This document shows, in pieces, positions 1 through 64,000 of a stretch of DNA of 64,000 nt. The DNA comes from an uncultured bacterium (GTDB taxonomy: Bacteria; Patescibacteriota; Saccharimonadia; Saccharimonadales; 2-12-FULL-41-12). Under the pieces are notes generated by a model that was not told where the DNA came from, did no database searches, and saw only the letters and a list, made by a program, of their open reading frames with translations. The position numbers and the translations under genes were made by a program. The stretch lies in the NCBI GenBank assembly GCA_963834265.1, contig CAWIAU010000002.1:75929-139928 (forward strand), in the 5' to 3' direction. Positions within the stretch are counted from its first letter, which is position 1, and the number at the start of each line of letters is the position of its first letter.

Positions 1-269
1 TGAGCCAGAAAGTACTCGACATTAGCAAAGATACAATCGTAACCAATCTCAAGACCACTAAAGAATTACTATTCAAAAAAGGTTTAAATCAGGAAAATGC
101 TAAGAAAATTACCGCTGCTATTCGCGAGCAATATCCCAAAGTAAAACCACAGATTCAAGGTGATGAAGTGCGCGTAAGCAGCGCCAAAAAAGATGAGCTG
201 CAAGCCGTAATGCAGCTGTTAAAGTCTCAGGACTTCGACTTCCCTCTGGATTTCACCAACTTTCGTTAG
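1..269 (+). CDS. yajQ: YajQ-family nucleotide-binding protein, C-terminal part (5' end outside window)
   Basis: The frame is open from the window edge to TAG at 267-269. The translation ...[43 protein letters not shown] matches the YajQ/UPF0234 C-terminus as I recall it. Confidence 0.7.
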
Positions 270-550
270 CGTGAATTCTGGACGTTTTGAATCGTTTCTT
301 TTGTGTTATCAAAAAATGGTCCTATCAGAGGTACCTGATCAAACAACGACAAAATCCATAGCACAATTCCCACCAACAATGTGGCCCCGATTACGCCTCC
401 CGCGCCAAAAACTATTCCGCGCACAAAGTTATGGAGGTAAAGTTTGCGGTGGTTTATATATTCGGATGCGAACAACACTTCCAGCGCCTTTTGCAGGTCC
501 AGTTCGTTCTTTTGTTGATTCTTTTTCGCCATTAGCGCCAATAATACCAC
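266..550 (-). CDS. Small membrane protein (one C-terminal TM helix), unknown function
   Basis: 94-aa ORF with a hydrophobic stretch [19 protein letters not shown]. It lies on the same strand as rmuC, just downstream. An alternative ATG start is at 532 (MAKKNQQ). Confidence 0.5.
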
Positions 551-572
551 AAATTTTTTGTTTACCGGCTCT

Positions 573-1628
573 TTAATCTATGAGTTTAGGTTCATTATCT
601 TTGGATTCGATTTGAGAATGGCCGCTGATCTGATCTACTACTTTGGTCAGCTGACGCGAGCGGGTACCTTCTACTTCATGAAAGGTTTTTTGGGCAGTTG
701 ATAGCTGCGTGCCTAACCTTTGCATGCTCTCACCAAACTTGCCATATTCTTCCTGAAACTTTGATACCAGGCCGAATATTTCCTGCAAATGCTTTTCGTA
801 GCCGAAATTCTTGTGTGCCTGCATGACGAGACGCAGAACTGCTGTAAAGCCGAAAGGACCGGCTAATACAACTTTGCGTTGATTGCAGTATTCATTGATT
901 TCGGGCAGTTTTTCGTAGATAAAGCTGAAAATCATTTCATTTGGAATAAACATCACTACAAAATCCAGCGTTTGATCCTGCGGGTTAATGTAATCTTTAG
1001 TCGTAATCGCTTTGACTTTGAGCTTCATTGAGTTACTGAATTTGGATAATGCAACTTTTTTGGCTGCTTCTGTTGTAGCTGCCTGATATTCCATAAGGTC
1101 ATCGAACGGGAATTTTGCATCTATATTTAGTTTGGCTCCATCTGGTAAAAGTATCGTAAAGTCCGGCCGCCCTTCAGCTGTAGCTGACTGTTTGGTAAAG
1201 TTAACTTTTTCAACAAAACCTGATGCCAACAGCAAATCCTCAGCTACCTGCTCACCCCACTCGCCACGCAGACGGTTGTTCGAAAGCAGATTTTTCAGAC
1301 TATCGGTCGAAGCTTGTAGGCCTTCGGTGATTTTAGCAGTGTTCATTAGTTGTTCGCGGATCGCGGCATTTTGTTTGCTTAGATCACCCACTTCTTTCCG
1401 GCTGCCTTCCAGTTGTTTCTCCAGACCTTTGGTTATCTCAGCTAACAATTTTTGGTTATGCTCCAAGATATCTTTAACGCCTGACTCAATCTCCTGTTTG
1501 CTATCTTTGCGTTTGGCCTCGCTGGTATTAGTCAGCTGCAACACAAACTTCTGCCCGAAAAAATATAACGCAATAACTATAGTAACGGCTGAAATAACTG
1601 CTCCGATAACAATGCCCACAATTTCCAT
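573..1628 (-). CDS. rmuC: DNA recombination protein RmuC
   Basis: 351 aa with an N-terminal TM helix, a long coiled-coil and a C-terminal nuclease-like core (RPDFTILLPDGAKLNIDAKFP ... FVVMFIPNE), which is typical of RmuC. Confidence 0.85.
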   Translation of the reverse strand: MEIVGIVIGAVISAVTIVIALYFFGQKFVLQLTNTSEAKRKDSKQEIESGVKDILEHNQKLLAEITKGLEKQLEGSRKEVGDLSKQNAAIREQLMNTAKITEGLQASTDSLKNLLSNNRLRGEWGEQVAEDLLLASGFVEKVNFTKQSATAEGRPDFTILLPDGAKLNIDAKFPFDDLMEYQAATTEAAKKVALSKFSNSMKLKVKAITTKDYINPQDQTLDFVVMFIPNEMIFSFIYEKLPEINEYCNQRKVVLAGPFGFTAVLRLVMQAHKNFGYEKHLQEIFGLVSKFQEEYGKFGESMQRLGTQLSTAQKTFHEVEGTRSRQLTKVVDQISGHSQIESKDNEPKLID

Positions 1629-1633
1629 AAGAG

Positions 1634-2392
1634 TTATTGTACACTAAAAACGGCGAGCAGAGGGGCATGGTCAGATGGGTGCATATCAAGGACCCGGAAG
1701 TGTTTCAGATTAAGCCTGCTGCTTGTTTTATAAAAAATATTATCGTAGTTTGCGCGAACTATTAGTCTTTTTTGCCCATTCCAACGCCAGGTTGGGTTCA
1801 AAAATGTTCCGGTTTTTCTCTGGAAACCTGTTAATCGGTCAAGACCTGATAACAACCATTTGAACTCATTGAAATCTCCTCCGATAATTACGTTCCGTTC
1901 GTGCACACTCTTTATAAGCCTATGGTATTTTTCCCGTTGCCTTAGATGTCTGCGCCAGTTACCCGGCCTGAGTACCACGAAGTGATTAACAAATACACTT
2001 ATTGGTGTACCGCCTACGTCGATGTTCGCTTCGACTAGTTGCAGTCGAAAGTCATGCCAATCCCGCTTGAGCCAATATGTATCATTTCCTAGTGGGTGTT
2101 CCGAGATTCTTTGCACTTTTTTTCTGCTGGCAAAGACACTGCCGATTTCCACCCCGGCTGAAATCGCACCGAATGAAGCGAAATGGATATGATAACCGGA
2201 TTTTTTTAATAGTTCGAGGAGCGGTGAAGTTTTGGTTTGTCGGTTGATAATCACTTCATTTAGCCCAAAAACATCAGGATTATACTCTGTAATAAGCTGC
2301 TCCAGCTTTTTACAAATCTTGGTTCCATCGCCGCGACTATCGTCCTGCATTTCGAACCAGGTATTCCAGAATATTGCTGTAAATATAGTCAT
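1634..2392 (-). CDS. Endonuclease/exonuclease/phosphatase (EEP) family protein
   Basis: Shows EEP motifs: FGLNEV near the N-terminus, GGDFNEF, and a C-terminal SDHAPL. Confidence 0.7.
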   Translation of the reverse strand: MTIFTAIFWNTWFEMQDDSRGDGTKICKKLEQLITEYNPDVFGLNEVIINRQTKTSPLLELLKKSGYHIHFASFGAISAGVEIGSVFASRKKVQRISEHPLGNDTYWLKRDWHDFRLQLVEANIDVGGTPISVFVNHFVVLRPGNWRRHLRQREKYHRLIKSVHERNVIIGGDFNEFKWLLSGLDRLTGFQRKTGTFLNPTWRWNGQKRLIVRANYDNIFYKTSSRLNLKHFRVLDMHPSDHAPLLAVFSVQ

Positions 2393-2404
2393 TACAATAA
2401 ATTA

Positions 2405-3295
2405 TCACTTTTTCGGTATATAGAATGGACAGGAAATAGGTGTTGTTGAGCAATACTGATGTGTTTCCCCCAGGCAGCACGGACTAATCTCATCTGTTTG
2501 ATTTGCTCGCTGTTGGCTACTTTTTGCTGTACTTGAATCCAGATAATAGTGGGCAAAATGAATTGTTAACCCCACAAATATCACTCCTAAAATCAATAGG
2601 TATGGTTTAACATTTAGTAATTTTTTATCAGACGATGTTTCGTGGACGGTGGGAATAATATCGCTCATTGCGATATACAGCAGGAAGCCGGCGCTTATGC
2701 CAAGCAACCACCCGATCGGTAATTTGTCATCAGAACCGAGGGCAAAGGTAAAAACTGCCATCAATGTAGTAGCCAGTGAACTAATAACGTTCCAGAATAG
2801 TACACGTCCGCGGCTCATCCCTTTGGCCATGAGCAAACCAAAATCTCCAATCTCCTGTGGTATCTCATGAGCAGCAACGGCGATAGTAGTTACAATTCCG
2901 GTAGGCACGCTGACCAGGAATGCCGCGGCAATGGCTATCCCATCGAGTGCATTATGTGCCAGATCACCGGCCAGAACCAGACTAATTGTCGGATCTTTAG
3001 TTTTATCCTCGTGTTCGTGATGATGATGAAACCAGTGCAAAAAACGTTCGGCAAAAAAGAATATGACAATACCTATGAGCGTAGCCATGAATACTATATC
3101 TGCGCTGCTCTCTTCGACGCCGTCTTTTAACAGATCTAAAAATACAGCAGCGAGAAGACTACCGGCTGCAAAAGGCATAGCATAATCGGCTAAAACTTCG
3201 GCAAAACGCTGACGGCTAAGCAAAATCAAACCGCCGAGCAGCGAGAACAAGCCACCGATGAGTGAAAACAAGATAACTGTAGGATAATCCGCCAT
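2405..3295 (-). CDS. ZIP-family divalent metal (zinc) transporter with His-rich loop and Cys-rich C-terminal tail
   Basis: Multi-TM protein with a HWFHHHHEHED loop and the HEIPQEIGDFG ZIP signature. The C-terminal tail is ...SPCCLGETHQYCSTTPISC. Confidence 0.8.
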   Translation of the reverse strand: MADYPTVILFSLIGGLFSLLGGLILLSRQRFAEVLADYAMPFAAGSLLAAVFLDLLKDGVEESSADIVFMATLIGIVIFFFAERFLHWFHHHHEHEDKTKDPTISLVLAGDLAHNALDGIAIAAAFLVSVPTGIVTTIAVAAHEIPQEIGDFGLLMAKGMSRGRVLFWNVISSLATTLMAVFTFALGSDDKLPIGWLLGISAGFLLYIAMSDIIPTVHETSSDKKLLNVKPYLLILGVIFVGLTIHFAHYYLDSSTAKSSQQRANQTDEISPCCLGETHQYCSTTPISCPFYIPKK

Positions 3296-3325
3296 ACCAT
3301 CAACCGTACCTGGCTTTCACACGAA

Positions 3326-3342
3326 TTGCAAATTATTCGCAA
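3326..3342. promoter_or_regulatory. Candidate Fur-family (Zur-like) operator, 8-1-8 inverted repeat TTGCAAAT-T-ATTCGCAA
   Basis: Imperfect palindrome (7 of 8 positions symmetric) in the 77-bp divergent intergenic region between the ZIP transporter and the Fur-family regulator. A related aattgcaat copy overlaps the regulator's start at 3363-3373. Confidence 0.35.
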
Positions 3343-3372
3343 ATTGTATGAAAAAGATGCTAAAATTGCAAT

Positions 3373-3798
3373 ATGGATGTAAAGGATAATGCAGAAATTA
3401 AGGAATTCAAAAAGTTGCTCAAAAAGCATCGGCAATATGTTACAAAAGCACGATTACGCTTGTTTATACTTTTGCAAAAACACTCTGCCCTGACAATCAA
3501 CGAACTTATCAGCTTACTGGATAAGCATGATCAGGCTACTATTTATCGTAATGTCAAAGTCTTCGAAAAATTGGGCGTAATCTCCAGATTGCAACTCGGA
3601 TGGCACTCGAAGCTGGAAATGAGCGATATGTTCCGGCATCACCATCATCACCTGACCTGTATCCGATGTAATCGTGTAATCATACTAAGAGAAGACCCGG
3701 TCATCGAACGGCAGATAGCTCAATTGTCCCGAGCCAAAAATTTCCGGCCTGTTGATCATCAGCTCGAAATCAGCGGTATTTGCGCTAAATGCCGATAA
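3373..3798 (+). CDS. Fur-family transcriptional regulator (probably zinc-responsive)
   Basis: 141 aa with an N-terminal winged helix (TKARLRLFILLQKH), an HHHHH..C..C motif and a C-terminal CAKC. It is divergent from the ZIP transporter. Confidence 0.8.
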   Translation: MDVKDNAEIKEFKKLLKKHRQYVTKARLRLFILLQKHSALTINELISLLDKHDQATIYRNVKVFEKLGVISRLQLGWHSKLEMSDMFRHHHHHLTCIRCNRVIILREDPVIERQIAQLSRAKNFRPVDHQLEISGICAKCR

Positions 3799-3805
3799 AT
3801 ATCGC

Positions 3806-4777
3806 TTAGCTTAATTTCGTACTCAGCGCGTATAATGCGCGCCTGCTATGACTCACCGTGATGGTTGTGTTTTCGGGTATGGTAGTAGCTTCCCCGTCGA
3901 ACTGTGCCCAGGCTCGCTCCCGGACAATAAAACGGACGGAAGTATGTTTAATTTCTCCGAGTTTTTTGCCACGCAGCAACCTCAGAATATAAGAAACTGT
4001 CGGAGCATTGTCAGAACGAACTGTGTAATAAAATGCTTTGTCGGTAAGTCGCACTGGTAGACGATCAATTTTTGCCATTCTGGAACCGTTGGAAAAAAGC
4101 TGTTCAAAAATTATGACCCTTTCCCCGTCTTGTTCCATATCAAAGCCGGGAGCAGCAAGCATAGCGCGTACGACACGTCCGAATTCATTCAGAATACCTC
4201 TGGCGATAGATTTACCGAAGATTCGCTTATCTGCTGCCGGTTTGGTCAGCTGATCCGCAGTATAGGCAGACGCACCAAAACTGGCATAGCACACGGCATA
4301 ACGAACAGTGTCTCCGGATGATTCTGTCGATTTGATGCTGAGAGGATGTATAGGGATAATCTGAGCCCGGGCAAACAAATTTTTTAACTTAACGCGGTAT
4401 GGCAACCCGTTCAGCATGCAAGACAGATCATTGGCATTGCCGCCCCAAAGTGGAAGAAGAATGATTTTGTGTAGATTAACACCCGGCATAATTGTCAACA
4501 GGGCATTTGCTACGAGATGTACCGTACCATCCCCTCCTCCTATACATAGCAATGTGCTCTTGTGAGCAGTATTCAGATTCTTTTGCAACATGCGTCTAAA
4601 ATGATTCAGATCAGGTACAGTTTCTATAATTTCCATCGGAATATCCGGAAATAACTTTGTTAGCTCCTTAGCACGGGTTTCTATGCGTTGGATATTGCTG
4701 CTCTGGGGATTAATAATAAGAATAATATGCGAGAAGCCGTGAATAGGTCCTGACCGTAATGTATGTAATAATCTCAC
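3806..4777 (-). CDS. Diacylglycerol/lipid kinase family protein (YegS/DagK-like)
   Basis: The CIGGGDGTVHLVANAL glycine-rich motif and overall length fit the DAGK catalytic-domain family. Confidence 0.75.
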   Translation of the reverse strand: MRLLHTLRSGPIHGFSHIILIINPQSSNIQRIETRAKELTKLFPDIPMEIIETVPDLNHFRRMLQKNLNTAHKSTLLCIGGGDGTVHLVANALLTIMPGVNLHKIILLPLWGGNANDLSCMLNGLPYRVKLKNLFARAQIIPIHPLSIKSTESSGDTVRYAVCYASFGASAYTADQLTKPAADKRIFGKSIARGILNEFGRVVRAMLAAPGFDMEQDGERVIIFEQLFSNGSRMAKIDRLPVRLTDKAFYYTVRSDNAPTVSYILRLLRGKKLGEIKHTSVRFIVRERAWAQFDGEATTIPENTTITVSHSRRALYALSTKLS

Positions 4778-4991
4778 TCCTTAAAGATAACGTATAACCC
4801 ACCCCAAAAAAAGTTCGGGCTGAAAAATGTGCTGTTTTGGCTGCAAAATTTGAACCACTTGTCAGCGTAACTTTGGTTATGCGTTCTCACGCTTCAACTT
4901 TTTCGCACAATATCTCTGTTTTTCACATCCAAAATTATTTCAGGTTGGTTTACGTCTTTCTTTTCTCTTTATAGTTATAGTCTTATATAGT

Positions 4992-5621
4992 ATGGGTATG
5001 GATTTTGTTGAACCGGTGCGGGCGTATGTACGCAAAGTTATCAGGTATCTTGCCGTCGGGCTCAACAAACTATTTCGAGGCAGGCTCAGTCCTGATATGG
5101 TCACAACGACTAGCTGGATAATGCATATTCCGATTGGAATATTAATTGGTTATGGCAAACTAGAGCTGGCGGCTGTTCTGTTGATTATTTTTGGATTGTT
5201 TGACGTGTTGGATGGCGAGCTTGCACGGCTGCAAAAAACGGCGAGTGAACGTGGCATGTTGTACGACGCCTCTACGGATCGAGTCAAAGAAGTTATTTTA
5301 TATAGCGGCGTCGCCTTTTGGCTGTCTGCGACAGAATATTCCTCGTGGACTTTTCTGGCGGTAATTGCCTGCGGTGCATCCATCACGGTTAGTTATGTTA
5401 AAGCTAAGGGTGAAGCAGCAATTGCAGTCAAAAATAAAAGTATCGGTCATCATGAGCTAAACCGAATGTTCAAAGAAGGAGTTGTAAGCTTTGAAGCCAG
5501 AATTTTTATTTTGATCCTAGGGCTTATATTCAACCAACTGCTTGTGACAACAGCTTTGATCGCCGTTTTATCAAGCTACACCGTATTTGAACGTCTTGTG
5601 ATTATAGGAAGGAAGTTATAG
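4992..5621 (+). CDS. CDP-alcohol phosphatidyltransferase family protein
   Basis: Contains the full signature D-x2-DG-x2-AR-x8-G-x3-D-x3-D (FDVLDGELARLQKTASERGMLYDASTD) and multiple TM helices. Confidence 0.8.
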   Translation: MGMDFVEPVRAYVRKVIRYLAVGLNKLFRGRLSPDMVTTTSWIMHIPIGILIGYGKLELAAVLLIIFGLFDVLDGELARLQKTASERGMLYDASTDRVKEVILYSGVAFWLSATEYSSWTFLAVIACGASITVSYVKAKGEAAIAVKNKSIGHHELNRMFKEGVVSFEARIFILILGLIFNQLLVTTALIAVLSSYTVFERLVIIGRKL

Positions 5622-5630
5622 GTATTTTGG

Positions 5631-6287
5631 ATGCATAAAGTTGATCTGCATACTCATTCATTTGTATCACCGGACGGGTCATTAACGGCAGATGACTATA
5701 AGCACATGCTTTTAACAGAAAAACTTAATTTTATTGCCGTAACTGATCATAATGAAGTTTCATTTGCCCTGAAATTGCATGCTGAAATCGGTGACCGGAT
5801 TATCGTTGGTGAAGAAATTATGACAAGCGAGGGAGAAATTATAGGATTATTCCTGCAGGAACGAATTGAACCTTATCTTAGTCCCGAAGAGACTATAGCT
5901 AAAATCAAAGTTCAGAATGGCTTGGTTTATATTCCCCATCCCTTTGAATCATCGCGGCGTAGCGGTGTCTCAGAAGCAACGCTTAGCCGGATAGTTAAAG
6001 ATGTGGATATCCTGGAAATCTATAATGGTCGGGCATATATTCAGGATAAATCGAAGCAGGCCCGGCTTTGGGCTGATGAACATTTCAAGCCCGGTGCAGC
6101 CAGCAGTGATGCCCACGGGCGCTTGGGCTGGGGCAAAACCTACAGTAGTATTCTGGCTCCGGCCACGAGGCAAAGCCTGGTTCATCTGATAAGTTCTGCC
6201 GAATTATCAGAACGCCGGGTAGGATTACGCGGAGCTATGTATCCGGCCATAAACAGAACGAGAAAACACCCTGGACCCCTTTCCTGA
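5631..6287 (+). CDS. PHP-domain metal-dependent phosphoesterase
   Basis: Shows an N-terminal DLHTHS motif, internal VTDHN and IPHP motifs, and SSDAH near the C-terminus. The stop overlaps the next start at 6287. Confidence 0.75.
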   Translation: MHKVDLHTHSFVSPDGSLTADDYKHMLLTEKLNFIAVTDHNEVSFALKLHAEIGDRIIVGEEIMTSEGEIIGLFLQERIEPYLSPEETIAKIKVQNGLVYIPHPFESSRRSGVSEATLSRIVKDVDILEIYNGRAYIQDKSKQARLWADEHFKPGAASSDAHGRLGWGKTYSSILAPATRQSLVHLISSAELSERRVGLRGAMYPAINRTRKHPGPLS

Positions 6288-6838
6288 TGCATGATATTTT
6301 ATACGCCCTATGGCTTTTTTTGCCAGCAGGCGCAGCCAACGTCACACCAATTCTCGTAACCCGAATGCCGTATCTGGAAAAATGGACTTCCCCTATAGAT
6401 TTTGGTTGTAAGTTCAGAGGCCATCGTCTCTTCGGGCCTAATAAAACATGGCGGGGACTTATTACCGGTACTTTTATAGCCATTCTGACTTTTATACTTC
6501 AGCACAAAATCGCACCTGAACTCGGTAATTTTTCAAATTATTTAATGTCTGTGGGATACATGGAACTTCCTGTTGTACTTGGATTTTTGCTGGGGTTCGG
6601 AGCTCTTGCCGGTGATGCACTAGAAAGTTTTTTTAAGCGACAGCGTGGTATAAGACCCGGTGGCAGCTGGCCGGCCTTTGATCAGATGGACTATATAATT
6701 GGTAGCAGTCTGTTTGCTGCGGTGATCATAATATTGCCCCTGCATATATATGTATGGGTATTTATAATCTGGTTTGTGATGCATCTGATGTTCAGCTATA
6801 TCGGCTACCGGACAGGTCTGAAGAAAACAGCGATTTAA
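6287..6838 (+). CDS. CDP-archaeol synthase (CarS/DUF46) family CTP-transferase homolog
   Basis: The blocks WLFLPAGAANVTP ... SPIDFG ... GPNKTWRG ... FGALAGDALESFFKRQRG ... FDQMDY align along the whole length with archaeal CarS as I remember it. Confidence 0.8.
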   Translation: MHDILYALWLFLPAGAANVTPILVTRMPYLEKWTSPIDFGCKFRGHRLFGPNKTWRGLITGTFIAILTFILQHKIAPELGNFSNYLMSVGYMELPVVLGFLLGFGALAGDALESFFKRQRGIRPGGSWPAFDQMDYIIGSSLFAAVIIILPLHIYVWVFIIWFVMHLMFSYIGYRTGLKKTAI

Positions 6839-6953
6839 TAAACGACGGAAAACATGAGACCCCGGAATTAACCGAGGTCTATGGAAGCCTCACACTTCCG
6901 GTTATTACTGTATGCGCTTATGGCAAAAATGGCAATAGATGCAAATCGAATGG

Positions 6954-8771
6954 TTACTTACGTTTGCGCTTATTCGGATCAAGTTCTTTTTTACGAAGTC
7001 TCAGACTTTTAGGTGTGACCTCCAGCAGTTCATCATTTTCGATGAAGTCGATACATTGCTCCAGACTGAAGATGGTCGGAGGAGTCAGCTGCACTACACC
7101 GTCACTGCTACTACTGCGCATATTGGTAAGCTGTTTACCGCGACAGGCGTTGATCTCCATATCTTCGCTTCGGGTGTTAAGTCCGATTATCTGCCCCGGA
7201 TACACCTTTACCCCGGCGCCAATAAAACAGGTTCCCCGTGCTTCAACATTCTGCAGGGCATAGGCAGTTGTGGCGCCTGCTTCATAAGAAATAAGCACTC
7301 CGTTTCTAAGCTGTTGCAACGGCGAACCCATGGGTTGGTATCCGACCATAAGACTATGCATAATGATCGTACCTTTGGTATTGGTCAGCAATATGCCTTT
7401 CGCGCCCAGTAGCGCACGTGTAGGCAGCTCATAAATAAGTTTGGTAACGCCCTTGGGACTTGCAAACTGCTCTTTAAGAGTCGCCCGACGCGAACCAAAC
7501 TCCTGCTGAATTGTACCGACGTGCTCAGCGGGAACTTCTATAATTAATTCTTCTACCGGTTCTTCGGTTTTGCCATCTTTCTCCCGGGTTACTACCTGAG
7601 GTCGGCCAACTTCAAATTCGAAACCTTCACGGCGCATTGTTTCGATCAGTACGCTTAGGTGCAACTCGCCCCGGCCTGCCACCAGAAAGCCGATTCCTTC
7701 TTCTTCTACTTGCAGGCCAACATTTATTTCCAGTTCTTTTTTCAGACGATCACCAATTTGTCTGCTGGTTGTAAATTCGCCTTCAGTCCCCTTTAGCGGA
7801 CTGGTATTAGGTCCAAGATAAATCTTCAGGGTTGGTGCTTCAACTTCCAGTACCGGCAGCGCTTCCGGTTTATCAGCGTCGGCAATTGTTTCGCCAATCT
7901 GAGCATCGGCAAGACCGGTAAGCTGGACTATATCACCGGCCACACCCTCAGCAACTTCATACCTGCTAACGCCGTGACTCATAAAGACCAGATCTATCTT
8001 ACCTTTGACGATGCTGCCATCTTTTTTGCACAATGACACGTTGCTGCCGGCTTTTATCCCCCCGCGGGTTATACGGCCTATAGCATATTTGCCCTTGAAA
8101 CTATCCCACGACAAAGCTGTAACAAGCATCTGAAAGGGTTTATTCAGTTCGACTACCGGCGCTGGTACATGCTGCGCAATTGCTTCAAAGATCGGCTCAA
8201 GATCAGCTTTGCCACCCGGATTTGTCGGTTTTTTTTGCCATGCTTTTCCTTCGCGTCCTATTGCATAGTACACAGGATAATGCAGTTGATCTTCATGCAC
8301 TGCCAATTCAAGGAACAAGTCCGCGAGCTCATTTTCGACTTCGCTTAAACGACTGCCCGATTTATCAATTTTATTTATAATTACAATTGGCTTGAGCTCA
8401 GCAGCCAGGGCTTTGCCAAGTACAAACTTGGTCTGAGGCATTGGCCCTTCCTGCGCATCAACAATCAGTAAACAGCCGTCGGCCATATTAAGCGTACGCT
8501 CAACTTCTCCGCTGAAGTCAGCATGTCCGGGCGTATCGATAATGTTAATACGGTAATCGCCGTGCTGAACAGCTGTTACTTTGGCAGTGATCGTAATACC
8601 CCGCTCCTTTTCCTGATCGCCGCTGTCCATGATCAGGTCCTGACTCATTTCGGCTTGGTTTTCACGAAAGGTCTGACTTTGTTTGAGCAGGCCGTCAACA
8701 AGAGTTGTTTTGCCATGGTCAACGTGAGCTATTACAGCAATATTGCGAATTTTTTGCGGATCCTGAGTCAT
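6954..8771 (-). CDS. typA: Translational GTPase TypA/BipA
   Basis: 605 aa with G1 [14 protein letters not shown] and NKID motifs, and the TypA-specific C-terminal domain. Confidence 0.95.
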
Positions 8772-8851
8772 AGAAATAGTATTGCCCTTTAATGTGTATC
8801 GCTTAAGTTTTACAAAGTTTACATTTTATTATATCACAAAACGGCTTGTGT

Positions 8852-9790
8852 TTACAGCCACCGGCGATATCGGAAAAACCGTATTGCTGCATACACAATT
8901 GCGCTAATAACGATGGCAACAATCCAAAAGCCGTATTCACTGTTCCGGAATGGTATTCCGTCTACATTCATGCCGAAAAGTCCGCTGATAACTGTAGCTA
9001 CCGACAGGAAAATAGCTATTGAAGTCAACCGCTTGAAAGTCCGGTTCAGGTTGGTAGTAGCAATAGCATCATAGGCCTGACGAATATTGATAACGGTACG
9101 AACGCGGGATTTAGCCAACTCCACTAATTCGTTGGTGCTGAGCAAAATATCTTCTACCAGATCTTTATCGTCTTCGTAAAGCTTCATATACTTGCCGCTT
9201 TCCAGAGCAGTCACAACCAGGCTTTGAGGCTGTAATGCAGACAAGAATTCGTTTAGATCCTCTTCCATCTCTATGAATTTGACCAATTCCACACTGCTTA
9301 TTTCTGCACGCCGTAAGCGGGCACGGAATTGCAATACCTGTTTGGAGACGAGGTTTAACTGCAAGCGGTAGGATCTGTTGATTTGCTCGAGCATATGCAG
9401 AAATGTCTTGGTTTTCTGCGTTGTCAAAATAGGGACACGACCATTGATAATCTGATCCAGCACGCTGCCGTTATAACGCATAATAGTAATGATGTTGCTT
9501 GAGGTATAGATAATCAGCATAGGTTCAGTAGCAATTTCCTGACCTTCAGGATGACAGTATCGGGCAAAGACATAGGTAGAGCCGGCGTCAACCTCGACAC
9601 GCGGTACTTCATATATATCTGTGGCATCTGTCAGAATATCCCGATCGAGATTAAATGTCTTAGCCAGATAGTCCAGTTCTTCTTCTTTAGGCTCTACAAC
9701 ATGGCACCAACTACCCGGTTTGGGCTCGTCTATAACACTGAGCTCGCGAGCACGAGCCGCCGAATGATAATTCGTAATCATGGACTCCAT
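8852..9790 (-). CDS. corA: CorA-family magnesium/cobalt transporter
   Basis: 312 aa with two C-terminal TM helices carrying the GMN motif (LFGMNVDGIPF). Confidence 0.85.
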   Translation of the reverse strand: MESMITNYHSAARARELSVIDEPKPGSWCHVVEPKEEELDYLAKTFNLDRDILTDATDIYEVPRVEVDAGSTYVFARYCHPEGQEIATEPMLIIYTSSNIITIMRYNGSVLDQIINGRVPILTTQKTKTFLHMLEQINRSYRLQLNLVSKQVLQFRARLRRAEISSVELVKFIEMEEDLNEFLSALQPQSLVVTALESGKYMKLYEDDKDLVEDILLSTNELVELAKSRVRTVINIRQAYDAIATTNLNRTFKRLTSIAIFLSVATVISGLFGMNVDGIPFRNSEYGFWIVAIVISAIVYAAIRFFRYRRWL

Positions 9791-9834
9791 TGTACATGCA
9801 GTAAGACAAAACCTATAACTATAAAAAGGTTATT

Positions 9835-11019
9835 ATGTGTATTATGAATACACCTCTTGCAGAGAAAATGCGTCCGCAAACTCTGAGCGATGTTGTGGGC
9901 CAGGAACATTTACTGGCATCAGGGCAAATTATCAGAGAAATTATCAGGAGCAAAAGACCTGCAAGTCTGATTCTGTGGGGACCTCCCGGTAGTGGCAAAA
10001 CAACCCTGGGCAGGATTATTGCTAATGAAACGGACGCAAAATTTATTGAGATTAGTGCTGTCATGGCCGGCAAAGCCGACATTACCCGCATAATTGAAGA
10101 TGCGCAGGTCTATCAGCGTCTGGGAGAGAAAACTGTTCTTTTTGTTGACGAAATTCATCGATTTTCCAAATCCCAGCAAGATACCTTTCTGCCGTACGTT
10201 GAGGACGGAACTATTATATTGATCGGGGCTACGACCGAGAATCCGGGCTTTGAAGTAATAACCCCGTTACTTAGCCGTTCACGCGTATTGGTACTGGAGC
10301 CATTGGATAAAGCAAACATAGAAAAAATTATCAGGAAAGCCGCTAAATCTGAAAAGCTGAGCGCAAAACGGCTGCCCTCCAAAAGTATAGCTTTACTAGC
10401 TGAGCTTTCCGGCGGCGATGCCCGCGTAGCCCTGGGAAATCTGGAATTGGCACTGCAATTAAGCAACGGTCCGGTTACACCAGCTATCGTAGAAACAGCT
10501 GCTCAAAAGCGGGTGCCCGGATACGACAAGAACGGCGAAATGCACTATAACATCGTCAGCGCCTTCATCAAATCAATGCGCGGTAGCGATGCCAATGCGG
10601 CCCTTTACTACATGGCCCGTATGCTTGCGAGCGGAGAAGATCCCAAATTTATTGCCCGCCGGATGGTAATTTTTGCCAGTGAAGATATCGGTATTGCTTC
10701 ATCACCGGCACTTAATCTTGCTGTTTCAACATTTGAAGCAGTAGAACAAATCGGAATGCCTGAATGTCAATATAATCTCTTTCACTGTGCTTTAGTACTG
10801 GCCAAATGTCAGAAATCACGCGTAGTAGCAGAGGCTATGAGCGCGGCATTGTTAGCAGCAAAACAGTATCCTGACCTATCCGTACCTTTGCACCTGAGAA
10901 ACGCCCCTACAAAACTTATGAAAGATTTAGGTTATGGCAAAGGCACTAAATGGGAAGCAGAATTCAAACACCCAAAAGGCTTCCTGCCGGAAGACATTAA
11001 AGATCTGGATCTATTCTGA
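9835..11019 (+). CDS. rarA: Replication-associated recombination protein A (RarA/MgsA AAA+ ATPase)
   Basis: Shows LAEKMRPQTLSDVVGQEHL, Walker A GPPGSGKTT, Walker B VLFVDEIHRF, and the MgsA C-terminal domain (HYNIVSAFIKSMRGSD). An alternative start is at 9844. Confidence 0.9.
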   Translation: MCIMNTPLAEKMRPQTLSDVVGQEHLLASGQIIREIIRSKRPASLILWGPPGSGKTTLGRIIANETDAKFIEISAVMAGKADITRIIEDAQVYQRLGEKTVLFVDEIHRFSKSQQDTFLPYVEDGTIILIGATTENPGFEVITPLLSRSRVLVLEPLDKANIEKIIRKAAKSEKLSAKRLPSKSIALLAELSGGDARVALGNLELALQLSNGPVTPAIVETAAQKRVPGYDKNGEMHYNIVSAFIKSMRGSDANAALYYMARMLASGEDPKFIARRMVIFASEDIGIASSPALNLAVSTFEAVEQIGMPECQYNLFHCALVLAKCQKSRVVAEAMSAALLAAKQYPDLSVPLHLRNAPTKLMKDLGYGKGTKWEAEFKHPKGFLPEDIKDLDLF

Positions 11020-11122
11020 GGGTATAGCAGAACGTACAATATATAACTTCTTACCAGGGTATACTACAGGTAAGGGTTACGGGAAACCCGTGTGTTGATG
11101 TTGCTCAGAATTCAGGAGGCTT

Positions 11123-13318
11123 ATGGATAAACAGAAATTTATTATCGTATCAAATCGATTGCCGATTAGCGTTGCCAAAGTTGACGGCAAACTTGTGTAT
11201 ACCTCCAGCCCGGGCGGATTAGCTACAGCTATGTCGTCACTAGGCAAAGATCCTTCAAAACGACTTTGGATCGGTTGGCCGGGTATTGCTTCTGATGATC
11301 TTACAACAGCAGAGAGACGTCAGATAACTAAAAGACTGCTGGCAGAGAACTACTATCCGGTATTTTTGACTGGTCAGCAGATTGCCGGTTTTTATGATGG
11401 TTACAGCAACGAGACAATATGGCCGTTGTTTCATTATTTTCAGGCTCACACCCAATACAGCGATACTTACTGGCAGGCCTACAAAGAAATTAATAATCTG
11501 TTCAAAATAGCAGTTACAAAAAACGCCCATAGCCGTGCAACTGTATGGGTACATGATTACCACCTGATGTTACTCCCTCAAATGCTCAGAACTATGCTTC
11601 CTAAAAGCTCTATTGGTTTTTTCCTGCATATTCCCTTCCCTTCTTTTGAACTTTTCCGCTTGTTGCCCAATCGCAAAGAAATTATTGACGGTTTGCTCGG
11701 AGCCAACTTAATTGGTTTTCATACTTATGATTATGTACGGCATTTTATAAACAGCGTTGTGCGTACTACCGGCTTTGAAAGTGAGCGGGGCGTTATTATG
11801 CTTGACGAGCGAACAGTCGTTGTGGACGCCTTTCCGATAGGCATTGACTATAAGAAGTTCACGGAAACCCTTGAAAGCCCGGAGACAAAAAAGGAAATTA
11901 AAATACTGCAGGACCACTATAAGGATACACAGATTATACTGTCAGTCGATAGATTGGATTACTCAAAAGGGATCATTAAGCGGCTCGAGGCATTCGAGCA
12001 ATTTCTGGAAAAGTATACACAGTTTCACAAAAAAGTCGTCCTTATTGTGATCGCTGTTCCTTCCAGAACTGATGTAGAAGCATATAAAAAGCTACGACGT
12101 ACTATCGAAGAGTCAGTGAGCCGGATCAATGGAATGTATGGCACTGTTGACTGGACACCCATTTCCTACCAGTTCAAGAACCTGGACTTTGTGCCATTGG
12201 TGGCACTATATGCACGGGCTGACTTAGCTATGGTAACTCCTCTCCGTGATGGTATGAATCTGGTTGCTAAAGAATATATCGCTTCCAAGCAACACTCTAC
12301 AGGCGTGTTAATTCTCAGCGAGCTTACAGGCGCCGTTGATGAGCTGCCGGAAGCGCTTCGCATTAATCCGAATGATACGCTATCGATTGTCCGCGCTATT
12401 AAGCATGCACTCACTATGCCAAAGATTACCCAGCTGGAGAAACTTGCATCAATGCAGAACCGTTTATCAAGTTATACCGTACAAAAATGGGCAGCCGATT
12501 TTATACACCAGCTGGAGTTATCGAATCGTACACAGATTGAACGCTATGACAAATTATTAACAGTAACAGAACAAAAAGAAATAGTTCAGGCATACAAAAA
12601 AGCAAAGCATCGTACCTTACTGCTGGATTACGATGGTACGCTATCCGCTTTCGTATCAAGTCCTATGCATACTAAAGCAGCACCATCAAAAACTCTGCTT
12701 CAAGTTCTGAAAGCATTAATCGATCAACCAAACACCACACTTTACATTATCAGCGGGCGGACAAGAGAGGCGCTGGATGAATGGTTCGGTCATCTGCCAA
12801 TCTCGTTGGTTGCAGAACATGGATTCTGGGTCAAACAAGGCGATACCTGGGCACAGGAAGATGTATCATTCAGGAAGCATAAGCAGGATGTATTACGCAT
12901 AATGCAAAGTTATGCGGAAAGAACACCCGGTGCCGTAATTGAAGAAAAGAATTTTTCGGTTGTATGGCATTACCGCAACACTCCGCCGGAACTTGCGTAT
13001 GCACGTAATGCAAGTTTACGGCACGATCTGCGCAATCTGTTGTCTGATAGTGATATCCGTGTTCTTGGTGGCAGCAAGATTATTGAAGTCAAGCCTCACG
13101 GCACAAACAAAGGTACGGTAGTGAGTGAGTTATTATTCGAAAATCAGTCCGATTTTGTTTTATCAGTTGGCGATGATGATACAGATGAAGATATGTTCGA
13201 AGTCCTGCCCGGATCGGCGTATTCGATAAAAGTAGGCCTCGGCAACACACGGGCCCGCTACCAGGTAGCATCAGTCAGCAAAGTCATAAATCTCCTCAAA
13301 ACCCTGTCTCAATCTTAA
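11123..13318 (+). CDS. Bifunctional trehalose-6-phosphate synthase / trehalose-6-phosphate phosphatase (GT20 + HAD fusion)
   Basis: 731 aa. The N-terminal ~470 aa are OtsA-like (VSNRLP, WVHDYHL, LRDGMNLVAKEY). The C-terminal part is HAD/OtsB-like (LLLDYDGTL ... GDDDTDEDMF). Confidence 0.9.
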   Translation: MDKQKFIIVSNRLPISVAKVDGKLVYTSSPGGLATAMSSLGKDPSKRLWIGWPGIASDDLTTAERRQITKRLLAENYYPVFLTGQQIAGFYDGYSNETIWPLFHYFQAHTQYSDTYWQAYKEINNLFKIAVTKNAHSRATVWVHDYHLMLLPQMLRTMLPKSSIGFFLHIPFPSFELFRLLPNRKEIIDGLLGANLIGFHTYDYVRHFINSVVRTTGFESERGVIMLDERTVVVDAFPIGIDYKKFTETLESPETKKEIKILQDHYKDTQIILSVDRLDYSKGIIKRLEAFEQFLEKYTQFHKKVVLIVIAVPSRTDVEAYKKLRRTIEESVSRINGMYGTVDWTPISYQFKNLDFVPLVALYARADLAMVTPLRDGMNLVAKEYIASKQHSTGVLILSELTGAVDELPEALRINPNDTLSIVRAIKHALTMPKITQLEKLASMQNRLSSYTVQKWAADFIHQLELSNRTQIERYDKLLTVTEQKEIVQAYKKAKHRTLLLDYDGTLSAFVSSPMHTKAAPSKTLLQVLKALIDQPNTTLYIISGRTREALDEWFGHLPISLVAEHGFWVKQGDTWAQEDVSFRKHKQDVLRIMQSYAERTPGAVIEEKNFSVVWHYRNTPPELAYARNASLRHDLRNLLSDSDIRVLGGSKIIEVKPHGTNKGTVVSELLFENQSDFVLSVGDDDTDEDMFEVLPGSAYSIKVGLGNTRARYQVASVSKVINLLKTLSQS

Positions 13319-13390
13319 GGAATTCTTTTGCAAAGAATCAAAACGTATCTTTTTTTGATAAAAAGACATGTTCTTCCGACGAAGAACCAA

Positions 13391-13640
13391 GTCGATACTT
13401 TTGTCTCCAGCAACAAAAGTATCCAAAAACGCCGCAGGCTTGAAAAGCTCTTTATGGTCTCATTGCCAAAGCCAACAATGCCTTGGACGACTCCTTCCGG
13501 TCGGTCCGAACTTTTATTAAGCTCTAAGGAATAAGTTCGGACTGGGTCCAAGGACTAGAATTGTTGTTTTGGCACTCGCCCATCAGGAGCTTCTCAGGCC
13601 TGGAGGGATCCAAGGAAAAATTACTAAAGATAGTTTTGGT
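13391..13640 (+). repeat. Left arm of a long imperfect inverted repeat; candidate structured RNA element (copy 1, sense to otsAB)
   Basis: Reverse-complementary to 14561-14803 in two conserved blocks that flank a copy-specific hairpin. Several internal helices are preserved by compensatory changes (see findings). Confidence 0.75.
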
Positions 13641-13747
13641 TTATAAAACGGCGTTTACTCAGATATGACTCCGCTCAGTACGATTGGTCTCAATCGGTTT
13701 CGTTTAACGCCGGGTATCAAACTATTCTAATTTTTAGAAAAATACTA

Positions 13748-13776
13748 TTGATTAAATAGCAATTGTGTGTTATTTT
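13748..13776 (+). promoter_or_regulatory. Candidate sigma70-type promoter (TTGATT - 17 nt - TGtTATTTT) giving a leaderless or near-leaderless transcript
   Basis: The -35-like TTGATT is at 13748-13753 and the extended -10-like TGTTATTTT ends at 13776. The ATG at 13782 is only 5 nt downstream, and no Shine-Dalgarno sequence is present. Confidence 0.4.
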
Positions 13777-13781
13777 AAAAA

Positions 13782-14455
13782 ATGACCCCCCCCATAACAA
13801 TAGATCCTGCCTTAGCCGCGGTAATTGAGGCTGCTAGGGAACCTTATGTAAAATTTGCGGAAGTAGCAGAAAAAGATGGTGTTAATCCGTTACCTATTCA
13901 AGAATTAGCTCAACAGGTAGGATATACAGCGGGATTGGCTTTTGTCCGGAATCTTGCTGTACAGTTGAGTCGATAAGAATAGCTGAAGAAATAGCAGACC
14001 GAAGTACTGCTCCGCAAAGTTATGCATTTATACCTTACACTCCTTACGAGATTACCGCTAGAACACTAACCGCAAAGCAGATACAGGAAAGCATACTTGA
14101 TGCCGGCAACGGTAAAGAATTATTAGATGTAGCAGCAGGCGTTATTGCTACGACTGATACTTTTACTAATGCCTACCTAACAACCGAAGCCAAAATTTCT
14201 AGACCATCGAGTATAGCTGCTATAAAGTTCATGCGTTCTAATGGTTTGATAGAAGATGTTGATCATCCAGAGAAAAAGAAAAATAAAAAATTTCGGCGAA
14301 CACCAATTTTTGATGAGTATGTTGGGTGTCTTCCAGCTTGGCAAAGAGAAATAAAACTTAGAACCCTTGAACATAAACTAGGCATGAACAGAGAAGGTGT
14401 GCTGGACTATTTAATTACTCTGGGCGGATTAATAGTTTCACCAGAACAAGAATAA
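13782..14455 (+). CDS. Hypothetical protein (~224 aa if joined) split over two frames; starts with a C8 homopolymer
   Basis: The 13782-13976 ORF (64 aa) overlaps a second frame that is open from 13886 to 14455, and the two read as one protein if a 1-nt shift occurs near 13886-13976. A C8 tract sits at 13786-13793, directly after the ATG. I recognise no family. Confidence 0.45.
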
Positions 14456-14560
14456 AGCTTTAATACTCGGATCCTGACAAGTATTTCCAAGAATGGATCA
14501 GCGCACAATCACGCTGGTTTATGTCATTGATTACTAAGCAGTTGTTTTTTTATAATAAAT

Positions 14561-14803
14561 CAAAATTATCTTTAGTAATTTTTCCTTGGATCCCTTCAGG
14601 CCTGAAAAGTTCCTGAGGGGCGAGTGTCGAAAGCACAATTATTAGCGAGGGGGTGTTTGAAGCTGTTTCACTCATTAGAAATTAATAGAAGAAACAGCAA
14701 GTTACTCGAGCATTGTGCTTTTCGACAATGAGACCATAACGAGCTTTTAAAGCCCGCGGCTCTTTTGGATACTTTTGCAGCTGCAGGGAAAAGTATCTCG
14801 AGT
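14561..14803 (-). repeat. Right arm of the long imperfect inverted repeat; candidate structured RNA element (copy 2, sense to metK)
   Basis: Its reverse complement aligns with 13391-13640. It lies directly 3' of the metK stop (14881) on the minus strand. Confidence 0.75.
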
Positions 14804-14880
14804 GGACTGCGAAGCAGGCTAATTGAAACTGGATTTATCTAATCACTAAACCCTAAAACCTAACCACTTTTCAAAACTTT

Positions 14881-15999
14881 TTAAACTTTTACGGTTTGCT
14901 CCCATGGGAGGTCTTCTTTGCCGAAGTGGCCGTAGGCAGCCGTTTGAGAGTAAATTGGGCGGCGTAGGTCCAGCTTTTCTATAATTCCCCGGACAGATGT
15001 ATCGATTAACTTGTCTTTAAATGTGTATAGTTCATCGTCACCCACAGCAGCAGTACCAAATGTTTCGATTGTCTGCATCAGTGGCAAAGGCTGTCCGATA
15101 ACGTATGCCAGGCCGACCTCACACTTTGTCGCCATACCAGCAGCTACAATATTTTTTGCGATATAGCGGGCTGCATAAGCTCCGGAGCGATCCACCTTAG
15201 ATGGATCTTTACCACTGAATGCGCCGCCGCCTACACGGGCATAGCCGCCGTAAGTATCGACGACAATCTTGCGTCCCGTTAATCCTGCATCCGATTCAGG
15301 TCCCGGAATATGCCACAAGCCAGTACCATTTATCGTAATATTTTCGTCACGGGGAATGTTAAAGCCGTATTTTTCCAGAACCGGTTTAAAGACCGAGTTG
15401 ATCACATCGGAGTGAACCTGTTCCGGTGATGTAGTTTCGTCGTGAGCAACAGCAGCAACTATTTTTTCAATCGAAACCGGTTTGTCTCCCTCATATCGTA
15501 CGGTGACCTGAGCTTTTCCGTCGGGACGGAGCCACTTTAGTTCACCGTTTATACGTGCCTCATCAATACGGCGCGTCAATGCGTGTGCCAGACAAATCGG
15601 TAGCGGCATCAGCTCGGGTGTCTCGTTGCAGGCATAACCAAACATCATACCCTGATCGCCGGCACCATCCTGATCAACACCTTGAGCAATTTCCGGAGAT
15701 TGCTGATGTACGTCATTTCCAAATACTGACTCCTGACTAAATCCCCAGGCCGGATTGGTATAGCCGAGTTCTTTGACTTTATCGCGGGCAATTTTTTCAA
15801 AATTGAGTTTAGCGGTCGTTCTGATCTCTCCGAATAAGCATATCTGATTAGCGCCGGCTACAGTTTCGATACCGGTTCGGCTATACGGATCCTGTTTTAG
15901 TGCTGCATCTAAAATTGCGTCGCTAATCGCGTCACAAATTTTGTCCGGATGGCCTGCGCATACTGACTCACTCGTAAACAGTTTAATGATGGCTGGCAT
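14881..15999 (-). CDS. metK: S-adenosylmethionine synthase
   Basis: Shows FTSESVCAGHPDKICD, GAGDQGMMFGYA and GGGAFSGKDPSKVDRS motifs. The ATG at 15999 follows a GGGGGAAGG Shine-Dalgarno sequence. The ORF-track start at 16017 is an upstream GTG. Confidence 0.95.
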   Translation of the reverse strand: MPAIIKLFTSESVCAGHPDKICDAISDAILDAALKQDPYSRTGIETVAGANQICLFGEIRTTAKLNFEKIARDKVKELGYTNPAWGFSQESVFGNDVHQQSPEIAQGVDQDGAGDQGMMFGYACNETPELMPLPICLAHALTRRIDEARINGELKWLRPDGKAQVTVRYEGDKPVSIEKIVAAVAHDETTSPEQVHSDVINSVFKPVLEKYGFNIPRDENITINGTGLWHIPGPESDAGLTGRKIVVDTYGGYARVGGGAFSGKDPSKVDRSGAYAARYIAKNIVAAGMATKCEVGLAYVIGQPLPLMQTIETFGTAAVGDDELYTFKDKLIDTSVRGIIEKLDLRRPIYSQTAAYGHFGKEDLPWEQTVKV

Positions 16000-16040
16000 A
16001 AAAAATCCTTCCCCCACACATACAGAGAAAGGATATCAAA

Positions 16041-16142
16041 CCGGATATCTTCCCCTTATTGCGGGACCAGATGGAGCACCCAACTTAAACGGGTTGCCGG
16101 CGGTTCAACAAGCTGGATCTCTCCCCGCACTCTTTATATCTG
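16041..16142 (-). promoter_or_regulatory. SAM-I-clan riboswitch-like leader of metK
   Basis: The minus-strand RNA is GAUAUAAAGAGUGCGGGGAGAGAUCCAGCUUGUUGAACCGCCGGCAACCCGUUUAAGUUGGGUGCUCCAUCUGGUCCCGCAAUAAGGGGAAGAUAUC. It contains a closing helix GAUAU/AUAUC, an AAGAG junction, UGCGGGG/UCCCGCA pairing, a GAGAGA...UUGAA (k-turn-like) element, and the hallmark CCGGCAACCC-loop-GGGUGC helix with a bulged A. Confidence 0.6.
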
Positions 16143-16171
16143 TTAAATTGTTAAATACAAAAACCTTACCT

Positions 16172-17104
16172 TCAGGCCTCGCCGGTCATCTCGCGTGAAG
16201 TCTTAAATACTTTAGCATAAGTAAGGACTACGCGTCTACGCATTGCCCGGACCATGCGTTTTAATACCCTGAGAACATGAGGAGCCGCATAAAAAGCTCC
16301 TGCCGCGTAGCCGATACCCAGTAGAGCATCAACGACGTAATGCTCGCCCTGATAAACAGTACCGACGTAAATCAAAGCAGGATACAAAAGCGACAAAAAA
16401 CGCCATCGCGATTTGAGCAGAGTAATTATAAAAATTGCAAAAAGAGTTGAGAATGCAGCATGCAAACTCGGGACTGCTGCTACCGGATTGGGTGCAATTT
16501 TATTGTAGAGACTTGGAAAATCGTTCACGCCAAGAGCAAACCATACATCGCTCGAAATCCGCGTAACAGGCTCTATCAGTTTCGCATCACTGGCCATCCA
16601 CGGCGGAGCGGCAGGAAATAAGGCGTACGTTATGAAGCCTCCGATCATAAGCAGGGACAAGCTGGTTATAAAACGCCAGTAATGCCGGGGGAATTTTTTC
16701 CATATCACCACTGCTAGGGCTATAGGAAATACAAAATGCATCATATAAGCCAGATAAAATATAAAGTCGTACCATTGCACCTGACCATTCCACAGCCATT
16801 GCTGAAGGGTTGTTGTTGGTAATACCCCGCCGAACAGCTGGCGATCAAAATCAACCATGAACATAAAGTTTACCTTGTCATTCAGTCCGACAGCTATTCC
16901 CCTGAACGATTCATATATTAGTATAATGGCTACAAACGGCGCGAAGCGTTTAAGCATTTCGACAGCCTGGCTAAAACACATGAATAAAAATGTCAGAAAA
17001 ATCAATAATTTATCAGGAGTCGGAAAGCTGGGTGTCATCGCAAATATGACAGTACAGATAACGACTCCTGCTCCCCCTAAAATCTGAAACATCCGTGCCT
17101 GCAT
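16172..17104 (-). CDS. PAP2-superfamily membrane protein (PAP2_C / phosphoinositol-transferase-like)
   Basis: Polytopic membrane protein carrying PSLHAAFS ... YQGEHYVVDALLG, which are the C2/C3 motifs of the PAP2 superfamily. Confidence 0.7.
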   Translation of the reverse strand: MQARMFQILGGAGVVICTVIFAMTPSFPTPDKLLIFLTFLFMCFSQAVEMLKRFAPFVAIILIYESFRGIAVGLNDKVNFMFMVDFDRQLFGGVLPTTTLQQWLWNGQVQWYDFIFYLAYMMHFVFPIALAVVIWKKFPRHYWRFITSLSLLMIGGFITYALFPAAPPWMASDAKLIEPVTRISSDVWFALGVNDFPSLYNKIAPNPVAAVPSLHAAFSTLFAIFIITLLKSRWRFLSLLYPALIYVGTVYQGEHYVVDALLGIGYAAGAFYAAPHVLRVLKRMVRAMRRRVVLTYAKVFKTSREMTGEA

Positions 17105-17170
17105 TCCTAATATTGTAGCGCACTAAACGTGAGAGTTGGCTGAACAGGTGTGCACGTTTATAATAAATTT

Positions 17171-17929
17171 ATGGCCAAATCAATCATCGATGTAATTGAT
17201 CTGCAAAAAACGTATGGCGACACGGTTGCCGTTAACAGTATAAGTTTTTCTGTCCAAAAAGGCGAAATTTTCGGCATCCTGGGCCCTAATGGCGCAGGCA
17301 AAACAACTACTCTTGAAATGATCGAAACGATGCGCCCTATAGATAACGGCAAAGTTTTGATCGATGGCATTGACGTCGCCAAAAATCCTCAGGCAATCAA
17401 GCACATTATAGGCGTACAACTGCAGAGCACAGCGTTTATGGATAAACTCACTTTGCGTGAACTGTTGATGCTATTTAGTTCATTTTACGGCCATCAGGCA
17501 GATCCTGATAAACTCCTGGAGCAGGTACAGCTTACTGAAAAAACGAAAAGTACTGTTGATACTCTCTCCGGTGGTCAGCTTCAGCGTTTTTCTATTGCCA
17601 CCGCGCTCGTCAACAAACCAAAGGTTATATTTTTGGATGAACCAACAACAGGCCTGGATCCTCAGGCACGTCGTAATCTCTGGGAACTAGTAGCTTCACT
17701 CAAAAGTAGTGGGATAACAGTTCTGATGACCACACACTACATGGAAGAAGCTGAGGTTCTGTGCGAGCGTGTTGCGATCATGGACGGCGGCAATATTATA
17801 ACTATTGATTCGCCCAAAAATCTGGTTAAGCAACTGCTCGGCAGAGGCTTTAAGAAAAAACAACCTGTCGAACAAGCCAGCCTGGAGGATGTATTCATAG
17901 ATTTAACCGGTAAGGAACTGAGGGATTAA
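17171..17929 (+). CDS. ABC transporter ATP-binding protein (ABC-2 type exporter)
   Basis: Shows Walker A GPNGAGKTT, signature LSGGQLQR and Walker B IFLDEPTTGLD. The ATG at 17171 is preferred over the GTG at 17150. Confidence 0.9.
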   Translation: MAKSIIDVIDLQKTYGDTVAVNSISFSVQKGEIFGILGPNGAGKTTTLEMIETMRPIDNGKVLIDGIDVAKNPQAIKHIIGVQLQSTAFMDKLTLRELLMLFSSFYGHQADPDKLLEQVQLTEKTKSTVDTLSGGQLQRFSIATALVNKPKVIFLDEPTTGLDPQARRNLWELVASLKSSGITVLMTTHYMEEAEVLCERVAIMDGGNIITIDSPKNLVKQLLGRGFKKKQPVEQASLEDVFIDLTGKELRD

Positions 17930-17934
17930 TCATA

Positions 17935-19038
17935 ATGTATGCTTACTGGAAAGTAGTTACTAATCTTGCAAAAATGCTTACTAAGGCTTTCTTCCGTGAC
18001 AAGGTAGCGATGTTCTTTACATTTATCTTTCCCTTAATTTTTCTGCTGGTATTTGGTTTTATGAACAAGGGCGACAGTGGTTCAAAGTTTGATGTAGCTA
18101 TAATAAATCAGTCAAATTCTGAGTTTGCCAAAGAATTTATTGACCAAAGCAAAAAAAGTAACTTTATAACCGAAAAACCGGTCCGGTCACTGGAGGATGC
18201 GAAACAAAAGATGTCCAGGGGGCAATTAGATACCGTTTTGCTGCTACCGCCGGAATTCGGTCAGCTCAATGACAAACAACAGCCAAATGGTAAAGCCGTC
18301 GTTTTTGTTGATCCGGGTAGTCCGCAGACTGGCCAGACTTTCGCATCAATAATGGAGGGTACTCTGGGGGATATAGACATTGAGATAACGAAGCAACCAA
18401 AGTTATTTACTGTAGAGCAACGCTCTACCGATACGAAGGGTTTGAGTGCTTTTGACTATACATTTGCCGGCATCCTTGCGTTCTCACTACTATCGCTCGG
18501 GCTTTTCGGACCGACAAACTCCCTGCCGGTAATGAAAAAACAAGGCATCCTGCGCCGGCTGCGTACTACACCGCTAAGGGTGTCGCAGTTTATGTTCGGC
18601 AACGTTCTGAACTATTTGCTGATCGGAATAATTTCTACAATATTTTTATTCATCGTAGGACTTACTGTCTTTGATTTCCGTATGCAGGGAGATTACTTGT
18701 CATTTGCTGCCATTACGGCTCTGGGTATCATTCTGACATTTGGCTTCGGGCTGGCAATCGGAGGCTGGGCAAAGAACGAGAATCAGGCGGCACCGATCAC
18801 CCAGCTGGTATTTTTTCCTATGATATTCCTCACCGGCATATTTTTCCCCCGGTTTTTAATGCCGGAATGGCTGCAGAATATATCGGCGCTTTTGCCACTT
18901 ACGCCGATTGCTGACGGAATACGTTTTATAATTGTTGAAGGCAGATCCCTGCTTGACCTTGGTCCACAACTGGCTCTGATAGCTGGATGGACTATTCTGA
19001 TCTATGCAATTGCCTTCCGTGTATTCAGATGGGAGTAG
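17935..19038 (+). CDS. ABC-2 family transporter permease
   Basis: 367 aa with an N-terminal TM helix, a large extracytoplasmic loop and a C-terminal 5-TM ABC-2 core. It follows the ATPase after a 5-nt gap. Confidence 0.85.
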   Translation: MYAYWKVVTNLAKMLTKAFFRDKVAMFFTFIFPLIFLLVFGFMNKGDSGSKFDVAIINQSNSEFAKEFIDQSKKSNFITEKPVRSLEDAKQKMSRGQLDTVLLLPPEFGQLNDKQQPNGKAVVFVDPGSPQTGQTFASIMEGTLGDIDIEITKQPKLFTVEQRSTDTKGLSAFDYTFAGILAFSLLSLGLFGPTNSLPVMKKQGILRRLRTTPLRVSQFMFGNVLNYLLIGIISTIFLFIVGLTVFDFRMQGDYLSFAAITALGIILTFGFGLAIGGWAKNENQAAPITQLVFFPMIFLTGIFFPRFLMPEWLQNISALLPLTPIADGIRFIIVEGRSLLDLGPQLALIAGWTILIYAIAFRVFRWE

Positions 19039-19489
19039 TTTGACCGGAGTTGACTCATCTTGTTGAACATCTTAAATGTTTCCTATTCCCCGCTCACGCT
19101 GCAGTCTCGTCAGAACTTTATCTCAGTAGTCGGTAATTTTTATATAAACATTAAAGGTTTAGCATTGCTAAAAAAATTATAAATATATATTTATCAGATG
19201 TAATTAAAAATATACTCGGGAAATTCAACCATAACCAAAATAGTTCACTTTGTGAAATAAACAACGAATGAATTTATACAACAAAGTAGGCGGAAAGTGC
19301 AGAATATTTTGCGTAAATAACACTTTAAATTATGTACTGCTTAGACTATGCCTATTGTCAAAAATATCGCTTAAAACCTCACAAATTTGTCAATTTTGTG
19401 TAATAAATATCACAGACCATGCGATATAGTAGTTTTATTCTCTAAGAGGTGCTTGGAGACTAAAAAGAGAAATGAGGAGGGTTCACGCT

Positions 19490-19999
19490 ATGTATAGTCA
19501 CAGCTATAAAAAGCTAAATATATTTCCGGTTATTTCATTTCTCAGCAAAAAGGCTACTCTCAAATTTGCCCTCGCTATATCTCTGATTATTACAATTTTA
19601 TCTCTATTGGCAGTGCAAATTGCGCGTGCCATTAACGGACAGGCTAATACCCTGCTGACCGAAACCGCTCAAAGAGTACAGCTACAGGCAGATGCCCCGT
19701 TGATTTCCTCTGACACTGAGCCTGTTACTGCTGCATCTGCAATATCTACATCCACCACATATGATCAGTCAGGCACTGACTCAAATGTAAAAGTAATTAT
19801 TAACGGCGAAGAAGTACCTGTCCCCCCGAATGGTACTGTAAATAAAGAACTCAGGAATGAGAACGGTCACTCCCGCGTCGACATATCAGTTCAGAATAGT
19901 CAGGTAACTACCTCTTCACAGACTAACAGCGGATCAGGTAGTTCATATTCTCATAGTTACTCCTCTACGAGGCAGACAATTAACGGAGTCCCTCAGTGA
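19490..19999 (+). CDS. Membrane-anchored Ser/Thr-rich hypothetical protein (first gene of surface-protein operon)
   Basis: GAGGAGG lies 8 nt upstream of the ATG at 19490. It has a single N-terminal TM helix (FALAISLIITILSLLAVQIA) and a low-complexity S/T/Q-rich tail. Confidence 0.5.
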   Translation: MYSHSYKKLNIFPVISFLSKKATLKFALAISLIITILSLLAVQIARAINGQANTLLTETAQRVQLQADAPLISSDTEPVTAASAISTSTTYDQSGTDSNVKVIINGEEVPVPPNGTVNKELRNENGHSRVDISVQNSQVTTSSQTNSGSGSSYSHSYSSTRQTINGVPQ

Positions 20000-20109
20000 T
20001 GCAGTAAATGCGTGATCGTTCGATATGGTTACAGATGTGTGCGCACAAGCTGTAACCATATCGGGTGAGCACCCGAGAGTAATAACAATAATAAAGAGAG
20101 GAGTAACTC

Positions 20110-20694
20110 ATGAAAAAGTTACGAACAATCATTGCAGCATCATTGCTAGGGGTAGCCCTGACAACTGGTTTTGCATCAGCTCAGACTGGTACCATCGGCA
20201 CAACTGGTCCCGGCTCTAACAATCAAATTACCTTCAATGGTACAACTGACATCGATGTCGACAACGACAACGACGTAAACGCATTAAACCTGAACCTTCA
20301 GGGCGCTACTTCCGGTAACGCTAACGCAAGCGGCAACACAACTGCCGGCGGTGCTACTTCCGGCAATGCCAGCAACAACGCTTCCAGCAGCACAAGCGTA
20401 TCTGTCAGCAACTCCGGCAGCTCTGCCGCAGCTCTGGCAGGACACGGTAGCGGTGGCTCTAACTCAGCCAGCATCAACCTGACTGGCCCTGGCTCTAACA
20501 ACCAGGTCGAGTTTAACGACACCTACGAAGTTGAAGTTGAGAACGAAAACGAAGTAAACGTTGTGAACTTTAACTACCAAAGCGCAAACAGCGGTGACGC
20601 AAATGTTTCCGGTAACACAACCGGTGGTTCAGCTACCACTGGTGGCGCCAGCAACACCAGCAACACCAGCACTTCTGTTAACGTCAGCAACTAA
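20110..20694 (+). CDS. Secreted protein made of two tandem 'TGPGSNN' Asn/Gly/Ser-rich modules
   Basis: Signal peptide MKKLRTIIAASLLGVALTTGFASA, preceded by an AGAGGAG Shine-Dalgarno sequence. It carries two ~85-aa repeats, each reading TGPGSNNQ.. / alternating N-x-N rungs / SGNANASGNTTAGGATSGNA / S-rich tail ending VSN. Confidence 0.8.
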   Translation: MKKLRTIIAASLLGVALTTGFASAQTGTIGTTGPGSNNQITFNGTTDIDVDNDNDVNALNLNLQGATSGNANASGNTTAGGATSGNASNNASSSTSVSVSNSGSSAAALAGHGSGGSNSASINLTGPGSNNQVEFNDTYEVEVENENEVNVVNFNYQSANSGDANVSGNTTGGSATTGGASNTSNTSTSVNVSN

Positions 20695-20723
20695 ATATTG
20701 CTCTCGGATTTAAATAGGTGTGT

Positions 20724-20770
20724 GATCCAACCTGAGGACCTGACCGTGCCGGGTCAGGTCCCCGGGGATC
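20724..20770 (+). promoter_or_regulatory. GC-rich intergenic stem-loop (GGACCTGACC-gtgccg-GGTCAGGTCC) between small and large module genes; possible attenuator/partial terminator
   Basis: A perfect 10-bp stem at 20736-20745 / 20752-20761 is extended by gatcc/ggatc. No U-tract follows. Confidence 0.4.
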
Positions 20771-20835
20771 AAACAGTAAGAAAAGCTAAGAATAATATTG
20801 TTTCAACAGGATTCTAAGAGAAAGAGGTATCAGCC

Positions 20836-22971
20836 ATGCAGAAACTTACAGTATCAATCCGAAAGATATTCATTGCTCTCGTAATATGCGTTCAGGTTTT
20901 TGCCGCCCCTGCCTTGATCGTTTCTGCCGAATCAGCCGATGAATCATCTACTGCAGCTGCAGCTGCTTCAACAAATGAAGCTCCCGCACCTGCATCAGAA
21001 ACGGCTCCCGTGGTCGAGGTTGTTACTTCACCTCCTCCTGCTCCGACATATGTTGCGCCAGCACCCCCAACCATAGTTGCTCCCGTACCTCCTGCGGCTT
21101 TGGCACCGGGAAGCACCGGACCGCAATCCCCGACAGGAGTTTCCGGCTCAACATATGTTTTCAATTCCGTCTCAGGACTTTGGGAGAATGACCAATACAC
21201 CTGGGATCCTGTAACAAAGCAGACAAAACCTAAAGTTGCTCCTACCTATAGCTTCAATCCCGTTACGCAAATGTGGGATACAACTGAATGGTATTTCAGC
21301 CCCGAAGCAGGTAAATATGTACCCAACAAAGTATCAACAGCCATCCGGCCGGTTAGTCTTGGTGGCGGAGGAGGTGGCAATTTCTCTATCAATGGCACAG
21401 GACCTAATTCCAATAATACTATTAACAATACCGGCACTTCTACAGGAACTTTTGATTTATTTTTCAACGCCAGTATTAGCAATCAAATAAGTTCAACTAC
21501 CTCCAGTGGCGATGCATTGCTGCAGGGCAATACTATCGGAGGTAATGCTCTCAGCGGTGATGCGGAGGCTATCGCTAATATTCTGAACCTGCTGCAGTCT
21601 TCCTGGGGTTCCCAGTCTGATATTGCAACTTTTATAGCTAGCCTGGACGGGACAATATTCGGCGATCTGTTACTTGATCCTGCTGCTCTGGCAGGGGCAG
21701 CCGGTAGTTCTGATGTCGATATAACCGTCTCCAATAATGCCAGTATCAATAATGACATTAATGTGGCAGTAAACAGTGGGGATGCGACCGTATCGGGTAA
21801 CACAAAGGCCGGAGATGCAACAAGCGGTAATGCCAGAGCATTAATAAATCTCCTCAATCTCATAAATTCGTCAATAACTTCTGACAAATCTTTTATCGGC
21901 ATACTTAATATTAATGGTGATCTGAATGGTGACATTTTGCTTCCGCAGAGTTTCCTCGAATATTTGTTGTATGCAACGGGACCAAACAGCAATAATCAAA
22001 TCAATGGTGGCACCAGTAATAATCTGGCGGTTACAACGGACACTAACCGTAGCATTGTTAATGATATTGATGCTGAAGCAGGAACAGGCGATGCCTCTGT
22101 AAGCCAAAACACCAGTGCGGGCAGTGCCGGCAGCGGAACTGCCGATACAAAGGTTAATACTATGAACCTGGTGGGTCAGAACGTGAACGGGAAAAACGGG
22201 CTGCTGGTATTTGTAAATGTTTTCGGTAAATGGGTCGGCTTGCTTTTCAACGCGCCGCAAGGAACCAGCTCGATAGCAACCACCGGGCCAAACTCTAACA
22301 ATACGATTAATGATGCCGGATCAAACAAACTGACTGTGAATGCAACTGAAAATAGTCTGATCAATAACGATGTCGATGTCACGGCCCGAAGCGGAGATGC
22401 CACTGTAAGCGGCAATACATCGGCAGGAAATGCTAAATCCGGTAATGCAGATATTGGTGTCAGTATTCTGAATCTGATTGACAGTAATCTTAATTTCTCT
22501 GACTTCTTCGGAGTCCTGTTCATCAACGTTTTCGGATCATGGAATGGTAGCTTCGGAATAGATACAGCGGCTGGTAACAGACCAGCAGCAGCTGCCGGCG
22601 GACAAGGCGGAGGTACTTTTGGGTTCGTACCCGCTGCTAATCAGGCCGCTCAGCAAAATCCGGCATCAACAGCTTCCGGGCCTGCGGATAAGTTCTTTGG
22701 CTTGATTGGTTCCCTGGGATCAGGTGGAGGGAATGTAGCGGTTGCTCCTCAGACATCATCTGCTTCTGTTGTTAATGCAGGTGCTGCGGTACCGGCGGCT
22801 AATAATGCTGCGGTTGCAGCCTCCGCATCACAGGCATCTACTCAGAACTGGTGGCTCCCGCTGGTAGCAATACTGCTTGTTGGTCCCCTGCTGTACGCTG
22901 ATCGAATAGTGGCTCTTGTACGACGCGCTGAGCTATTCAGCCACATCGGCTCCCTCCGCCGTATGCCTTAG
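20836..22971 (+). CDS. Large secreted multi-module protein with Pro-rich linker, aromatic repeats, four SGNT/SGNA modules and a C-terminal TM anchor
   Basis: 711 aa. Has a signal peptide and a PAP-rich linker, followed by aromatic repeats Y.FN...G.WEND.Y.WDP / YSFNP.T.MWDT.EWYF. TGPNSNN occurs three times and SGDA.VSGNT.AG.A.SGNA four times. The C-terminus is NWWLPLVAILLVGPLLYADRIVALVRR. Confidence 0.8.
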   Translation: MQKLTVSIRKIFIALVICVQVFAAPALIVSAESADESSTAAAAASTNEAPAPASETAPVVEVVTSPPPAPTYVAPAPPTIVAPVPPAALAPGSTGPQSPTGVSGSTYVFNSVSGLWENDQYTWDPVTKQTKPKVAPTYSFNPVTQMWDTTEWYFSPEAGKYVPNKVSTAIRPVSLGGGGGGNFSINGTGPNSNNTINNTGTSTGTFDLFFNASISNQISSTTSSGDALLQGNTIGGNALSGDAEAIANILNLLQSSWGSQSDIATFIASLDGTIFGDLLLDPAALAGAAGSSDVDITVSNNASINNDINVAVNSGDATVSGNTKAGDATSGNARALINLLNLINSSITSDKSFIGILNINGDLNGDILLPQSFLEYLLYATGPNSNNQINGGTSNNLAVTTDTNRSIVNDIDAEAGTGDASVSQNTSAGSAGSGTADTKVNTMNLVGQNVNGKNGLLVFVNVFGKWVGLLFNAPQGTSSIATTGPNSNNTINDAGSNKLTVNATENSLINNDVDVTARSGDATVSGNTSAGNAKSGNADIGVSILNLIDSNLNFSDFFGVLFINVFGSWNGSFGIDTAAGNRPAAAAGGQGGGTFGFVPAANQAAQQNPASTASGPADKFFGLIGSLGSGGGNVAVAPQTSSASVVNAGAAVPAANNAAVAASASQASTQNWWLPLVAILLVGPLLYADRIVALVRRAELFSHIGSLRRMP

Positions 22972-23057
22972 GCGATACTCAGAAGTATACTTATCTGAAT
23001 TTCGGATTTCTGGTAGTAAAAGCAAAAAACTTAATGACTGTTCGTACTCCGAAAAGA

Positions 23058-24020
23058 CTATACATTATAGGTACATACAGGCTCAGGCGCATTCTGTTTC
23101 GTGCTTTTAAGTAGTTTTCGCTCCAAAACGCACTGAGCAACGCAAGACATAGTCCCATCCAGCTGATCAGGAAATAGTGTTGTACTGTGAAATACAGCAG
23201 CCATATATATTAAATATGCATATACAAGGCTATCTAACAATAGAATTACCGTATGTTTAACAGCAAAACGTTCTGTCTTATAACTTTTAAAAAGTTGAGC
23301 ATAAGATGTTGTAGCCGGCCCATAAACCATAACATCATGCGCATAGAACCCCGACGAAGCCTCCGGATACTGTATAGCCTCGCGACGGGCAATGATACAG
23401 GGTGAAGTTTGCAGGCGACCTGCTTTACGGGCTCTTGCAGACAGAAGATACTCGAATTGCTGTAGCAGAGCAATAGTATTTGTTTTGTCTGTCTTAGGTT
23501 TGATATTTGGCCGAAGAACATTTGCTGAAGGGTTAGCTGCGAACTGATGTACTGCTTTATGCAGCGAATCCCCCGCTAGGATGTCCCGGGGTGATAGTAT
23601 TGCCAATAATCCACCCTTAGTGTATTTGAGAGCGGTTTCAGTAGCTCTCCTGTCCTTTCGACGACGCGCAACAAGGCGAATCTGCAACTTAGGATGAGTG
23701 GCGATATAACTACGTATAACTTTCCGGGTGTTGTCGCCGGAAGCCATGTCAACGATTATAATCTCGTACTTACGATACGATCCTGTGCGAATGCTTTCCA
23801 GACACGGTCCAATCGTTAATTCATTATTGCGGGCATGAATAAGTACGGAAACTAAAGGTCTGTGCCTGTATTGCCGGGCATTCGGATGTTGTTGCACTTC
23901 TCTTTCATGGCGCACGCTCTTTATATCATAAATAATGGCACGGCAATGGATAATAATTGCCCATGACAGTCTGCATATCAACCACCCGGTTACAACTCCC
24001 GTCAGGATATTTATGTTCAT
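23058..24020 (-). CDS. Family 2 glycosyltransferase with N-terminal TM helix
   Basis: Shows a PLVSVLIHARNNE GT-A start and a D-x-D-like IIVDMASGDNT motif. Its start overlaps the sortase stop by 4 nt. Confidence 0.75.
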   Translation of the reverse strand: MNINILTGVVTGWLICRLSWAIIIHCRAIIYDIKSVRHEREVQQHPNARQYRHRPLVSVLIHARNNELTIGPCLESIRTGSYRKYEIIIVDMASGDNTRKVIRSYIATHPKLQIRLVARRRKDRRATETALKYTKGGLLAILSPRDILAGDSLHKAVHQFAANPSANVLRPNIKPKTDKTNTIALLQQFEYLLSARARKAGRLQTSPCIIARREAIQYPEASSGFYAHDVMVYGPATTSYAQLFKSYKTERFAVKHTVILLLDSLVYAYLIYMAAVFHSTTLFPDQLDGTMSCVAQCVLERKLLKSTKQNAPEPVCTYNV

Positions 24021-24610
24021 ATTTTTTCTACCTTCAGCAATGTAAATTCAGCCAGTTGACGTTGCTCATACCAGCTACCTGCGCAGGTTTGCAGAGTAAG
24101 CTTAGGCGGACCACTATAATTAAAAAGTTCTACATTGTCCGGTCGTACACTTTCTGAATTTTTAAATAAATACGTAAATATCTGTGCGTTTTCAGTATAA
24201 ATCTGAACAGTATCGCCAGCACTAAGGTTTTTGAGTCTGTAAAATACCGGCCAGGAGTTGTGTCCGTATATAAGCGTATTTCCGCCGGCGTCGTTGACCA
24301 CAGGAGTAATAAGCGCATAATTTGCATTTATTTCTGAGATTGACCAGTCGCCGTTATCGGGATTGTAGAAGCCGGGCTCGATTACTAAATCTATCTGATG
24401 AGAAGGAACAATTATTCGGACGGGCTTGCCGGAAAGCACTATCTTTTCCGGGATTTGCGGTTTGGGTATTGCAGCATTAGCTGACGGAATGTTTACAACT
24501 TTTTGTCCTGGCAGTATTCGATCAACAGGCATAAATACGTTGACAATAAATAACAGCGTGGCCATGTTGATTATGGCCACGCTGACTATAAAGCGAATCT
24601 TTGGTAACAT
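24017..24610 (-). CDS. Sortase (transpeptidase) with N-terminal membrane anchor
   Basis: Shows the catalytic His context LIYGHNSWPVF and the TLxTC motif KLTLQTCAG, with a downstream Arg. It sits immediately downstream of an LPNTG substrate gene. Confidence 0.85.
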   Translation of the reverse strand: MLPKIRFIVSVAIINMATLLFIVNVFMPVDRILPGQKVVNIPSANAAIPKPQIPEKIVLSGKPVRIIVPSHQIDLVIEPGFYNPDNGDWSISEINANYALITPVVNDAGGNTLIYGHNSWPVFYRLKNLSAGDTVQIYTENAQIFTYLFKNSESVRPDNVELFNYSGPPKLTLQTCAGSWYEQRQLAEFTLLKVEKI

Positions 24611-24632
24611 GATCCGCTTCTACTACTTTCTG

Positions 24633-25172
24633 TTAGTTACCGGAACGACGGTAACCGGCCAGCGCAAACTGAGTTGCTGCAGCGATCGCACCAAGTACGA
24701 GAGCACTGATGCCAACCATTGTCAGCACATTGCTGCTTCCGGTGTTCGGAAGAGCCTTAACTGTAACAGGAGCCGGAGTTGCAGTTGCAGCAGGGGTTAC
24801 AGGAGCCGGCCCTGCACCTTGTCCGCCCGCAGGAGCTGCAGGAGCTGGTGTTGCAGCTGGTGCTGCTGCACAAAATACTGCAAGCTGGGTTGCTGTTGTG
24901 TTAATGTTTTCCGCATTTCCGCTGGTTGCTGTACCACTTATAGTATTGCCACTAACATTTGCTCCGCCACTTACTGCAGTCTGCAGATTGACGTTTGCGA
25001 CATTTACGCCATTGGTGCAGGTAACACTCACTACATTACTGTCATTAACTGTACAGGTGTTGTTCGAACCCGGGCCAGTTGTTGTAATCGTGCACGTTGC
25101 TGCGGATGCAGCGCCGGTCATTGTACCCATTGCTATTACTGTTATTGCTAAACCTTTGAATACCTTTTTCAT
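24633..25172 (-). CDS. LPXTG-anchored surface protein carrying one 'TGPGSNN' module
   Basis: Has a signal peptide, then a TTTGPGSNNTCTV ... ANVSGNTISGTATSGNA module and an Ala/Pro linker. The sorting signal is LPNTG followed by a hydrophobic helix and RRSGN. A GAGGGAG Shine-Dalgarno sequence precedes the ATG. Confidence 0.85.
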   Translation of the reverse strand: MKKVFKGLAITVIAMGTMTGAASAATCTITTTGPGSNNTCTVNDSNVVSVTCTNGVNVANVNLQTAVSGGANVSGNTISGTATSGNAENINTTATQLAVFCAAAPAATPAPAAPAGGQGAGPAPVTPAATATPAPVTVKALPNTGSSNVLTMVGISALVLGAIAAATQFALAGYRRSGN

Positions 25173-25253
25173 AATATCTCCCTCTATTAATTACCTTGTG
25201 AATCTAGTTTTACACAAAGATTACAAAATGTAAATAATATTATTTAACATAAG

Positions 25254-25435
25254 CACTTTCAGGGGTAAACTTTAGACCTCTTTTTCAACCCTATCTGTTA
25301 GCGAAATCATGTTTCAGGTGTGAGCAGGTGGTTTTATGGCCCAAATTGTAGTCATAGCTACTATTGGAAACAAAAAAACTAGCTGATTACCCTGAAACAT
25401 TGGTTGTAGTACAGAGAGGGTTGAGAAAGAGGTCT
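25254..25435 (-). promoter_or_regulatory. Long imperfect inverted repeat / alternative-hairpin leader upstream of the LPXTG gene
   Basis: The arms 25274-25320 and 25389-25435 are ~47 nt each and mostly complementary. A third segment, 25254-25270 (cactttcaggggtaaac), can pair with the same gattaccctgaaacat partner, giving mutually exclusive structures. Confidence 0.4.
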
Positions 25436-25451
25436 GGAGCAAATTCGGTTA

Positions 25452-25721
25452 TTAAATAACTTCGAATGACTTATAATTTTTCACTTTCCCGCTTTTTGTA
25501 TCCAAAGCATCTACTGAAGCCGTATCCGGACCATTCCGGCACCACTCTGTGAATTTCTGCAACTGTTTTGATGTCCCTTCGGCTTCAATGCTTACTGATC
25601 CGTCATCCTGATTTTGTACTACTCCGGTTATACCAAGCATATTTGCCATTTTCCGGGTATTGAATCGAAATCCGACTGCCTGCACACGGCCTTTGATAGT
25701 TATGTCTAAGTGTTTAACCAC
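25452..25721 (-). CDS. acyP: Acylphosphatase
   Basis: 89 aa. The segments ITIKGRVQAVGFRFNTRKMANMLGITGVVQN and GSVSIEAEG match the acylphosphatase signatures. Confidence 0.85.
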   Translation of the reverse strand: MVKHLDITIKGRVQAVGFRFNTRKMANMLGITGVVQNQDDGSVSIEAEGTSKQLQKFTEWCRNGPDTASVDALDTKSGKVKNYKSFEVI

Positions 25722-25755
25722 ATCTCTTAGTATATAATGTGTAAGTTAATCATAG

Positions 25756-25829
25756 TGGGGAGTGGCCAAGTGGTAAGGCACTGGGTTCTGGTCCCAGGAT
25801 CGGGGGTTCGAGTCCCTCCTCCCCAGCCA
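25756..25829 (+). tRNA. tRNA-Gln (anticodon CTG), CCA encoded
   Basis: Manual cloverleaf: acceptor TGGGGAG/CTCCCCA, D-arm GCC-AAGTGGTAA-GGC, anticodon stem CTGGG/CCCAG with loop TTCTGGT, and T-arm GGGGG-TTCGAGT-CCCTC. The discriminator is G, followed by CCA. Confidence 0.9.
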
Positions 25830-25837
25830 GATGCGAC

Positions 25838-25874
25838 AGCAGAATTTCAGACCTAAGTCCCTAATTCTGCTTTT
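25838..25874 (+). terminator. Stem-loop after tRNA-Gln (agcagaatt ... aattctgct + TTT)
   Basis: A 9-bp inverted repeat at 25838-25846 / 25863-25871 is followed by ttt. Confidence 0.5.
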
Positions 25875-25900
25875 GCATCAGCAAACAGAGAAATACTAAC

Positions 25901-25928
25901 AAAAAGAGTCGTTAATCCGACTCTTTTT
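25901..25928. terminator. Bidirectional rho-independent terminator (AAAAAGAGTCG-ttaatc-CGACTCTTTTT)
   Basis: A perfect 11-bp stem carries an A-run on the 5' side and a T-run on the 3' side. It lies between the tRNA and the 3' end of the recombinase remnant. Confidence 0.7.
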
Positions 25929-25935
25929 GTTTAGA

Positions 25936-27226
25936 TGCTTAGTCTGCGGTAGATCTGCTTATTCTTAACGAATAGTGGTAAGTTTAGACCTCGTATGAAA
26001 CCCGTCTTGTTCATGAATATTGTGCCTTGTCTAAGAACATAGCTCGCATAGTTTCTGAAATGTGCTCTTTCGGAGTGCTGTCAATTCCATGATCCTTTGA
26101 TAAGCTGGCTTGTAACGCGTTTGTATTGTTCGATCTTGTTGAATAATTGCTCGCTCGGCTCAATATCGTCGAATTCTCCCGCATCCGTCATTGCAAGATT
26201 TGTTCGGTGATCATGGTTGCTGTTATTGAGCGCTCCGGACAGTCAGGGTCTTTTGTCGATTTCGTGCACCGATAGTATACATGCCTGTTTCTGCCTCCGT
26301 CCGCTCGCTTTTTGAAATGCTCTTCGACCGTCAGCGTGAGCCACACGCCCCACAGTAGAATAGATGCTTGAACGGGAATTGTCTTTGATCCCCATGCTGG
26401 CTTTTCCGGTACTAGCGAGTCCATGCGTGACTCGAACAATGTCGAACAGTTCTTTTGTGATTATCGGCGGATGCTTACCCACATAGAGCGGACCTCCTGC
26501 GGGATATTCGAAATAGCCGTAGTAGAATGGGTTAGTCAAGGTTCTGTAGATCTGACTTAGCGACAATACAGCGCCAGACTTAGTTCTGAAGTCGATACTG
26601 TCCAAGCCAGTCTTTTATGGTACGCCGCTTTGGTGCAGTCAGACCTGAGCGTTCAAACATTTCCTTAACAATCGGTGCTCGATCGGTGTCCAGCACTATG
26701 TCTCGGACGCCACCGAAAGCTCGGTTTACATAACCAATTGGCGCTGCTCCCGGTCGCCAGCCCATCTCACATTTGGCACGTATGCCACGTTTGACGTTAA
26801 TACCACGATTATCGTTCTCGAGCTTGGCTTGAGAGCACAGGATCATCAGAAGGAACTTCTCGTTCGGCGTGTTGCTGAAGCTTTGTCCAAATGTACGGAT
26901 GCGCTGTAGTCGGTTTAAGTCCATTAAATCTACAAGAGACCCAAGATCTCCTGCATTTCTGCTTAGTCGATCCGGTGCCCAAGTCAGGATTGCGTTGTAT
27001 TCGCCGTTCCTCAAGTCGTGCAGCAAGTTCGTTGAATACCGGCCTATGACCAGACTCCTTTGCCGAGAAACTCTCTTGTTTGATGACAACTACATTCAGC
27101 TCTTCGCGTGTTGCCATAGCTTGCATTTCTTTGATTTGTGAATCGATCGACATTGCCTGTGCGTTCGTCAGACTCGCTCGATTTGCGGGCATAAAGACAG
27201 TATTTAAGTTGAGCAGTATTTTCCAT
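25936..27226 (-). pseudogene. Large serine recombinase (resolvase/invertase N-domain + recombinase + zinc-ribbon), multiply frameshifted
   Basis: Fragments lie in at least 5 frame segments: YCLYARKSSESDER (catalytic Ser region), SIDSQIKEM...RPVFNEL, ILTWAPDRLSRNAGD, GYVNRAFGG..., YYGYFEYP..., YYRCTKSTKDPDCP (zinc ribbon), and a C-terminal tail down to ~25936. Confidence 0.8.
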
Positions 27227-27290
27227 CAACAACAAGGTACCGCAAATCCAGGTAAAGTCTAGCTGTGATAACATCTTAAAAACAGATATA

Positions 27291-30200
27291 ATGTTACGTA
27301 ATATGGCATTCAATGAAGATACTAGAGTCAAAATACCCGCAATCATCCACTTAACTAGGCTAGGCTACAAGTATTTTTCACTTAAAGACAAGAACTATAT
27401 ATTCGATCCCGATACCAATATCATCAAAAACGAGTTTACAAAAAGTATACTTGCCCTAAACCCCGATGCAGAGCTAGATTCAATTGAACAAGAGCTGCGC
27501 AATATACGCGAAGAGCTTAACTATGAAGACCTTGGTCGTGCATTCTATAATCGTCTTTTGGGTGATGGAGATGGTGAGCTCAAGTTAATAGATTGGAATA
27601 ATTTTTCAAACAACTCATTCCACGTCACTACTGAGCTCACGTGCAAGAACGGAGAGGATGAATTTCGTCCTGATGTCACAGTGTTTGTTAATGGTTTACC
27701 AATATCTTTTATCGAAGTCAAAAAACCGAATAATTACGAAGGAATTAAAGCTTGAGCGCGATCGTATCCAAGTTCGTTTTAAGAATGATAAATTCCGAAG
27801 GTTTATTAACATAACTCAACTTCTCGTGTTTTCAAACAACATGGAATATGACGATACCGACACTAATAAACTGCAGGGTGCGTTCTATGCAACTACTGCA
27901 AAAAACGATGATGCAAAATTCAATAATTTTCGTGAGCAAAAGAAGTCTGAATACATAGACCTTATAAAGAATGTCGATGAAGAGATAGAAGACTTTATTC
28001 TTGCAGATAACAACTGTAAAGTGATAAAGCATTCTCCAGAATTTATATCAAATACAGATATTGACACTCCTACCAATCGGCTTATATCGAGTCTATATGC
28101 GACAAATAGGCTGCATGAAGTACTAAAGTACGCGCTTTGCTATGTCGATGAGGTAGATAAAGAGACGGGCGTTGTTTCAATACAGAAGCACATAATGAGG
28201 TACCCTCAGTTCTTCGCAACCAAAGCAATAAAATCCAAGCTGGCAGAAGGTATTAAAAAAGGCGTCATATGGCATACGCAAGGCTCAGGTAAAACAGCCC
28301 TTTCATTTTACAATGTCAGTTCGTTAAAAGATTACTTTGCAAAAAAAGGTATTGTACCGAAATTTTACTTTGTTGTTGATAGGATAGATCTTGCCAATCA
28401 GGCTAAGGATGAATTTAGTAAGCGTGGATTGAAAGTTCATTCGATTGATAGTAAGGATGCGCTGATCAAGGACTTCAAGAACAATACCTCTAATGAAGGG
28501 ATGACTGTACTCAATATACACAAGTTCCGCGAAGACACTGTTGCATTGAACGATAGCGGTTATGATATAAAAGTCCAACGAATATTCTTTATCGACGAAG
28601 CACATCGTAGCTATGATCCAAGAGGATCTTTTCTTGCAAATCTATATAACTCGGATAAGGACTCCATTAAAATTGCCCTTACTGGGACGCCTTTGATTAT
28701 TTATTCAGACCATGATGACAAGGGTGACATCAAAGATTCAACACAAAAAGAAGACAGCAAGACAACTCGCAACATCTTTGGTGATTATATCCACAAGTAT
28801 TACTACAATGATTCTATACGTGATGGTTACACCCTAAAGCTTTTGAGAGAAGAAATTGAAACAAGCTATAAAGAAAAAGTTAGGGGCATAATCAGCGATA
28901 TTAAGGTGCATGCTGGTGATATCGACAAAAGAGATTTATACGCTCATGAAAAATTTGTTGATCCTATGCTCCACTATATATTGAAAGATTTTACCGAATC
29001 CAGAATACGATTCGGAGATAAGTCTATTGGTGGTATGGTTGTGTGTGACAGCTCATCTCAAGCCCGTGAAATGTTTAAACTTTTCAAAGAATCTAGCGAA
29101 GTGCACGGGCTTACATCTGCGCTGATCCTGCATGACGAAGACGACAAAGATACTCGTAAGAAGAAAACGAAAGACTTCAAAGACGGGAAGATTGATATTA
29201 TGTTTGTCTATTCAATGCTTCTAACTGGTTTTGATGCGCCTAGACTAAAAAAGTTGTATCTTGGTCGAAAGATTAGGGCTCATAATCTGCTACAAACATT
29301 GACACGTGTCAATCGTCCTTACAAAAACTTTAAATTGGGCTATGTTGTAGACTTTGCAGACATATCTGCAGAGTTTGAAATTACTAATCAAGCTTACTTT
29401 AAAGAGCTCAAATCTGAATATAGCGAAAATCTTGAAGACGAAGATCCATCAAATATCTTTGGGTCACTATTTATGAGTAAAGCAGAGATAGATCAGCAGA
29501 TCAGTGAAGTTCAAGTAGCAATATCCGACTATACAACTGAAAATCTTGAAACTTTCAGTCAGCAGATCAGCCAAGTTGATGACCGACAGCATATCTTAGA
29601 ACTTAAAACGAGCGCTAGAATCAGCGCGAGATGTATATAATGTCGCGCGACTCCTAGGCTATACGGAAATACTAGAAAAGTTAGACTTTAAGAAACTTGC
29701 GAAACTACTGACTATGGTGAGTGATCGACTTAAGCTTCTAAATCTTAAAGATGCCATGAATGACATCAACTCAAAAGAGTTACTAAACACTGCAATTGAA
29801 GATGTAATATTTAGTTTTACAAAGACGGGCGAAGAAGAACTCAAGCTACTATCTGAAGATTTGCATAATTCTGCCGGCAAAGTTCGCCATGAGCTCGACA
29901 GGAATTTCAATAAAAAAGATCCAGAATGGCTGTCGCTTTATGAGGCTTTCATTAAACTTCTCGACAAGCATAATATCGATCCAGATTCTGAAAGTATAGA
30001 CTCGATGAAATTCGAATCTGAAGAACTTAAGAGAATCTTTGAACAGATAAAAGAGCTTAATAGAAAAAATTCAATGCTGACTTGCCAAGTTTGATGGTGA
30101 CCGTAAGTTTGCAGTTATCTACAAAAATCATCAACCAACCGGTAAGGTTAGCGACAATATAGCACTATACAACCTTCTAAACGATGCAAAAGCAAAGATT

Positions 30201-30380
30201 GACACACGACTTACAAATAGTCAGGATATTCTTTCAAATCAAGGCTATTTCCGTCAGACAACAGGTGAATACATCCTTGATAGTTTTGACAATGGAAGCT
30301 ACGATCTAAACGCTCGATTAGTCCGCAATCTAATAACAAACACTGCAGATGAATATTTGGCAGAATACCAAGGAGAATAA
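27291..30380 (+). pseudogene. hsdR: Type I restriction enzyme R subunit (HsdR), at least three frameshifts
   Basis: Shows the HSDR_N start (EDTRVKIPAIIHLTRLGY, FIEVKKPN), helicase motifs (HTQGSGKT, FIDEAHRS, TGTP, LLTGFDAPRL, QTLTRVNR), and a C-terminal KFDGDRKFAVIYKN. Frame breaks occur near 27753, ~29600 and ~30085. Confidence 0.85.
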
Positions 30381-31110
30381 ATGGAACACACAGATTTTTC
30401 AAATAAAGCAAAGCAACTTATTGACGAACTTAAGGGTATTTGTGCTAGTGCTGGGCTTGGTGGTGATGCGAACGAATACAAAATAGTTACCCAAAGTTTC
30501 TTGTATAAATTCTTAAACGACAAATTCTTGCACGAAGTTGGTAAGCTTGATCAAAGCCTGAAAACGTATGAAGACCTCAAGGCAATAGACAGCGATAAGT
30601 ATGATTTATTGATGATTAAAATCGGCACAAAGACTGCTCATCTCAAACCTGAGCATTTACTAGATTATTTATTTAAGCATCAGAACGATGGTGATTTTGC
30701 GAAACTATTCGATAATACCCTTAACGACATAGCAGTTGATAACTCCGATGTATTTTCTGTCCATACTGCCGGTAACACTGAGATTCGACTTTTTGAGGAA
30801 GAATTAATTGCTGATGCAGTTAACGACAAATCTCAACATGACATCACGGCACGTAAAATTATTAACAAACTTGCTGACAGTAAGTTTGAACTAGATGAAA
30901 TTTTATCGGCAGGCTTCGACTTTTTCTCAACAATGTTTGAGTATATGATCAAAGACTACAACAAGGATGGAGGTGGCAAATATGCCGAATACTACACGCC
31001 TCATTCAATAGCGAAAATTATGGCAGAAATTCTAGTCGGTGATGATACGCCAACTAACGTTACGGCATATGACCCAGCCGCAGGTTCAGGTACTTTGCTT
31101 ATGAACATCG
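30381..31110 (+). pseudogene. hsdM: Type I R-M methyltransferase subunit (HsdM), 3'-truncated
   Basis: Has the HsdM N-domain plus AdoMet motif I (YYTPHSIAKIMAEIL...YDPAAGSGTLLMN). Homology stops before the NPPF catalytic motif. No hsdS follows. Confidence 0.8.
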
Positions 31111-31112
31111 CA

Positions 31113-31326
31113 CAAGGCTGGCCAGAAGGTTGTTGCGCTTGTTGGTGATAATGCGACTATCAAGAGACTTAATAAAGAATCCGGATACTGGGTATTGGAG
31201 CCAGTTTCAAAAAACCCAATACATAAAAAATTAATTATGGTTGAGGACTTCGCGATACAGGGTGTGGCTGTGGATGTTGTTGAAACTAGAGGGACGGTAA
31301 GTGATGGCACTAGAGGATACGCTTAG
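31113..31326 (+). pseudogene. C-terminal fragment of an S24/LexA-type peptidase (phage-repressor-like)
   Basis: The third-frame translation VVALVGDNATIKRLNKESGYWVLEPVSKNPIHKKLIMVEDFAIQGVAVDVVETR has the typical S24 C-terminal beta-strand pattern. No N-terminal HTH or catalytic Ser region is present upstream. Confidence 0.45.
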
Positions 31327-32210
31327 AACTTGGGCGCAAAGGCCAAGTAGCTCGGAACAAGACAGAATAGACAGAACAGAGCGCATGATACGAGAGGCCA
31401 TTAGTAAATCCGGCGACCCCCGCGTGAGTGGTGCTAAAGTATTTGCTAAGGGTAGCGTAGAAAATGAACACTAAATATTCGCGCTACAAGCGATATAGAT
31501 ATATGTGTCCAGAGCTAATAATGTATTTTTCACCAACTACCCCGAAGGCACAGACAATTCAACCTTTGGCAATCATCGCGTCGACTACAGCTTCAAAGAA
31601 TTTCGTCGCAACGTAGAACTTGCGCTAACAAGTCACTTTGGTATACCTGATGTTGATGTCACTGGAAATAAAGCAATCCGCATCCGAAATACAGTCTCTA
31701 GCTCACGCGTTGATGCTGATGTTATCCCTGCTTTTGAGCATCGACGGTATAGCCTTGATGGCAACCACTTCCCGGCATTGAGATAATGCCGAAAAACGGC
31801 AGCAAGGTTATCAATTGGCCGCATCATAACTACAACAACAGTCTTACTAAACGACGAGGATCTGCTCGTAGGTACCGAAAAATGGTGCGAATTCTAAAGC
31901 GCACTCGCGAAGCCATGAAAGATTCTGGTACGCAGTATGCCCACGATGCTCGTCTTTTTTGATCGAATCACTACTGTGGAACGTGCCAGATGATCATTTC
32001 GGTTTTGATAATTATTTAGATGACATTGTTAATGTGTTGACATTTCTGAAAGCGCACCTAGCTTCGGCTGACTTAGTTAGCGAATGGGGCGAGGTAAATG
32101 AACTAAAATACCTATTCCATGGACCACAGAAATGGACACGAGAAGGTGCACTCGCCTTTGTTAACGATACCGACCAGTACCTTGGAGCATCCGGTAATGA
32201 ACAGAGTTGA
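31306..32210 (+). pseudogene. CBASS-type cGAS/DncV-like nucleotidyltransferase (CD-NTase/SMODS), multiply frameshifted
   Basis: Pieces lie in different frames: MALEDTLRTWAQRPSSSEQDRIDRTERMIREAI...VFAKGS, NIRATSDIDICV (GS...DxD active-site region), VDYSFKEFRRNVELALTSHFG...RVDADVIPAFEHRRY, INWPHHNYNN..., and LIESLLWNVPDDHF... Confidence 0.7.
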
Positions 32211-32811
32211 TTACAAAAAACTGGTTTGGCTATCCGCGTTGGTGGCTATAGCTACGGTTTTGGTGTTCGTCAAAGTACAAAATCTTGTGATTGGACTTAA
32301 TATCAATACCTTTGGCATGGTTGGCACGATAGCTGGTGTTAACTGGTTGCTGTGGGAGTTGTTTAAAAAATGGCTGTGGAAGTTACCACTTTTTAGACGC
32401 TGGCTAGTGATGATTCCGAATCTAGATGGTCACTGGGAAGGTACCCTGCGAATTACTTTGGGTTGATGAGAAGAACAGGTAAGATTATTGCTCCTATAGA
32501 TACAGAAGCTGTAATCAAACAAGACCTTCTCTACTACAATCGAGCTTTACGACTAAGCGAGATGGAGAGCCGTAGTATGCATAGCCGAAGATCAGCTGCG
32601 ACCCGCACCGACGTGTTGCTGAAATTAACTACACCTACCAGTCAAGACCCAGATGCAACGGTCAACAGCGCGCAGCGCTATTCACTACAGGCTCAGGCAA
32701 AGCTGCGTCTTACGGAAAGACCGCGAAGTACGAAACGCTAAAGGGTGACTACTGGACTGACAGAAAAACAACCGGAACTATGGAGTTCTTCTCAGAACGT
32801 AGCAAGAAATA
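32197..32811 (+). pseudogene. Cap15-like two-TM beta-rich CBASS effector (S-2TMbeta), frameshifted
   Basis: The start overlaps the CD-NTase stop. It has two TM helices (LVWLSALVAIATVLVFV, FGMVGTIAGVNWLLW), then PNLDGHWEGTL. After frame breaks the C-terminal end reads INYTYQS...LKGDYWTDRKTTGTMEFF. The total length is ~205 codons. Confidence 0.55.
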
Positions 32812-32835
32812 GTTGTCTGTTGGGGGTGAAAATAT

Positions 32836-32853
32836 AGGTGTGTATACACACCT
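32836..32853. repeat. Perfect 18-bp palindrome AGGTGTGTATACACACCT
   Basis: The sequence equals its own reverse complement. It lies 25 nt after the effector stop and upstream of the next (degraded) gene. Confidence 0.9.
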
Positions 32854-32859
32854 TGAAGG

Positions 32860-34036
32860 CGCAAATACTACGAAGACCTCTATGATAAATTAACCGTAGA
32901 GTTCTGCTCGCCGTGGCATCGGTTATTATTACGATTTTTACAAAGAAGATTTTGAAAAGAAGCTCCCCAAAGACGAAAAGATCGACAGACCTGGCAACGT
33001 TTTTGTACTAAACGTCTTCTATATCAGCAGCTGTTGGCAATGAACTGCTTGAACGTTACGAGAGACGCGATCAGCACATACGTGAATGGATGGAGCGAGA
33101 CGAGGCTAAAGACGAGCAAATAGCCACGGCTAGCGCCTGACAGAAGAGCCCCATTGCTATCACTGTGGCAAACACGGGCTACGCATTACCGATAAATCCC
33201 TGATGCACAGGAGCGAAGATTACAAATAGAAGACCCTGAAGAAGTGCTTTTTATGCTGCACTGCTCACATTGCGATAAAAATAGCGCTTTCTGGGAAGAC
33301 GGCACTGCTTGGAAAGTAAAACCTAGCCTATGCCCTAAATGTAAATCAGAAGTGACGCATAAAACCACTAAAACTAAGAACGCTATCATTATTACCTATA
33401 CTTGCACATCATGTAAGCATAGCTTCAAAGACAAAATGGACTTATCGACTAAAAAAGAAAAGCCCGACCCTGAATTTGCTACCGACCGTATACACTTCTG
33501 CCTAGAAGACGAAGAATTCCGTGATCGGCTCTTTAATATGCGCCATGATTTTATGGAAATGGCTAAGCTCGGCAAAGAATTTAAGGAACGTGAAGACAAC
33601 AGGCATGTTTACGATGCTGTAAAGGAAATGAAGAAGCCTAAGATTGCCGAGCTAGTACCAATGCTTGCACCCGTACTAGAAAAGGCTGGGTATATTGAAT
33701 TTCACCTAGATAAACCTGAAATGGGTCGTGATGTGTATGCGGCTCAGCTGTTTAGACAGTAAGCCCGATCGAAACGATAACGACAGCAGAAAGACATTGA
33801 AGAAGCTAGTTGATAGCGCACTTAGCGATGCAAACTGGCGATTAATGAGCGATGGCATATCTTATCGACTTGGGTACCTAAACGGCCGTGTTAAAGCCTA
33901 TGAAGGCGAAGATGCCATGAAAGAGTTAGTTATCAAGAGCGGAAAGTTGAAGAAGAAGGCAGTAAGTAGCGATGTTAGCTCAGAAGGCTTCAATAAAACC
34001 TATAAAGCGCCGGACGGCACTGAAATAATCCTTTAA
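32860..34036 (+). pseudogene. Multi-zinc-ribbon protein of unknown function, frameshifted
   Basis: Coding-like pieces lie in three frames: ...NELLERYERRDQHIREWMERDEAKDEQ, HCYHCGK, then 33244-33762 with CSHCDK...CPKCKS...CTSCKH, then 33728-34036. I recognise no family. Confidence 0.45.
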
Positions 34037-34038
34037 AA

Positions 34039-34085
34039 ATGAGACACTCAGGATATATGTGTTCGTGTCTCATTTGTCTCATTTT
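34039..34085 (+). terminator. Rho-independent terminator (ATGAGACAC ... GTGTCTCAT + T-rich)
   Basis: A 9-bp stem at 34039-34047 / 34065-34073 is followed by ttgtctcatttt. Confidence 0.55.
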
Positions 34086-34182
34086 GACCTGTAAACTGTA
34101 CTAGACCTGTTGTAGCCAAATATTTGATCGTGAGCATTATGCGCATGAACAAATCTGGTTTAATTCTACGCATTTTGCTTTT

Positions 34183-34602
34183 CTAGGTAATGCTTTCGGT
34201 AATATTCCCCTGAGAATCCGGCTGTAATATCTTATTTACAAGACCGTCGATCTGGTCATTCGATAGATTTACTTTTACTATATAACCCTCAATTCCCAGA
34301 TCCCGTAATCCGGTAGGGGCTTCAGATTCATTAAGATTTGAAATAATGAGAACGGGAATATTTTTGCCCCAATCGCTTTTACGTATAGTTGCCAGGATCT
34401 GATCTCCGGAAATATCGGGTACCATAAGGTCAAGCAGGACCAGATCAGGCATTTCTTTTTGTATAAAATAAAGCGCGGTAATGCCATTGTAAGCTAAGAA
34501 ACAGGTGTAACCAATCAATTCAAGTCTGGTTTTATAAATTTCTGCCAGGCTAAGATCGTCTTCGACTATTACTATTTTTTTCGACATTGCAACTTGTTCC
34601 AT
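34183..34602 (-). CDS. Single-domain response regulator (CheY-like receiver only)
   Basis: Shows IVIVEDD, the phospho-acceptor context DLVLLDLMVP, ISNL and a conserved K (GYIVK). No output domain is present. Confidence 0.85.
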   Translation of the reverse strand: MEQVAMSKKIVIVEDDLSLAEIYKTRLELIGYTCFLAYNGITALYFIQKEMPDLVLLDLMVPDISGDQILATIRKSDWGKNIPVLIISNLNESEAPTGLRDLGIEGYIVKVNLSNDQIDGLVNKILQPDSQGNITESIT

Positions 34603-34778
34603 AGGTTTGATTCTAGTGCATACAGTGAATTTTGACTATTTATTTGCGTTTTAAAACAATAGACCTCTCCTAAAATTTAAACCGGTTATGGTTTTGTGAT
34701 TAAATCGTTATGAGCAGATTGTAATAGAGTGCTATACTGCAGGTCGTTCTAAAATACAATTAATGAAAGGACAGATAT

Positions 34779-34952
34779 ATGGATCGCCCGTCAGCTTTTG
34801 GTACTATTTATTTTATACTGGGTTTAATTATTGCTTATAACCGCGGTTACCTGACATCAATTGTCGATATTGGCACACTCCTTTCAGCTATACTGGCGGT
34901 TGCAGCGTGGCCGTTACTGCTCTTCGGGATTGACCTGCATATAACTGCTTAA
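34779..34952 (+). CDS. Possible 57-aa two-TM membrane peptide between the two receiver genes
   Basis: The ATG at 34779 has a weak AAAGGA upstream. The translation is MDRPSAFGTIYFILGLIIAYNRGYLTSIVDIGTLLSAILAVAAWPLLLFGIDLHITA. It falls below the ORF-track length cut-off. Confidence 0.35.
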   Translation: MDRPSAFGTIYFILGLIIAYNRGYLTSIVDIGTLLSAILAVAAWPLLLFGIDLHITA

Positions 34953-34973
34953 CTAAGCTTCCTGAAGTGAAGT

Positions 34974-35414
34974 TTAGTTAAGATTTTCGGGTTCTTTTGC
35001 TTCCAATACTACATCTTCTTCCTGGTCGGCAGGTTTCAGAATATTATCGACGAGCTGATCAAGCTGATCATTCGATAAATTCATTTTGACGGCATAGCCT
35101 TCTATACCCTGTTCCCGCAAACCTGCAGGTGCATCCGCTTCATTAAGGTTCGATATAATCAGCACTTTTATACTTTTGCCCCACTCACTGGATCGCATGG
35201 TAGCCAAAATCTGATCACCGGCAATCTTTGGAACCATCAGGTCCAGCAGAACAAGATCCGGAAGTTCTTTCTCTATAAGAGCAAGCGCCGTTACGCCATC
35301 ATATGCAGCGAAACACTGATAACCAAGCATCTCCATCCTGATCTTATAAATATCAGCAAGGGCGACATTGTCTTCGACAATTACTACTTTCTGCGAAGTT
35401 CCGAATTGATCCAT
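34974..35414 (-). CDS. Single-domain response regulator (paralog of 34183-34602)
   Basis: Collinear with the neighbouring receiver, with roughly two-thirds identical residues by eye. It has the same DLVLLDLMVP acceptor context. Confidence 0.85.
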   Translation of the reverse strand: MDQFGTSQKVVIVEDNVALADIYKIRMEMLGYQCFAAYDGVTALALIEKELPDLVLLDLMVPKIAGDQILATMRSSEWGKSIKVLIISNLNEADAPAGLREQGIEGYAVKMNLSNDQLDQLVDNILKPADQEEDVVLEAKEPENLN

Positions 35415-35536
35415 ATACTACTGATTCTAACCCATAGATCAGACTTGCGCCAGATAGCTCTCTTAGGTGTTAATAAAAAATCGTTTATACTGATGGGTAA
35501 CGGTTGGTGCAAAACAAACTTACTCAGAAAGTTACT

Positions 35537-37204
35537 ATGATATTGTCCGCGGAAATTAAAGAAAAATCATTTGGCAGTAATCTGCTATATAGCGGGGTTG
35601 AGCTGGAGATTCAGGAAAATGAGAAAATCGGACTTATCGGACGAAATGGTACCGGCAAGTCAACATTGTTCAATATAATCAGCGGCGAAGATAGTGACTA
35701 TCAGGGCGAAGTACGCATAAAGCGCGGGGCAATTGTGATCAGCAGCCGGCAGGAACATCATGGCCACGAGGACAAAACTGTTCTGGAATATATTCAGGGC
35801 GATTTACCGGAATATAAAAAATTAACTCATATCATTGACACGTATCCGGACACAATGGGAAGCAATACGAAAAAAATGCAGGAATTCAGCGATGCACTGG
35901 AGCGATTTGGTCAGCTGGGATACTATCAGATCGAAGACGAAATCAAGCAGGCTTTTGAAATCTATCAACTCGACCCTGCTCACTTGCACAGGACACTCGG
36001 CTCGTTAAGCGGGGGCCAGAAGCGCATGGCCGAGCTTGTCAAAGTACAGCGAAGCCGTGGACATATAGCTCTTATTGACGAGCCGACAAACCACATGGAC
36101 TATATTGCCAAAACAGCATTTATTAAATGGTTCAGGGCGGCCGAAGAAGCAGTACTGGTCATTACTCACGACCGGGATGTACTGGATAATGTCGACCGCA
36201 TTATTGAAATCCGGGATGGCAAAAGCTATGTATTCAAGGGCAACTATAATGCGTACCTGCGAACTAACAAGGGTCAAATAACGTCAGAGGTCAGTACCTA
36301 CGATCTGACTCAGAAACGACTAATAACTCTGAAAGATGACATCGTACGTTTCCGGCGAATGAAAGAAAAGGCCCGTAACCCCGGCACTATCAGGCGCTTT
36401 AAAGCTCAGGAACAAAAAGCCCGTGAAGAATTACAAAAACTTAGTACGCTCGACAAGCCTTCTTTCTGGATTGACCAGGAGTCAGCCAGTGATATGAAAG
36501 ATAAATTAGCCAGTACCTACGACAAGTATAAAGCAACAAATATCAAGGTGCGTACGCGCGCCAAAAATACAAGTGATAGTGAACAAGCACTTATAAAGGT
36601 TGAGAAATTGTCACTTGGCTACGATAATACACCACTCTTCAGCAATATGAACTTCGCACTCCGGGCCGGGGAACGATTACGGCTGCACGGGCGTAATGGT
36701 ACCGGCAAAACCACACTTGTATCTGCGATTATGTCTCAGGCACTGGAAATTCCACTATTATCAGAGTGCAGTGCAGGTACTATACATATAGAGAATGGTG
36801 TTCGGATTGGTTTATACGAACAGGAAATTAATTATAAATATCTGTCTATGAGTCTGAATGATGCCCTCGAACAGGTACTACGGGAGAAGAATTTACCTAT
36901 AAATTCTCAGCATATTAAGCAACTACTCAGTGACTATTTATTTAATCCGGCTACGGATGGCGAAATGCCTGTACAAAAATTAAGCGGGGGACAGAAAGCC
37001 CGGCTTCAACTCATCGCAATGCTTGTCCACGATCCACAAATACTTATTCTTGATGAACCAACAAATCATCTGGATCTTCCCAGTATCGAAGAGCTGGAAA
37101 ATGCTTTGATTAAATATCATGGAGCAGTTATCTATATATCCCATGACAGCTTCCTTGCTTCAAAACTTGGTGGCAGTACCATCACAATTGATCAAAGTAA
37201 TTGA
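35537..37204 (+). CDS. ABC-F family ATPase (two ABC domains, no TM domain)
   Basis: Has two Walker A sites (GRNGTGKST, GRNGTGKTT) and two signatures (LSGGQKRM, LSGGQKAR), separated by a charged linker. The ATG at 35537 is preferred over the TTG at 35504. Confidence 0.85.
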   Translation: MILSAEIKEKSFGSNLLYSGVELEIQENEKIGLIGRNGTGKSTLFNIISGEDSDYQGEVRIKRGAIVISSRQEHHGHEDKTVLEYIQGDLPEYKKLTHIIDTYPDTMGSNTKKMQEFSDALERFGQLGYYQIEDEIKQAFEIYQLDPAHLHRTLGSLSGGQKRMAELVKVQRSRGHIALIDEPTNHMDYIAKTAFIKWFRAAEEAVLVITHDRDVLDNVDRIIEIRDGKSYVFKGNYNAYLRTNKGQITSEVSTYDLTQKRLITLKDDIVRFRRMKEKARNPGTIRRFKAQEQKAREELQKLSTLDKPSFWIDQESASDMKDKLASTYDKYKATNIKVRTRAKNTSDSEQALIKVEKLSLGYDNTPLFSNMNFALRAGERLRLHGRNGTGKTTLVSAIMSQALEIPLLSECSAGTIHIENGVRIGLYEQEINYKYLSMSLNDALEQVLREKNLPINSQHIKQLLSDYLFNPATDGEMPVQKLSGGQKARLQLIAMLVHDPQILILDEPTNHLDLPSIEELENALIKYHGAVIYISHDSFLASKLGGSTITIDQSN

Positions 37205-37205
37205 T

Positions 37206-37658
37206 TTATACTTTTTTAATATATTTTCGCGATAACAAATTAACCAGCATTATTAAAATAGACCAAATCAGGAGAACAAACGGAAACCAAATAATCACTA
37301 AACCCCCGAAGTCCTGGCTGGAGAGACTGAAGATATAGGTAAGAATAATTAAAATACATACTACCCAACCAGATAGATTAATAATGCGTTTTATTTTCTT
37401 TACTGCCATTTCTCGATTTTGCTGGTTATCATCCAACAAACCGGCTGCTATTCTATCTTTAGCGGTAAAGAATAGCTTTGCAAGAATTAAAAATATTATT
37501 GACCAAAGTATATATGAGAGCCAATCACTCGCACTATAACACCCTGAAGATCCTCTAAAGCACTTAGTATGGAAATAAGCGCCGTAAGGGCCAAAAAGAA
37601 TAGCTAAAGCATAGATTATATGTCTGATTTTCATATTGATGCTCAAATCAGTATACAT
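37206..37658 (-). CDS. Hypothetical four-TM membrane protein
   Basis: 150-aa ORF with four hydrophobic segments. No family recognised. Confidence 0.5.
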   Translation of the reverse strand: MYTDLSINMKIRHIIYALAILFGPYGAYFHTKCFRGSSGCYSASDWLSYILWSIIFLILAKLFFTAKDRIAAGLLDDNQQNREMAVKKIKRIINLSGWVVCILIILTYIFSLSSQDFGGLVIIWFPFVLLIWSILIMLVNLLSRKYIKKV

Positions 37659-37872
37659 AAAAGAAGGTAGCTTACGGAAATCATACGACTCTTGTGTATT
37701 AAGTTTGAAAGTTATTTACACTGGACTTTGGTACCAATATTGGTATCTGTTATAATTCGGCTGGAATCTATTCAAAGATAATTTTCGAGGACAAAAAAAT
37801 AATGATTATTGATCTATTTTGGGCAAAAAGGGCGATTCTAGATCGGAAACTTTATTTTGGGATAGGTATTAG

Positions 37873-38457
37873 ATGATACGAGCCGTTTTGTTTGATTTTT
37901 ATGGTGTCTGGACAACAGATATTTTTAACAAATATATTGCCCTTGCTGAGCAACAAAGTCCGGCTATCGCGCTTGAGCTCAGGCAGGTAATGGCCAAATA
38001 CTATGTTGGTCTGGCTGACATCGATTATGTAACCAGCAGTTTCAGAGTAATACTGAATTATCCTGATATCGAAGAAGGCATCTTTAATCTGAATCCGGAA
38101 GATATATCACCAGCTGTAGTTGAGTTCATGCAGTATCTCCATGGTCACTTCCTGAAATTAGGAATACTGGCAAATGTCGGACGGCAGGAATATAATCTTC
38201 TGGGCGAGTTTAACGCGCGTCATCAGCTATTTGAAGTCATTACTACATCTCTGGATATCGGAGGTTCAGTCCTGACTAAAGAGGCTTTCATAAAGACCCT
38301 TCAGGACATAGGTGAGCCTCCGAAGTCATGTCTGATTATAACGGGTAACGACGAGTATCACAGGTTTGCAGAAAGTTACGGTATACCTGTTCTGCAATTT
38401 CAGGATTTTCCGGCTTTAAAAGTAACTTTAGCGCAGCTTATTGAAGAAAACCGGTAA
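37873..38457 (+). CDS. HAD-superfamily-like protein with degenerate motif I
   Basis: The N-terminal AVLFDFYGVW resembles HAD motif I but has Tyr in place of the second Asp. The C-terminal part ITGNDEYHRFAESYG is motif-IV-like. Confidence 0.5.
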   Translation: MIRAVLFDFYGVWTTDIFNKYIALAEQQSPAIALELRQVMAKYYVGLADIDYVTSSFRVILNYPDIEEGIFNLNPEDISPAVVEFMQYLHGHFLKLGILANVGRQEYNLLGEFNARHQLFEVITTSLDIGGSVLTKEAFIKTLQDIGEPPKSCLIITGNDEYHRFAESYGIPVLQFQDFPALKVTLAQLIEENR

Positions 38458-38466
38458 CGGTTAGTA

Positions 38467-40145
38467 CTAGCTCTGTTTAGGTGGTTCGTCGTCTTTGGAA
38501 TCCAAAGGATTTGTAAGTTTATTCTTATCGACACCCAATATTCCACTCAGCGGATCTTTCGGTATATCTTCACCAGACCCCCAACCCCCTATCTTATGAA
38601 GCGCTTGTTCGGAAGCCCGTATATTGTCTGCGGCTTGTGTATATGTTGAATGTGTAGGAAAACCTGAATTCATAGTATCGGTATTTAAATCTATACCGCC
38701 TCCTTTTATTTGCGCCTGGCCGCCGGGACCGGTGGTGATATTAATGTCGCCATTTCTTATACTTGTAGTTCCGTCAGGTCCGGTAGTGATGCTCATAGAG
38801 CCTTTAACTATGTCGAGACTACCATTGCTGATTTTAACGTGATCATTATTGGTGCTTGCTTCATTTCCGCTTCCCGTTGCAGTAACTGTACCTTCAGGAA
38901 GATTCCCTGCTCCGGTGCCATAATCAGCGGGCGGGTCATTATTCGTTTCGGAAATATCAGTGTTTGCGTAATTGTTGCCGGAAGTCTGAATATTACTCTG
39001 GTTAAAGGTTGAGCTTTCGCCCACGCTGCTGACGGACTCTCCCGGTGCGCCCTGGGTGGCTGTGCCTTCAGAGCCTGATATATTGCCGTTTGACGATTCA
39101 AAAGATGGTTTAGTAGAAGCTACATTACCTGGTGACGATTCCTCAGATACAGGAAGAGCTACCGGGGTGCTATCGGTAGTAGGAATAGATACCGGAACTG
39201 TGCTGCCAGGATGATTATTACCGGAAACAAGTACGCCGTTATGATATGTCTGGGTATCGTTATGAGTTACCGTAGAACTTTCGCCCACGCTGCTGACGGA
39301 CTCTCCCGGTGCTCCGACTGCTGACGGACTGGAAACGCTGCTATCTCCGCTTTGATTACTCACAATCTGACCGGTCGATGCGTCGGCGCCATCTGCACCG
39401 GTATTAATGACCGGTGCACCGGGGGATGATTGATTATTAATGTTTGTAGCCTGAGAATAGTTAGTGTTAGATTGCGAACCTGTACCTGGAGTGCTGGTGG
39501 ACTGGCCGGACCCCCCGGAGTTGCAGTTCCCTGACTACTACTTGTGCTCCCGGGTATCGTAATCGTGCCCGGTTGTGCAAAAGAACTCTGCGGCATGCCG
39601 GTAATCGGGTTAATAGCAGGATGCTGCGTAGCTGTAACATTATTGTTATCCGAAATCTGCGTTTGCGATTGATTAGAAGTCTGGCTTGTACCTGTGCTGC
39701 TAACGGATTGTCCGGGTGCTCCCTGTACGGCTGTGCCCTGGGTATTATTCACATTTCCGGTCATACTATCACTGTTGCTGCTTTCTACAAACGGACCTTT
39801 GGCAGAAGCCACATTGGATGCACTTTCATCAAAAGCGGGTTTTGTAGAGGGGGTATTAACGGGAGGAGAACCGGTTACCGGTGATCCGTTATTAGAAATA
39901 TAGGTATCATTTTGAGTAACTGTAGAGCTTGCGCCCGTGCTGCTATCAGACTGGCCATCGGCCCCCTGTACGGCTGCACCGACTGCTGCACCTGTTGACG
40001 AATCATCAGTATTGGAAGTTTGCGCACCGCTGCCACCAAAAACTATACTACTGCCCTTGTCAGTATTTGTTAATCCGGGAGTTACTGCCGGATCATTATT
40101 ATCGAACACTATGCTATGTTCATCTGAAGAAAGACCTTTAGCCAT
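38467..40145 (-). pseudogene. Repetitive Ser/Thr/Gly/Asn-rich protein (~559 aa if joined) split by a 1-nt frameshift in a C6/G6 tract
   Basis: ORFs 39360-40145 and 38467-39363 become one frame if the plus-strand C6 run at 39511-39516 were C7. There are four ~100-aa repeats (GAPG[EQ]SVSS.G.S.T ... TKP[AS]F[DE]ES). The C-terminal beta-rich part contains TTGPDG/TTGPGG. No signal peptide is present. Confidence 0.6.
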
Positions 40146-40258
40146 AATTAATGAATCCTTTATTTATATATATTTATTATGCAATGAATGCTTATGCTAT
40201 CACTTATTATTGCACATTATTCACTTAATCAAAATAATTATTCTGATCTTATGTGCCG

Positions 40259-42166
40259 CTATAACTGACCGGTAACTTGTAACCGGTAAGTATATTTCTC
40301 TATACCGCCCAAAGACTCTACATCAACAAGCGTCCCGTTGTCTAAAACATATATTTTATCCATAAGACTTAAAAGCGGGATACGATGTGTCACGAGTAGT
40401 ACTGTCTTGTCTCTGATAAGATTTCCTATAGAGTCACGGACCAGTTTTTCTGATTTGTCATCAAGCGCCGACGTAGGCTCGTCCATGCAAATGATCGGCG
40501 CATTTTTGAGGAGTGCCCTTGCTATAGATATACGCTGGCGCTGACCACCGCTAAGACTTGATCCTCCCTCGCCGGCTATGGAATCCATACCCAGCGGCAG
40601 TTTTTGGGTAAATTCAGAAATATTAGCAGCCTCCGCAGCCCATACAATCTCTTGTGGGCTTATCCGTCGTCCTATATCACCGTCCTGCATATTGTTCAGT
40701 ATAGAGGTAGCAAACAACTGTGGTGACTGGCTTATCCATGCAATATTACGCCTTACATCATGCAGGCTGACATTCTGTATATCCTGTCCGTCTATCAGGA
40801 TCCGCCCCGCCGTCGGTTCAAGATAAAGATCCAGTAATCGCAGGAAAGTGCTTTTTCCTGATCCACTGGGTCCTACTATGCCTATTTTCTGACCGGGCTC
40901 GATCGACAGATTAACCTGATTCAAAACGGGTTCGCCTTTGTAGGCATAAGATACATTCTGAAACTCAATTCTGCCCTGCGGCTTATGCATTGGCTTGCCC
41001 TGACGCAGATTTTCTATGCCTTCGTGGTCACTCAGTATTTCGTATACTCTGTTTACGTTTACAAGTTTCTGCCGACGTACAGTTATCTGAGATGTAATTT
41101 CCTGTATCGGACCGATCAGGTAACCCATGTAAGTCATAAAGATTAACAGTGTCCCCAGTGTAAATTCATTATTCAGGACCTCTGTGCCGCCAAAATATAT
41201 AACTGCAGAAGTTCCCATCACAACCAGTAAACCGTTGCTGAAATTAAAGAACCTACCCCATAGCAGACCCTTTCTGGCTATTTCATAATTTTCCTGCCAT
41301 AGATTCTTTAGCTTATTGACCTGACGTTCCTGTAGGGTAAATGCCTGAACAGCTTCGGTGTTATCTATTGATTCAGCAATAAGCGATGATGTTTTACTTG
41401 ATATTTCGGCAAGTGCCCGCCCAAGTCTGCCCATTATCGGACCGAATATTCGAATGGTAATAATCAGAAACGGTATAACGACCAGGGTTATAAGAGTTAA
41501 CCTGGCATTAAGATTCAGCATGATGATCAGTACGCCCGTAACGAGAATAACTGATTCGATAATTTGCGATGTAGAGTCAAGAATCAGATCGGACAGGCTG
41601 TTTGTAACTTCATTCTGGCGATATATGTAATCACCTTTTGGCAGACGATTTTCGTGGTAAAGAGGAAGATGTAAAATATGCCGGAATGATTCTTCTTTGA
41701 TCGACCGGTTGAGCCAGTAACCGACCTTAAGCAAAAAGTAATCTTTTATTAGCCCGAAAAGCGCTCCCATAATAAAGATTACGATAGTCATCAGAGAGAC
41801 AATCAGAATAAGAGTAGGAGTGTGAGTATATGGCTCCAACGGACCCGGCGCCGGTATTGATCCGAATACCGAATCGGCAAGGATCTTCACCGGCCATGGT
41901 TTGAGCAATGCTATAGCCGAAGTAATAGTCCCGAGAAATACCATCAGCGCTACTGCCGGCGCTGCCTGGCGATAATACTTTTTCAGCCATTCGCTGAAAA
42001 CGGTGGTTTTTTGCGTTCGACCATTCTCCTGCAGCCATTCTTCGATAGCCGTTCTGACCATCTGTTCAGGCCATCCGGCACGCTTAAGGCTATAGGCAAT
42101 AAAATCCATCGGAACACCTTTGGAAACACCCTCATCGATTGCCGGTTTAAGTCGTTGATCCTGCAT
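40259..42166 (-). CDS. ABC exporter, fused permease + ATPase, with extra ~65-aa N-terminal cytoplasmic domain
   Basis: 635 aa with a 6-TM exporter core, Walker A GPSGSGKST, signature LSGGQRQR and Walker B ICMDEPTSALD. The N-terminal segment MQDQRLKPAIDEGVSKGVPMDFIAYSLKRAGWPEQMVRTAIEEWLQENG precedes TM1. Confidence 0.9.
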   Translation of the reverse strand: MQDQRLKPAIDEGVSKGVPMDFIAYSLKRAGWPEQMVRTAIEEWLQENGRTQKTTVFSEWLKKYYRQAAPAVALMVFLGTITSAIALLKPWPVKILADSVFGSIPAPGPLEPYTHTPTLILIVSLMTIVIFIMGALFGLIKDYFLLKVGYWLNRSIKEESFRHILHLPLYHENRLPKGDYIYRQNEVTNSLSDLILDSTSQIIESVILVTGVLIIMLNLNARLTLITLVVIPFLIITIRIFGPIMGRLGRALAEISSKTSSLIAESIDNTEAVQAFTLQERQVNKLKNLWQENYEIARKGLLWGRFFNFSNGLLVVMGTSAVIYFGGTEVLNNEFTLGTLLIFMTYMGYLIGPIQEITSQITVRRQKLVNVNRVYEILSDHEGIENLRQGKPMHKPQGRIEFQNVSYAYKGEPVLNQVNLSIEPGQKIGIVGPSGSGKSTFLRLLDLYLEPTAGRILIDGQDIQNVSLHDVRRNIAWISQSPQLFATSILNNMQDGDIGRRISPQEIVWAAEAANISEFTQKLPLGMDSIAGEGGSSLSGGQRQRISIARALLKNAPIICMDEPTSALDDKSEKLVRDSIGNLIRDKTVLLVTHRIPLLSLMDKIYVLDNGTLVDVESLGGIEKYTYRLQVTGQL

Positions 42167-42232
42167 AAATTACTATGCTTAAGTATACTCTAAATGAACT
42201 ATAATGGGACTGGTAAACAAGGAGGTGCGCAT

Positions 42233-42613
42233 ATGTTAAAAGATTCACAGGCATTCAGCGGGTTTTCGACTAATGATATTGCCAAAACCAAAGAATTTTA
42301 TGCTCAGATTCTGGGCCTTGACGTAACCGAAGAAACCGGTGACATGTCTATGCTTACGATTAAGCTTGCGACCGGCGGCAGTGTACTGATCTATCCTAAA
42401 GACAATCACATTCCTGCCTCGTTCACTGTGCTTAATTTTCCTGTAGATAATATCGATAAGGCTGTAGACGGACTTACAGCCCGTGGGGTTGTTTTCGAAA
42501 AATACGAAGGTGAAATACAAACAGACGGAAAAGGTATATTCCGGGGCGGAGGTCCATTGATAGCCTGGTTCAAAGATCCGGCCGGAAATATCCTGTCTGT
42601 ACTTGAAATCTAA
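42233..42613 (+). CDS. VOC/glyoxalase-family protein
   Basis: AAGGAGG lies 7 nt upstream of the ATG at 42233. It shows a ~127-aa beta-alpha-beta-beta-beta pattern ([10 protein letters not shown] ... [15 protein letters not shown]). Confidence 0.75.
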
Positions 42614-42617
42614 TAAC

Positions 42618-43427
42618 TTAAGCGGAGGTTTTGCGACGGAACAGCCATGATGCAAGAGGCACGGCAACAATCAGCATACCCAGGCACCAGCCAATTGCCA
42701 GCCAACCATAGTTACCGAGAGGCGTACCCAGCATTAACGCTCTGACGGCTTCGATTATTTGTGTGATCGGCTGATTCTCAGCAAAAGCCTTTAAGAAAAC
42801 GTTCATACCCTCTGTTGGCACAAAGGCACTACTGGCAAATGTCAGCGGAAATATGATGATAAATGTCAGCCACTGTACGGCCTCAATGCTTTTGGCCATC
42901 ATGCCAACAATAGCTGCCAGCCACGAAAAAGCCAGAGTAAATAACAATATAATAGACACGATCAAAAGCCAGTCAGTAAAGCCGGCACTCGTACGAAAAC
43001 CCATCGCCAGGCCTGTTACCAGCATAACAATGGTAGACATACTGTTCCGAAACAAATCAGATATTACATGTCCGTTTAGCACTGCCAGATTTGACATAGG
43101 TAGCGAACGGAAGCGATCAACAATCCCTTTCTGTAAATCGTTGCATACTGCAATTGCAGTAGTTGTTGAGCCAAACGCCAGAGTTTGTACGATAATACCT
43201 GCCATCAGAAAATTGAGATAGCTGACGCCGGGTGGCAAAGCTTTGGATATAGCAGGACCAAAGACCGCCGCAAACAAGACAAGAAACATAATGGGTTGGA
43301 AAAACGTACCCAGCAGCTGATCAGTATTACGAACGATATGCGTACTGCTTCGTTTGATCATTAGCAGCGAATCATTCAGAGCCAATACCGCTTTAGGCCT
43401 GGTATCAAATTCCAGTTTAACCGACAT
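42618..43427 (-). CDS. ABC-2 type transporter permease (DrrB-like)
   Basis: 269 aa with six TM helices. It abuts the upstream ATPase gene (43428). Confidence 0.85.
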   Translation of the reverse strand: MSVKLEFDTRPKAVLALNDSLLMIKRSSTHIVRNTDQLLGTFFQPIMFLVLFAAVFGPAISKALPPGVSYLNFLMAGIIVQTLAFGSTTTAIAVCNDLQKGIVDRFRSLPMSNLAVLNGHVISDLFRNSMSTIVMLVTGLAMGFRTSAGFTDWLLIVSIILLFTLAFSWLAAIVGMMAKSIEAVQWLTFIIIFPLTFASSAFVPTEGMNVFLKAFAENQPITQIIEAVRALMLGTPLGNYGWLAIGWCLGMLIVAVPLASWLFRRKTSA

Positions 43428-44420
43428 CTACTTATTCCCCTTTTTCTCTGTTTTTTTCTGTTTTCCCGTAAGTGATAAAAAAACATCATCAAGTGTTGGT
43501 TTATGAATAGCCATTGAGGCAACGGAAACATTAGCTTTTGACAGCGTATCAAGAGTCTTTCTGACATCAACGTTTGTGTCCTGAATAATCACTGTGGTCA
43601 TGAGTTCTTTTTTGTCGGTATTTATAACACCGGCACCCAATACTTTCACTGCATCTTCGAGTGCGGCATTCGTAGCAAACGTTAGCTCCAGACGATCTTT
43701 ACCAACCTTGCTCTTTAGCTGTGAAGGCGTACCGTCAGCTATAACTTTGCCCCCGTCAATCACTACGATCTTATCGGCCAGCTGATCGGCCTCATCCAGA
43801 TACTGAGTCGTCAGCAAAATAGTTGTTCCCTGCTCCATCAGATTTTTGATTATTGCCCACATGCTGAGTCGTGAACGTGGATCAAGACCCGTTGTCGGTT
43901 CATCGAGAAAAATTACAGGAGGCGTGGCAATCAGGCTGACCGCAAGATCAAGTCGGCGCCTCATACCACCGGAATAAGTTTTGGCCGGACGCTCTGCTGC
44001 TTTGACCAAATCAAACTCTTCCAGTAGCTCCTGTGCGCGGTTTCCGGCACTCTGATGGGTAAGGCGATACAACCGTCCCATCATTATCAGGTTTTCGCGC
44101 CCTGTTAGCAGCTCGTCCACGGCAGCGGTCTGCCCTGTCAGACCGATAACCCCGCGAACTTTGTCAGCCTCGCTGGTCACATCATAGCCTTCTACAGAAG
44201 CTGTACCTCCGTCAAATGTTAGCAGAGTACTAAGTATCCGGACAATGGTTGTCTTGCCCGCACCGTTCGGACCCAGTAACGCCAGCATTGTTCCGCGTCC
44301 TACATTCAAATCAATGCCTTTCAGCACATGGTTTGATCCGTATGATTTTGTAAGATCGTGGACCTCAATAACAGTATTATTATTTGTCATCTGTAATCTC
44401 CGTAAATCTGAACTTATCAT
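43428..44420 (-). CDS. ABC transporter ATP-binding protein (DrrA-like)
   Basis: Shows Walker A GPNGAGKTT, signature YSGGMRRR and Walker B IFLDEPTTGLD, plus a C-terminal regulatory extension. An alternative start is at 44390 (MTNNNT). Confidence 0.9.
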   Translation of the reverse strand: MISSDLRRLQMTNNNTVIEVHDLTKSYGSNHVLKGIDLNVGRGTMLALLGPNGAGKTTIVRILSTLLTFDGGTASVEGYDVTSEADKVRGVIGLTGQTAAVDELLTGRENLIMMGRLYRLTHQSAGNRAQELLEEFDLVKAAERPAKTYSGGMRRRLDLAVSLIATPPVIFLDEPTTGLDPRSRLSMWAIIKNLMEQGTTILLTTQYLDEADQLADKIVVIDGGKVIADGTPSQLKSKVGKDRLELTFATNAALEDAVKVLGAGVINTDKKELMTTVIIQDTNVDVRKTLDTLSKANVSVASMAIHKPTLDDVFLSLTGKQKKTEKKGNK

Positions 44421-44812
44421 ATTTTATCAACAGAGCATTGTTTTTCATATAGTCCCCTGCAAAACAAAACCTGTTTTGCTGAGGATGATTGATTAATGTG
44501 TCAAAAACTTTGATTGCCGGAAAAATCGTATCGCAGGTATGCTGAGTGCGTAAAGGAGGTTTTTGGCCGATGAGATGTAGCTCAGAATATTAGTTTTGTT
44601 TTGTGTGACATTAGATCAGAAAACAGATTATATAATAATATTTTTTACTCCCATTGCTGTCAGATTTATCACAGACAACTGCGCAGCATGTCAATTAAAC
44701 TGTGAGTGTCGATGCGAACCCGGTGGAGAGGATCAATCTTATTAAACCTCTCACTGCGCATCGACACCTGGTAAAGTAATCAGTTAACAACGGGGAAAGG
44801 AGGAGCCAACAA

Positions 44813-44992
44813 GTGCAAAAGTTTAATACAAAGGAAGCAGACAAAGTACTTATGAGATTGGACCGTAAATTCCAGCGTAAAGTGCAGTCTGAGGCAGAAC
44901 GCAGGCAAACAAGACGTATCAGCCACTCTTTTGATGATTCTCAGATCATAAACTGGGATTATATTTTTGAAGATATTTCCCGCCACCGCTGA
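44813..44992 (+). CDS. Possible 59-aa basic protein upstream of glsB-like gene
   Basis: A strong AAAGGAGG lies ~8 nt upstream of the GTG at 44813. The translation VQKFNTKEADKVLMRLDRKFQRKVQSEAERRQTRRISHSFDDSQIINWDYIFEDISRHR is preferred over the antisense 68-aa ORF. Confidence 0.4.
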   Translation: MQKFNTKEADKVLMRLDRKFQRKVQSEAERRQTRRISHSFDDSQIINWDYIFEDISRHR

Positions 44993-45039
44993 TTACAAAC
45001 TCACCCGCAGACGAATAATAACTTTAGAAAGGAAATAAC

Positions 45040-45303
45040 ATGTCAATAATTGTATGGATTATTTTTGGAGCATTAGCCGGATGGATAGCTTCAATGATCA
45101 CAGGAGATAATGCCCGTCAGGGAGCAATAGGTAATATAGTTGTCGGAATTCTGGGAGCACTATTAGGTGGCTGGCTATCTGGTTTCTTCGGAGCAAGCGG
45201 TGTTACTGGTTTCAATCTTACCAGCCTGATGATAGCCATTATAGGCGCGGTAATTCTGCTCTTCATAGCCCGTAGTTTCCGTGGTAGCTCGCATATGCGA
45301 TAA
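45040..45303 (+). CDS. GlsB/YeaQ/YmgE-family stress-response membrane protein
   Basis: 87 aa. The segment IIVWIIFGALAGWIASMI...GNIVVGILGALLGGWL is the family hallmark. Confidence 0.85.
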   Translation: MSIIVWIIFGALAGWIASMITGDNARQGAIGNIVVGILGALLGGWLSGFFGASGVTGFNLTSLMIAIIGAVILLFIARSFRGSSHMR

Positions 45304-45344
45304 AACGGTGGTGCGATAATTCTCAATAGAAAAAGATTTGATAT

Positions 45345-45380
45345 ATAATAGCCCTGTTACAAGGGCTATTATATTTTATT
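45345..45380 (+). terminator. Rho-independent terminator (ATAATAGCCCT-gttaca-AGGGCTATTAT + T-rich)
   Basis: A perfect 11-bp stem at 45345-45355 / 45362-45372 is followed by attttattt. Confidence 0.65.
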
Positions 45381-45399
45381 TCAGTATCAGATCGAATCT

Positions 45400-46512
45400 A
45401 TGAGACTTATCCTTATAAAAAAACAAACTGGTTTGCTCTTCGGTGGCTTACTTCTCATTGGTATAGTCCTGTTTTTAGTGATTGAATCACGGCCCCCGGT
45501 AACCCCTGTATTACCAGAACCTTCGCTGAAAGCCCTGGGAGCAAAACATAATATACAGATGGGTAATTTCGCTATGACCAGTATGATCGGCGAAAAACCA
45601 TATGCTGATATTCTGAGCAGTCAGTTTAATCTGGCGCTGGCTGATAATACGCCCAATTGGTACTTCACAGATGGCGGGCTCCGCCCTTCGCTTACGTCCT
45701 ATAACTACAAGCAAATGGACGAAGTTATGGCTTTTGCAGAACAGCATAAAATGGCTGTCCAGGCTCATCATTATTTATGGGGAGAAGAAAAATGGCTTCC
45801 TGACTGGCTCAAAGAAGGTAAATACTCCAAGGACCAGCTTCTGAATATTATTCACGAGCATATTCAAACGGTTGGTAATCATTACAGTGGTCGTATCCAG
45901 GAATGGACAGTCGTAAACGAAGCATTTACCCGCGACCAGCACCTCTACAATCTTCGTGACTGGTGGGCGGACAATTTAGGTAATGACCGTGAAGCCTATA
46001 TTGATCAGGCATTTATATGGGCGCGGGAGGCGGATCCGAATGCGAAGTTAATCCTGAACGACTTCAATAACGAGAGTATCAATGAAACCTCAAACAACAT
46101 GTACGCCTACATCAGAGAAGCAAAAATTCGTGGAGTGCCCATAGATGGCATAGGCATGCAAATGCATATTGACGGTAATCATCCCCCGACCAAGGACGAG
46201 GTAATAAGTAATATGAAACGCTTCGGCGAGCTGGGTGTTAGTGTCTATGTAACAGAGTTTGATGTCAACATGGATAATCTAAGAACAAACGGCATTGGTA
46301 AAGATCAGATAGAAGGCAATATATACTATGAAATGATGCGGGCCTGTATTGAATCAAAGGTCTGCCACAGCTTCTCAGTACTCGGGATTACGGACAAAGA
46401 AACCTGGTATAATCACATAGGCCTGAAAGATCCACGTCCCTTGCCTTTTGACAAAGACTATAATCCGAAACCCGCTTTCTATTCGTTACGAACAGCACTG
46501 GAACAGGATTAG
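45400..46512 (+). CDS. Glycoside hydrolase family 10 endo-1,4-beta-xylanase, membrane/signal anchored
   Basis: Has an N-terminal hydrophobic anchor. The acid/base context is WTVVNEA and the nucleophile context is VYVTEFDV, with a TIM-barrel length typical of GH10. Confidence 0.85.
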   Translation: MRLILIKKQTGLLFGGLLLIGIVLFLVIESRPPVTPVLPEPSLKALGAKHNIQMGNFAMTSMIGEKPYADILSSQFNLALADNTPNWYFTDGGLRPSLTSYNYKQMDEVMAFAEQHKMAVQAHHYLWGEEKWLPDWLKEGKYSKDQLLNIIHEHIQTVGNHYSGRIQEWTVVNEAFTRDQHLYNLRDWWADNLGNDREAYIDQAFIWAREADPNAKLILNDFNNESINETSNNMYAYIREAKIRGVPIDGIGMQMHIDGNHPPTKDEVISNMKRFGELGVSVYVTEFDVNMDNLRTNGIGKDQIEGNIYYEMMRACIESKVCHSFSVLGITDKETWYNHIGLKDPRPLPFDKDYNPKPAFYSLRTALEQD

Positions 46513-46533
46513 AACATCAGACCGGAATCTGTA

Positions 46534-47241
46534 ATGTCAGAAAATGTACCTATACGCGCACAAACGAATAAGTCAGGAGCACGACGCAACTGGGTGCGCG
46601 CAGCCGTGCTAGGTGCCAATGACGGTATAGTTTCTATCGCCGGTCTGGTAGTAGGCGTCGCCAGCGCTTCCGGTTCGAAGCCTATCATCTTTACTGCCGG
46701 CATGGCAGGATTAGTAGCCGGAGCATTATCGATGGCGGCCGGTGAATATGTCTCCGTTAGCAGCCAACGCGATACAGAAAAAGCTTTGCTTAAAAAAGAA
46801 GAGTATGCTCTGCATAATAATCCTGAGGAAGAGTTACTGGAGTTAGTAGACTTTTATGAAGCAAAGGGACTATCCGGAAAAACAGCACTTCTGGCAGCAA
46901 AAGAACTAACTGCTCACGATGCTTTTGCTGCTCACGTGGAAGTTGAACTGGGTATAGACCCGAATGATCTGACTAATCCATGGCACGCCGCATGGGCCTC
47001 AGCCGGCGCGTTTTTGGCCGGCGCAACACTTCCCCTCGTCGCAATACTATCCAGTCCCGAATCAGTGCGTATACCTGTTACGTTCGTATCTGTGCTGTTA
47101 GCTCTTGCCTTAACCGGTGCGCTTAGCGCCAAAGTTGGCGGTGCCCCCATTACCAGAGCGGCTTTGCGTGTCATGGTTGGTGGTGCCCTTGCAATGTTGA
47201 TCACCATTGCTATTGGAAATATTTTTTCTCTAAGAGTCTGA
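46534..47241 (+). CDS. VIT1/CCC1-family iron/manganese transporter
   Basis: Shows AAVLGANDGIVSIAGLVVGV and MAAGEYVSVSSQRD motifs, with C-terminal TM helices. Confidence 0.85.
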   Translation: MSENVPIRAQTNKSGARRNWVRAAVLGANDGIVSIAGLVVGVASASGSKPIIFTAGMAGLVAGALSMAAGEYVSVSSQRDTEKALLKKEEYALHNNPEEELLELVDFYEAKGLSGKTALLAAKELTAHDAFAAHVEVELGIDPNDLTNPWHAAWASAGAFLAGATLPLVAILSSPESVRIPVTFVSVLLALALTGALSAKVGGAPITRAALRVMVGGALAMLITIAIGNIFSLRV

Positions 47242-47466
47242 AAAAACTGATCAAAGCAGTAAAACAGTCAGGAGAAGCTAGGACCTGAGCAGATAATGAT
47301 CAATAATCAAAGTTTAATTGCTAATGCCCGGCTTTCAGCAGTAAATTTTGCTGTTGTCCAAAGTTATCCCGGGTACGCACAGTCTGCAAGAGCAACGCTT
47401 CAGGTACGAGCGCATACACTTGGAAACCGGCAATCAGAAATATTAGTATATCCAAGCTGACTTCCG

Positions 47467-47630
47467 TATACAGGACTTTCGCACTTTGCCACTGATTCCG
47501 GAGGTCTGCCCGGGTTTAGCAAAAATTTTCAGCATCCTGCGGGGTAGACGTTGCTACATTGAGAGAAGACGGGCAATTTGGCAGCCCAGATGAGTTCCGG
47601 GGCTGTGGGAAAGTGCGAGAGTCCTGTATA
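47467..47630 (+). promoter_or_regulatory. Long-stem structured element in a 476-nt intergenic leader
   Basis: The 26-nt arms tatacaggactttcgcactttgccac (47467-47492) and gtgggaaagtgcgagagtcctgtata (47605-47630) are complementary at all but 2 positions. They enclose ~110 nt containing further GC-rich pairings (tgcccg/cgggca, cagccc/gggctg). Confidence 0.4.
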
Positions 47631-47724
47631 GACTTCGGCTTATCCACATCCACCTATGTATAAGCGGATTACTCCATGATATGGTAATAGCGTAAACAAT
47701 GGTTAAGACAAAGGAGTTTTGAAT

Positions 47725-48291
47725 ATGCTCGATAGAATTATTAATGAAGTTAGTGATGCGATAGTGGCTGCTGTCGAAGGTGTAGACGATGTAGTAGGAG
47801 CTGTAACAGGAACAGTGAAAAATCAGGTTATCGGTGCCCTGCAAGGCACCAGTGAAATTGGCAGTACCAGCATTGAAGCAGTAGCTTCTGTCGCTGATGG
47901 TGCGATCAAAGGCGCCGGGCGTGTCGGAGGTTCGGTTATCGATGTCGCGGGCAATACCATGAGCGGTATTATCAGTGGTGTTAGCGAAGTAGGTGGAGAC
48001 ATTATCTCAGCTATCCGGGGTGCCGCTCAGGGAGTTGTACAGGGTACTGCCGAAACAGGCGGTGATATCGGCCAGGCAGCTGTATCTGCAGTTTCAAGTG
48101 CTATCAAATCAGCCGGCGATGTAGGTGCAGACACTTCTGAGGCTGCTAAGGCGGCTGCCGGAGGAGCGTTGGACGCAGCAACAACCGTAGGTGGCAACGC
48201 GGTCCAGACCGTACGCGATGCACTGTTATCTGCTGCAGCCTTGCCTCGGGACATAATAGAATCTGTCATAAAAGGTAGCGACAACAAATAA
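47725..48291 (+). CDS. Gly/Ala/Val-rich repeat protein (amphipathic-repeat, LEA/apolipoprotein-like), unknown function
   Basis: AAGGAG lies 8 nt upstream of the ATG at 47725. The sequence is a continuous degenerate repeat such as GA.G.V.G..E.GGDI..A. There is no TM helix or signal peptide. Confidence 0.6.
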   Translation: MLDRIINEVSDAIVAAVEGVDDVVGAVTGTVKNQVIGALQGTSEIGSTSIEAVASVADGAIKGAGRVGGSVIDVAGNTMSGIISGVSEVGGDIISAIRGAAQGVVQGTAETGGDIGQAAVSAVSSAIKSAGDVGADTSEAAKAAAGGALDAATTVGGNAVQTVRDALLSAAALPRDIIESVIKGSDNK

Positions 48292-48312
48292 TTTTTTAAA
48301 ACTCTTATTAAA

Positions 48313-48337
48313 GGCAGCCCTTTCGGGGCTGTTTTTA
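48313..48337. terminator. Bidirectional terminator (GCAGCCC-tttc-GGGGCTG + TTTTT)
   Basis: A GC stem flanked by A-rich and T-rich runs lies between convergent genes. Confidence 0.7.
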
Positions 48338-48338
48338 T

Positions 48339-49073
48339 TTATTCAAGTGATCGTTCGAAACGCCCGATTGGATCGTACCAACCCTGCTCCAGTATGTAAG
48401 TCTGGGCTTTCTTATCCAGGCCGAATGCAACCGATAGTCCTACTACAATAAAAATAATTCCTACTATTTTTTTCATTGAGCCGTGAGGATTACTGAGCCA
48501 GCCCAGTTTAGATATAACAGCCTTGCCGCCATATGCGACAAGTAATAATGCCCCCGCCATACCGATGGCATAAGCAATCAGATACAACAGACCACGGGCA
48601 AACGACTCGGGCAATACGCCTGCTACAACCAGTGCGTACGTCGGACTACAACTATTAAAAACCGGACCCAGACTCAAACCAATCAGAATTGCCGATATAC
48701 TTCCTTTGCCCTGTAAAGACTTTCCCAATAATTTGTTAGCAGATGTGTTGAACGAAGACGTGAATGGCAGACGATACCATAGATCAGGCTTCAGGAAATA
48801 AACTCCGAGCAAAATTACAATCAGACCGGAGACCACTGACCAGGCCATAGCCGGAATACCCAGAAACATTGTAGTGAACTTGAGTAGCAGCGTAAATAGA
48901 ATTACTGATATAGCCAGACTACCTGCGATGATAACCGGACGATACGTTGACGGCTTTTTGGAATTTTCATCCCCTACGAGTGTACCGCCGACTATTACCG
49001 GCAATAGAGGCAACACGCATGGTGCAAATATAGTCAGGACTCCGGCTACGAAAGATAGTATCAGGAGAGTCAT
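48339..49073 (-). CDS. ccdA: Cytochrome c biogenesis protein CcdA / DsbD-core thiol-disulfide transporter
   Basis: Six TM helices with conserved Cys in TM1 (FAPCVLPLLPV) and TM4 (NSCSPTYA). Confidence 0.85.
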   Translation of the reverse strand: MTLLILSFVAGVLTIFAPCVLPLLPVIVGGTLVGDENSKKPSTYRPVIIAGSLAISVILFTLLLKFTTMFLGIPAMAWSVVSGLIVILLGVYFLKPDLWYRLPFTSSFNTSANKLLGKSLQGKGSISAILIGLSLGPVFNSCSPTYALVVAGVLPESFARGLLYLIAYAIGMAGALLLVAYGGKAVISKLGWLSNPHGSMKKIVGIIFIVVGLSVAFGLDKKAQTYILEQGWYDPIGRFERSLE

Positions 49074-49079
49074 AGGAAT

Positions 49080-49577
49080 TTACAGGATATTTTTTTTGAG
49101 ATTAGCGAAGCTGGGCTCGTCATATGCAACGAAGTTCTTTATAACCTTGCCGTCAGCATCAAATTTGAGGAATGAAGTCTGCAGTTTAACCCCATATTTT
49201 TTGCGCAAATCCTGATTACTATCATAATCGATTTTATAAATGGTTGTTCCGGCAGGAATCTGACTCAAATTCGCTTTTATGTCCTTTTCTATCTCTCGGC
49301 ACTGGAAACACCACGGTGCATGGAAAAATAAAATACGGCTACCTTTAGCAGAGGCAAAAGTTGCTTCATCAAAGTCAGTGAATGTTCCAAGCTGAGTATT
49401 ATTCTGTTGATTTTGATTCTGTTGTTGGACCGGTAACTGAGCAGTATCTGAGGTTGTTGGTTTTTGTGTCGAAGCCTGGTTTGTTGTTTTTTCTTCCGGT
49501 CCCATTGCGAGATATGCCATACCGCCGCCAATTAAACCTATGAATACTATTATACCTATAAAAATATTTTTGTTCAT
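49080..49577 (-). CDS. Membrane-anchored thioredoxin-like protein
   Basis: Has an N-terminal TM helix, a Q/N-rich linker, and a thioredoxin fold with a WCFQC active site. Confidence 0.75.
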   Translation of the reverse strand: MNKNIFIGIIVFIGLIGGGMAYLAMGPEEKTTNQASTQKPTTSDTAQLPVQQQNQNQQNNTQLGTFTDFDEATFASAKGSRILFFHAPWCFQCREIEKDIKANLSQIPAGTTIYKIDYDSNQDLRKKYGVKLQTSFLKFDADGKVIKNFVAYDEPSFANLKKNIL

Positions 49578-49594
49578 AATGTAAAGTATATCAT

Positions 49595-50110
49595 TTATTT
49601 CAATCTGCTAGCAAATTTGGCGCGTAATTTATCAAGCTTGGGGTTAATGATAATTTGACAGTAATCCGGACGATCAGTTTCATAATCATATTGATAATCT
49701 TCGGCCGGATAGAACTTTGTCAAAGGTTTTATTTCTGTAACGATCGGATCTGGCCAAACTTTCTGAGCTTCCTTTTTGCTTGCTCCGATAATAGTTTTCT
49801 GACTGTCATTACCATACAAAATAATCGATCGATACGACGAGCCGACATCGGGCCCCTGCCGGTTCAACGTTGTAGGATCATGAATTGACCAGAATATTTC
49901 CAGGATATCTTTCAGTAAAATAACATTGGGATCAAACGTAACTTTTACGACTTCTGCATGTCCATACTCTTCCATATACACTTGCTGATAAGTAGGGTTT
50001 TCGCTGGTACCTCCTGCATATCCCTGCACGACTTCAGTCACCCCATTTACCAAACTATACGATGCGTGCAAGCACCAAAAACAGCCGCCGCCAAGTACAA
50101 CCGATTCCAT
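49595..50110 (-). CDS. msrA: Peptide-methionine (S)-S-oxide reductase
   Basis: Shows the GGGCFWC active-site motif and GHAEVVKVTFDP. Confidence 0.9.
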   Translation of the reverse strand: MESVVLGGGCFWCLHASYSLVNGVTEVVQGYAGGTSENPTYQQVYMEEYGHAEVVKVTFDPNVILLKDILEIFWSIHDPTTLNRQGPDVGSSYRSIILYGNDSQKTIIGASKKEAQKVWPDPIVTEIKPLTKFYPAEDYQYDYETDRPDYCQIIINPKLDKLRAKFASRLK

Positions 50111-50115
50111 TCTAT

Positions 50116-50517
50116 TTAGTCCTGCACCTTTTTAGAGTCAAATACCAGACAAGCGGAATTGATACAATAACGCTTGCCCCCATGATCAGCAGGGCCATCA
50201 TTAAACAAATGTCCAAGATGAGATCCACAGTTCTTACATGTTACTTCTTTTCGACTCATTCCTCTTGTCGTGTCATTGTATAGTTCCACATGTTCACGGT
50301 TAACCGGATCAGTAAAGCTTGGCCAACCCGTTCCGGATTCGAATTTTGCATCACTGCTAAACAATTGCCTGCCACATGCCGCACAGCTATATGCACCGTC
50401 CTCATGATTATCAACATACCGGCCGGAAAAGGGCGCCTCGGTGCCTTTCTCGCGCAATATCTGGTATTGCTCCGGGGTCAACTTCTGTTTCCAATATTCT
50501 TCGGATCTGTCCTTCAT
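50116..50517 (-). CDS. msrB: Peptide-methionine (R)-S-oxide reductase
   Basis: Has two CxxC zinc motifs (CAAC, CKNC), the GTGWPSF motif, and a catalytic RYCINS. Confidence 0.9.
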   Translation of the reverse strand: MKDRSEEYWKQKLTPEQYQILREKGTEAPFSGRYVDNHEDGAYSCAACGRQLFSSDAKFESGTGWPSFTDPVNREHVELYNDTTRGMSRKEVTCKNCGSHLGHLFNDGPADHGGKRYCINSACLVFDSKKVQD

Positions 50518-50584
50518 GTCTTCGCTCTTAGAATCTCCTTAGCCTTTAGTATTATATCAATTTCTCTGTATAATTAGTTAGCCT

Positions 50585-50959
50585 ATGCTGGATATTAGCG
50601 ATAAAGATTTTGAAGAGCTGGTCAATAAGGCGCTCGACGCATTACCCAAAATTTATCTGGAGAATCTGAATAATGTTGCTATCGTAACAGCTGATAATCC
50701 GACTTCTGAACAGCGTACCGAACTTAAACTACACTGTAACGAAACTCTCTTCGGCTTATATCAGGGCATTCCTCTGACTAAACGCGGTAGTAACTACAGT
50801 CTGGTCCTGCCTGACAAGATTACTATCTTCAAAAGGCCTATTCTTGCCGTAAGTCATAATCCGGAACAAGTAGCCGAACAGGTGCGGCACACAATTTGGC
50901 ACGAAGTAGCTCACTTCTACGGTTTGGATCACGTTCAAATCCACAAACTAGAAAAGTAA
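50585..50959 (+). CDS. Small zinc-metallopeptidase-like protein (HExxH)
   Basis: 124 aa carrying WHEVAHFYGLDH. It resembles the minimal 'metallopeptidase family protein' (DUF1025-like). Confidence 0.6.
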   Translation: MLDISDKDFEELVNKALDALPKIYLENLNNVAIVTADNPTSEQRTELKLHCNETLFGLYQGIPLTKRGSNYSLVLPDKITIFKRPILAVSHNPEQVAEQVRHTIWHEVAHFYGLDHVQIHKLEK

Positions 50960-50961
50960 AA

Positions 50962-52176
50962 CTAGCTTTTTGCCTGGCTGTTTGCGAAGCAGCGGGGACA
51001 GGACTCTTCGGTTTCATATTCGGCCAGCCAATGCTTCGTCGCGCGGAACCATGGCTCATAGTCATGATAAGCTATCAGGTCGGCAGCCCTGCGCAACCAC
51101 CAGCCCATGCGGCCATAAATGCGCACTGAGCCCCATAACACTGCGGCCCAGTTCGGACCGGCCGGCATAACATAGATGGGTTTTTTGGCATGATATGGCT
51201 GGTTGCTTTTGCCATCGGCAAGACGTATAAGATTGTTTGCAACGAACACGCCGTCGCGCAGAGCAGTCTGCGCCATACCGCTATATGGTGTATCTGCATT
51301 ATCCCCCAGTACATAAATACCCGGTTCAGCCTGTAGGAACTGGTCAACACGCACTTTTCTATTTGGTGATGGCTGGAAACCCTGTTCAGCAAAAAAAGGA
51401 TTGTTACTCATACCGGCAGTCCAGACAACCGTATGGCTGCGAATCGGCTTGCCACCTATGACAAGCTCGTCGGGTGTCTGGGACTCTACAGCAGTTTTGA
51501 GATATAATTTGACACCTTGTCTGCGCAGTTGCCGTGCAATGGCCCGCGAAATATCTTTTGGCATGCGCGGTACCAGATAAGGCGCGGCCTCTACCAGATC
51601 TACATGTACTTTTCGTTTGGGCAAACCATGTTTACGGCGAATACTCTCTACGTAATCGCCTAATACGCCGGCTAGTTCTATACCAGTCGGACCACCGCCA
51701 ATAACAACATAGTTCAGATCAGGCTGGTTTATATCAAGTAGCTGCGCGTGCAAATGATCTTTTAATTCCTCAGCATCTTCCGGAGTTTTAATACCGAAAG
51801 CGTTCTGCTCTATCCCGGGTATATTGAAGTAATTGGTCACAACACCTAATCCCAGGATTAGCGCGCTATATGTATATTTCTCTCCGTTATCAGTCGTAAG
51901 AGATTGTGTTTTACGATCCAGTCCTGTCGCTTTAGCATATACAATTTTTACGCGGGGATGTTCGGTAAATATTTCTTCTAACGGGATTGAGGACACCTCA
52001 CTGCTGCCTCCCATAGCCGTATGATAAAGCGTTCCGTAATAACGGAAATTCGGCGTGTCGCTAATAAGCGTTATGTGGAATCGAATGTCCTGAGCTAACT
52101 CCAAAGCAGCCTTGACGCCCGCGAAGCCGCCACCGACGATGACTATCTGATGTTTTTGTTTTGGCATATTGTTCAT
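50962..52176 (-). CDS. ndh: Type II NADH dehydrogenase (NDH-2)
   Basis: Has two Rossmann motifs (IVIVGGGFAGV; VVIGGGPTGIELAG) and GDNA near the C-terminus. The start at 52176 or 52167 is preferred over the upstream ATG at 52272. Confidence 0.85.
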   Translation of the reverse strand: MNNMPKQKHQIVIVGGGFAGVKAALELAQDIRFHITLISDTPNFRYYGTLYHTAMGGSSEVSSIPLEEIFTEHPRVKIVYAKATGLDRKTQSLTTDNGEKYTYSALILGLGVVTNYFNIPGIEQNAFGIKTPEDAEELKDHLHAQLLDINQPDLNYVVIGGGPTGIELAGVLGDYVESIRRKHGLPKRKVHVDLVEAAPYLVPRMPKDISRAIARQLRRQGVKLYLKTAVESQTPDELVIGGKPIRSHTVVWTAGMSNNPFFAEQGFQPSPNRKVRVDQFLQAEPGIYVLGDNADTPYSGMAQTALRDGVFVANNLIRLADGKSNQPYHAKKPIYVMPAGPNWAAVLWGSVRIYGRMGWWLRRAADLIAYHDYEPWFRATKHWLAEYETEESCPRCFANSQAKS

Positions 52177-52231
52177 AATTGTATCTAAACAGTCGTCATC
52201 TGTAAATAAGCTTATGGTATTATTCTTATCT

Positions 52232-53907
52232 ATGGACAAAGTAAAGCAGAGTCTGAGCGACGAGCTGGCCAAAATCTTCAGAGGCGAAATAGATTCTTCG
52301 GATGAAGCACGGGAATTCTATAGTCATGATGCCAGCATGTTTGAGCTGGTACCGGAAGTCATCGTATCTCCTGAAGATACAAATGATATCGAACAACTTG
52401 GTAGCATTTGTTGCAAAGCACAAAAAAGATAATCCCGGCCTGTCCTTAACTGCCCGCAGTGCCGGTACCGACATGAGCGGTGGTGCGATTAATGACTCGA
52501 TCATTGTTGACTTCAGCAAGCATTTTACTACTATCAAAAAGGTTGGCAAAACTACCGCGCATGCTGAGCCTGGTGTATTTTATCGCGATTTTGACCTGGC
52601 AACTCTCAGGCATAATTCCCTGATGCCTAGCTATCCTGCCTCACGCGATCTTTGCACTATAGGCGGCATGGTCAACAACAATTCCGGCGGCGAAAAATCA
52701 CTGGAATATGGCAAAACTGAAGATTTCGTAACAGAACTTGAATTTGTGTTTGCCGATGGCATTGCCCGCAGAGTCAAGCCCCTGAATAAGCTGGAACTTA
52801 GTGCGCAAAATGGGACAGAAGGACTTTGAGGGGCGGGTATACAAACAACTATTTGATTTGTGCGAAAAAAACTATGACGAAATCAAAGCTGCAAAGCCGC
52901 ATGTTACCAAGAACTCAACCGGCTACAATTTATGGGATGTCTGGGACCGCGAAACGGGTATATTTGATCTGACTAAAATAATTGTCGGCGCCCAGGGCAC
53001 CTTAGGATTTGTGACAGATATACATTTCCGGCTTGTAAGACGCCGTCCACACTCCGGCCTGTTGGTTTTGTTTATGAAAGATATCAATAAATTAGGTGAA
53101 ATTATTCCTCTGGTACTTGCCCACAAACCCGCAACCTTTGAAAGCTTTGATGATGCGACACTCAAACTTTCAATACGTTTTATGCCCAGCTTCTACAAAA
53201 TGCTGGGGCTCAAAAAGTTCATCCATCTGCTTGTGAGTCTGATACCTGATGGGCTTCAGTTGTTGCGTGGTATTCCTAAGTTGATTCTGATGATTGAGTT
53301 CAACGGCGAAACAAATGAGGAGGTTCGAAGTAAAATCAAAGCTCTGCACAAAGAACTTGGCATGAAACGCGCACGCTATGAGATAAATGGATTTGAGGAA
53401 GACGATTCAGAAATGAAGAGCGAGAAGTTCTGGATCATGAGACGGCGCAGCTTCCAGTTACTTCGCAGTAAAGTCAAAGACAAACACACCGCTCCATTTA
53501 TTGACGACCTGGTTGTCAATCCGCCCCACCTGGCCGAATTTTTGCCTGAACTTCGTAGAATTATCAAAAAATATAAGCTTCTTGCGACCGTCGCCGGCCA
53601 TATGGGCGACGGAAACTTCCACATTATCCCTCTGATGCAATTAGAGAATCCGAAAGACCGGGCGAAATTGCTTCCGGCAATGAAAGAAGTAAACACGCTT
53701 GTTCTCAAGTACGGAGGATCGCTCAGCGGAGAGCATAATGATGGCTTGGTACGTGGCCCCTGGCTGAAGCTGATGTACGGCCAGAAAGTTCTCAACCTCT
53801 TCAAAGAAACCAAGCATATTTTTGATCCTGATAATATATTCAACCCACATAAAAAAGCCGATGCCAAATGGGACTATAGCTTCTCCCACATCCGCGATAA
53901 ATTCTAA
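52232..53907 (+). pseudogene. FAD-linked oxidoreductase (GlcD/D-lactate dehydrogenase-like), two frameshifts
   Basis: Three frame segments (52232-52432, 52302-52829, 52801-53907) read as one FAD_binding_4 + FAD-oxidase_C protein: PEDTNDIEQL|VAFVAKH...RSAGTDMSGG...GGMVNNNSGG ... HMGDGNFH ... SGEHNDG. The breaks are near 52400 and 52810 and are not in long homopolymers. Confidence 0.8.
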
Positions 53908-53989
53908 GCTTCAGGTCCTGTGGTCCTTTAACGCAAGAATCGTTATACTATCCCTATAAACATAACCGAATTTTGGGACTAACTGCTGC

Positions 53990-54907
53990 ATGGCCTTACT
54001 CAGGAAAAGAAAGATGACAGAGAAAGAAAAGCTGAGCCTTGCTATTGTGCTTTCTCTGGCTATCTTATCTATAGGTACATTTTTGTTATTCAATAATAAT
54101 ATCGCGGTATTGAATCCGAAAGGTCCTGTCGCTGAGCAGCAGCGGGACCTGATTGTGCTGGCTTCATTACTGTCATTGATTGTGGTTGTTCCTGTGTTTG
54201 CGTTGACTTTCGGTATAGCCTGGAAATACCGCGCCGGAAACAAAAAAGCCAAATATACACCTGACTGGGACGGCAATCGCAAGCTGGAATCTATATGGTG
54301 GGGCGTGCCATTGATTCTGATTATTATCTTGTCAGGAATGATTTATAACAGCAGCCATGAGCTGGAACCCGGCCGCCCGTTGATATCAGACAAAAAACCA
54401 CTTACAATTCAGGTTATTGCATTGCAATGGAAATGGCTGTTCATATACCCTGATCAAAATATAGCCAGCGTAAACTATGTACAATTTCCGGAGGATACAC
54501 CTGTTGATTTTATGATTACCGCCGACGCACCGATGAATTCGTTCTGGATTCCGGAATTAGGGGGACAAATTTATGCCATGGCCGGGATGACTACGCAGCT
54601 TCATCTGATGGCAGACGAACAGGGGGAATACCGCGGATCATCGGCAAATATTAGCGGACGGGGGTTTTCGGGTATGAAGTTTGTAGCACAGGCTACAAAC
54701 CAGACAGAATTCAATGGCTGGATACAATCGGTTAAAGATACAAGTGGGCCCCTGACTACTGAGACCTACTACGATCTTGCCAAACCCAGTGAAAATGAGA
54801 AACCAGCGTATTATTCGATTTTTGATACTTCACTGTATGATACTGTTATTACGAAATACCTGGGACCCGGCCACGCGGCAACCGGCCGAAAACACGGAGG
54901 CTTTTAA
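53990..54907 (+). CDS. cyoA: Cytochrome bo3-type quinol oxidase subunit II
   Basis: Has two TM helices plus a cupredoxin domain lacking CuA ligands ([28 protein letters not shown], as in CyoA). An alternative start is at 54014. Confidence 0.85.
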
Positions 54908-54909
54908 AA

Positions 54910-56882
54910 ATGCTCGGACGATTAGATATTGACGCGCTGCCGGCTGATCCGGTAACCATCGGTGGTGTACTGGGAATGATATTTACCAGTTTGGCTCTGG
55001 TTGGATATATAACCTATAAAAAGCGCTGGACATGGCTATGGAAAGAATGGCTTACTTCCCTAGATCCTAAGAGGATTGGAGTTATGTATATTGTTATTGC
55101 TGCTGTTATGTTGCTGCGAGGTGTTGGTGACGCCGCATTGCTAAGGCTTCAAACTGCATTATCGGTTGGTGACTCAAATGGCGTTTTGAATACAGACACC
55201 TTTCAGCAGATCTTTTCTGCACACGGCACAATAATGATTTTTTTTGTAGCTATGGGGTTGATGTTCGGTCTCATTAATTTGATAGTACCGCTACAGATAG
55301 GTGCTCGCGATGTGGCTTTTCCCTTTATGAACTCAATTAGTTTCTGGCTATTTGCCGCTGGGTTCGTACTTATTAATCTGTCTTTATTCCTAGGTGAATT
55401 CTCAGCAGCAGGTTGGCTGGCATATCCGCCTCTTTCCGGACTGGAATACAGCCCGGGGGTTGGCGTAGATTACTGGATCTGGGCGCTCCAGATCGCAGGT
55501 GTAGGTAGTTTGCTATCCGGTATTAATTTCTTTGTCACAATTCTGAAAATGCGTCGTCCGGGCATGACCTATATGAAAATGCCTATGTTCGTTCATAGTG
55601 TTCTGGGTAGTATGATCCTGGTTATTTTTGCCTTCCCTATCCTGACTGCTACCTTGGGAATGTTATCACTGGATCGTTTATTGGGTATGCACTTCTTTAC
55701 ATCTGATTTCGGTGGTAATGCCATGATGTATATCAATCTGATTTGGGCATGGGGTCATCCTGAGGTCTATATTCTTATACTTCCGGCCTTCGGTATATTT
55801 TCAGAAATTGTAGCAACTTTTTCTAGCAAACGTTTATTTGGGTACAAATCAATGGTCGTAGCTCTTATGGCCATCACGGTACTTTCATTTTTGGTTTGGC
55901 TGCACCACTTCTTTACTATGGGTGCAGGAGCCAATGTTAATGCATTCTTCGGTATCATGACTGCTGTCATTGCGGTGCCTACGGGCGTTAAAGTCTTCAA
56001 CTGGCTATTTACAATGTACGGCGGCCGGATCCGCTTCGATTCTCCAATGCTATGGTTTCTGGGCTTTGTGGTGACATTTACGATCGGTGGAGTGGCCGGA
56101 GTATTGATGTCGGTACCAGCAATTGATTTTCAGGTGCATAACAGCTTGTTTTTGGTAGCACATTTTCACTCTATGATTATTGGCGGAGTAGTGTTCGGTT
56201 TTATTGCAGGGATTACTTACTGGTTTCCTAAATTCACCGGTTTTAAACTTAACGAGCGGCTAGGCAAGTACGCTTTTGGTTGCTGGCTTGGCGGTTTTTT
56301 ATTAGCATTTATCCCTCTATACATTCTCGGTCTTATGGGCGCCACGAGGCGCTTGGATCATTATGACGCAAGCCTTGGATGGCAAGGATTATTCATCGTG
56401 TCGGGCATAGGCGTAATGGTTATTATTGCCGGTATAAGCTTTCAGATTTTGCAGCTCATTGTTAGTATCAAGCAACGGCGCATAGATAGAGATATAACTG
56501 GTGATCCGTGGAATGGTCGGACGCTGGAGTGGTCTACGGCCTCGCCGGTACCGTTTTATAACTTTGCACACGAAACACCTGTCACTAAGCGCGATGAATG
56601 GTGGGAAATAAAACAGTCTAAAGTTTCTGCAACAGTAAAGCAAAATTATGAAGACATATGGCTTCCAAAGAACACTGCCATGGGAATATATATTGCGGCT
56701 TGCAGCTTCCTGTTCGGATTCGGTTTGATCTGGCATATGTGGTGGCTGGCTATCGTCGGTTTGCTGGTATTATTGTCTGTTTAATCATTCGTTCCATGGA
56801 AGAAGAAACAGAATATTGCATACCGGCAACCACGATTAAAAACCTGGAACTTGCACAAACGGCTAAGGTGAAGCACGTATGA
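54910..56882 (+). CDS. cyoB: Quinol oxidase subunit I (heme-copper oxidase), last ~35 codons displaced by a 1-nt frameshift near 56760
   Basis: Heme-copper oxidase subunit I motifs are present throughout ([24 protein letters not shown]). The annotated frame stops at 56784. The +1 frame continues ...WWLAIVG|[30 protein letters not shown], matching the E. coli CyoB C-terminal region, and ends in an ATGA overlap with cyoC at 56879-56882. Confidence 0.9.
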
Positions 56883-57457
56883 ACCGGCATACCATGACCA
56901 CACAGGATAAGACACTATTCGGATTCTGGGTCTATATCATGACAGACTGCATATTATTTGCCAGCTTATTCGCTACATATGCTGTACTACAGGGCAATAC
57001 ATTTGGCGGACCCGATGCTCAGGAACTATTCAGTATGCCATTTGTGCTCACCGAAACTCTGATACTGCTGACAAGCAGCTTTACGTGCGGTCTGGCAATA
57101 TTGGCTGTCCATAGTGGAATGAAAAATCAGGTGCTCACCTGGTTTGGCATAACATTTCTGCTTGGTCTGGCTTTCCTCGGACTGGAAATCAGTGAATTCT
57201 CACAACTGTATCGTGAAGGACACAGCTGGCAGGCCAGTGGCTTCCTGTCCGCATTCTTTACGCTTGTAGGAACACATGGACTGCATATTACTGCCGGTCT
57301 GATCTGGACAGTTGTATTGATGAGCTATGTTCTCAGACGCGGCCTGACCGACATCATCGTTAAACGGCTTGTGCTTCTCAGTATGTTCTGGCATTTTCTT
57401 GATATAGTCTGGATATTTATCTTTACAATCGTGTACCTGATGGGAGCTGTCGGATGA
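56879..57457 (+). CDS. cyoC: Quinol oxidase subunit III
   Basis: 192 aa with five TM helices and CyoC-like motifs (FGFWVYIMTDCILFASLFATY, GTHGLHITAG, FWHFLDIVWIFIFT). Confidence 0.85.
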   Translation: MNRHTMTTQDKTLFGFWVYIMTDCILFASLFATYAVLQGNTFGGPDAQELFSMPFVLTETLILLTSSFTCGLAILAVHSGMKNQVLTWFGITFLLGLAFLGLEISEFSQLYREGHSWQASGFLSAFFTLVGTHGLHITAGLIWTVVLMSYVLRRGLTDIIVKRLVLLSMFWHFLDIVWIFIFTIVYLMGAVG

Positions 57458-57822
57458 ACCGGATTAAACAAAGAGCTACTTTGGCATCTTATATAACCGG
57501 CTTTGTTTTCTCTATTATTCTCACACTGGGAGCTTATGTTTTAGTCGTGAATGAGACGTTCAGTAAAAGTACACTGATAGCTATTATTTCGGTGTTGGCT
57601 ATAATCCAGCTATTAGTACAGCTGGTCTTTTTTCTGCATCTGAGCGATGAATCAAAGCCCCGGTGGAATTTGCAAGTTCTGTTGTTTGCCGTATTGGTTG
57701 TAGTGATCGTTGTTTTCGGCAGCCTATGGATTATGAATCATTTGAGCTACAACCATATAATGTCCCCTGCAGACACGAATACCTATATTGAGCACGAAGA
57801 ATTAATCCGAAAAGCAAAATGA
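57454..57822 (+). CDS. cyoD: Quinol oxidase subunit IV
   Basis: 122 aa with three TM helices. It has 4-nt overlaps on both sides within the cyo operon. Confidence 0.8.
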   Translation: MNRIKQRATLASYITGFVFSIILTLGAYVLVVNETFSKSTLIAIISVLAIIQLLVQLVFFLHLSDESKPRWNLQVLLFAVLVVVIVVFGSLWIMNHLSYNHIMSPADTNTYIEHEELIRKAK

Positions 57823-58955
57823 TCAGGCAGTACTACCGACTTACGAAACCAGGTATTATCTACGGCAATTTATTGACAGCCTCAGGAGGATTTTTACTGG
57901 CCTCAGGAGGACATATTGACTGGTTATTATTTCTTGCTGTTCTATCCGGTACGGCGCTGGTCATTGGTTCCGGCTGTGTGATCAATAACTATATCGATCG
58001 CGACATAGACCGCAAAATGGCACGTACCAGGAAGCGTGCTCTTGTTTCGGGCCTGATCCCGGGACGCAATGCCATTATTTTCGGATCACTTTTAGGTATA
58101 TCGGGCATGCTGATTTTATTATGGACCAATTTTTTTGTTGTGGGCATAGGGTTGAGTGCCTGGATTTTCTACGTTGTTCTCTACGGCATCGCTAAGCGTC
58201 ATTCGGTTCATGGAACTTTGGTAGGTACAGTGCCGGGTGCTGCTGCTCCCGTTGCCGGTTACGTAGCTGTAACGAATCATTTTGATTTAGGGGCACTATT
58301 ACTATTTTTGATTATGGTGTTCTGGCAGATGTCTCATTTCTATGCGATTGCTATATACAGGTTAAGAGATTATACGGCCGCTGGACTGCCAGTAAGGCCA
58401 GTGATACACGGAATGCCTAATACTAAGACACAGATACGCGTCTACGCCACTGCTTTCATCGTGGCTATTCTTTTGCTGGGACTTTTTGGCTACACCGGGC
58501 CGGCTTTTATGATAGTAATGTCCGTGATGGGTCTCCGGTGGCTTTGGCTGAGTATTAAAGGGCCTGATAAGGAAGCAGATGATTCTGTCTGGGGACGTAA
58601 AATGTTCCTGTTCTCATTAGTAGTAATTACATCATTTAGCATAATGCTTTCACTCGATGCATGGTTGGCCACTGAAATAATATATAGTTTAGGTATGCTC
58701 GTGATTATTCACGTAGTAGCCGCGTTTGCAAGTCTTGCTTATACAACCTATATGTTTATCAATCCCGTAAGAACCAGATCTTCTATTGCATACGGTTTGG
58801 CCATTATTACTTTGGCGACTGGTACCTATTTGGTATGGAGTACAGGAACTCATCTTCTACAGGCTTGCGCAACCGGTCTCTTATATGCGGCAATCGTCAT
58901 TTTCGGCATTATCGCTACCGGCAAAAAGTTAGATAGCCTCAACTCTATCTCCTGA
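57819..58955 (+). CDS. cyoE: Protoheme IX farnesyltransferase (heme O synthase) with ~85-aa C-terminal TM extension
   Basis: Shows UbiA-family motifs (NNYIDRDIDRKMARTRKR, second Asp-rich region). Its 378 aa compare with ~300 typical, and the extra tail carries about three additional TM helices. Confidence 0.85.
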   Translation: MIRQYYRLTKPGIIYGNLLTASGGFLLASGGHIDWLLFLAVLSGTALVIGSGCVINNYIDRDIDRKMARTRKRALVSGLIPGRNAIIFGSLLGISGMLILLWTNFFVVGIGLSAWIFYVVLYGIAKRHSVHGTLVGTVPGAAAPVAGYVAVTNHFDLGALLLFLIMVFWQMSHFYAIAIYRLRDYTAAGLPVRPVIHGMPNTKTQIRVYATAFIVAILLLGLFGYTGPAFMIVMSVMGLRWLWLSIKGPDKEADDSVWGRKMFLFSLVVITSFSIMLSLDAWLATEIIYSLGMLVIIHVVAAFASLAYTTYMFINPVRTRSSIAYGLAIITLATGTYLVWSTGTHLLQACATGLLYAAIVIFGIIATGKKLDSLNSIS

Positions 58956-59124
58956 TAATTAAATCTAGCCTTCTTATGCAAAAATTATTAAATACTAGGT
59001 AATAATCTAAAATATTTAAAAAATCTTTTTTCAGCTAAAAGGTTCAGAGGACAAGGTGATGAAGTATAGAACTTTTTATGATATTCCACGGGAAAACCAT
59101 GTTTTTTGATTAGAATATCTATAA

Positions 59125-59367
59125 CTACAACTTATTTATCTTCTCCTGTCGTTCTTTAGCTTTGTTCATAATTTTTTTGAACTCTGTTTTAATCTTGTCA
59201 ATATAAGGTCGTGTCCACTCAAATTCCAGGGATAGGATTAATAATGCGACAAAACAGACCAGTAACCCAGGTCCTGGCAGAGGTATTAAAATTATTCCTA
59301 TTATTAGTAGCGGGAAACCAATTGCTCCAATAACTATTTTGCGTAATATTTTCGTAGAGTTGTGCAT
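59125..59367 (-). CDS. PGPGW-motif small membrane protein
   Basis: 80 aa with two TM helices carrying LIPLPGPGLLV, followed by a basic C-terminal helix. Confidence 0.6.
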   Translation of the reverse strand: MHNSTKILRKIVIGAIGFPLLIIGIILIPLPGPGLLVCFVALLILSLEFEWTRPYIDKIKTEFKKIMNKAKERQEKINKL

Positions 59368-59474
59368 ACTCTTCTATTCTACGCTAAATGTTCGCAAAAA
59401 TTATCGGTCAACTTGGATATAAAAGAGTTTATGGTTATTATTATTGTATGCCTGATATAAATGGAGAAGTCATT

Positions 59475-59897
59475 ATGTCGAATGACCCAACGGTGATTGA
59501 TCGTGTGTTGGATCCGGAAACAATTGCTGGCATGGCAAAACTTGACGCACTTGGACTTGGTCATCTGGGCGATGTGCAAGTTTCCTTCGGTGGAGTATGC
59601 ACTGGAGGACTCGCTCAGATGTTTGGCAAAGCTAAGCACGAGGAATATACCGCAAAGATGCTCGGTATGGCGGAAAAAGCATTACAATATGGCCACGGAG
59701 AAGAAGGAGCCGAAAAAGCCTTATTAGCACCAATTGCTTTTTTTATAGAAAGGGACGAAAATACCGGTGGCTATACTAGAATTAATTCCGCGGGGATGGT
59801 AGCGACTCCAGAAAACCAAATAGCCAATGCTTTTACAAAAGATGCGCCTGAACGAACAGCGGAATCCGTTGTGCCTAAAAAAAAAGCGACAATATAG
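59475..59897 (+). CDS. Hypothetical soluble protein (140 aa)
   Basis: GGAGAAG lies 5-6 nt upstream of the ATG at 59475, so the longer ORF-track start at 59388 is unlikely. No family recognised. Confidence 0.5.
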   Translation: MSNDPTVIDRVLDPETIAGMAKLDALGLGHLGDVQVSFGGVCTGGLAQMFGKAKHEEYTAKMLGMAEKALQYGHGEEGAEKALLAPIAFFIERDENTGGYTRINSAGMVATPENQIANAFTKDAPERTAESVVPKKKATI

Positions 59898-60019
59898 TCG
59901 ACACCTCAGATAGGAACCAGATCGTAGAAAAACCTGTCAACAAAATATCTGATATCGGGACTGCTAATATACATAAACTAACGATTGATCATTTAACAGC
60001 TGAAATCCATAATAAATCT

Positions 60020-61189
60020 TTGATAGAAAAATCGGCTAAAAATGAAGTATCTACATTAGCAAAACAACAGAAAGATGTTTCATCGCATCATTCGACAAAT
60101 ATGTTAGTCGAAAATGCTCCAAATAGAACGGAGGTAATCGTTCAGGGGTCACTACAAGCCGAATTTGAAGCACAACGCATACAGAAAGCGGACTTTTTAC
60201 AATCCGGTGGGCAAAACATTCTTACTGATACCGAAAGTCAGATAAGGCACTCATCCATACTTGTAAACAACTCTGATGTCGCACAAGAGTATACCTTGCC
60301 GTCGGAAACATTAATTCCGGATAGCAATCAAAATCATTTAGATACTTTATACCTGCACCTAGGCTTTACAACGGATAAAATGAATCCGGTTGCCAGTAGC
60401 ACCGGTTCTAAAACAACGGGAAAAAACACAGATTCAACGCCACAATTCGCCAATACTTTACCAAAGACCGTACCTACATATTTAAATAATCTAGAGGTAA
60501 ATTCCGATGATCAAGTAATTGAGACCTTTGGAGAACTCATTGCATTAATAAATTACAGTGAGACAGGAGTAAATTCACCTACGTATGAGAACTTTGATTT
60601 TTCTGTTGAAGAGCCTGCTAATCAATTAATTATCATCGGGTTTGGACATGATATGGCAAAACGGGTAAATTCTTTCGAAGAAATGGTCCGAAAACACCCG
60701 CCACGAGAATTAGGTATAAATATTGATAGCATTCGAGCTTCTGCGAACGAACAACCGCTGGAAGAAACATTCGTACAACTAGCCTCTATACTGCCCGAAA
60801 ACAGCAAACAAATTGAGGAGATAAAGACAGCACTGGCAGAGCTTTCAGAAATATTATTTAAGGTAGATGACGAGACAGATTCAGAATCGATGCTCCTGTC
60901 CACGGAATCCATTAGCAAAATACTTGCCCTTATTAATACGCTCGGATATGACAATCCAAAGCAGGCACTACTGAAGCTTGTGTCCGGACACGATCTGCCA
61001 TTCCTAGCGCAAAACATGAAGTATTTGACGCAGGCTGCGAGCAGGATTGAAAAGCACGAGATACTATCTGATCCACAAGATAATTCTCTACTGGCGATTT
61101 TTCATAAATCTATTTACATCTACGTAGGCAGGGTAGTTTTGGCAGAAGTTAAATCAAAGATGTTTGCAACACAACTTGTAGCAGCCTAA
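60020..61189 (+). CDS. Hypothetical soluble protein (389 aa), TTG start
   Basis: Long ORF with coding-like composition, no TM helix or signal peptide, and no recognisable motifs. Confidence 0.5.
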   Translation: MIEKSAKNEVSTLAKQQKDVSSHHSTNMLVENAPNRTEVIVQGSLQAEFEAQRIQKADFLQSGGQNILTDTESQIRHSSILVNNSDVAQEYTLPSETLIPDSNQNHLDTLYLHLGFTTDKMNPVASSTGSKTTGKNTDSTPQFANTLPKTVPTYLNNLEVNSDDQVIETFGELIALINYSETGVNSPTYENFDFSVEEPANQLIIIGFGHDMAKRVNSFEEMVRKHPPRELGINIDSIRASANEQPLEETFVQLASILPENSKQIEEIKTALAELSEILFKVDDETDSESMLLSTESISKILALINTLGYDNPKQALLKLVSGHDLPFLAQNMKYLTQAASRIEKHEILSDPQDNSLLAIFHKSIYIYVGRVVLAEVKSKMFATQLVAA

Positions 61190-61470
61190 TCTGCGGCCAC
61201 GCGCACATAGATAGCACAGAAGAGCACAATAAAGCCTAATGTGCGGCGAAAATAGCTGATACCGCTAACAACCTCCAGGCTGGCCCAAATAATCAGACAT
61301 CCAAAAGCCAGAAATTCTATCAGTGTTTCGGCATCCCCTCCAGGTATAAGCTTGGCAATCAATGTCAGTACTGCCCAACCAATCAGCGTTGCACTGGCCG
61401 GCTGAATTATCCCTTGCTTACCATGCTTATCTTTCCAGAATTTATTCCAAAAAGTCAGTTTTTTACCCAT
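61186..61470 (-). CDS. Small three-TM membrane protein
   Basis: 94-aa ORF with hydrophobic segments. It converges on the previous gene with a 4-nt overlap. Confidence 0.5.
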   Translation of the reverse strand: MGKKLTFWNKFWKDKHGKQGIIQPASATLIGWAVLTLIAKLIPGGDAETLIEFLAFGCLIIWASLEVVSGISYFRRTLGFIVLFCAIYVRVAAD

Positions 61471-61533
61471 AAACTTCGCACATTACCTTTGCTTTTAAGA
61501 TATAATACTAACACAAAAGGAGAATAAGCACTT

Positions 61534-62133
61534 ATGTTTACATTGCCGGAATTACTTTATGACTATAGCTCTCTGGAGCCTTATATAGATACTCAGACCA
61601 TGGAGCTTCATCATTCCAAACACCATAAGACGTATGTTGATAAACTGAATTCTGCTATCGATGGCACAGAATGGGCTGAGAAAAGTATTGAAAAAATTCT
61701 ACAGAGTCTGAATCAATTGCCTGCAGATATTCAGACAGCTGTCCGCAATAATGGGGGCGGCCATTACAATCACAGTATGTTCTGGGAAATCATGAGTCCG
61801 GATGGTGGTGGCGAACCCTCAGGAGAATTAGCCGTTAAAATCAATCAGACATTCGGTAATTTCAATGATTTCAAATCCAGAATCAGCGATGCTGCAATAG
61901 CCCGCTTTGGCTCCGGCTGGGTTTGGCTGGTTAGCTCTAACAACGAACTGGAGATAGTCTCAACCCCCAATCAGGACTGTCCGTTAAGTAGTGGCAAGAC
62001 TCCGGTGCTCGGGCTGGATGTCTGGGAGCATGCTTATTATCTCAAATATCAGAATCGTCGCCCCGAATACATAGAAGCCTGGTGGAACGTGGTTAACTGG
62101 TCAGAAATCTCCCGTCGTTTCGGGCAGACGTAA
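61534..62133 (+). CDS. sodA: Fe/Mn superoxide dismutase
   Basis: Shows [22 protein letters not shown] and a [10 protein letters not shown]-terminal signature. A GGAG Shine-Dalgarno sequence lies upstream. Confidence 0.9.
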
Positions 62134-62167
62134 ACAACCTTTGATCAACTGATATACTGAAGTTATA

Positions 62168-62866
62168 ATGACTTTTTATAAGATCAGTTCTCCTGAACCC
62201 GTAGCACGGATTATTGCCGACAAGCTACTTGCGCAGTTAAATGCAGGTAAAATAGTCTTCTGGCTGGTTACCGGTGGTTCAGCAATCACTATAGAATCTG
62301 AGACGAGCGCACTTCTGCAAAAAGTTGATTTAAGCAACTTAACAGTGGCTTTGATGGATGAGCGCTTTGGTCCGGTTGGTCACCCTGACTCCAATTGGAA
62401 GCAGCTTATACAAGCTGGGTTTGACTTGCCGGGTGCAGAAATGATTCCGATTTTACAAGGAGAGGATCGGGAAATCAGTACTAAGAAGTTTGCGGATGTT
62501 CTTACCGCTAATTTTATGTTATCCGATTACTCGCTCGGCCAGTTCGGGATGGGCCCTGATGGCCATACAGCAGGCATCTTGCCTGATAGCCCGTATATCA
62601 AAACCGATGAACTGGCAATCAGTTATGCCGATAGTGAAGCAACAAAGCAGCTCACGCCCGGGGTTTACCGTGACAAAGACCGTATTACTATGACGGTGAC
62701 GGCAATTGCCAGACTTGACGAGGCTATAGTGACTGCATTTGGCAAAGATCCGGAACTTTTTGATAGACTAGAGCATAAGATACCTATTGAAAAAATGCCT
62801 GCTCAGGCGCTTAAGCTGGTTAAAAATGTAAATATATATAATGACCAGAAAGGGATTCAGATATGA
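62168..62866 (+). CDS. pgl: 6-phosphogluconolactonase
   Basis: Shows LVTGGS, LMDERFGPVGHPDSNW and GMGPDGHTAGILP motifs. Confidence 0.8.
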   Translation: MTFYKISSPEPVARIIADKLLAQLNAGKIVFWLVTGGSAITIESETSALLQKVDLSNLTVALMDERFGPVGHPDSNWKQLIQAGFDLPGAEMIPILQGEDREISTKKFADVLTANFMLSDYSLGQFGMGPDGHTAGILPDSPYIKTDELAISYADSEATKQLTPGVYRDKDRITMTVTAIARLDEAIVTAFGKDPELFDRLEHKIPIEKMPAQALKLVKNVNIYNDQKGIQI

Positions 62867-63795
62867 AAATCGGCTTTATAGGACTAGGCAAAATGGGTGG
62901 ACGCATGAGCGAAAAACTTCTTAACGACAGGCACGAAATTGTTGGCCTGGATCTATCAGCAGAGGCGTGTAATCAGCTGCGGGCAAAGTTCCCTGATACT
63001 AATTCCCTTTCGTTTGTAGATGATATCGCTGAGTTCGTGTCTGCCCTCCCTGTGCCCCGCGTTATTTACATCATGCTGCCCGCCGGAGAAATCACACACA
63101 CCACTTTGGCTCAAATATCAGAGCTTGTTAAGCCGGGTGACATAGTTATCGACGGCGGCAACTCACACTACGAAGACACAGACCGCCAGTACAATGAGTT
63201 TGCCTCCAAAAAAGTAAGATTCCTTGGCATTGGTATTAGCGGAGGTATAGTAGCTGTCGAACAGGGTTATCCCATGATGGCAGGCGGTGACCATAGTGCC
63301 TACCAACATGTTAAACCCATTCTGGATAGTCTTGCCCGCCCGCACGGTGGTCATGAATATTTTGGTTCGGGTGGTGCCGGCCATTATGTCAAAATGGTTC
63401 ATAACGGAATCGAATACCCTATCATGCAGGCTCTTGGCGAAGGCTTCGGTGTTCTGGCTAATTCTCCTTACGATTTGGATCTGGTAAAAGTTGCCCGGCT
63501 TTATCAGAAGGGCACGCTCGTGTCCGGGTTCATGATGGACCGTGCTCTGGAAGCTCTGGAAGATGACCCGAAGCTGGATCAGATTGCAGGAGTTATCGGC
63601 TCCGCCTCCGGAGAGGCAGCCTGGACCGCGGATGAAGCCCGAAAGCATAATTTGCCGGCAGAATCGATAGAACAGTCCCTGGACTTTCGTAAGCGTTCAG
63701 AAACAGATCCATACGTTCAGAATTCTTTTGCAGCCCGCATGGTCGGTGCTCTGAGAATTAAGTTCGGCGGACACCCCGTCAAACGCAAATCCTGA
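62863..63795 (+). CDS. gnd: 6-phosphogluconate dehydrogenase, short (decarboxylating-like, YqeC/Gnd-like) form
   Basis: Shows MKIGFIGLGKMGGRM (Rossmann), GGNSHYEDT, GISGG and GAGHYVKMVHNGIEY motifs. Confidence 0.85.
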   Translation: MKIGFIGLGKMGGRMSEKLLNDRHEIVGLDLSAEACNQLRAKFPDTNSLSFVDDIAEFVSALPVPRVIYIMLPAGEITHTTLAQISELVKPGDIVIDGGNSHYEDTDRQYNEFASKKVRFLGIGISGGIVAVEQGYPMMAGGDHSAYQHVKPILDSLARPHGGHEYFGSGGAGHYVKMVHNGIEYPIMQALGEGFGVLANSPYDLDLVKVARLYQKGTLVSGFMMDRALEALEDDPKLDQIAGVIGSASGEAAWTADEARKHNLPAESIEQSLDFRKRSETDPYVQNSFAARMVGALRIKFGGHPVKRKS

Positions 63796-63834
63796 CCCGG
63801 CTGCGTTCACAAATCATGTTAGTATAGATGAAAC

Positions 63835-64000
63835 ATGAAACGCGCGGAGACACTTCTCAAACCACAGCCAGGTGTTCTCGTTATTGCCGGAGTTACCGGA
63901 GACCTGTCCCAACGTTATTTTCTCCCTGCTCTCTATGATCTGCTTGCCGCGGATGTCTTGCCGGATCCTTTCAGAATTGTGGGGCTTAGCCGGCGCAAAA
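63835..64000 (+). CDS. zwf: Glucose-6-phosphate dehydrogenase, N-terminal part (continues beyond window)
   Basis: The segment VLVIAGVTGDLSQRYFLPALYDL is the Zwf NADP-binding N-terminus. Confidence 0.8.
   Translation, partial: MKRAETLLKPQPGVLVIAGVTGDLSQRYFLPALYDLLAADVLPDPFRIVGLSRRK

What the first reader, a model, noticed from the sequence alone, without database searches (positions are those of the whole stretch)
3806..6838. Lipid-salvage-like cluster built around a bacterial CarS (CDP-archaeol synthase) homolog
A DagK-like lipid kinase (minus strand) faces a tightly packed plus-strand trio:
- a CDP-alcohol phosphatidyltransferase with the complete DGxxAR...G...D...D motif;
- a PHP phosphoesterase;
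- a protein collinear with archaeal CarS, whose start overlaps the PHP stop.

Together these could convert scavenged diacylglycerol to a finished phospholipid in four steps. DAG would be phosphorylated to phosphatidate by the kinase. The CarS homolog, standing in for CdsA, would make the CDP-activated lipid. The transferase would attach the head group, and PHP would remove the phosphate.

An archaeal-type CTP-transferase replacing CdsA in a bacterium that probably cannot make fatty acids is biochemically untested. It is also relevant to how episymbionts remodel host lipids.
Basis: partly seen in the sequence, partly recalled or inferred. Interest (0 to 1): 0.55.

Follow-up and report, generated by a model that had tools for sequence, protein, structure and literature searches.

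The report
Saccharibacteria phospholipid head-group operon with CarS
A tiny parasitic bacterium (Saccharibacteria) carries a conserved three-gene operon that probably rebuilds host-derived lipid into an inositol-type phospholipid, and it appears to use an archaeal-type enzyme (CarS) where other bacteria use CdsA; none of this has been tested at the bench.

Summary
The plus-strand trio is packed tightly: a 9-nt gap, then a 1-nt TGATG overlap.

The window comes from a Saccharibacterium. CarS-like relatives occur in at least 566 species genomes. In 83 loci examined:
- 71 have a CDP-alcohol phosphatidyltransferase next to the CarS-like gene.
- 45 have the same transferase–PHP–CarS order as the window.
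- 20 have a DAGK_cat lipid kinase nearby.
- Two database proteins are transferase::CarS fusions.

The CarS-like protein has the ApCarS fold and shares 17 invariant columns with archaeal CarS. It belongs to a separate bacterial clade and lacks the isoprenoid gene context seen next to archaeal CarS.

The transferase is closest to phosphatidyl-/archaetidyl-inositol-phosphate synthases, so the PHP protein is a candidate PIP phosphatase.

In one complete relative (T. rhizospherense, Starr 2018) the same trio is present. Its 186-aa CarS-like gene is the only "phosphatidate cytidylyltransferase" hit, and that genome has no GGGPS, DGGGPS or glycerol-3-phosphate acyltransferase.

Most likely the operon runs phosphatidate → CDP-diacylglycerol → PIP → PI. 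Substrates are inferred, not shown. The pathway outline was already published; recognising the enzyme as CarS-type and the PHP assignment appear to be new. I rate it a new variant of a known kind, of moderate interest.

The parts
3806..4777 (-). DAGK_cat-family soluble lipid kinase (divergent YegS/Rv2252/BmrU/DgkB-like). It is transcribed divergently from the trio and is the proposed supplier of phosphatidate.
   Evidence: PF00781 scores 35.7 bits against GA 23.6. NCBIfam lipid-kinase models score 24 bits or less, far below their cutoffs. The GGDGT and GGNAND motifs are visible in the translation. The only PDB hit is YegS 2p1r, E 0.067. Homologues lie near the CarS-like gene in 12 of 80 loci. 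A second DAGK_cat subfamily sits 20 bp upstream of CarS in the type-B architecture.
4778..4991 (.). 214-bp divergent intergenic region between the kinase and the trio. It presumably holds both promoters.
   Evidence: This is inferred from gene orientation only. The sigma-70 consensus scan of 3300-7100 found no more sites than shuffled sequence (9 found, 8.8 expected).
4992..5621 (+). Type-A CDP-alcohol phosphatidyltransferase, similar to phosphatidylinositol-phosphate and archaetidylinositol-phosphate synthases.
   Evidence: PF01066 scores 52.7 bits. The best NCBIfam models are AIP synthase (87.7 bits) and PIP synthase (86.5 bits), both below their cutoffs of 180 and 170; PssA, ClsA and the archaeal serine synthase score 21 bits or less, and PgsA is not listed. 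The best solved structures are mycobacterial PIP synthases 6h53 and 6wm5 (E about 1e-18 with the family profile). The 8-residue signature is present (7 of its residues appear in the family's invariant or nearly invariant lists). S134, K137 and R201 align with MtPIPS S132, K135 and R195, which are inositol-phosphate-binding residues. R170 probably corresponds to R155, by manual alignment only.
5631..6287 (+). Stand-alone PHP-family metal-dependent phosphoesterase. It is the candidate phosphatase for the phosphorylated head group (PIP to PI).
   Evidence: PF02811 scores 24.2 bits (GA 26.4). The CehA/McbA domain model scores 50.4 bits. The AF2 model has pLDDT 92.0 and matches PHP structures on Foldseek: 7ug9 (E 6.6e-11), 2anu, 3e38 and 2yb1. 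H7, H9, D15, H40, E62, H103, N132, D160 and H162 are invariant across 29 homologues. PHP accompanies the type-A transferase in 45 of 51 loci but type-B alone in 3 of 20.
6287..6838 (+). CarS-like CTP:lipid-phosphate cytidylyltransferase (bacterial subfamily of PF01864). It is the proposed CDP-diacylglycerol synthase. Its start overlaps the PHP stop by 1 nt.
   Evidence: PF01864 scores 111.5 bits. NF003114, the archaeal CarS equivalog, scores 130.8 bits against a cutoff of 148. The PDB profile hit to ApCarS 5guf has E 1.6e-19. The AF2 model has pLDDT 90.4, and its only significant Foldseek match is 5guf (TM 0.70/0.80, rmsd 2.9 A); CdsA 4q2g is not significant. Seventeen columns are invariant across bacterial and archaeal sequences, including N18, D38, T54, D110, K117, R118, D132, Q133 and H166. 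The bacterial sequences form a separate clade with 100/100 NJ bootstraps.

Best explanation
This is a conserved Saccharibacteria operon for making a CDP-activated phospholipid and giving it a new head group. The cell does not build the lipid backbone itself.

1. The 5-helix CarS-like membrane enzyme uses CTP to convert a lipid phosphate into the CDP-lipid. The substrate is most likely diacyl-phosphatidate derived from the host. In this lineage it does the job of CdsA.
2. The type-A CDP-alcohol phosphatidyltransferase moves the phosphatidyl group onto a phosphorylated polyol, most likely L-myo-inositol-1-phosphate, giving phosphatidylinositol phosphate.
3. The PHP phosphoesterase, encoded between the two and translationally coupled to CarS, removes the terminal phosphate to give phosphatidylinositol.
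4. The divergently transcribed DAGK_cat kinase can feed the pathway by phosphorylating diacylglycerol. It is an accessory, not part of the core operon.

Shown here: the gene identities, the folds, the conserved catalytic residues, and the gene linkage across species. Inferred: every substrate and product.
For: **Linkage**
- A CDP-alcohol transferase lies next to the CarS-like gene in 71 of 83 loci, in two independent architectures. Type A is transferase-PHP-CarS in one direction, in 45 loci. Type B has the kinase divergent upstream and a second transferase subfamily convergent downstream, in 22 loci.
- Two cluster representatives are CDP-OH_P_transf::CarS-like fusion proteins.
- The PHP stop and CarS start overlap by 4 or 8 nt in most loci and by 1 nt in the window.
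- PHP tracks the type-A transferase: 45 of 51 loci against 3 of 20 (Fisher p = 8e-9, not corrected for phylogeny). This fits a phosphatase acting on the type-A product.

**CarS-like enzyme**
- It has the CarS fold and keeps the polar residues that are conserved in archaeal CarS.

**Transferase**
- It ranks with PIP and AIP synthases in NCBIfam and in the PDB, and keeps the Ser/Lys/Arg residues shown to bind inositol phosphate in MtPIPS.

**Replacement of CdsA**
- The window has no CdsA signature.
- In the complete T. rhizospherense genome the same trio is genes _1167, _1166 and _1165. Gene _1165 (186 aa) is the only K00981 hit. There are no GGGPS/DGGGPS KOs, and 'glycerol-3-phosphate' appears only in the pgsA name.

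**Diacyl rather than isoprenoid context**
- DAGK_cat kinases are neighbours, and a PlsC-type acyltransferase lies nearby in L081.
- The window's only detected UbiA-family gene is heme O synthase (339.5 bits, cutoff 285).
- Archaeal CarS genes sit beside archaeal mevalonate-pathway genes and lack PHP or transferase neighbours.
Against: - Purified archaeal AfCarS strongly prefers DGGGP over phosphatidate and cannot complement an E. coli cdsA mutant (review PMC9385802). Activity on phosphatidate would therefore need a changed specificity that sequence cannot show.
- No inositol-1-phosphate synthase was found in the window, and no K01858 appears in the T. rhizospherense table. The acceptor would have to be scavenged, or it is a different molecule.
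- The transferase scores only about half the NCBIfam equivalog cutoffs.
- About 9 loci have PHP-CarS with no transferase in view (some sit at contig ends). PHP may therefore be tied to CarS itself rather than to the transferase.
- Absence of CdsA rests on one published KEGG table and one 64-kb window, not on a genome census.
- The kinase is near the CarS-like gene in only 20 of 83 loci.
Confidence: 0.55

Rival explanations
1. The reaction scheme is the same, but the head group is not inositol. The type-A transferase would use glycerol-3-phosphate or another phosphorylated alcohol, for example a PGP-synthase-like reaction, and PHP would dephosphorylate that product.
For: No MIPS was found in the window or in the T. 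rhizospherense table. The transferase scores far below the PIP and AIP synthase equivalog cutoffs. The two arginines would bind the phosphate of any phosphorylated acceptor.
Against: PgsA, PssA and ClsA models score 21 bits or less or are not listed, against about 87 bits for the AIP and PIP synthase models. The S134/K137 equivalents of the MtPIPS inositol-site residues are present. T. rhizospherense has a separate pgsA-type gene elsewhere (K00995). Starr et al. report PimA-like mannosyltransferases that would need PI.
Confidence: 0.2
2. PHP is not the head-group phosphatase. It could serve CarS directly by hydrolysing pyrophosphate or a nucleotide by-product. Alternatively it could be a phosphodiesterase that releases phosphatidate or diacylglycerol from scavenged host phospholipids upstream of CarS.
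For: The PHP-CarS pair is the tightest link, with overlapping stop and start codons, and it persists in about 9 loci where no type-A transferase is visible. The nearest solved relatives are nucleases and nucleotide phosphatases: RNase AM 7ug9 and the 3',5'-bisphosphate nucleotidase-like 2yb1. KEGG assigns the T. rhizospherense orthologue to K07053.
Against: PHP presence follows the type-A transferase (45 of 51 loci) and not the type-B transferase (3 of 20), although the CarS-like gene is present in all of them. Structural matches are at fold level only (14-23% identity), so they say little about substrate.
Confidence: 0.15
3. The protein is a genuine CDP-archaeol synthase. Saccharibacteria would then make or remodel isoprenoid ether (archaeal-type) lipids, and the trio would be an archaetidylinositol pathway.
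For: The family, the fold and the catalytic residues are those of CarS. The transferase scores marginally best against archaetidylinositol-phosphate synthase. Characterised CarS prefers DGGGP.
Against: No GGGPS or DGGGPS KO appears in the complete T. rhizospherense table. The window's UbiA gene is heme O synthase. Neighbours are DAGK_cat kinases and a PlsC-type acyltransferase, not the isoprenoid genes seen beside archaeal CarS. The bacterial proteins form their own clade with two lineage-specific insertions.
Confidence: 0.05
4. The CarS-like protein is a CTP-dependent lipid kinase, like dolichol or phytol kinases of the same superfamily. It would phosphorylate a polyprenol or diacylglycerol instead of making a CDP-lipid.
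For: It belongs to the same CTP-transferase superfamily, with a partial PF01148 match of 34.2 bits. That the superfamily contains CTP-dependent kinases is my own knowledge.
Against: It is much closer to CarS than to any other family, both in sequence and in fold. Its constant partners are CDP-alcohol transferases, which need a CDP-activated donor, and two fusion proteins join the two domains. A separate ATP-dependent lipid kinase is already encoded nearby.
Confidence: 0.05

Closest known systems
Archaeal archaetidylinositol pathway: CarS (EC 2.7.7.67; ApCarS, PDB 5GUF), then archaetidylinositol-phosphate synthase, then AIP phosphatase
   Same: The cytidylyltransferase belongs to the same family and has the same fold (PF01864; TM 0.70/0.80 to 5guf; 17 shared invariant columns). 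The transferase scores best against the AIP synthase model. The reaction logic is the same: CDP-lipid, then a phosphorylated inositol lipid, then dephosphorylation.
   Different: The bacterial proteins form a separate clade: 32% identity to archaeal CarS against 52% within the clade, with 100/100 bootstraps. They carry two lineage-specific insertions, fall below the NCBIfam equivalog cutoff, and have no isoprenoid ether-lipid genes around them. Archaeal CarS genes are not clustered with a transferase or PHP in the 3 contexts examined. The expected substrate is diacyl rather than isoprenoid.
Actinobacterial phosphatidylinositol pathway: Rv2252-type DAG kinase, CdsA, PgsA1/PIP synthase (PDB 6H53, 5D92), then an unidentified PIP phosphatase
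   Same: The transferase is most similar to mycobacterial PIP synthases among solved structures and keeps the inositol-phosphate-site residues. A DAGK_cat kinase of the YegS/Rv2252/BmrU family is a neighbour. The pathway is two-step, through PIP.
   Different: CdsA (about 270 aa, 9 TM, PF01148) is replaced by a 183-aa, 5-helix CarS-type enzyme. A PHP gene sits where a phosphatase is needed, whereas Clarke et al. 2015 describe the phosphatase as unidentified. That Rv2252 contributes to PI-mannoside synthesis is my own recollection of Owens et al. 2006 and was not checked here.
Bacteroides thetaiotaomicron inositol-lipid cluster BT_1522-BT_1526 (Heaver et al. 2022, PMC9246714)
   Same: It is an operon-like cluster combining a PIP synthase with a dedicated PIP phosphatase. 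The window also encodes a PAP2_3 protein weakly similar to the BT_1522-type phosphoinositol-dihydroceramide synthase model.
   Different: The Bacteroides phosphatase is PgpA-like (BT_1525), not PHP. That cluster includes MIPS and uses the cell's ordinary CdsA. The present cluster has no MIPS and does include the CDP-lipid synthase.
Metabolic reconstruction of 'T. rhizospherense' (Starr et al. 2018, PMC6031116)
   Same: The same three genes lie in the same order (_1167, 210 aa; _1166, 215 aa; _1165, 186 aa). The authors also propose phosphatidate to CDP-diacylglycerol to PI, PGP or cardiolipin in a Saccharibacterium that cannot make fatty acids.
   Different: That paper labels the 186-aa gene simply as phosphatidate cytidylyltransferase, on a weak K00981 hit of 31.7 bits. 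It does not note its CarS nature, leaves the PHP gene as K07053/COG0613 with no pathway role, and does not describe operon conservation.

Membership tests
CarS / CDP-archaeol synthase (PF01864, NF003114, EC 2.7.7.67) | Full-length match to the Pfam family model above the gathering score | tested here: met
   PF01864 scores 111.5 bits against a cutoff of 22, covering profile positions 5-172 of 175.
CarS / CDP-archaeol synthase (PF01864, NF003114, EC 2.7.7.67) | Reaches the curated NCBIfam equivalog cutoff used to name a protein CDP-archaeol synthase | tested here: not met
   NF003114 scores 130.8 bits against a cutoff of 148.
CarS / CDP-archaeol synthase (PF01864, NF003114, EC 2.7.7.67) | Five-helix membrane fold of ApCarS | tested here: met
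   The AF2 model has pLDDT 90.4. Foldseek against the PDB gives 5guf as the only significant hit (E 4.1e-5, TM 0.70/0.80, rmsd 2.9 A).
CarS / CDP-archaeol synthase (PF01864, NF003114, EC 2.7.7.67) | Conserved polar residues of the CTP/metal cavity shared with archaeal CarS | tested here: met
   Seventeen columns are invariant across 17 bacterial and 15 archaeal sequences, including N18, D38, T54, D110, K117, R118, D132, Q133 and H166; K53 and D135 are at 90% or more. Which of these contact CTP or Mg in 5GUF was not checked against the structure paper, which is not held.
CarS / CDP-archaeol synthase (PF01864, NF003114, EC 2.7.7.67) | Substrate is DGGGP (unsaturated archaetidic acid), supplied by GGGPS and DGGGPS | tested here: not met
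   The enzyme's substrate cannot be tested with these tools. The supplying genes are missing: there are no K17104/K17105 entries in the complete T. rhizospherense table, and the window's detected UbiA gene is heme O synthase.
CarS / CDP-archaeol synthase (PF01864, NF003114, EC 2.7.7.67) | Groups within archaeal CarS in a phylogeny | tested here: not met
   In an NJ tree the bacterial sequences are monophyletic and split from the 15 archaeal CarS in 100 of 100 bootstraps. The archaeal sample is mostly TACK with a few Euryarchaeota and no DPANN, and no ML tree was made.
CdsA / CDP-diacylglycerol synthase (PF01148) | Full-length PF01148 match, the CdsA signature motif (K-R-x-K-D...H-G-G-x-x-D-R-x-D), and about 9 TM helices in about 270 aa | tested here: not met
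   PF01148 matches only profile positions 167-231 of 264 (34.2 bits). No CdsA signature occurs in any frame of the window. The protein is 183 aa with 5 long helices. TmCdsA 4q2g is not a significant structural match (E 4.6).
CdsA / CDP-diacylglycerol synthase (PF01148) | CTP:phosphatidate cytidylyltransferase activity | not testable with these tools
   Indirect support only: it is the sole K00981-type gene in one complete relative, and its neighbours are CDP-alcohol transferases and lipid kinases.
PIP synthase / AIP synthase (class I CDP-alcohol phosphotransferase) | Eight-residue signature D1xxD2G1xxAR...G2xxxD3xxxD4 | tested here: met
   The window sequence reads D71-V-L-D74-G75-E-L-A78-R79...G88-M-L-Y-D92-A-S-T-D96. 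Seven of the eight positions are listed as invariant or nearly invariant in 22 family members.
PIP synthase / AIP synthase (class I CDP-alcohol phosphotransferase) | Residues that bind inositol phosphate (MtPIPS S132, K135, R155, R195; Clarke 2015) | tested here: inconclusive
   S134 and K137 align with S132 and K135. R201, which is invariant, aligns with R195 in the profile alignment. R170, nearly invariant, matches R155 only in my manual alignment across a 13-residue insertion. K137 is not invariant in the family.
PIP synthase / AIP synthase (class I CDP-alcohol phosphotransferase) | Reaches a curated equivalog cutoff | tested here: not met
   NF040950 scores 87.7 against 180, NF045883 86.5 against 170, and NF052561 70.1 against 350. 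These are nevertheless the top-ranked families.
PIP synthase / AIP synthase (class I CDP-alcohol phosphotransferase) | The genome supplies L-myo-inositol-1-phosphate (MIPS) | tested here: not met
   No MIPS domain was found among 44 window ORFs scanned. K01858 does not occur in the T. rhizospherense table. The rest of the window's own genome is not available.
PHP-domain phosphoesterase (PF02811 superfamily) | PHP fold (distorted TIM barrel) and a conserved metal-ligand set | tested here: met
   Foldseek hits are 7ug9, 2anu, 3e38, 2yb1, the Pol III PHP domains and YcdX. H7, H9, D15, H40, E62, H103, N132, D160 and H162 are invariant. Comparison with the nine YcdX ligands, where D15 and N132 replace two histidines, rests on my memory of YcdX. 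The Pfam score of 24.2 is just under GA 26.4.
PHP-domain phosphoesterase (PF02811 superfamily) | Activity as a lipid head-group (PIP) phosphatase | not testable with these tools
   Only co-occurrence with the type-A transferase supports this (45 of 51 loci against 3 of 20). The one known bacterial PIP phosphatase is PgpA-like, not PHP.
DAGK_cat lipid kinases (DgkB / YegS / Rv2252 / BmrU) | PF00781 catalytic domain with the GGDGT nucleotide-binding loop | tested here: met
   PF00781 scores 35.7 bits against 23.6. The translation contains 'IGGGDGTVHL' and 'WGGNANDL'.
DAGK_cat lipid kinases (DgkB / YegS / Rv2252 / BmrU) | Reaches a curated lipid-kinase model cutoff, or has a defined substrate | tested here: not met
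   The best NCBIfam score is 24 bits against cutoffs of 118-505. The substrate is unknown.

The most novel reading that the evidence does not exclude
An entire bacterial lineage (Saccharibacteria and some neighbouring CPR groups; at least 566 species genomes carry the gene) would have dispensed with CdsA. It would use a re-specialised, archaeal-type CarS enzyme as its only CDP-lipid synthase, acting on host-derived diacyl-phosphatidate. In the same operon, a PHP-family enzyme would be the long-missing type of PIP (or AIP) phosphatase, giving these episymbionts a self-contained module that converts stolen host lipid into phosphatidylinositol-based envelope lipids.
Probability: 0.4. Interest if true: 0.7.

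Novelty: new variant of a known kind. Interest (0 to 1): 0.55.

Why it matters
**The lipid divide.** CarS and CdsA are treated as enzymes that help keep archaeal and bacterial membranes chemically distinct. Purified archaeal CarS prefers the isoprenoid substrate and cannot replace CdsA in E. coli. A large bacterial clade that relies on a CarS-type enzyme while handling fatty-acyl lipids would be a natural experiment. It would show which features set the lipid specificity of this fold, and it can be tested directly by complementation and in vitro assays.

**The PIP phosphatase.** The phosphatase that completes prokaryotic phosphatidylinositol synthesis was described as unidentified in Actinobacteria (Clarke 2015). 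The one bacterial example identified since then, in Bacteroides, is PgpA-like (Heaver 2022). A PHP enzyme locked into this operon is a concrete new candidate.

**Episymbiont biology.** Saccharibacteria cannot build lipids from scratch. This operon is the most conserved lipid module next to the CarS-like gene. It is therefore a good handle, and a possible vulnerability, for studying how these episymbionts turn host lipid into their own membrane.

Tried and rejected
**Look-ups that failed**
- An exact-protein contig look-up of the window's CarS-like protein, and of its 100%-identical database entry P0001, found nothing. I could not read the rest of the source genome, so I could not test genome-wide absence of cdsA, plsX/Y/C or fab genes for this organism.
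- The ApCarS structure paper is not held, so contact residues were not checked against it.
- Coleman et al. 2019 does not mention CarS.
I rebuilt the alignment from database proteins.

**Literature searches**
- Searches for CarS or CDP-archaeol synthase together with Saccharibacteria, CPR or Patescibacteria returned only irrelevant co-mentions.
- A search on PF01864/DUF46/K19664 was swamped by other DUF46xx names.

**Searches that added little**
- The profile search with the PHP family returned only close Saccharibacteria relatives and gave no view of distant or archaeal homologues.
- The promoter and terminator scan of 3300-7100 was no better than shuffled sequence.

**Ideas considered and rejected**
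- The 214-aa ORF overlapping the start of Pyrolobus CarS is not a PHP homologue (BLASTP E 37).
- The window's UbiA gene is not a DGGGP synthase. It is heme O synthase and sits beside cyoABC.
- A soluble di-myo-inositol-phosphate pathway is unlikely. The transferase matches the DIPP synthase model less well than the lipid PIP and AIP synthase models (50 against 87 bits), there is no cytidylyltransferase domain for inositol phosphate, and CarS is a membrane lipid enzyme.

Full report
**What is in the sequence**

- 3806-4777 on the minus strand, 323 aa.
- 4992-5621 on the plus strand, 209 aa.
- 5631-6287 on the plus strand, 218 aa.
- 6287-6838 on the plus strand, 183 aa.

The sequence confirms the tight packing. 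Nine bases separate the first and second plus-strand genes. The TGA stop of the second shares its A with the ATG of the third, reading TGATG.

Pfam and NCBIfam give these assignments:
- Kinase: DAGK_cat at 35.7 bits, above the gathering score.
- Transferase: CDP-OH_P_transf at 52.7 bits.
- PHP: 24.2 bits, two bits under the gathering score. The CehA/McbA metallohydrolase domain model scores 50.4 bits.
- CarS-like: 111.5 bits, collinear over the whole model. The archaeal CarS equivalog NF003114 scores 130.8 bits, under its cutoff of 148.

The complete CDP-alcohol signature DxxDGxxAR...GxxxDxxxD is present.

**Which organism**

The CarS-like protein has a 100%-identical entry in NCBI/ENA on a 192-kb contig. 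Its next relatives are 45-64% identical. The named ones are all Candidatus Saccharibacteria or Saccharimonadales.

The species-genome collection holds at least 566 loci that encode a relative. Nearly all of the best 80 are Saccharibacteria MAGs, with a few labelled Parcubacteria, Dojkabacteria or Levyibacteriota.

An exhaustive profile search found 372 cluster representatives (50% identity) at E ≤ 1e-30 and 2813 at E ≤ 0.001.

The rest of the window fits an aerobic, soil-type Saccharibacterium. It encodes cytochrome bo-type oxidase subunits with heme O synthase, superoxide dismutase, a GH10 xylanase and a trehalose-phosphate synthase/phosphatase fusion.

**Is the cluster conserved?**

I compared the four window proteins with 80 species loci by tblastn.
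- The PHP gene is present beside CarS in 56 loci.
- The same transferase is present in 53 loci.
- Both lie in the window's order and orientation in the great majority of these loci.
- The kinase is nearby in only 12 loci.

The PHP stop and the CarS start overlap by 4 nt in 20 loci and by 8 nt in 13.

I then clustered all ORFs in 83 loci without prior assumptions. This revealed a second architecture:
- A different DAGK_cat kinase is transcribed divergently, 20 bp upstream of CarS.
- A second CDP-alcohol transferase subfamily ("type B") lies convergent at the CarS stop.
- Both identities were confirmed by Pfam (71 and 57 bits).

Totals across the 83 loci:

| Feature next to the CarS-like gene | Loci |
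|---|---|
| Any CDP-alcohol transferase | 71 |
| Type-A transferase | 51 |
| Type-A transferase with PHP | 45 |
| Type-B transferase | 22 |
| DAGK_cat kinase | 20 |
| None of these | 2 |

Two cluster representatives from the exhaustive search are single proteins. Each has an N-terminal CDP-OH_P_transf domain and a C-terminal CarS-like domain. These may be real fusions or merged gene calls. Either way they show adjacency.

The link between the CarS-like gene and CDP-alcohol transferases is therefore strong and arose in more than one arrangement. The link to lipid kinases is recurrent but looser.

**The CarS-like protein**

The AlphaFold model is confident (pLDDT 90.4). Its only significant match among solved structures is Aeropyrum pernix CarS, 5GUF (TM 0.70/0.80, rmsd 2.9 Å, 29% identity). 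Thermotoga CdsA is not a significant match.

I aligned 17 bacterial and 15 named archaeal sequences. Seventeen columns are invariant across both groups: P13, A14, N18, P36, D38, G50, T54, G57, G109, D110, F115, K117, R118, G125, D132, Q133 and H166. These include the GD...SFxKR...DQxD core. The cytidylyltransferase machinery looks intact.

The bacterial proteins also differ from the archaeal ones:
- They carry two insertions, at about residues 27-33 and 84-100.
- They average 32% identity to archaeal CarS, against 52% among themselves.
- They split from the archaeal sequences in 100 of 100 neighbour-joining bootstraps.

Gene context also differs. Three archaeal carS genes have no PHP or transferase neighbour, and two of them lie beside archaeal mevalonate-pathway genes (AcnX, UbiD).

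This is a distinct bacterial subfamily of the CarS family. It is not a recent transfer from any sampled archaeon. The archaeal sample lacks DPANN, and the tree is distance-based only.

**Does it stand in for CdsA, and on what lipid?**

No CdsA signature occurs in any frame of the window. A 64-kb window proves little, and I could not retrieve the rest of this genome.

The best available evidence is the full annotation table of the complete T. rhizospherense genome (Starr et al. 2018, Table S2).
- Genes _1167 (210 aa), _1166 (215 aa) and _1165 (186 aa) are the same trio.
  - _1167 has KO K17884 and was manually named PI synthase.
  - _1166 has KO K07053, the COG0613 PHP family.
  - _1165 has K00981, phosphatidate cytidylyltransferase, at only 31.7 bits.
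- _1165 is the only K00981 hit in the genome.
- No GGGPS or DGGGPS KOs appear.
- The word "acyltransferase" does not occur.
- "Glycerol-3-phosphate" occurs only in the name of a separate pgsA-type gene.
- fabI is the only acyl-carrier-protein (ACP) enzyme name found in the table.

The paper itself states that the organism cannot make fatty acids. It proposes phosphatidate → CDP-diacylglycerol → PGP, cardiolipin or PI.

The salvage outline is therefore already published. Two points appear to be new: that the enzyme is CarS-type, and the role of the PHP gene. No paper in the library connects CarS with Saccharibacteria or CPR.

One fact cuts against easy acceptance. Purified Archaeoglobus CarS strongly prefers DGGGP over phosphatidate and does not complement an E. 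coli cdsA mutant (review PMC9385802). Activity on diacyl-phosphatidate would require a shift in specificity. Only an assay can show that.

**The transferase and the PHP protein**

The type-A transferase ranks with inositol-phosphate-using enzymes.
- NCBIfam scores are 87.7 bits for archaetidylinositol-phosphate synthase, 86.5 for PIP synthase and 70.1 for the Bacteroides-type PIP synthase.
- The cardiolipin and serine-transferase models score 21 bits or less, and PgsA is not listed.
- All scores are well under the equivalog cutoffs.
- The best solved structures are mycobacterial PIP synthases (E about 1e-18 with the family profile).

Clarke et al. 2015 showed that MtPIPS S132, K135, R155 and R195 form the inositol-phosphate site.
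- The window protein has S134 and K137 at the aligned positions.
- The invariant R201 aligns with R195.
- The nearly invariant R170 matches R155, but only in my manual alignment across a 13-residue insertion.

A phosphorylated acceptor calls for a phosphatase, and the PHP gene sits exactly there.
- The PHP model (pLDDT 92) has the PHP fold.
- H7, H9, D15, H40, E62, H103, N132, D160 and H162 are invariant in 29 homologues, which indicates an active metal centre.
- PHP accompanies type-A transferases in 45 of 51 loci but type-B-only loci in 3 of 20 (Fisher p = 8e-9, not corrected for shared ancestry). This points to a role downstream of the type-A enzyme rather than a general role with CarS.

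For context, Clarke et al. 2015 called the bacterial PIP phosphatase unidentified. The one since identified, in Bacteroides, is PgpA-like.

Weak points:
- No inositol-1-phosphate synthase was found in the window or in the T. rhizospherense table.
- About nine loci show PHP-CarS with no transferase in view.

**The kinase**

The window's kinase has the GGDGT loop but matches named lipid-kinase models only faintly. The type-B-architecture kinase matches the YegS/Rv2252/BmrU family better, at 52.7 bits. A role in supplying phosphatidate from diacylglycerol is reasonable but unproven. Other routes to phosphatidate exist; Starr et al. annotate a phospholipase D.

**Conclusion**

The most likely function is a CDP-lipid head-group pathway that works on scavenged lipid:
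- phosphatidate → CDP-diacylglycerol (CarS-like)
- → phosphatidylinositol phosphate (type-A transferase)
- → phosphatidylinositol (PHP)
- with an accessory lipid kinase.

Confidence is about 0.55 for the scheme and lower for inositol specifically.

Rivals:
- a different phosphorylated head group (0.2)
- a different job for PHP (0.15)
- genuine archaeal-type lipid synthesis (0.05)
- a CTP-dependent kinase (0.05)

Each gene belongs to a known family and the pathway logic is known. What is unusual is that a CarS-type enzyme takes the place of CdsA across a whole bacterial lineage, and that a PHP enzyme occupies the phosphatase slot. I classify this as a new variant of a known kind, with moderate interest (0.55).

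Noticed in passing
window 16172-17104 (-): A PAP2_3 membrane protein (PF14378, 109.7 bits). Its only NCBIfam hit is the Bacteroides-type phosphoinositol-dihydroceramide synthase model, at 58.6 bits against a cutoff of 480. It could be a head-group transferase that uses phosphatidylinositol, which would fit PI production by the operon.
   Followed up: partly
related loci, e.g. L009:5093-7172, L064:5992-7214: A second, independent architecture occurs around the CarS-like gene. A DAGK_cat kinase is transcribed divergently 20 bp upstream, and a different CDP-alcohol transferase subfamily (type B; ambiguous between the AIP synthase, ClsA and PgsA models) lies convergent at the CarS stop. PHP is usually absent.
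   Followed up: partly
proteins P0429 (330 aa) and P0469 (336 aa) from the exhaustive search: Single proteins with an N-terminal partial CDP-OH_P_transf domain and a C-terminal CarS-like domain. They may be Rosetta-stone fusions or merged gene calls.
   Followed up: partly
related loci, e.g. L065:6593-7324 (-), L043, L057: A PIG-L family gene (GlcNAc-PI / GlcNAc-inositol de-N-acetylase family, PF02585 at 104.6 bits) lies convergent immediately after the CarS-like gene in 15 loci of one sublineage. This hints at glycosylated inositol lipids. The window has no homologue.
   Followed up: partly
L081:4133-4879 (-): A PlsC-type 1-acylglycerol-3-phosphate acyltransferase domain protein lies about 4 kb upstream of the trio in a 1.19-Mb Saccharibacteria contig. 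The DAGK_cat gene sits directly after CarS in the same locus.
   Followed up: no
window 25756-31148: A tRNA-Gln gene (25756-25829) is followed by the lowest-GC stretch of the window (0.38-0.41). That stretch holds a type I restriction R-subunit-like gene and a short N6-methylase fragment. It may be an integrated island with decaying restriction-modification genes.
   Followed up: no
window 13319-14880: A stretch of about 1.5 kb with no ORF longer than 78 aa lies between the convergent trehalose-phosphate synthase/phosphatase fusion and metK. This is unusual for a compact genome. There is no Rfam match at gathering thresholds.
   Followed up: no
window 52302-53907 (+): An FAD-linked oxidase is split into two overlapping ORFs in different frames: FAD_binding_4 at 52302-52829 and FAD-oxidase_C at 52801-53907. 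This suggests a frameshift, a pseudogene or a sequencing error.
   Followed up: no
window 11123-13318 (+) and 53990-58955 (+): The first is a fused trehalose-6-phosphate synthase/phosphatase (GT20 plus Trehalose_PPase). The second is a cytochrome bo-type oxidase operon (COX2, COX1, COX3) followed by heme O synthase, with Fe/Mn superoxide dismutase at 61534-62133. These are aerobic traits for a reduced episymbiont genome.
   Followed up: no

Follow-up and report, generated by a model that had tools for sequence, protein, structure and literature searches.

What is the 1.56-kb block that separates otsAB from metK, and do the two long inverted repeats near its ends act as RNA or as DNA? In the window (the whole stretch of DNA that was analysed, 64 kb), the otsAB ORF (11123-13318) and the metK ORF (14881-16017, minus strand) were both assigned by Pfam, and they are convergent, with their stops where a sequence-only reading of the window had placed them. 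That reading described two structured elements directly 3' of these genes, bracketing a cassette. We compared the locus with relatives that share the gene order MgsA-OtsAB-MetK-PAP2. In three such lineages of Saccharibacteria, the otsAB and metK stops were found to be 0-5 nt apart or overlapping (5 nt apart in L082, overlapping in L081 and L086), and at these empty sites (L082, L081, L086/L087) the cassette is absent and the flanking synteny is kept. Because the stops abut or overlap in relatives, the entire block from 13319 to 14880 is an insertion acquired by the lineage, and it matches none of the known RNA or mobile-element families searched. That three related lineages lack the block at the orthologous site strongly supports the notion of a cassette. 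The arms do not, however, lie directly 3' of the stops, since spacers of 72 and 77 nt intervene, which have no similarity to each other in either orientation. The features of the locus are as follows.

13319-14880: lineage-specific insertion, 1562 nt long, bordered by the stops of otsAB (13316-13318) and metK (14881-14883), with empty sites in relatives
13319-13390: left spacer, outside the inverted repeat, with small A/T-rich hairpins
13370-13387, minus strand: terminator-like hairpin in the left spacer, GTTCTTCGTCGGAAGAAC then ATGTCTTTTT
13391-13645, plus strand: arm L, helices read on the plus strand (repeat search, alignment, folding z = -7.2)
13748-13776, plus strand: promoter-like TTGATT-17-TATTTT, a consensus match that ends 5 nt before the ATG
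13800-13772, minus strand: promoter-like TTGTTA-17-TAAAAT, a consensus match directed towards arm L and overlapping the divergent plus-strand site
13782-14455, plus strand: predicted MarR-fold winged-helix gene, a single gene with a -1 frameshift (ORFs, homologues, structure model)
14527-14556, plus strand: promoter-like TTGATT-18-TATAAT, 10/12 matches, directed outward into arm R
14554-14803, minus strand: arm R, the inverted copy, which reads on the minus strand (repeat search, folding, covariance model)
14804-14880: right spacer, outside the inverted repeat, with a small hairpin CTGC-GAA-GCAG

An independent Logan assembly agrees with the window up to 13396, where the Logan contig stops. 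With this agreement, and with arms that are diverged and not identical, an assembly fold-back artefact was rejected. A scan of the genome collection with OtsAB gave a best match of 59% identity, at which neither an arm nor metK synteny was present, and no contig was matched in an exact look-up of MetK and ORF1.

The repeat search paired 13394-13481 with 14710-14797 (88 nt, 82% complementary) and 13559-13644 with 14555-14640 (86 nt, 88% complementary). The imperfect inverted repeat, which had been judged by eye to be about four-fifths identical, therefore consists of two blocks at 82-88% identity. When an arm was compared with the window by blastn, the other arm was recovered at E = 3.6e-35 and nothing further in 64 kb; exact-pattern searches of the window likewise returned these two copies alone (chance expectation, 0). 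Between the blocks, the middle segments had been described as unrelated. This is correct in that their overall similarity is not significant, but the apical loops CTTTTATTAAGCTCTAAGGAAT and CTTCTATTAATTTCTAATGAGT are alike at ~17/22 positions (by eye, in the arm alignment), so that a similar A/U-rich apical loop is present in both arms although the apical stems are unrelated. A flip/flop relation of the two middle segments was rejected, as there is no similarity between the segments. At their inner ends the arms share a perfect run of 29 nt, which is not unusual at 85-88% identity (P about 0.2 by our own estimate). Small conserved ORFs inside the arms were also rejected, because most of the differences are non-synonymous and the arm of a homologous element (L091, see below) contains a stop codon.

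We built a covariance model from arm L, and arm R matched it with 114.6 bits (E = 5e-28). With this model, neither the rest of the window nor 24 loci yielded another copy. A match of 16.8 bits at 25866-25937 corresponds to the terminator hairpin after tRNA-Gln. As the sequence-only reading had stated, the arms match no ncRNA family: Rfam 15 gave no match in the arms when the whole window was searched at gathering thresholds, and at E <= 10, on 12800-15400 and on each arm, it gave one chance match of 14.5 bits (SpR08).

Every helix that had been quoted from the sequence was found at its position. The parts of the arm fold are as follows.

Arm L, plus strand, P1: 13394-13404/13413-23
Arm L, plus strand, H2: 13436-50/13587-601
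Arm L, plus strand, conserved internal loop: 13451-65 and 13573-86
Arm L, plus strand, H3: 13466-79/13560-72
Arm L, plus strand, H4: 13481-88/13546-53
Arm L, plus strand, H5: 13504-13/13533-42
Arm L, plus strand, apical loop: 13514-32
Arm R, minus strand, P1: 14789-97/14768-76
Arm R, minus strand, H2: 14741-55/14598-612
Arm R, minus strand, internal loop: 14726-40 and 14613-26
Arm R, minus strand, H3: 14712-25/14627-39
Arm R, minus strand, H5: 14691-98/14662-69

P1 is formed by GATACTTTT...AAAAGTATC in both arms. The helix that had been proposed to covary, H3, is fully compensated between the arms: 9 of its 26 paired positions differ and all 13 pairs are kept, through four double compensatory changes and one G.U to A-U change, with no pair disrupted. 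When nine random substitutions were placed in H3 by Monte Carlo simulation, the probability that all 13 pairs were kept was 8.9e-5. The long-range helix H2 is present in both arms as claimed, but it does not covary, and two mismatches weaken it in the right arm. In the left arm the apical stem is GTCCGAACTT/AAGTTCGGAC, in the right arm it is GCTGTTTC/GAAACAGC and, when the L091 arm is included, three differing apical stems surround a similar loop. The compensation of H3 and the three apical stems around one loop bear out the earlier view that selection acts on structure and not on primary sequence alone, within a covariation set of very few sequences (three full or partial arms and one fragment). 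Selection maintains each arm's own fold together with the sequence of the internal loop. A group II intron domain V, to which a GAGCC... hairpin of arm R might correspond, was rejected; arm L has not retained this hairpin, and Rfam gave no match.

Both arms fold far more stably than shuffled sequences, with z = -7.2 (left) and -4.1 (right). Because the two strands of an arm are about equal in how well they fold, the sense orientation that had been assigned to the arms relative to otsAB and metK carries no information. Most stems consist of perfect Watson-Crick pairs on either strand, the asymmetry of G.U versus A.C is balanced across the arms, and the energies of the consensus helices are 2-4 kcal/mol apart between strands; this balance and the near-equal strand energies are the expectation for a DNA-level element and count against RNA. 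In contrast to a mere symmetrisation of palindromes, the asymmetric internal loop (~15 and 14 nt) is conserved in sequence, and a bulged base is also retained. A duplex between the two arms would be preferred on thermodynamic grounds (-288 versus -168 kcal/mol); even so, the compensatory changes keep the pairing within each arm and reduce the pairing between arms.

The sequence-only reading had treated the 0.9-kb centre of the cassette as anonymous DNA. It contains one frameshifted gene, predicted to encode a MarR-fold DNA-binding protein. ORF1 spans 13782-13976, and a second frame, open from ~13883, is homologous from ~13964 to 14455 and has no start codon before 14231; homologues of 221-257 aa span both ORFs. 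In a Foldseek search of the PDB with an AlphaFold2 model of the protein (pLDDT 72), the top 35 matches were all MarR-family regulators (E down to 7e-5, target-normalised TM-score ~0.5). Pfam MarR_2 matched only one relative (7.5e-5), the window protein gave no match above threshold, and a fold search of BFVD gave generic winged-helix matches only. These results indicate that the protein is probably a MarR-like regulator, not a recombinase. Its family is tiny: about seven members were detected among 1.8 billion representatives by an exhaustive HMMER search, and a word-indexed search of proteins, queried with the fused cassette product, found nothing. The closest homologue has 37% identity and is encoded on metagenome contigs of roughly 1 kb.

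These contigs represent a second element (L091-L093), three near-identical contigs from three runs (SRR25547181, SRR25547182 and DRR857835), all in one orientation. A homologous arm is located downstream of the gene, and a probable arm fragment upstream. The arm core, AATTGTnnTTTnGnCACTCGCnCnTCAGGA, was compared with that of the left arm, and 29 of 32 positions were identical in AATTGTTGTTTTGRCACTCGCYCWTCAGGAGC. At the DNA level, the core is the sole significant similarity between the window and the second element (E = 1.4e-9); the two genes cannot be aligned as DNA, and their proteins are 37% identical. As judged from these two known elements, the arm core is under tighter constraint than the protein gene. 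The L091 arm is 75% identical to arm L and 70% to arm R, and one arm type is nearer to the other element's arm than to the arm with which it is paired. The 29-nt perfect run of the window arms is not conserved in the second element, and a metagenome DNA scan with a 19-mer from this run (GGATCCAAGGAAAAATTAC) gave three chance matches in TetR-type coding sequence (GSKEKLL). An OtsAB relative of 74% identity occurs in the same samples as the second element, and its otsAB is not followed by the element. This suggests that the second element is at a different locus, the host being linked by co-occurrence only. Three other members of the protein family (L094-L096) have no arms. Five contexts were examined, and in the two closest the arms go together with the gene. 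The sequence-only reading had named a lack of further homologues as grounds for refutation; with one more element, in the form of three near-identical contigs, this outcome is only narrowly avoided.

Signals resembling those of transcription were found around the gene and the arms. The promoter-like site at 13748-13776 ends 5 nt before the ATG, which suggests a leaderless mRNA, and the -35 of the site at 14527-14556 is similar, though not significantly so (P about 0.09), to the -35 of the promoter-like site before the gene. Promoter-like sites occur at chance frequency, four compared with 3.7 in shuffled sequence, and terminator-like hairpins are present for both orientations. Outward transcription has weak support from the promoter- and terminator-like signals and from the G.U pairs of the second element, and inward transcription has weak support from the helix energies.

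On these data, we tentatively prefer the reading that the arms are structured RNAs borne by the cassette. An acquired accessory cassette of 1.56 kb separates otsAB from metK; it is built around a frameshifted gene for a predicted MarR-fold winged-helix protein and bounded by two old, diverged, paralogous elements of ~250 nt in inverted orientation. Each arm folds alone into a terminal hairpin, P1, and a rod of ~170 nt, which comprises the closing helix H2, the conserved asymmetric internal loop, the covarying H3 and a variable, branched apical domain with an A/U-rich cap. The folded form would be RNA, either as sRNA-like genes or as structured ends of cassette transcripts, flanking the regulator gene. 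The winged-helix protein might govern the arms through the AT-rich promoter-like sites at 13748-13800 and 14527-14556, and the conserved internal loop and the apical loop would bind a partner. An inverted pair around an inserted gene is, however, the classical geometry of mobile elements and not of RNA genes.

This geometry belongs to an alternative that we regard as somewhat unlikely, in which the arms form hairpins and serve as the terminal inverted repeats of a mobile cassette that is not autonomous (mobile insertion cassette/MITE-like); single-stranded or cruciform arms would be recognised by an enzyme encoded elsewhere, and the MarR-like gene would be cargo. The terminal inverted repeats (82-88% identical), the clean presence/absence polymorphism at the otsAB-metK junction and a homologous gene-plus-arm element apparently at a different locus (by co-occurrence only) are consistent with it, as are a cargo gene decaying by frameshift beside intact arms and the lack of strand asymmetry in G.U/A.C. 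The P1 stem is also conserved in sequence around a variable spacer, as expected of a palindromic protein-binding site. However, a convincing target-site duplication is absent (the sole candidates, a palindromic TCGA and an offset CGAAG, are no more than chance predicts for the offsets scanned), the 72-77-nt spacers outside the repeat are also part of the insertion, and the arms are 12-18% apart with an unalignable centre, one arm type being nearer to the other element's arm than to its partner. Neither the 64-kb window nor 195 kb of related contigs contained a further copy, phage and plasmid collections gave no blastn match to the whole insertion, and scans of viral contigs with three patterns gave 0 matches. 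In the cassette, no transposase or recombinase was detected by Pfam, PHROG, PADLOC or NCBIfam (the latter two giving no significant match of any kind), and HxH and HUH motifs are absent; nor is a DEDD recombinase, TnpB or IscB encoded within or beside it, and Rfam gave no match, as regards an IS110 bridge RNA or IS200-605 omega RNA. A broader proposal, which we consider rather unlikely, leaves the molecule open: the arms would be a new class of structured element (RNA or ssDNA hairpin) that travels with a winged-helix gene whose protein recognises the internal loop or the P1 palindrome, forming a minimal, self-contained cassette of CPR bacteria/Saccharibacteria. Such a cassette would be a hitherto unrecognised hairpin-ended unit, mobile or regulatory, that lacks a conventional transposase.

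It is improbable that the block is a decaying, functionless inverted duplication with hairpins that are quasi-palindromes symmetrised by template-switch mutation. The extreme rarity of the element, the frameshifted gene and stems that are mostly perfect Watson-Crick on both strands would fit such decay, but the arm core is conserved where proteins are down to 37% identity, the asymmetric internal loop and bulged base are kept, not symmetrised, and wholly replaced apical stems are still placed around a similar loop. Inverted repeats around a promoter-bearing segment, the 29-nt perfect run at the inner arm ends and the greater similarity of the L091 downstream arm to arm L (75%), which lies upstream of the gene in the window, than to arm R (70%), a hint of past inversion, could indicate that the arms are recombination substrates and that the 0.9-kb centre inverts, switching which flanking gene receives outward transcription. 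This is quite improbable, since the cassette has no invertase or recombinase, the run is not unusual at that identity, the arms are not homogenised, the three independent contigs of the second element share one orientation, and nested covarying hairpins are left unexplained by inversion. The leading idea of the sequence-only reading, that the arms serve otsAB and metK as 3'-UTR elements, terminators or stabilisers, is now very improbable. Each arm is downstream of a convergent gene, and read-through transcripts would include it; however, the same gene pair in three related lineages ends 0-5 nt apart or overlaps, with no spacer and no element, the homologous L091 arm directly follows the MarR-like gene, and no arm was detected when 18 related loci were searched with the covariance model. 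It is equally hard to believe that the arms are divergent 6S-like RNAs that sequester RNA polymerase. The ~170-nt rod with a closing helix, an internal loop of ~15 and 14 nt as a large central bubble and a terminal stem domain has the expected shape, but the isolated arms match neither 6S models nor other Rfam families at E <= 10, the bubble is conserved in sequence and not merely in shape, two inverted copies lie on an acquired cassette, and relatives have no element at the otsAB-metK site.

Saccharibacteria have tiny genomes with nearly no spare intergenic DNA. Because such DNA is scarce and the arm core is better conserved than the protein gene, the 1.56-kb insertion is probably not junk. 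Should the arms be RNAs, they would form a family of structured RNAs that is new and is linked to a regulator; for this phylum, no such RNA was found described in the literature searched. If they act as DNA hairpins, the cassette would be of a transposase-less or trans-mobilised type in CPR bacteria. Rarity is the main limit on importance, as two elements are known, one of them with a broken gene. The claim is directly testable with existing reads of the source sample (ERR12037361) and transcriptomes.

We compared the cassette with several known systems. Like mobile insertion cassettes and MITE pairs, it has a non-transposase gene between inverted repeats, a neutral spot between convergent genes and presence/absence polymorphism, but its ~250-nt arms, in which covarying hairpins are nested and an asymmetric loop is conserved, differ from 10-50-bp transposase-binding ends, and it has no target duplication, no other copies seen and mutually diverged arms. 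Integron attC sites share with the arms a conservation of structure greater than that of sequence, a helix with one bulge, a centre that is unpaired and a terminal structure that varies. The arms, which the sequence-only reading could not match to attC sites either, are nevertheless not of this kind: the R''/R' cores (RYYYAAC, GTTRRRY) are absent from either strand of both arms, the rod (~170 nt, in an arm of ~250 nt) is 2-3 times larger and outside the attC size of 57-141 nt, and the unpaired region is ~15 nt. The copies also form an inverted pair and not a direct array, and the MarR-fold gene is the only gene between them, with no integrase (intI) in the cassette. In REPIN/RAYT systems, REP doublets that form hairpins occur in inverted orientation around a RAYT gene. 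The cassette is similar in its inverted hairpin repeats around one gene, compensatory change and extragenic position between convergent genes; it differs in that the central HUH Y1 (IS200/IS605-like) transposase is replaced by a MarR-fold gene lacking an HUH motif, the rods are about twice as long, and no genome-wide population of copies was detected (64-kb window and related loci). The arms resemble 6S RNA in a rod-like fold with a large central internal loop, although no covariance-model match was obtained, the loop sequence is conserved, and two inverted copies are carried by an acquired cassette. The genes for the sRNAs OxyS and GcvB adjoin those of their regulators (oxyS/oxyR, gcvB/gcvA), and OmrA/OmrB are a paralogous sRNA pair. 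The cassette arms are inverted on both sides of the gene and exceed typical sRNAs by far in length and in extent of structure, but they share with the former a small DNA-binding regulator gene beside structured non-coding elements, with promoter-like sites between, and with the latter conserved blocks around a divergent centre.

The two segments that a sequence-only reading had described as imperfect inverted copies, the left arm (13391–13645) and the right arm (14554–14803), were confirmed as real. A repeat search recovered two inverted blocks, 13394–13481/14710–14797 (82% complementary) and 13559–13644/14555–14640 (88% complementary), and a MAFFT alignment of the arms returned the same two conserved blocks with a divergent centre between them. 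When one arm was compared with the whole window using blastn, its partner was the sole match (E = 3.6e-35); two exact-pattern searches of the window found exactly two copies (0 expected by chance), and the arms were the only long inverted repeat within the 64 kb. They are flanked by the following open reading frames:

11123–13318, + strand: fused trehalose-6-phosphate synthase/phosphatase (otsAB)
14881–16017, – strand: S-adenosylmethionine synthetase (metK)

The folding energies were –96.6 kcal/mol for the left arm (z = –7.2 against shuffled sequence) and –71.2 kcal/mol for the right arm (z = –4.1). Read inward, the arms have the following architecture:

P1, both arms: terminal hairpin, GATACTTTT...AAAAGTATC
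H2, both arms: closing helix of 15 bp
Internal loop, about 15 and 14 nt: strands TTATGGTCTCATTG and CACTCGCCCNTCAGGA, nearly invariant
H3, both arms: helix of 13 bp with one bulged base
Apical domain: variable, ending in stem H5 and an A/U-rich loop

Between the arms, 9 of the 26 paired positions of H3 differ and no pair is lost. The changes include four double compensatory changes and one from G·U to A-U, and all 13 pairs survived nine random substitutions in only 8.9e-5 of simulated trials, which bears out the covariation proposed for this helix. The evidence for selection on arm structure is strong, and functionless decay is a minor alternative. Two further proposals held in part. The long-range helix (H2) is present, but it carries two mismatches in the right arm and shows no covariation between arms. 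The middle segments, which had been called unrelated, show no significant overall similarity in either orientation; however, the H5 stem of the left arm, GTCCGAACTT/AAGTTCGGAC, and that of the right arm, GCTGTTTC/GAAACAGC, enclose similar loops. When both arms were placed on one strand, arm-to-arm pairing was preferred (–288 versus –168 kcal/mol). Because the compensatory changes keep intra-arm pairing despite this preference, the two arms appear to function independently of each other.

We collected OtsAB homologues (74–81% identity) together with their contigs. In one related locus (L082), otsAB ends at 10680 and metK at 10686 on the opposite strand, a gap of 5 nt (region 10678–10688), and in L081 (12193–12196) and L086/L087 (L086 2848–2855) the convergent genes overlap at their stop codons. 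The flanking synteny (MgsA, OtsAB, MetK, PAP2) is common to the window and its relatives, and accordingly the whole of 13319–14880 (1562 nt) is lineage-specific, including two mutually unrelated spacers (72 and 77 nt) that flank the repeat. Nothing arm-like was found in the related otsAB-metK loci. The idea that the arms are 3' elements of these housekeeping genes was therefore abandoned: the arms are part of an acquired MarR-type cassette, and host 3'-UTRs are a minor reading. The otsAB-metK junctions of L082, L081 and L086 leave no room for a terminator. In an independent Logan assembly (ERR12037361) with the same OtsAB, the contig breaks at window position 13396, 78 nt past the stop codon and exactly at the start of the left arm, though the arms have no common 31-mer; this end could be due to heterogeneity within the population at the boundary of the arm.

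The gene between the arms is divided as follows:

13782–13976: ORF1, 64 aa, first half of the cassette gene
about 13883 to 14455: second open frame, without a start codon before 14231

Homologues align across both parts, ORF1 corresponding to their N-termini and the second frame to their C-termini; the gene therefore carries a –1 frameshift, which lies in a poorly conserved linker. The gene may be a genuine pseudogene or encode a protein in two parts, or the break may be an assembly error; the surrounding sequence (13950–13980) contains neither a homopolymer nor a slippery run. A word-indexed protein search with the cassette protein returned no homologues; an exhaustive HMMER search of 1.84 billion representatives gave eight matches, two of which were a 74-aa ORF of the window itself and a repetitive spurious match. 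The homologues are 221–257 aa long, plus one of 132 aa. For the AlphaFold2 model (pLDDT 72), the highest-ranking PDB matches in Foldseek were MarR-family regulators throughout (E down to 7e-5), and one relative matched Pfam MarR_2. Searches of the cassette revealed no transposase, recombinase, HUH nuclease or defence protein. The promoter region of the gene (13747–13778) and a promoter-like site before the right arm (14526–14552) share ATTGATTA..AGCA..TTGT..TTTTA in direct orientation (shuffle p ~0.09), which could be a common operator.

The closest homologue, P0122 (37% identity), is encoded on three ~1-kb contigs (L091–L093) from three sequencing runs, two of which also hold an OtsAB relative, P0004 (74% identical). 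These contigs end downstream of the gene in an unmistakable arm and upstream in a weaker arm-like fragment (26/34 aligned positions). Only two elements are known. The gene of L091 could not be aligned as DNA with that of the window, and the arm core was the only significant DNA similarity to the window insertion: L091 912–962 matched the left arm (13590–13539) at E = 1.4e-9 and the right arm at E = 1e-4, with AATTGTTGTTTTGRCACTCGCYCWTCAGGAGC common to the L091 and left arms at 29/32 positions. Its apical stem, GCCCAGCCC/GGACTGGAC, is a third distinct one with a similar loop, TTTTATTAATTTTTCAAGG. The L091 arm is nearer to the left arm (75% identity, versus 70% to the right) yet lies downstream of its gene, whereas the left arm of the window lies upstream. 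This points, on thin evidence, to two ancient types of arm and to an earlier flip of the centre; that the arms serve inversion is a minor reading.

Contigs of three other family members (L094, L095 and L096) lacked arms, and L094 had no notable neighbouring feature. In L096 (region 1080–1288), a 16S rRNA gene immediately follows P0124, with a TTGACC-17-TATACT promoter between P0124 and the contig end AGAGTTTGATCCTGGCTCAG; in L095 (880–919), P0125 adjoins a tRNA gene at that gene's 3' end. This MarR-fold family may tend to adjoin stable-RNA genes, in a tiny sample subject to contig breakage bias.

Other candidate copies were rejected. The arm 19-mer GGATCCAAGGAAAAATTAC recurs by chance in soil metagenome contigs (L088 2349, L089 5538 and L090 3332), where it encodes the conserved GSKEKLL of a TetR-type helix-turn-helix, and a covariance-model match at 25866–25937 (16.8 bits) is an unrelated intrinsic-terminator hairpin downstream of tRNA-Gln (25756–25829). 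Separately, four direct copies of a 68-nt unit (38984–39965; 62–79% identical, spacing 243–407 nt) sit inside two adjacent minus-strand ORFs (38467–39363 and 39360–40145) and are probably a repeated protein domain.

We tentatively favour, at somewhat under even odds, cassette-borne structured RNAs; that the arms are instead the ends of a non-autonomous mobile cassette, in the form of single-strand DNA hairpins, we consider rather unlikely. The reverse strands of the arms fold about equally well, and in the consensus helices the advantage of the inward strand is just 2–4 kcal/mol. G·U pairs, which become A·C on the opposite strand, were found in both directions: in the window arms the pattern of H2 and H3 favours the inward strand, and in L091 that of H5 favours the outward strand. 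Promoter-like sites were not more frequent than expected by chance; their placement, as predicted from sequence, is suggestive:

14527–14556, + strand: promoter-like TTGATT-18-TATAAT, outward, into the right arm
13800–13772, – strand: promoter-like site, towards the left arm
13387–13370, – strand: terminator-like hairpin just beyond the outer end of the left arm
13681–13696, + strand: terminator-like hairpin, fitting the inward direction

The inward direction also suits L091, in which TTTTCTC follows a hairpin at the left arm's inner end.

The arms and cassette are genuine and matched by no known family. Rfam gave no match to either arm at any threshold tried, in agreement with the sequence-only reading, and no comparable element was found in the literature on Saccharibacteria or Patescibacteria. 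The rod with a bubble resembles 6S RNA, but no 6S model matches, and a 6S-like RNA is a minor reading. In geometry the element resembles REPIN/RAYT units, although its central gene does not encode an HUH enzyme. Like mobile insertion cassettes, the element has inverted repeats and insertion polymorphism, but no target duplication or transposase was found, nor any other copy in the window or in 195 kb of related contigs. The arms lack the attC core sites and are far larger; what they have in common with attC sites is stronger conservation of structure than of sequence, along with a bulged base, a centre that is unpaired and a tip that varies.

Follow-up and report, generated by a model that had tools for sequence, protein, structure and literature searches.

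Most envelope proteins of Saccharibacteria and other CPR bacteria, which live attached to host cells, lack annotation. In Streptomyces, the chaplins (ChpA-H; PF03777) occur as short secreted proteins, which form surface amyloid fibrils, and as long proteins anchored by sortase; most of them contain an intramolecular disulfide. Curli (CsgA/CsgB) and Pseudomonas FapC are functional amyloids that fold as β-solenoids with Gln/Asn ladders and work with a surface-bound nucleator. In the saccharibacterium Ca. Mycosynbacter amalyticus, the Pam pili are built by donor-strand exchange from the two-domain Ig-like pilins PamA (55 kDa) and PamB (39 kDa), and neither a sortase link nor an Asn-rich repeat is reported for them (bioRxiv 10.64898/2026.03.03.709456). 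The window analysed here, a stretch of 64,000 nucleotides from a member of the Saccharimonadales, encodes one small repeated unit in three paralogs: the secreted p194, the membrane-anchored p711, and the LPNTG protein p179. We found that the repeat is a real, strongly conserved and autonomous all-β building block of ~76 residues. It is specific to Patescibacteria (CPR), chiefly Saccharimonadales, where the module is among the most conserved envelope gene sets.

The unit and its three carriers

The two-unit protein p194 is encoded at 20110-20694 (+), 6 nt behind a strong putative Shine-Dalgarno sequence, GAGAGGAG (20096-20103, +). It starts with a Sec-type signal peptide, MKKLRTIIAASLLGVALTTGFASA (20110-20181, +), which is followed by QTG, would be cleaved there, and shows a basic n-region, a hydrophobic core and an A-x-A site that are kept across A1, our alignment of 43 members of the p194 type. 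The segment 20185-20694, which the first-pass annotation had delimited as the repeat module, corresponds to residues 26-194 and includes both units and the stop codon. Unit 1 covers residues 26-101 (20185-20412, +; unit HMM i-E 4e-24) and unit 2 covers residues 119-194 (20464-20691, +; i-E 2e-27), and the protein terminates at the invariant Asn of the unit. Mature p194 has ~170 residues, a mass of 16.4 kDa and a pI of ~4.05; it contains 13 Asp/Glu, 3 Phe and 2 Tyr residues, no Lys, Arg or Cys, and has a net charge of about -13. Being 16 kDa in size, Cys-free, acidic and secreted, it should be easy to express.

Directly upstream of p194 lies the gene of p175 (19472-19999, +), a small membrane-anchored protein whose N-terminal TM segment is followed by a conserved motif of ~35 residues (V.VNG..V.VP.NGTV.K....ENG.T.VD) and a tail rich in Ser. 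It matches no family in Pfam or NCBIfam, and phmmer found homologous ORFs ahead of the p194 homolog in 43 of 71 loci. Downstream, a GC-rich stem-loop with a 10-bp stem (20736-20761, +) separates the p194 and p711 genes and is likely an attenuator, a terminator or an mRNA 3' stabiliser. In most loci, the p194 homolog is likewise followed by a strong stem-loop, of other sequence (median z -2.9; z<-2 in 45 of 67). The strong Shine-Dalgarno sequence and the conserved stem-loop are both signs of p194 as the major product, and p194 is probably the abundant subunit.

The gene of p711 (20836-22971, +; 711 aa), identified by BLASTP and the unit HMM, encodes, in this order, a signal peptide, a Pro/Ala linker, aromatic repeats, four units, an Ala/Gly/Gln-rich stalk, a C-terminal TM helix and a basic tail. 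The aromatic repeats (TY.FN..SG.W....Y.WDP...; 21109-21327, +) are hairpin-like, lie at the distal end of the protein and are conserved in A2. The four units lie on the same strand: unit A at residues 184-245 (21385-21570, +; i-E 1.3e-10), unit B, which lacks the TGP start, at residues 291-334 (21706-21837, +; i-E 5.9e-8), unit C at residues 380-440 (21973-22155, +; i-E 1.7e-11), and unit D at residues 478-539 (22267-22452, +; i-E 1.9e-13). Each of them carries the added hydrophobic arm that had been noticed at first reading, and each core is predicted by AF2 with a pLDDT >90. The transmembrane anchor, WWLPLVAILLVGPLLYA (22849-22899, +), was recognised by inspection and precedes an Arg-rich tail; this hydrophobic C-terminus is kept in A2 and in the L083 homolog.

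On the opposite strand, p179 (24633-25172, -) was identified as an ORF, by BLASTP and by inspection. It consists of a signal peptide, a single unit (residues 27-99; 24876-25094, -; i-E 3.7e-19), a Pro/Ala stalk, the sortase recognition motif LPNTG (residues 141-145; 24738-24752, -), a hydrophobic segment (residues 149-173) and the basic tail RRSGN, and a sortase gene follows 22 nt downstream, which is the layout of LPXTG wall-anchored proteins. The score against the LPXTG anchor model TIGR01167, 14.3 bits, falls just short of the cut-off of 15.9 bits, and the assignment rests on inspection of the motif. Orthologs of p179 with LP.T[GS] occur in about 25 loci, mostly as LP.TS and not LP.TG. The unit of p179 is bracketed by Cys27/Cys40 and Cys52/Cys101, the last two of which, Cys52 and Cys101, stand in for Asn52 and Asn101 of p194. 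Within the window, these four Cys residues are indeed unique to the LPNTG paralog, as the first-pass annotation had stated, and they are conserved among its orthologs (n=25): the pair in mid-strand and at the C-terminal end is present in 24 of the 25 and all four residues in 20. Proposed as candidates for cross-links, they behave as two conserved pairs, and disulfides are therefore probable.

The adjoining sortase (24017-24610, -; Pfam Sortase 4.5e-15) has its His in IYGHN and its Cys in TLQTC, and scores under the cut-off of every NCBIfam sortase class. A family-2 glycosyltransferase (GT2; 23058-24020, -; Pfam Glycos_transf_2 1.4e-13) with an N-terminal TM segment is the last gene of this convergent p179-sortase-GT2 operon. 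Its reading frame changes relative to the L001 ortholog, and the gene is possibly frameshifted at its 3' end.

The HMM of the unit that the first-pass annotation had called for was built from homologous units, has 76 positions, and was applied to all six reading frames of the window. It detected exactly seven copies with domain E-values from 1e-8 to 1e-27, distributed as first described, with two in p194, four in p711 and one in p179; no eighth copy appeared in the six frames even at E<=10. By composition-adjusted BLASTP, the similarity exceeds chance by far, with 58% identity between the two units of p194 (E=1e-11), 49% identity between p194 and p179 (E=5e-22), and four HSPs between p194 and p711 (E=6e-8 to 4e-4). 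A TTGPDG/TTGPGG motif had been named as related to the unit; it is present at 38467-39363, but it shows no profile similarity to the unit, and kinship with the TTGPDG protein at 38467-40145 was rejected since the unit HMM has no match there.

Family size and gene linkage

Beyond the window, the unit belongs to a large, uncharacterised family of 2,216 clusters at 50% identity (E<=1e-3), 1,324 of which reach E<=1e-10. The family occurs in at least 139 species genomes, whose titles almost all name Saccharibacteria or Saccharimonadales, and includes 176 homologs of the p194 type (~190-200 aa) and 735 homologs of p711. Its members are pure arrays of two to six units that end at the last Asn of the unit, and a C-terminal ...V.V.N is common to nearly all of them. 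A profile of divergent units, used in a word-index-limited search, gave only two matches and left the taxonomic range as it was.

Pfam-A and NCBIfam scans of p194, p711, p179 and all 43 members of A1 returned no consistent family, and SLH, CWB2 or similar wall-binding domains were absent from the three proteins in both collections. Against PDB sequences, the p194 profile found nothing at E<=10, and the p711 profile found only 4r03_A (E=0.13), which aligns with the N-terminal aromatic repeats outside the unit. With Foldseek included, none of these searches gave a confident match to a known domain. Literature searches on sortase or surface proteins of Saccharibacteria and Patescibacteria, on S-layers and on the motif strings brought up no mention of the family, and the preprint on the Pam pili deals with other proteins.

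The genes of the secreted and the membrane-anchored arrays are linked: in 80 of 82 loci, the gene next downstream of the p194 homolog encodes a p711 homolog. The complete six-gene cassette recurs in another genome, whose p194 shares only 49% identity, and in a divergent locus a secreted array is again paired with a TM-anchored array. A sortase gene is found <=7 kb from the p194 homolog in 34 of the 82 loci and a GT2 gene near the module in 19. Since sortase and LPxTG genes lie within 7 kb in only those 34 loci, anchoring via p179 would not be obligatory.

Fold of the unit

Alignment A1 contains 26 invariant columns, has a mean column identity of 49%, and shows almost no indels inside the units. 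The unit consists of a short β-hairpin, with an invariant T-G-P-x-S turn, and of a long element made of a strand, a tip (G-N-T) and a second strand. Positions alternate strictly between a conserved face (N/V/Q/A/S/G; 0.99 bit, 1% charged) and a variable face (3.1 bit, 30% charged). The residues of the conserved face read N, N, V, V, N, N, Q, A, S/G, A, V along one arm and G, A, S/G, A, N, N, T, T, V, V, N along the other. The variable face is hypervariable and often charged, and thus exposed. The initial reading of the unit as free of charged or aromatic positions is thus correct for the conserved face only; the alternate positions are charged at the above frequency family-wide, and p194 itself has Asp/Glu, Phe and Tyr.

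Contacts were predicted by mean-field DCA from 536 units (Neff 522). One set of pairs outlines the hairpin around TGP (i+j about 17-18), and a second set forms an antidiagonal (i+j about 103-105) that extends from 27/74-76 to 48/54-57 and runs only between conserved-face positions. As judged by this covariation, the two long arms of the unit face each other via their conserved positions. The Cys pairs of the LPxTG paralogs, one flanking the hairpin and the other at position 52 and the end of the unit, independently confirm these contacts. The strongest DCA pairs, among the near-invariant columns T7, P9, N13, T52 and N76, were set aside as subfamily artefacts, and no charge complementarity was found between the outward positions of the two arms.

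AF2 modelled residues 180-570 of p711 with a core pLDDT of 85-97 and a pTM of 0.68. The pTM is reached despite 26% disordered residues, and the four cores are accordingly modelled as one rigid body. Foldseek searches with this model gave 14 matches in the PDB, none of them significant (best E=2.3), and nothing in BFVD. All 14 non-significant matches are parallel β-helices or solenoids, including CsgA (8c50) and FapC (9nqd). The β-solenoid or stacked, possibly amyloid-like fold proposed in the first-pass annotation is therefore borne out in part: the unit is folded, all-β and repetitive, with an Asn-rich uncharged face, but the solenoid or amyloid topology finds no significant structural match. 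The core gives no sign of disordered low complexity, and both the alignment and the model identify the unit as a folded domain.

Possible assemblies and comparison with known systems

We consider it nearly an even chance (a probability of roughly 0.45) that the modules of p194, p711 and p179 assemble at the cell surface, as a coat or fibre that places secreted subunits on anchored paralogs. Module would bind module by its conserved face and open strand edges, and p194, secreted and made of two modules and nothing else, would assemble on p711 and p179 to give a coat or fibre with an Asn/Gln-rich core. In such an assembly, p711 would present four modules at the end of a long stalk, membrane-held by its C-terminal helix, and p179 would present one module, stapled by two disulfides, on a Pro/Ala stalk linked to the wall by the adjacent sortase. 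A coat or fibre of this kind would give these epibionts a major surface antigen or attachment structure with a variable face, and would represent a new class of β-repeat fold, possibly a new functional amyloid. A more specific version appears doubtful: a CPR-specific surface polymer with an unseen β fold, in which the two-unit p194 would grow by cross-β or solenoid-like stacking with Asn/Gln ladders, templated by p711 and wall-tied by p179. If it were true, curli/Fap and the chaplins would be joined by a third functional-amyloid-like envelope system of independent origin, which could largely determine the cell surface of Saccharibacteria and their contact with hosts. Even the conservative reading leaves a new domain family worth curating.

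A rather unlikely alternative is that the unit, or a face-to-face pair of units, closes into an elongated β-sandwich that does not polymerise. Such sandwiches would be tandem beads in a monomeric coat, spacer or adhesin, with p194 soluble or loosely wall-associated and the paralogs acting independently. The conserved Cys pairs and the covariation within the unit do show a self-contained fold, the tight two-residue turns between arms 2 and 3 of the p711 model resemble ordinary β-hairpins and fit an antiparallel arrangement, and surface antigens and adhesins typically expose a hypervariable face. Moreover, at equivalent outward positions, units 1 and 2 carry like charges above expectation (-/- 625 vs 287), which, together with the net charge of p194, would oppose both simple in-register stacking and growth of the amyloid type if neither counter-ions nor partners made up for it. 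However, proteins of the p194 type are units only and have no ligand-binding or enzymatic part, and the p194 and p711 genes stay paired almost without exception over deep divergence, which speaks for a joint function. A lone two-armed unit would also bury too little for stability, which fits the poor model of the p194 monomer, and in the AF2 model the four p711 cores form a single fixed body and not a row of beads.

It is very unlikely that the unit is a β-solenoid surface for binding cations, mineral or ice, in which Asp/Glu rows or flat Asn/Thr arrays would bind Ca2+/Mg2+, mineral or ice in the manner of RTX-like antifreeze or adhesin proteins. Mature p194 is strongly acidic, the pI is <6 in 81% of its homologs, and the like charges of the two units form same-sign ladders, but the charge is carried by the hypervariable positions, basic homologs exist (pI up to 10.7), and the exposed face shows no conserved ligand-binding motif. 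The Ca2+-dependent antifreeze protein 3p4g is the top Foldseek match, but at E=2.3 and a TM of 0.06 it is non-significant. Still less probable, and disfavoured, is an intrinsically disordered, Asn/Ser/Thr/Gly-rich low-complexity surface protein, mucin-like and possibly glycosylated, as the composition of p194 (N 19%, S 16%, G 14%, T 12%), the nearby GT2 gene and the unusable AF2 model of p194 alone (43 sequences; pLDDT 47, pTM 0.27) might suggest. Against disorder stand the invariant columns with position-specific conservation and hardly any indels, the strict two-residue periodicity, the covariation inside the unit, the conserved Cys pairs, and the confident prediction of the same core in p711; N-x-S/T sequons are not significantly enriched in p194 over composition (12 vs 9.0 +/- 2.3). 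A classical Gram-positive pilus with the unit proteins as sortase-polymerised pilins, to which the adjoining sortase and LPNTG genes might point, is the least probable reading and is essentially refuted for p194, which has no LPXTG and in this genome no Lys for an isopeptide link, while the sorting signal is confined to the one-unit p179, p711 is anchored by a TM helix, Cna-B or pilin matches are absent in Pfam, and most loci have no sortase inside the 7-kb neighbourhood.

Like the Pam pili, which are surface filaments stabilised by Cys pairs, the p194 system is CPR-specific, Sec-secreted and formerly unannotated, has Cys pairs, and may form a surface filament. By the published description of the Pam pilins, the two differ in size and architecture. 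In curli and FapC, the repeats are likewise imperfect, rich in N, Q, G, A and S, and shaped as strand-turn-strand elements, and a secreted major subunit, here putatively p194, is paired with an anchored paralog. The Foldseek matches to CsgA and FapC are non-significant (E about 3, TM about 0.07), and the curlin repeat (PF07012; S-x5-Q-x-G-x-G-N-x-A-x3-Q) has no match at E<=1 in p194, p711, p179 or the A1 members. In contrast to the 19-23 residues of their repeats, the unit has 76; its family is restricted to CPR, and the host is a monoderm, so that no outer-membrane secretion channel applies. The likeness to the chaplins is organisational only: one small β-rich module occurs in secreted and in sortase-anchored paralogs, encoded with a sortase for a monoderm envelope, with a Cys pair in part of the family and no other domains. 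The chaplin family PF03777 has no match in p194, p711, p179 or the 43 A1 members (hmmscan, Pfam-A, E<=1). Unlike the chaplin module, which is hydrophobic and has about 40 residues, the unit is hydrophilic, Asn-rich and about 76 residues long; here, the anchored p179 has one unit and the secreted p194 two, and there is a third paralog, p711, anchored by a TM helix. Finally, p179 possesses the signals of LPXTG wall-anchored proteins together with a sortase gene, and the passenger domain that it carries is the new unit.

Three proteins built around one repeat unit

The ORF at 20110-20694 (+) encodes a protein of 194 aa (p194) with a typical Sec signal peptide (MKKLRTIIAASLLGVALTTGFASA, followed by QTG) and then a ~76-aa unit in duplicate (aa 26-101 and aa 119-194), the copies being separated by a 17-aa Gly/Ser/Ala linker. 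Mature p194 is devoid of Lys, Arg, Cys, Met, and Trp and has a pI of ~4.05. Two further proteins carry the unit. The 711-aa protein p711 (20836-22971, +) is anchored by a C-terminal TM helix and holds its units at the far end of a long stalk of low complexity, and the 179-aa protein p179 (24633-25172, -) is a single unit, predicted to be disulfide-stapled, on a Pro/Ala stalk that ends with LPNTG, then a hydrophobic segment and a basic tail (RRSGN), for sortase attachment. At its distal end p711 contains two to three copies of an aromatic hairpin-like repeat (TY.FN..SG.W....Y.WDP; 21109-21327, aa 92-164), which is conserved among the p711 homologs and may form a glycan- or host-binding tip; the only clue comes from a weak profile hit (E=0.13) on 4r03_A, an uncharacterised PDB entry.

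Composition-adjusted BLASTP comparisons indicate that the similarity among the copies exceeds chance: the two units of p194 share 58% identity (E=1e-11), p179 and p194 share 49% (E=5e-22), and p711 matches p194 in four separate HSPs (E=6e-8 to 4e-4). An HMM of the unit with 76 positions, built from the units of 43 p194 homologs and run on the six-frame translation of the window, found exactly seven copies (two in p194, four in p711, and one in p179) with domain E-values of 6e-8 to 2e-27, the second p711 copy lacking the TGP start, and no further copy even at E<=10. These results confirm the proposal of the first-pass annotation that the three proteins share a repeat. Its suggestion that the TTGPDG/TTGPGG motif of an otherwise unrelated repetitive protein at 38467-40145 is akin to the unit was rejected: the motif is present in the ORF 38467-39363, but the HMM gives no match there. 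This region (-) comprises two ORFs in different frames with a 4-nt overlap and the same Ser/Thr/Gly-rich repeats (…QGAPG.SVSS.G.S…), without a Pfam match and unrelated to the ~76-aa unit, and represents either two coupled paralogs or a single gene, split or frameshifted, for a repetitive secreted protein.

The p194 gene has a strong Shine-Dalgarno sequence, and a GC-rich stem-loop with a 10-bp stem (GGACCTGACC-gtgccg-GGTCAGGTCC; 20736-20761), without a T-run, lies between its stop codon and the p711 gene. Most orthologous loci have at this place a stem-loop that is just as strong but unrelated in sequence (median z -2.9; z<-2 in 45 of 67). From these two signals we infer attenuation or mRNA stabilisation that would make p194 the major product.

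Fold of the unit

The alignment of the 43 p194 homologs has 26 invariant columns, a mean column identity of 49%, and almost no indels within the units, so the unit is not of low complexity in the structural sense, and we give little weight to disorder. Column entropy over 536 distinct units reveals a strict alternation across more than 50 residues: the conserved positions (N27, N29, V31, V33, N35, N37, Q39, A41, S43-G44, A46, V48, N51-T52, G54-G55, A57, S59-G60, A62, N64, V72, V74, and N76) average 0.99 bit and are 1% charged, and the alternate, variable positions average 3.1 bits and are 30% charged. Mean-field DCA of the units (Neff 522) folds the segment around the TGP turn into an antiparallel hairpin (i+j ~17-18), pairs 16/17 with 25 over a further short stretch, and gives a long antidiagonal (i+j ~103-105) running from 27/74-76 via 39/64, 41/62-64, and 46/57 to 48/54-57. 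The long-range couplings join conserved-face positions only, and between the variable positions of the arms there is no coupling and no charge complementarity, which moderately favours arms meeting face to face over a solvent-exposed H-bonded ribbon.

The cysteines of the LPxTG paralogs offer an independent check on the covariation. In p179, Cys52 and Cys101 stand in place of the conserved Asn52 and Asn101 of p194, and Cys27 and Cys40 flank the TGP hairpin; 24 of 25 LPxTG orthologs keep the mid-strand and unit-end pair, and 20 keep all four residues. The conserved pairs predict the disulfides Cys27-Cys40 and Cys52-Cys101, exactly at contacts given by the covariation, in line with the initial idea that these residues are candidate cross-links. 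CPR genomes are enriched in MdbA- and VKOR-type oxidoreductases (PMC6744442).

The AF2 model of p194 (43 sequences) is unreliable (pLDDT 47, pTM 0.27), with long strands at the same places as the covariation. The model of p711 aa 180-570 (109 sequences; mean pLDDT 72.8, pTM 0.68) reaches pLDDT 85-97 for the four unit cores plus extra hydrophobic arms and falls below 50 for the TGPNSNN segments and linkers. Because the pTM is 0.68 although a quarter of the chain is disordered, the model treats the four cores as a single rigid body and not as beads; between arms 2 and 3, its two-residue turns resemble ordinary hairpins. Foldseek against the PDB returned nothing significant (best E=2.3), and all 14 of the non-significant matches listed are parallel beta-helices or solenoids, including MpAFP, NeuO, FapC, CsgA, and RbmB, followed by Hbp, SufD, CAP, TBCC, and gamma-carbonic anhydrase. 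The stacked-beta, Asn-ladder idea originally put forward for the module at 20185-20694 is partly supported, and its solenoid or amyloid character is a hypothesis.

Gene neighbourhood and range of the family

In 80 of the 82 fetched loci, the gene immediately downstream of the p194 homolog is a p711 homolog. In a strongly divergent CPR contig (locus L083, 6001-10174), a secreted six-unit protein is directly followed by a larger protein that also has six units, together with hydrophobic inserts that contain W and a TM helix at its C-terminus; the unit variant reads N.TTG..S.N…TG.N.A..NTGDG.V.TGDA. This same two-gene arrangement shows that the gene pair is much older than Saccharimonadales. By both observations, a secreted array paired with a TM-anchored array is the conserved core, with sortase, LPxTG, and GT2 genes as frequent accessories. 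The sortase gene (24017-24610; Pfam Sortase, 4.5e-15) lies 3' of the p179 gene and is followed by a GT2 glycosyltransferase gene (23058-24020, -); a sortase occurs within 7 kb in 34 of 82 loci, GT2 in 19 of 82, and true LPxT[GS] one-unit paralogs in ~25 loci, on either side. Upstream of p194, the gene at 19472-19999 (+) encodes p175, a TM-anchored, Ser-rich protein of 175 aa that belongs to no known family and has a conserved ~35-aa motif (V.VNG..V.VP.NGTV.K...ENG.T.VD); in 43 of 71 loci such a gene precedes the p194 homolog, and p175 is a probable third component of the core. A groundwater Saccharibacteria genome has the six-gene cassette in unchanged order, its p194 sharing only 49% identity.

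The GT2 protein is shorter here (320 aa) than in the orthologous cassette L001 (389 aa); what is missing, the C-terminal TM part, gives a weak alignment (E=0.008) in a different frame at 22991-23158, which suggests a frameshift or sequencing error. Beside the cassette, tRNA-Gln (25756-25829) precedes serine-recombinase ORFs that are broken and overlap (26243-27192; Resolvase N-terminal domain), and after these come Type I restriction-modification genes (SWI2/SNF2-ResIII, 27658-29640; N6_Mtase, 30381-31148); the stretch 25756-31148 resembles what is left of an element that had inserted at the tRNA.

The close homologs of p194 (n=176) are almost all 190-202 aa long, and the few that carry a name are entered as 'hypothetical protein' of Candidatus Saccharibacteria or Saccharimonadales. 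Searching 1.84 billion cluster representatives (50% identity) with a profile yielded 2,216 clusters with E<=1e-3, among them 1,324 with E<=1e-10, and a scan of one genome per species found a p194-type gene in 139 species, nearly all with genomes titled Saccharibacteria, Saccharimonadales, or Patescibacteria. Members are pure unit arrays (192 two-unit, 49 three-unit, 14 four-unit, and a few five- or six-unit), and in nearly all the last residue is the invariant Asn that closes the final unit, so that the Asn carboxylate at the C-terminus is free. Pfam and NCBIfam contain no model that matches p194, p711, p179, or any of the 43 family members, profiles of p194 and p711 found no solved structure by sequence, and full-text literature searches turned up neither the family nor its motif. 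The Pam pili, recently described from a saccharibacterium, are, by their description, different proteins. The unit represents a new domain family, accompanied in Saccharimonadales by a conserved gene module; the family is large and, judging by these searches, CPR-restricted and previously uncharacterised.

Possible assembly and comparison with known systems

The p194-type proteins consist of units and nothing else; whatever they do is unit-unit or unit-partner association. The most economical model, to which we assign a probability of roughly 0.45, is a surface coat or fibre in which abundant secreted p194 would stack onto anchored p711 and p179 by way of its conserved face and its open strand edges. 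Counting against such assembly are the net charge of p194 (about -13, with no Lys or Arg), the like charges shared by its two units, and the absence of the sortase arm from the neighbourhood in many loci. At equivalent variable positions of units 1 and 2 of the same protein, -/- pairs number 625 versus 287 expected and +/+ pairs 195 versus 75 (a 2-2.6 fold same-sign enrichment), and variable-position identity is 0.31 within a protein versus 0.15-0.21 between orthologous units (205 two-unit proteins), so the two units look as if they evolve in concert. Unless cations intervene, the like-charge pattern would disfavour a simple in-register stack.

The foremost alternative, which we hold less probable than assembly, is a coat or adhesin domain that does not polymerise. 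Cation or ice binding and a sortase pilus each carry small weight.

The surface coat or fibre model has parallels in known systems. The cassette proteins fall outside the chaplin and curli families by profile, and the likeness is one of organisation. Chaplins have short secreted and long sortase-anchored forms, as the cassette has secreted plus sortase-anchored paralogs, and curli CsgA/CsgB resemble it in organisation as well. Here p194 is secreted, p711 is TM-helix-anchored, and p179 is built for sortase attachment, and we rate the family as belonging to the broader kind of repeat-beta surface proteins with secreted and anchored paralogs.
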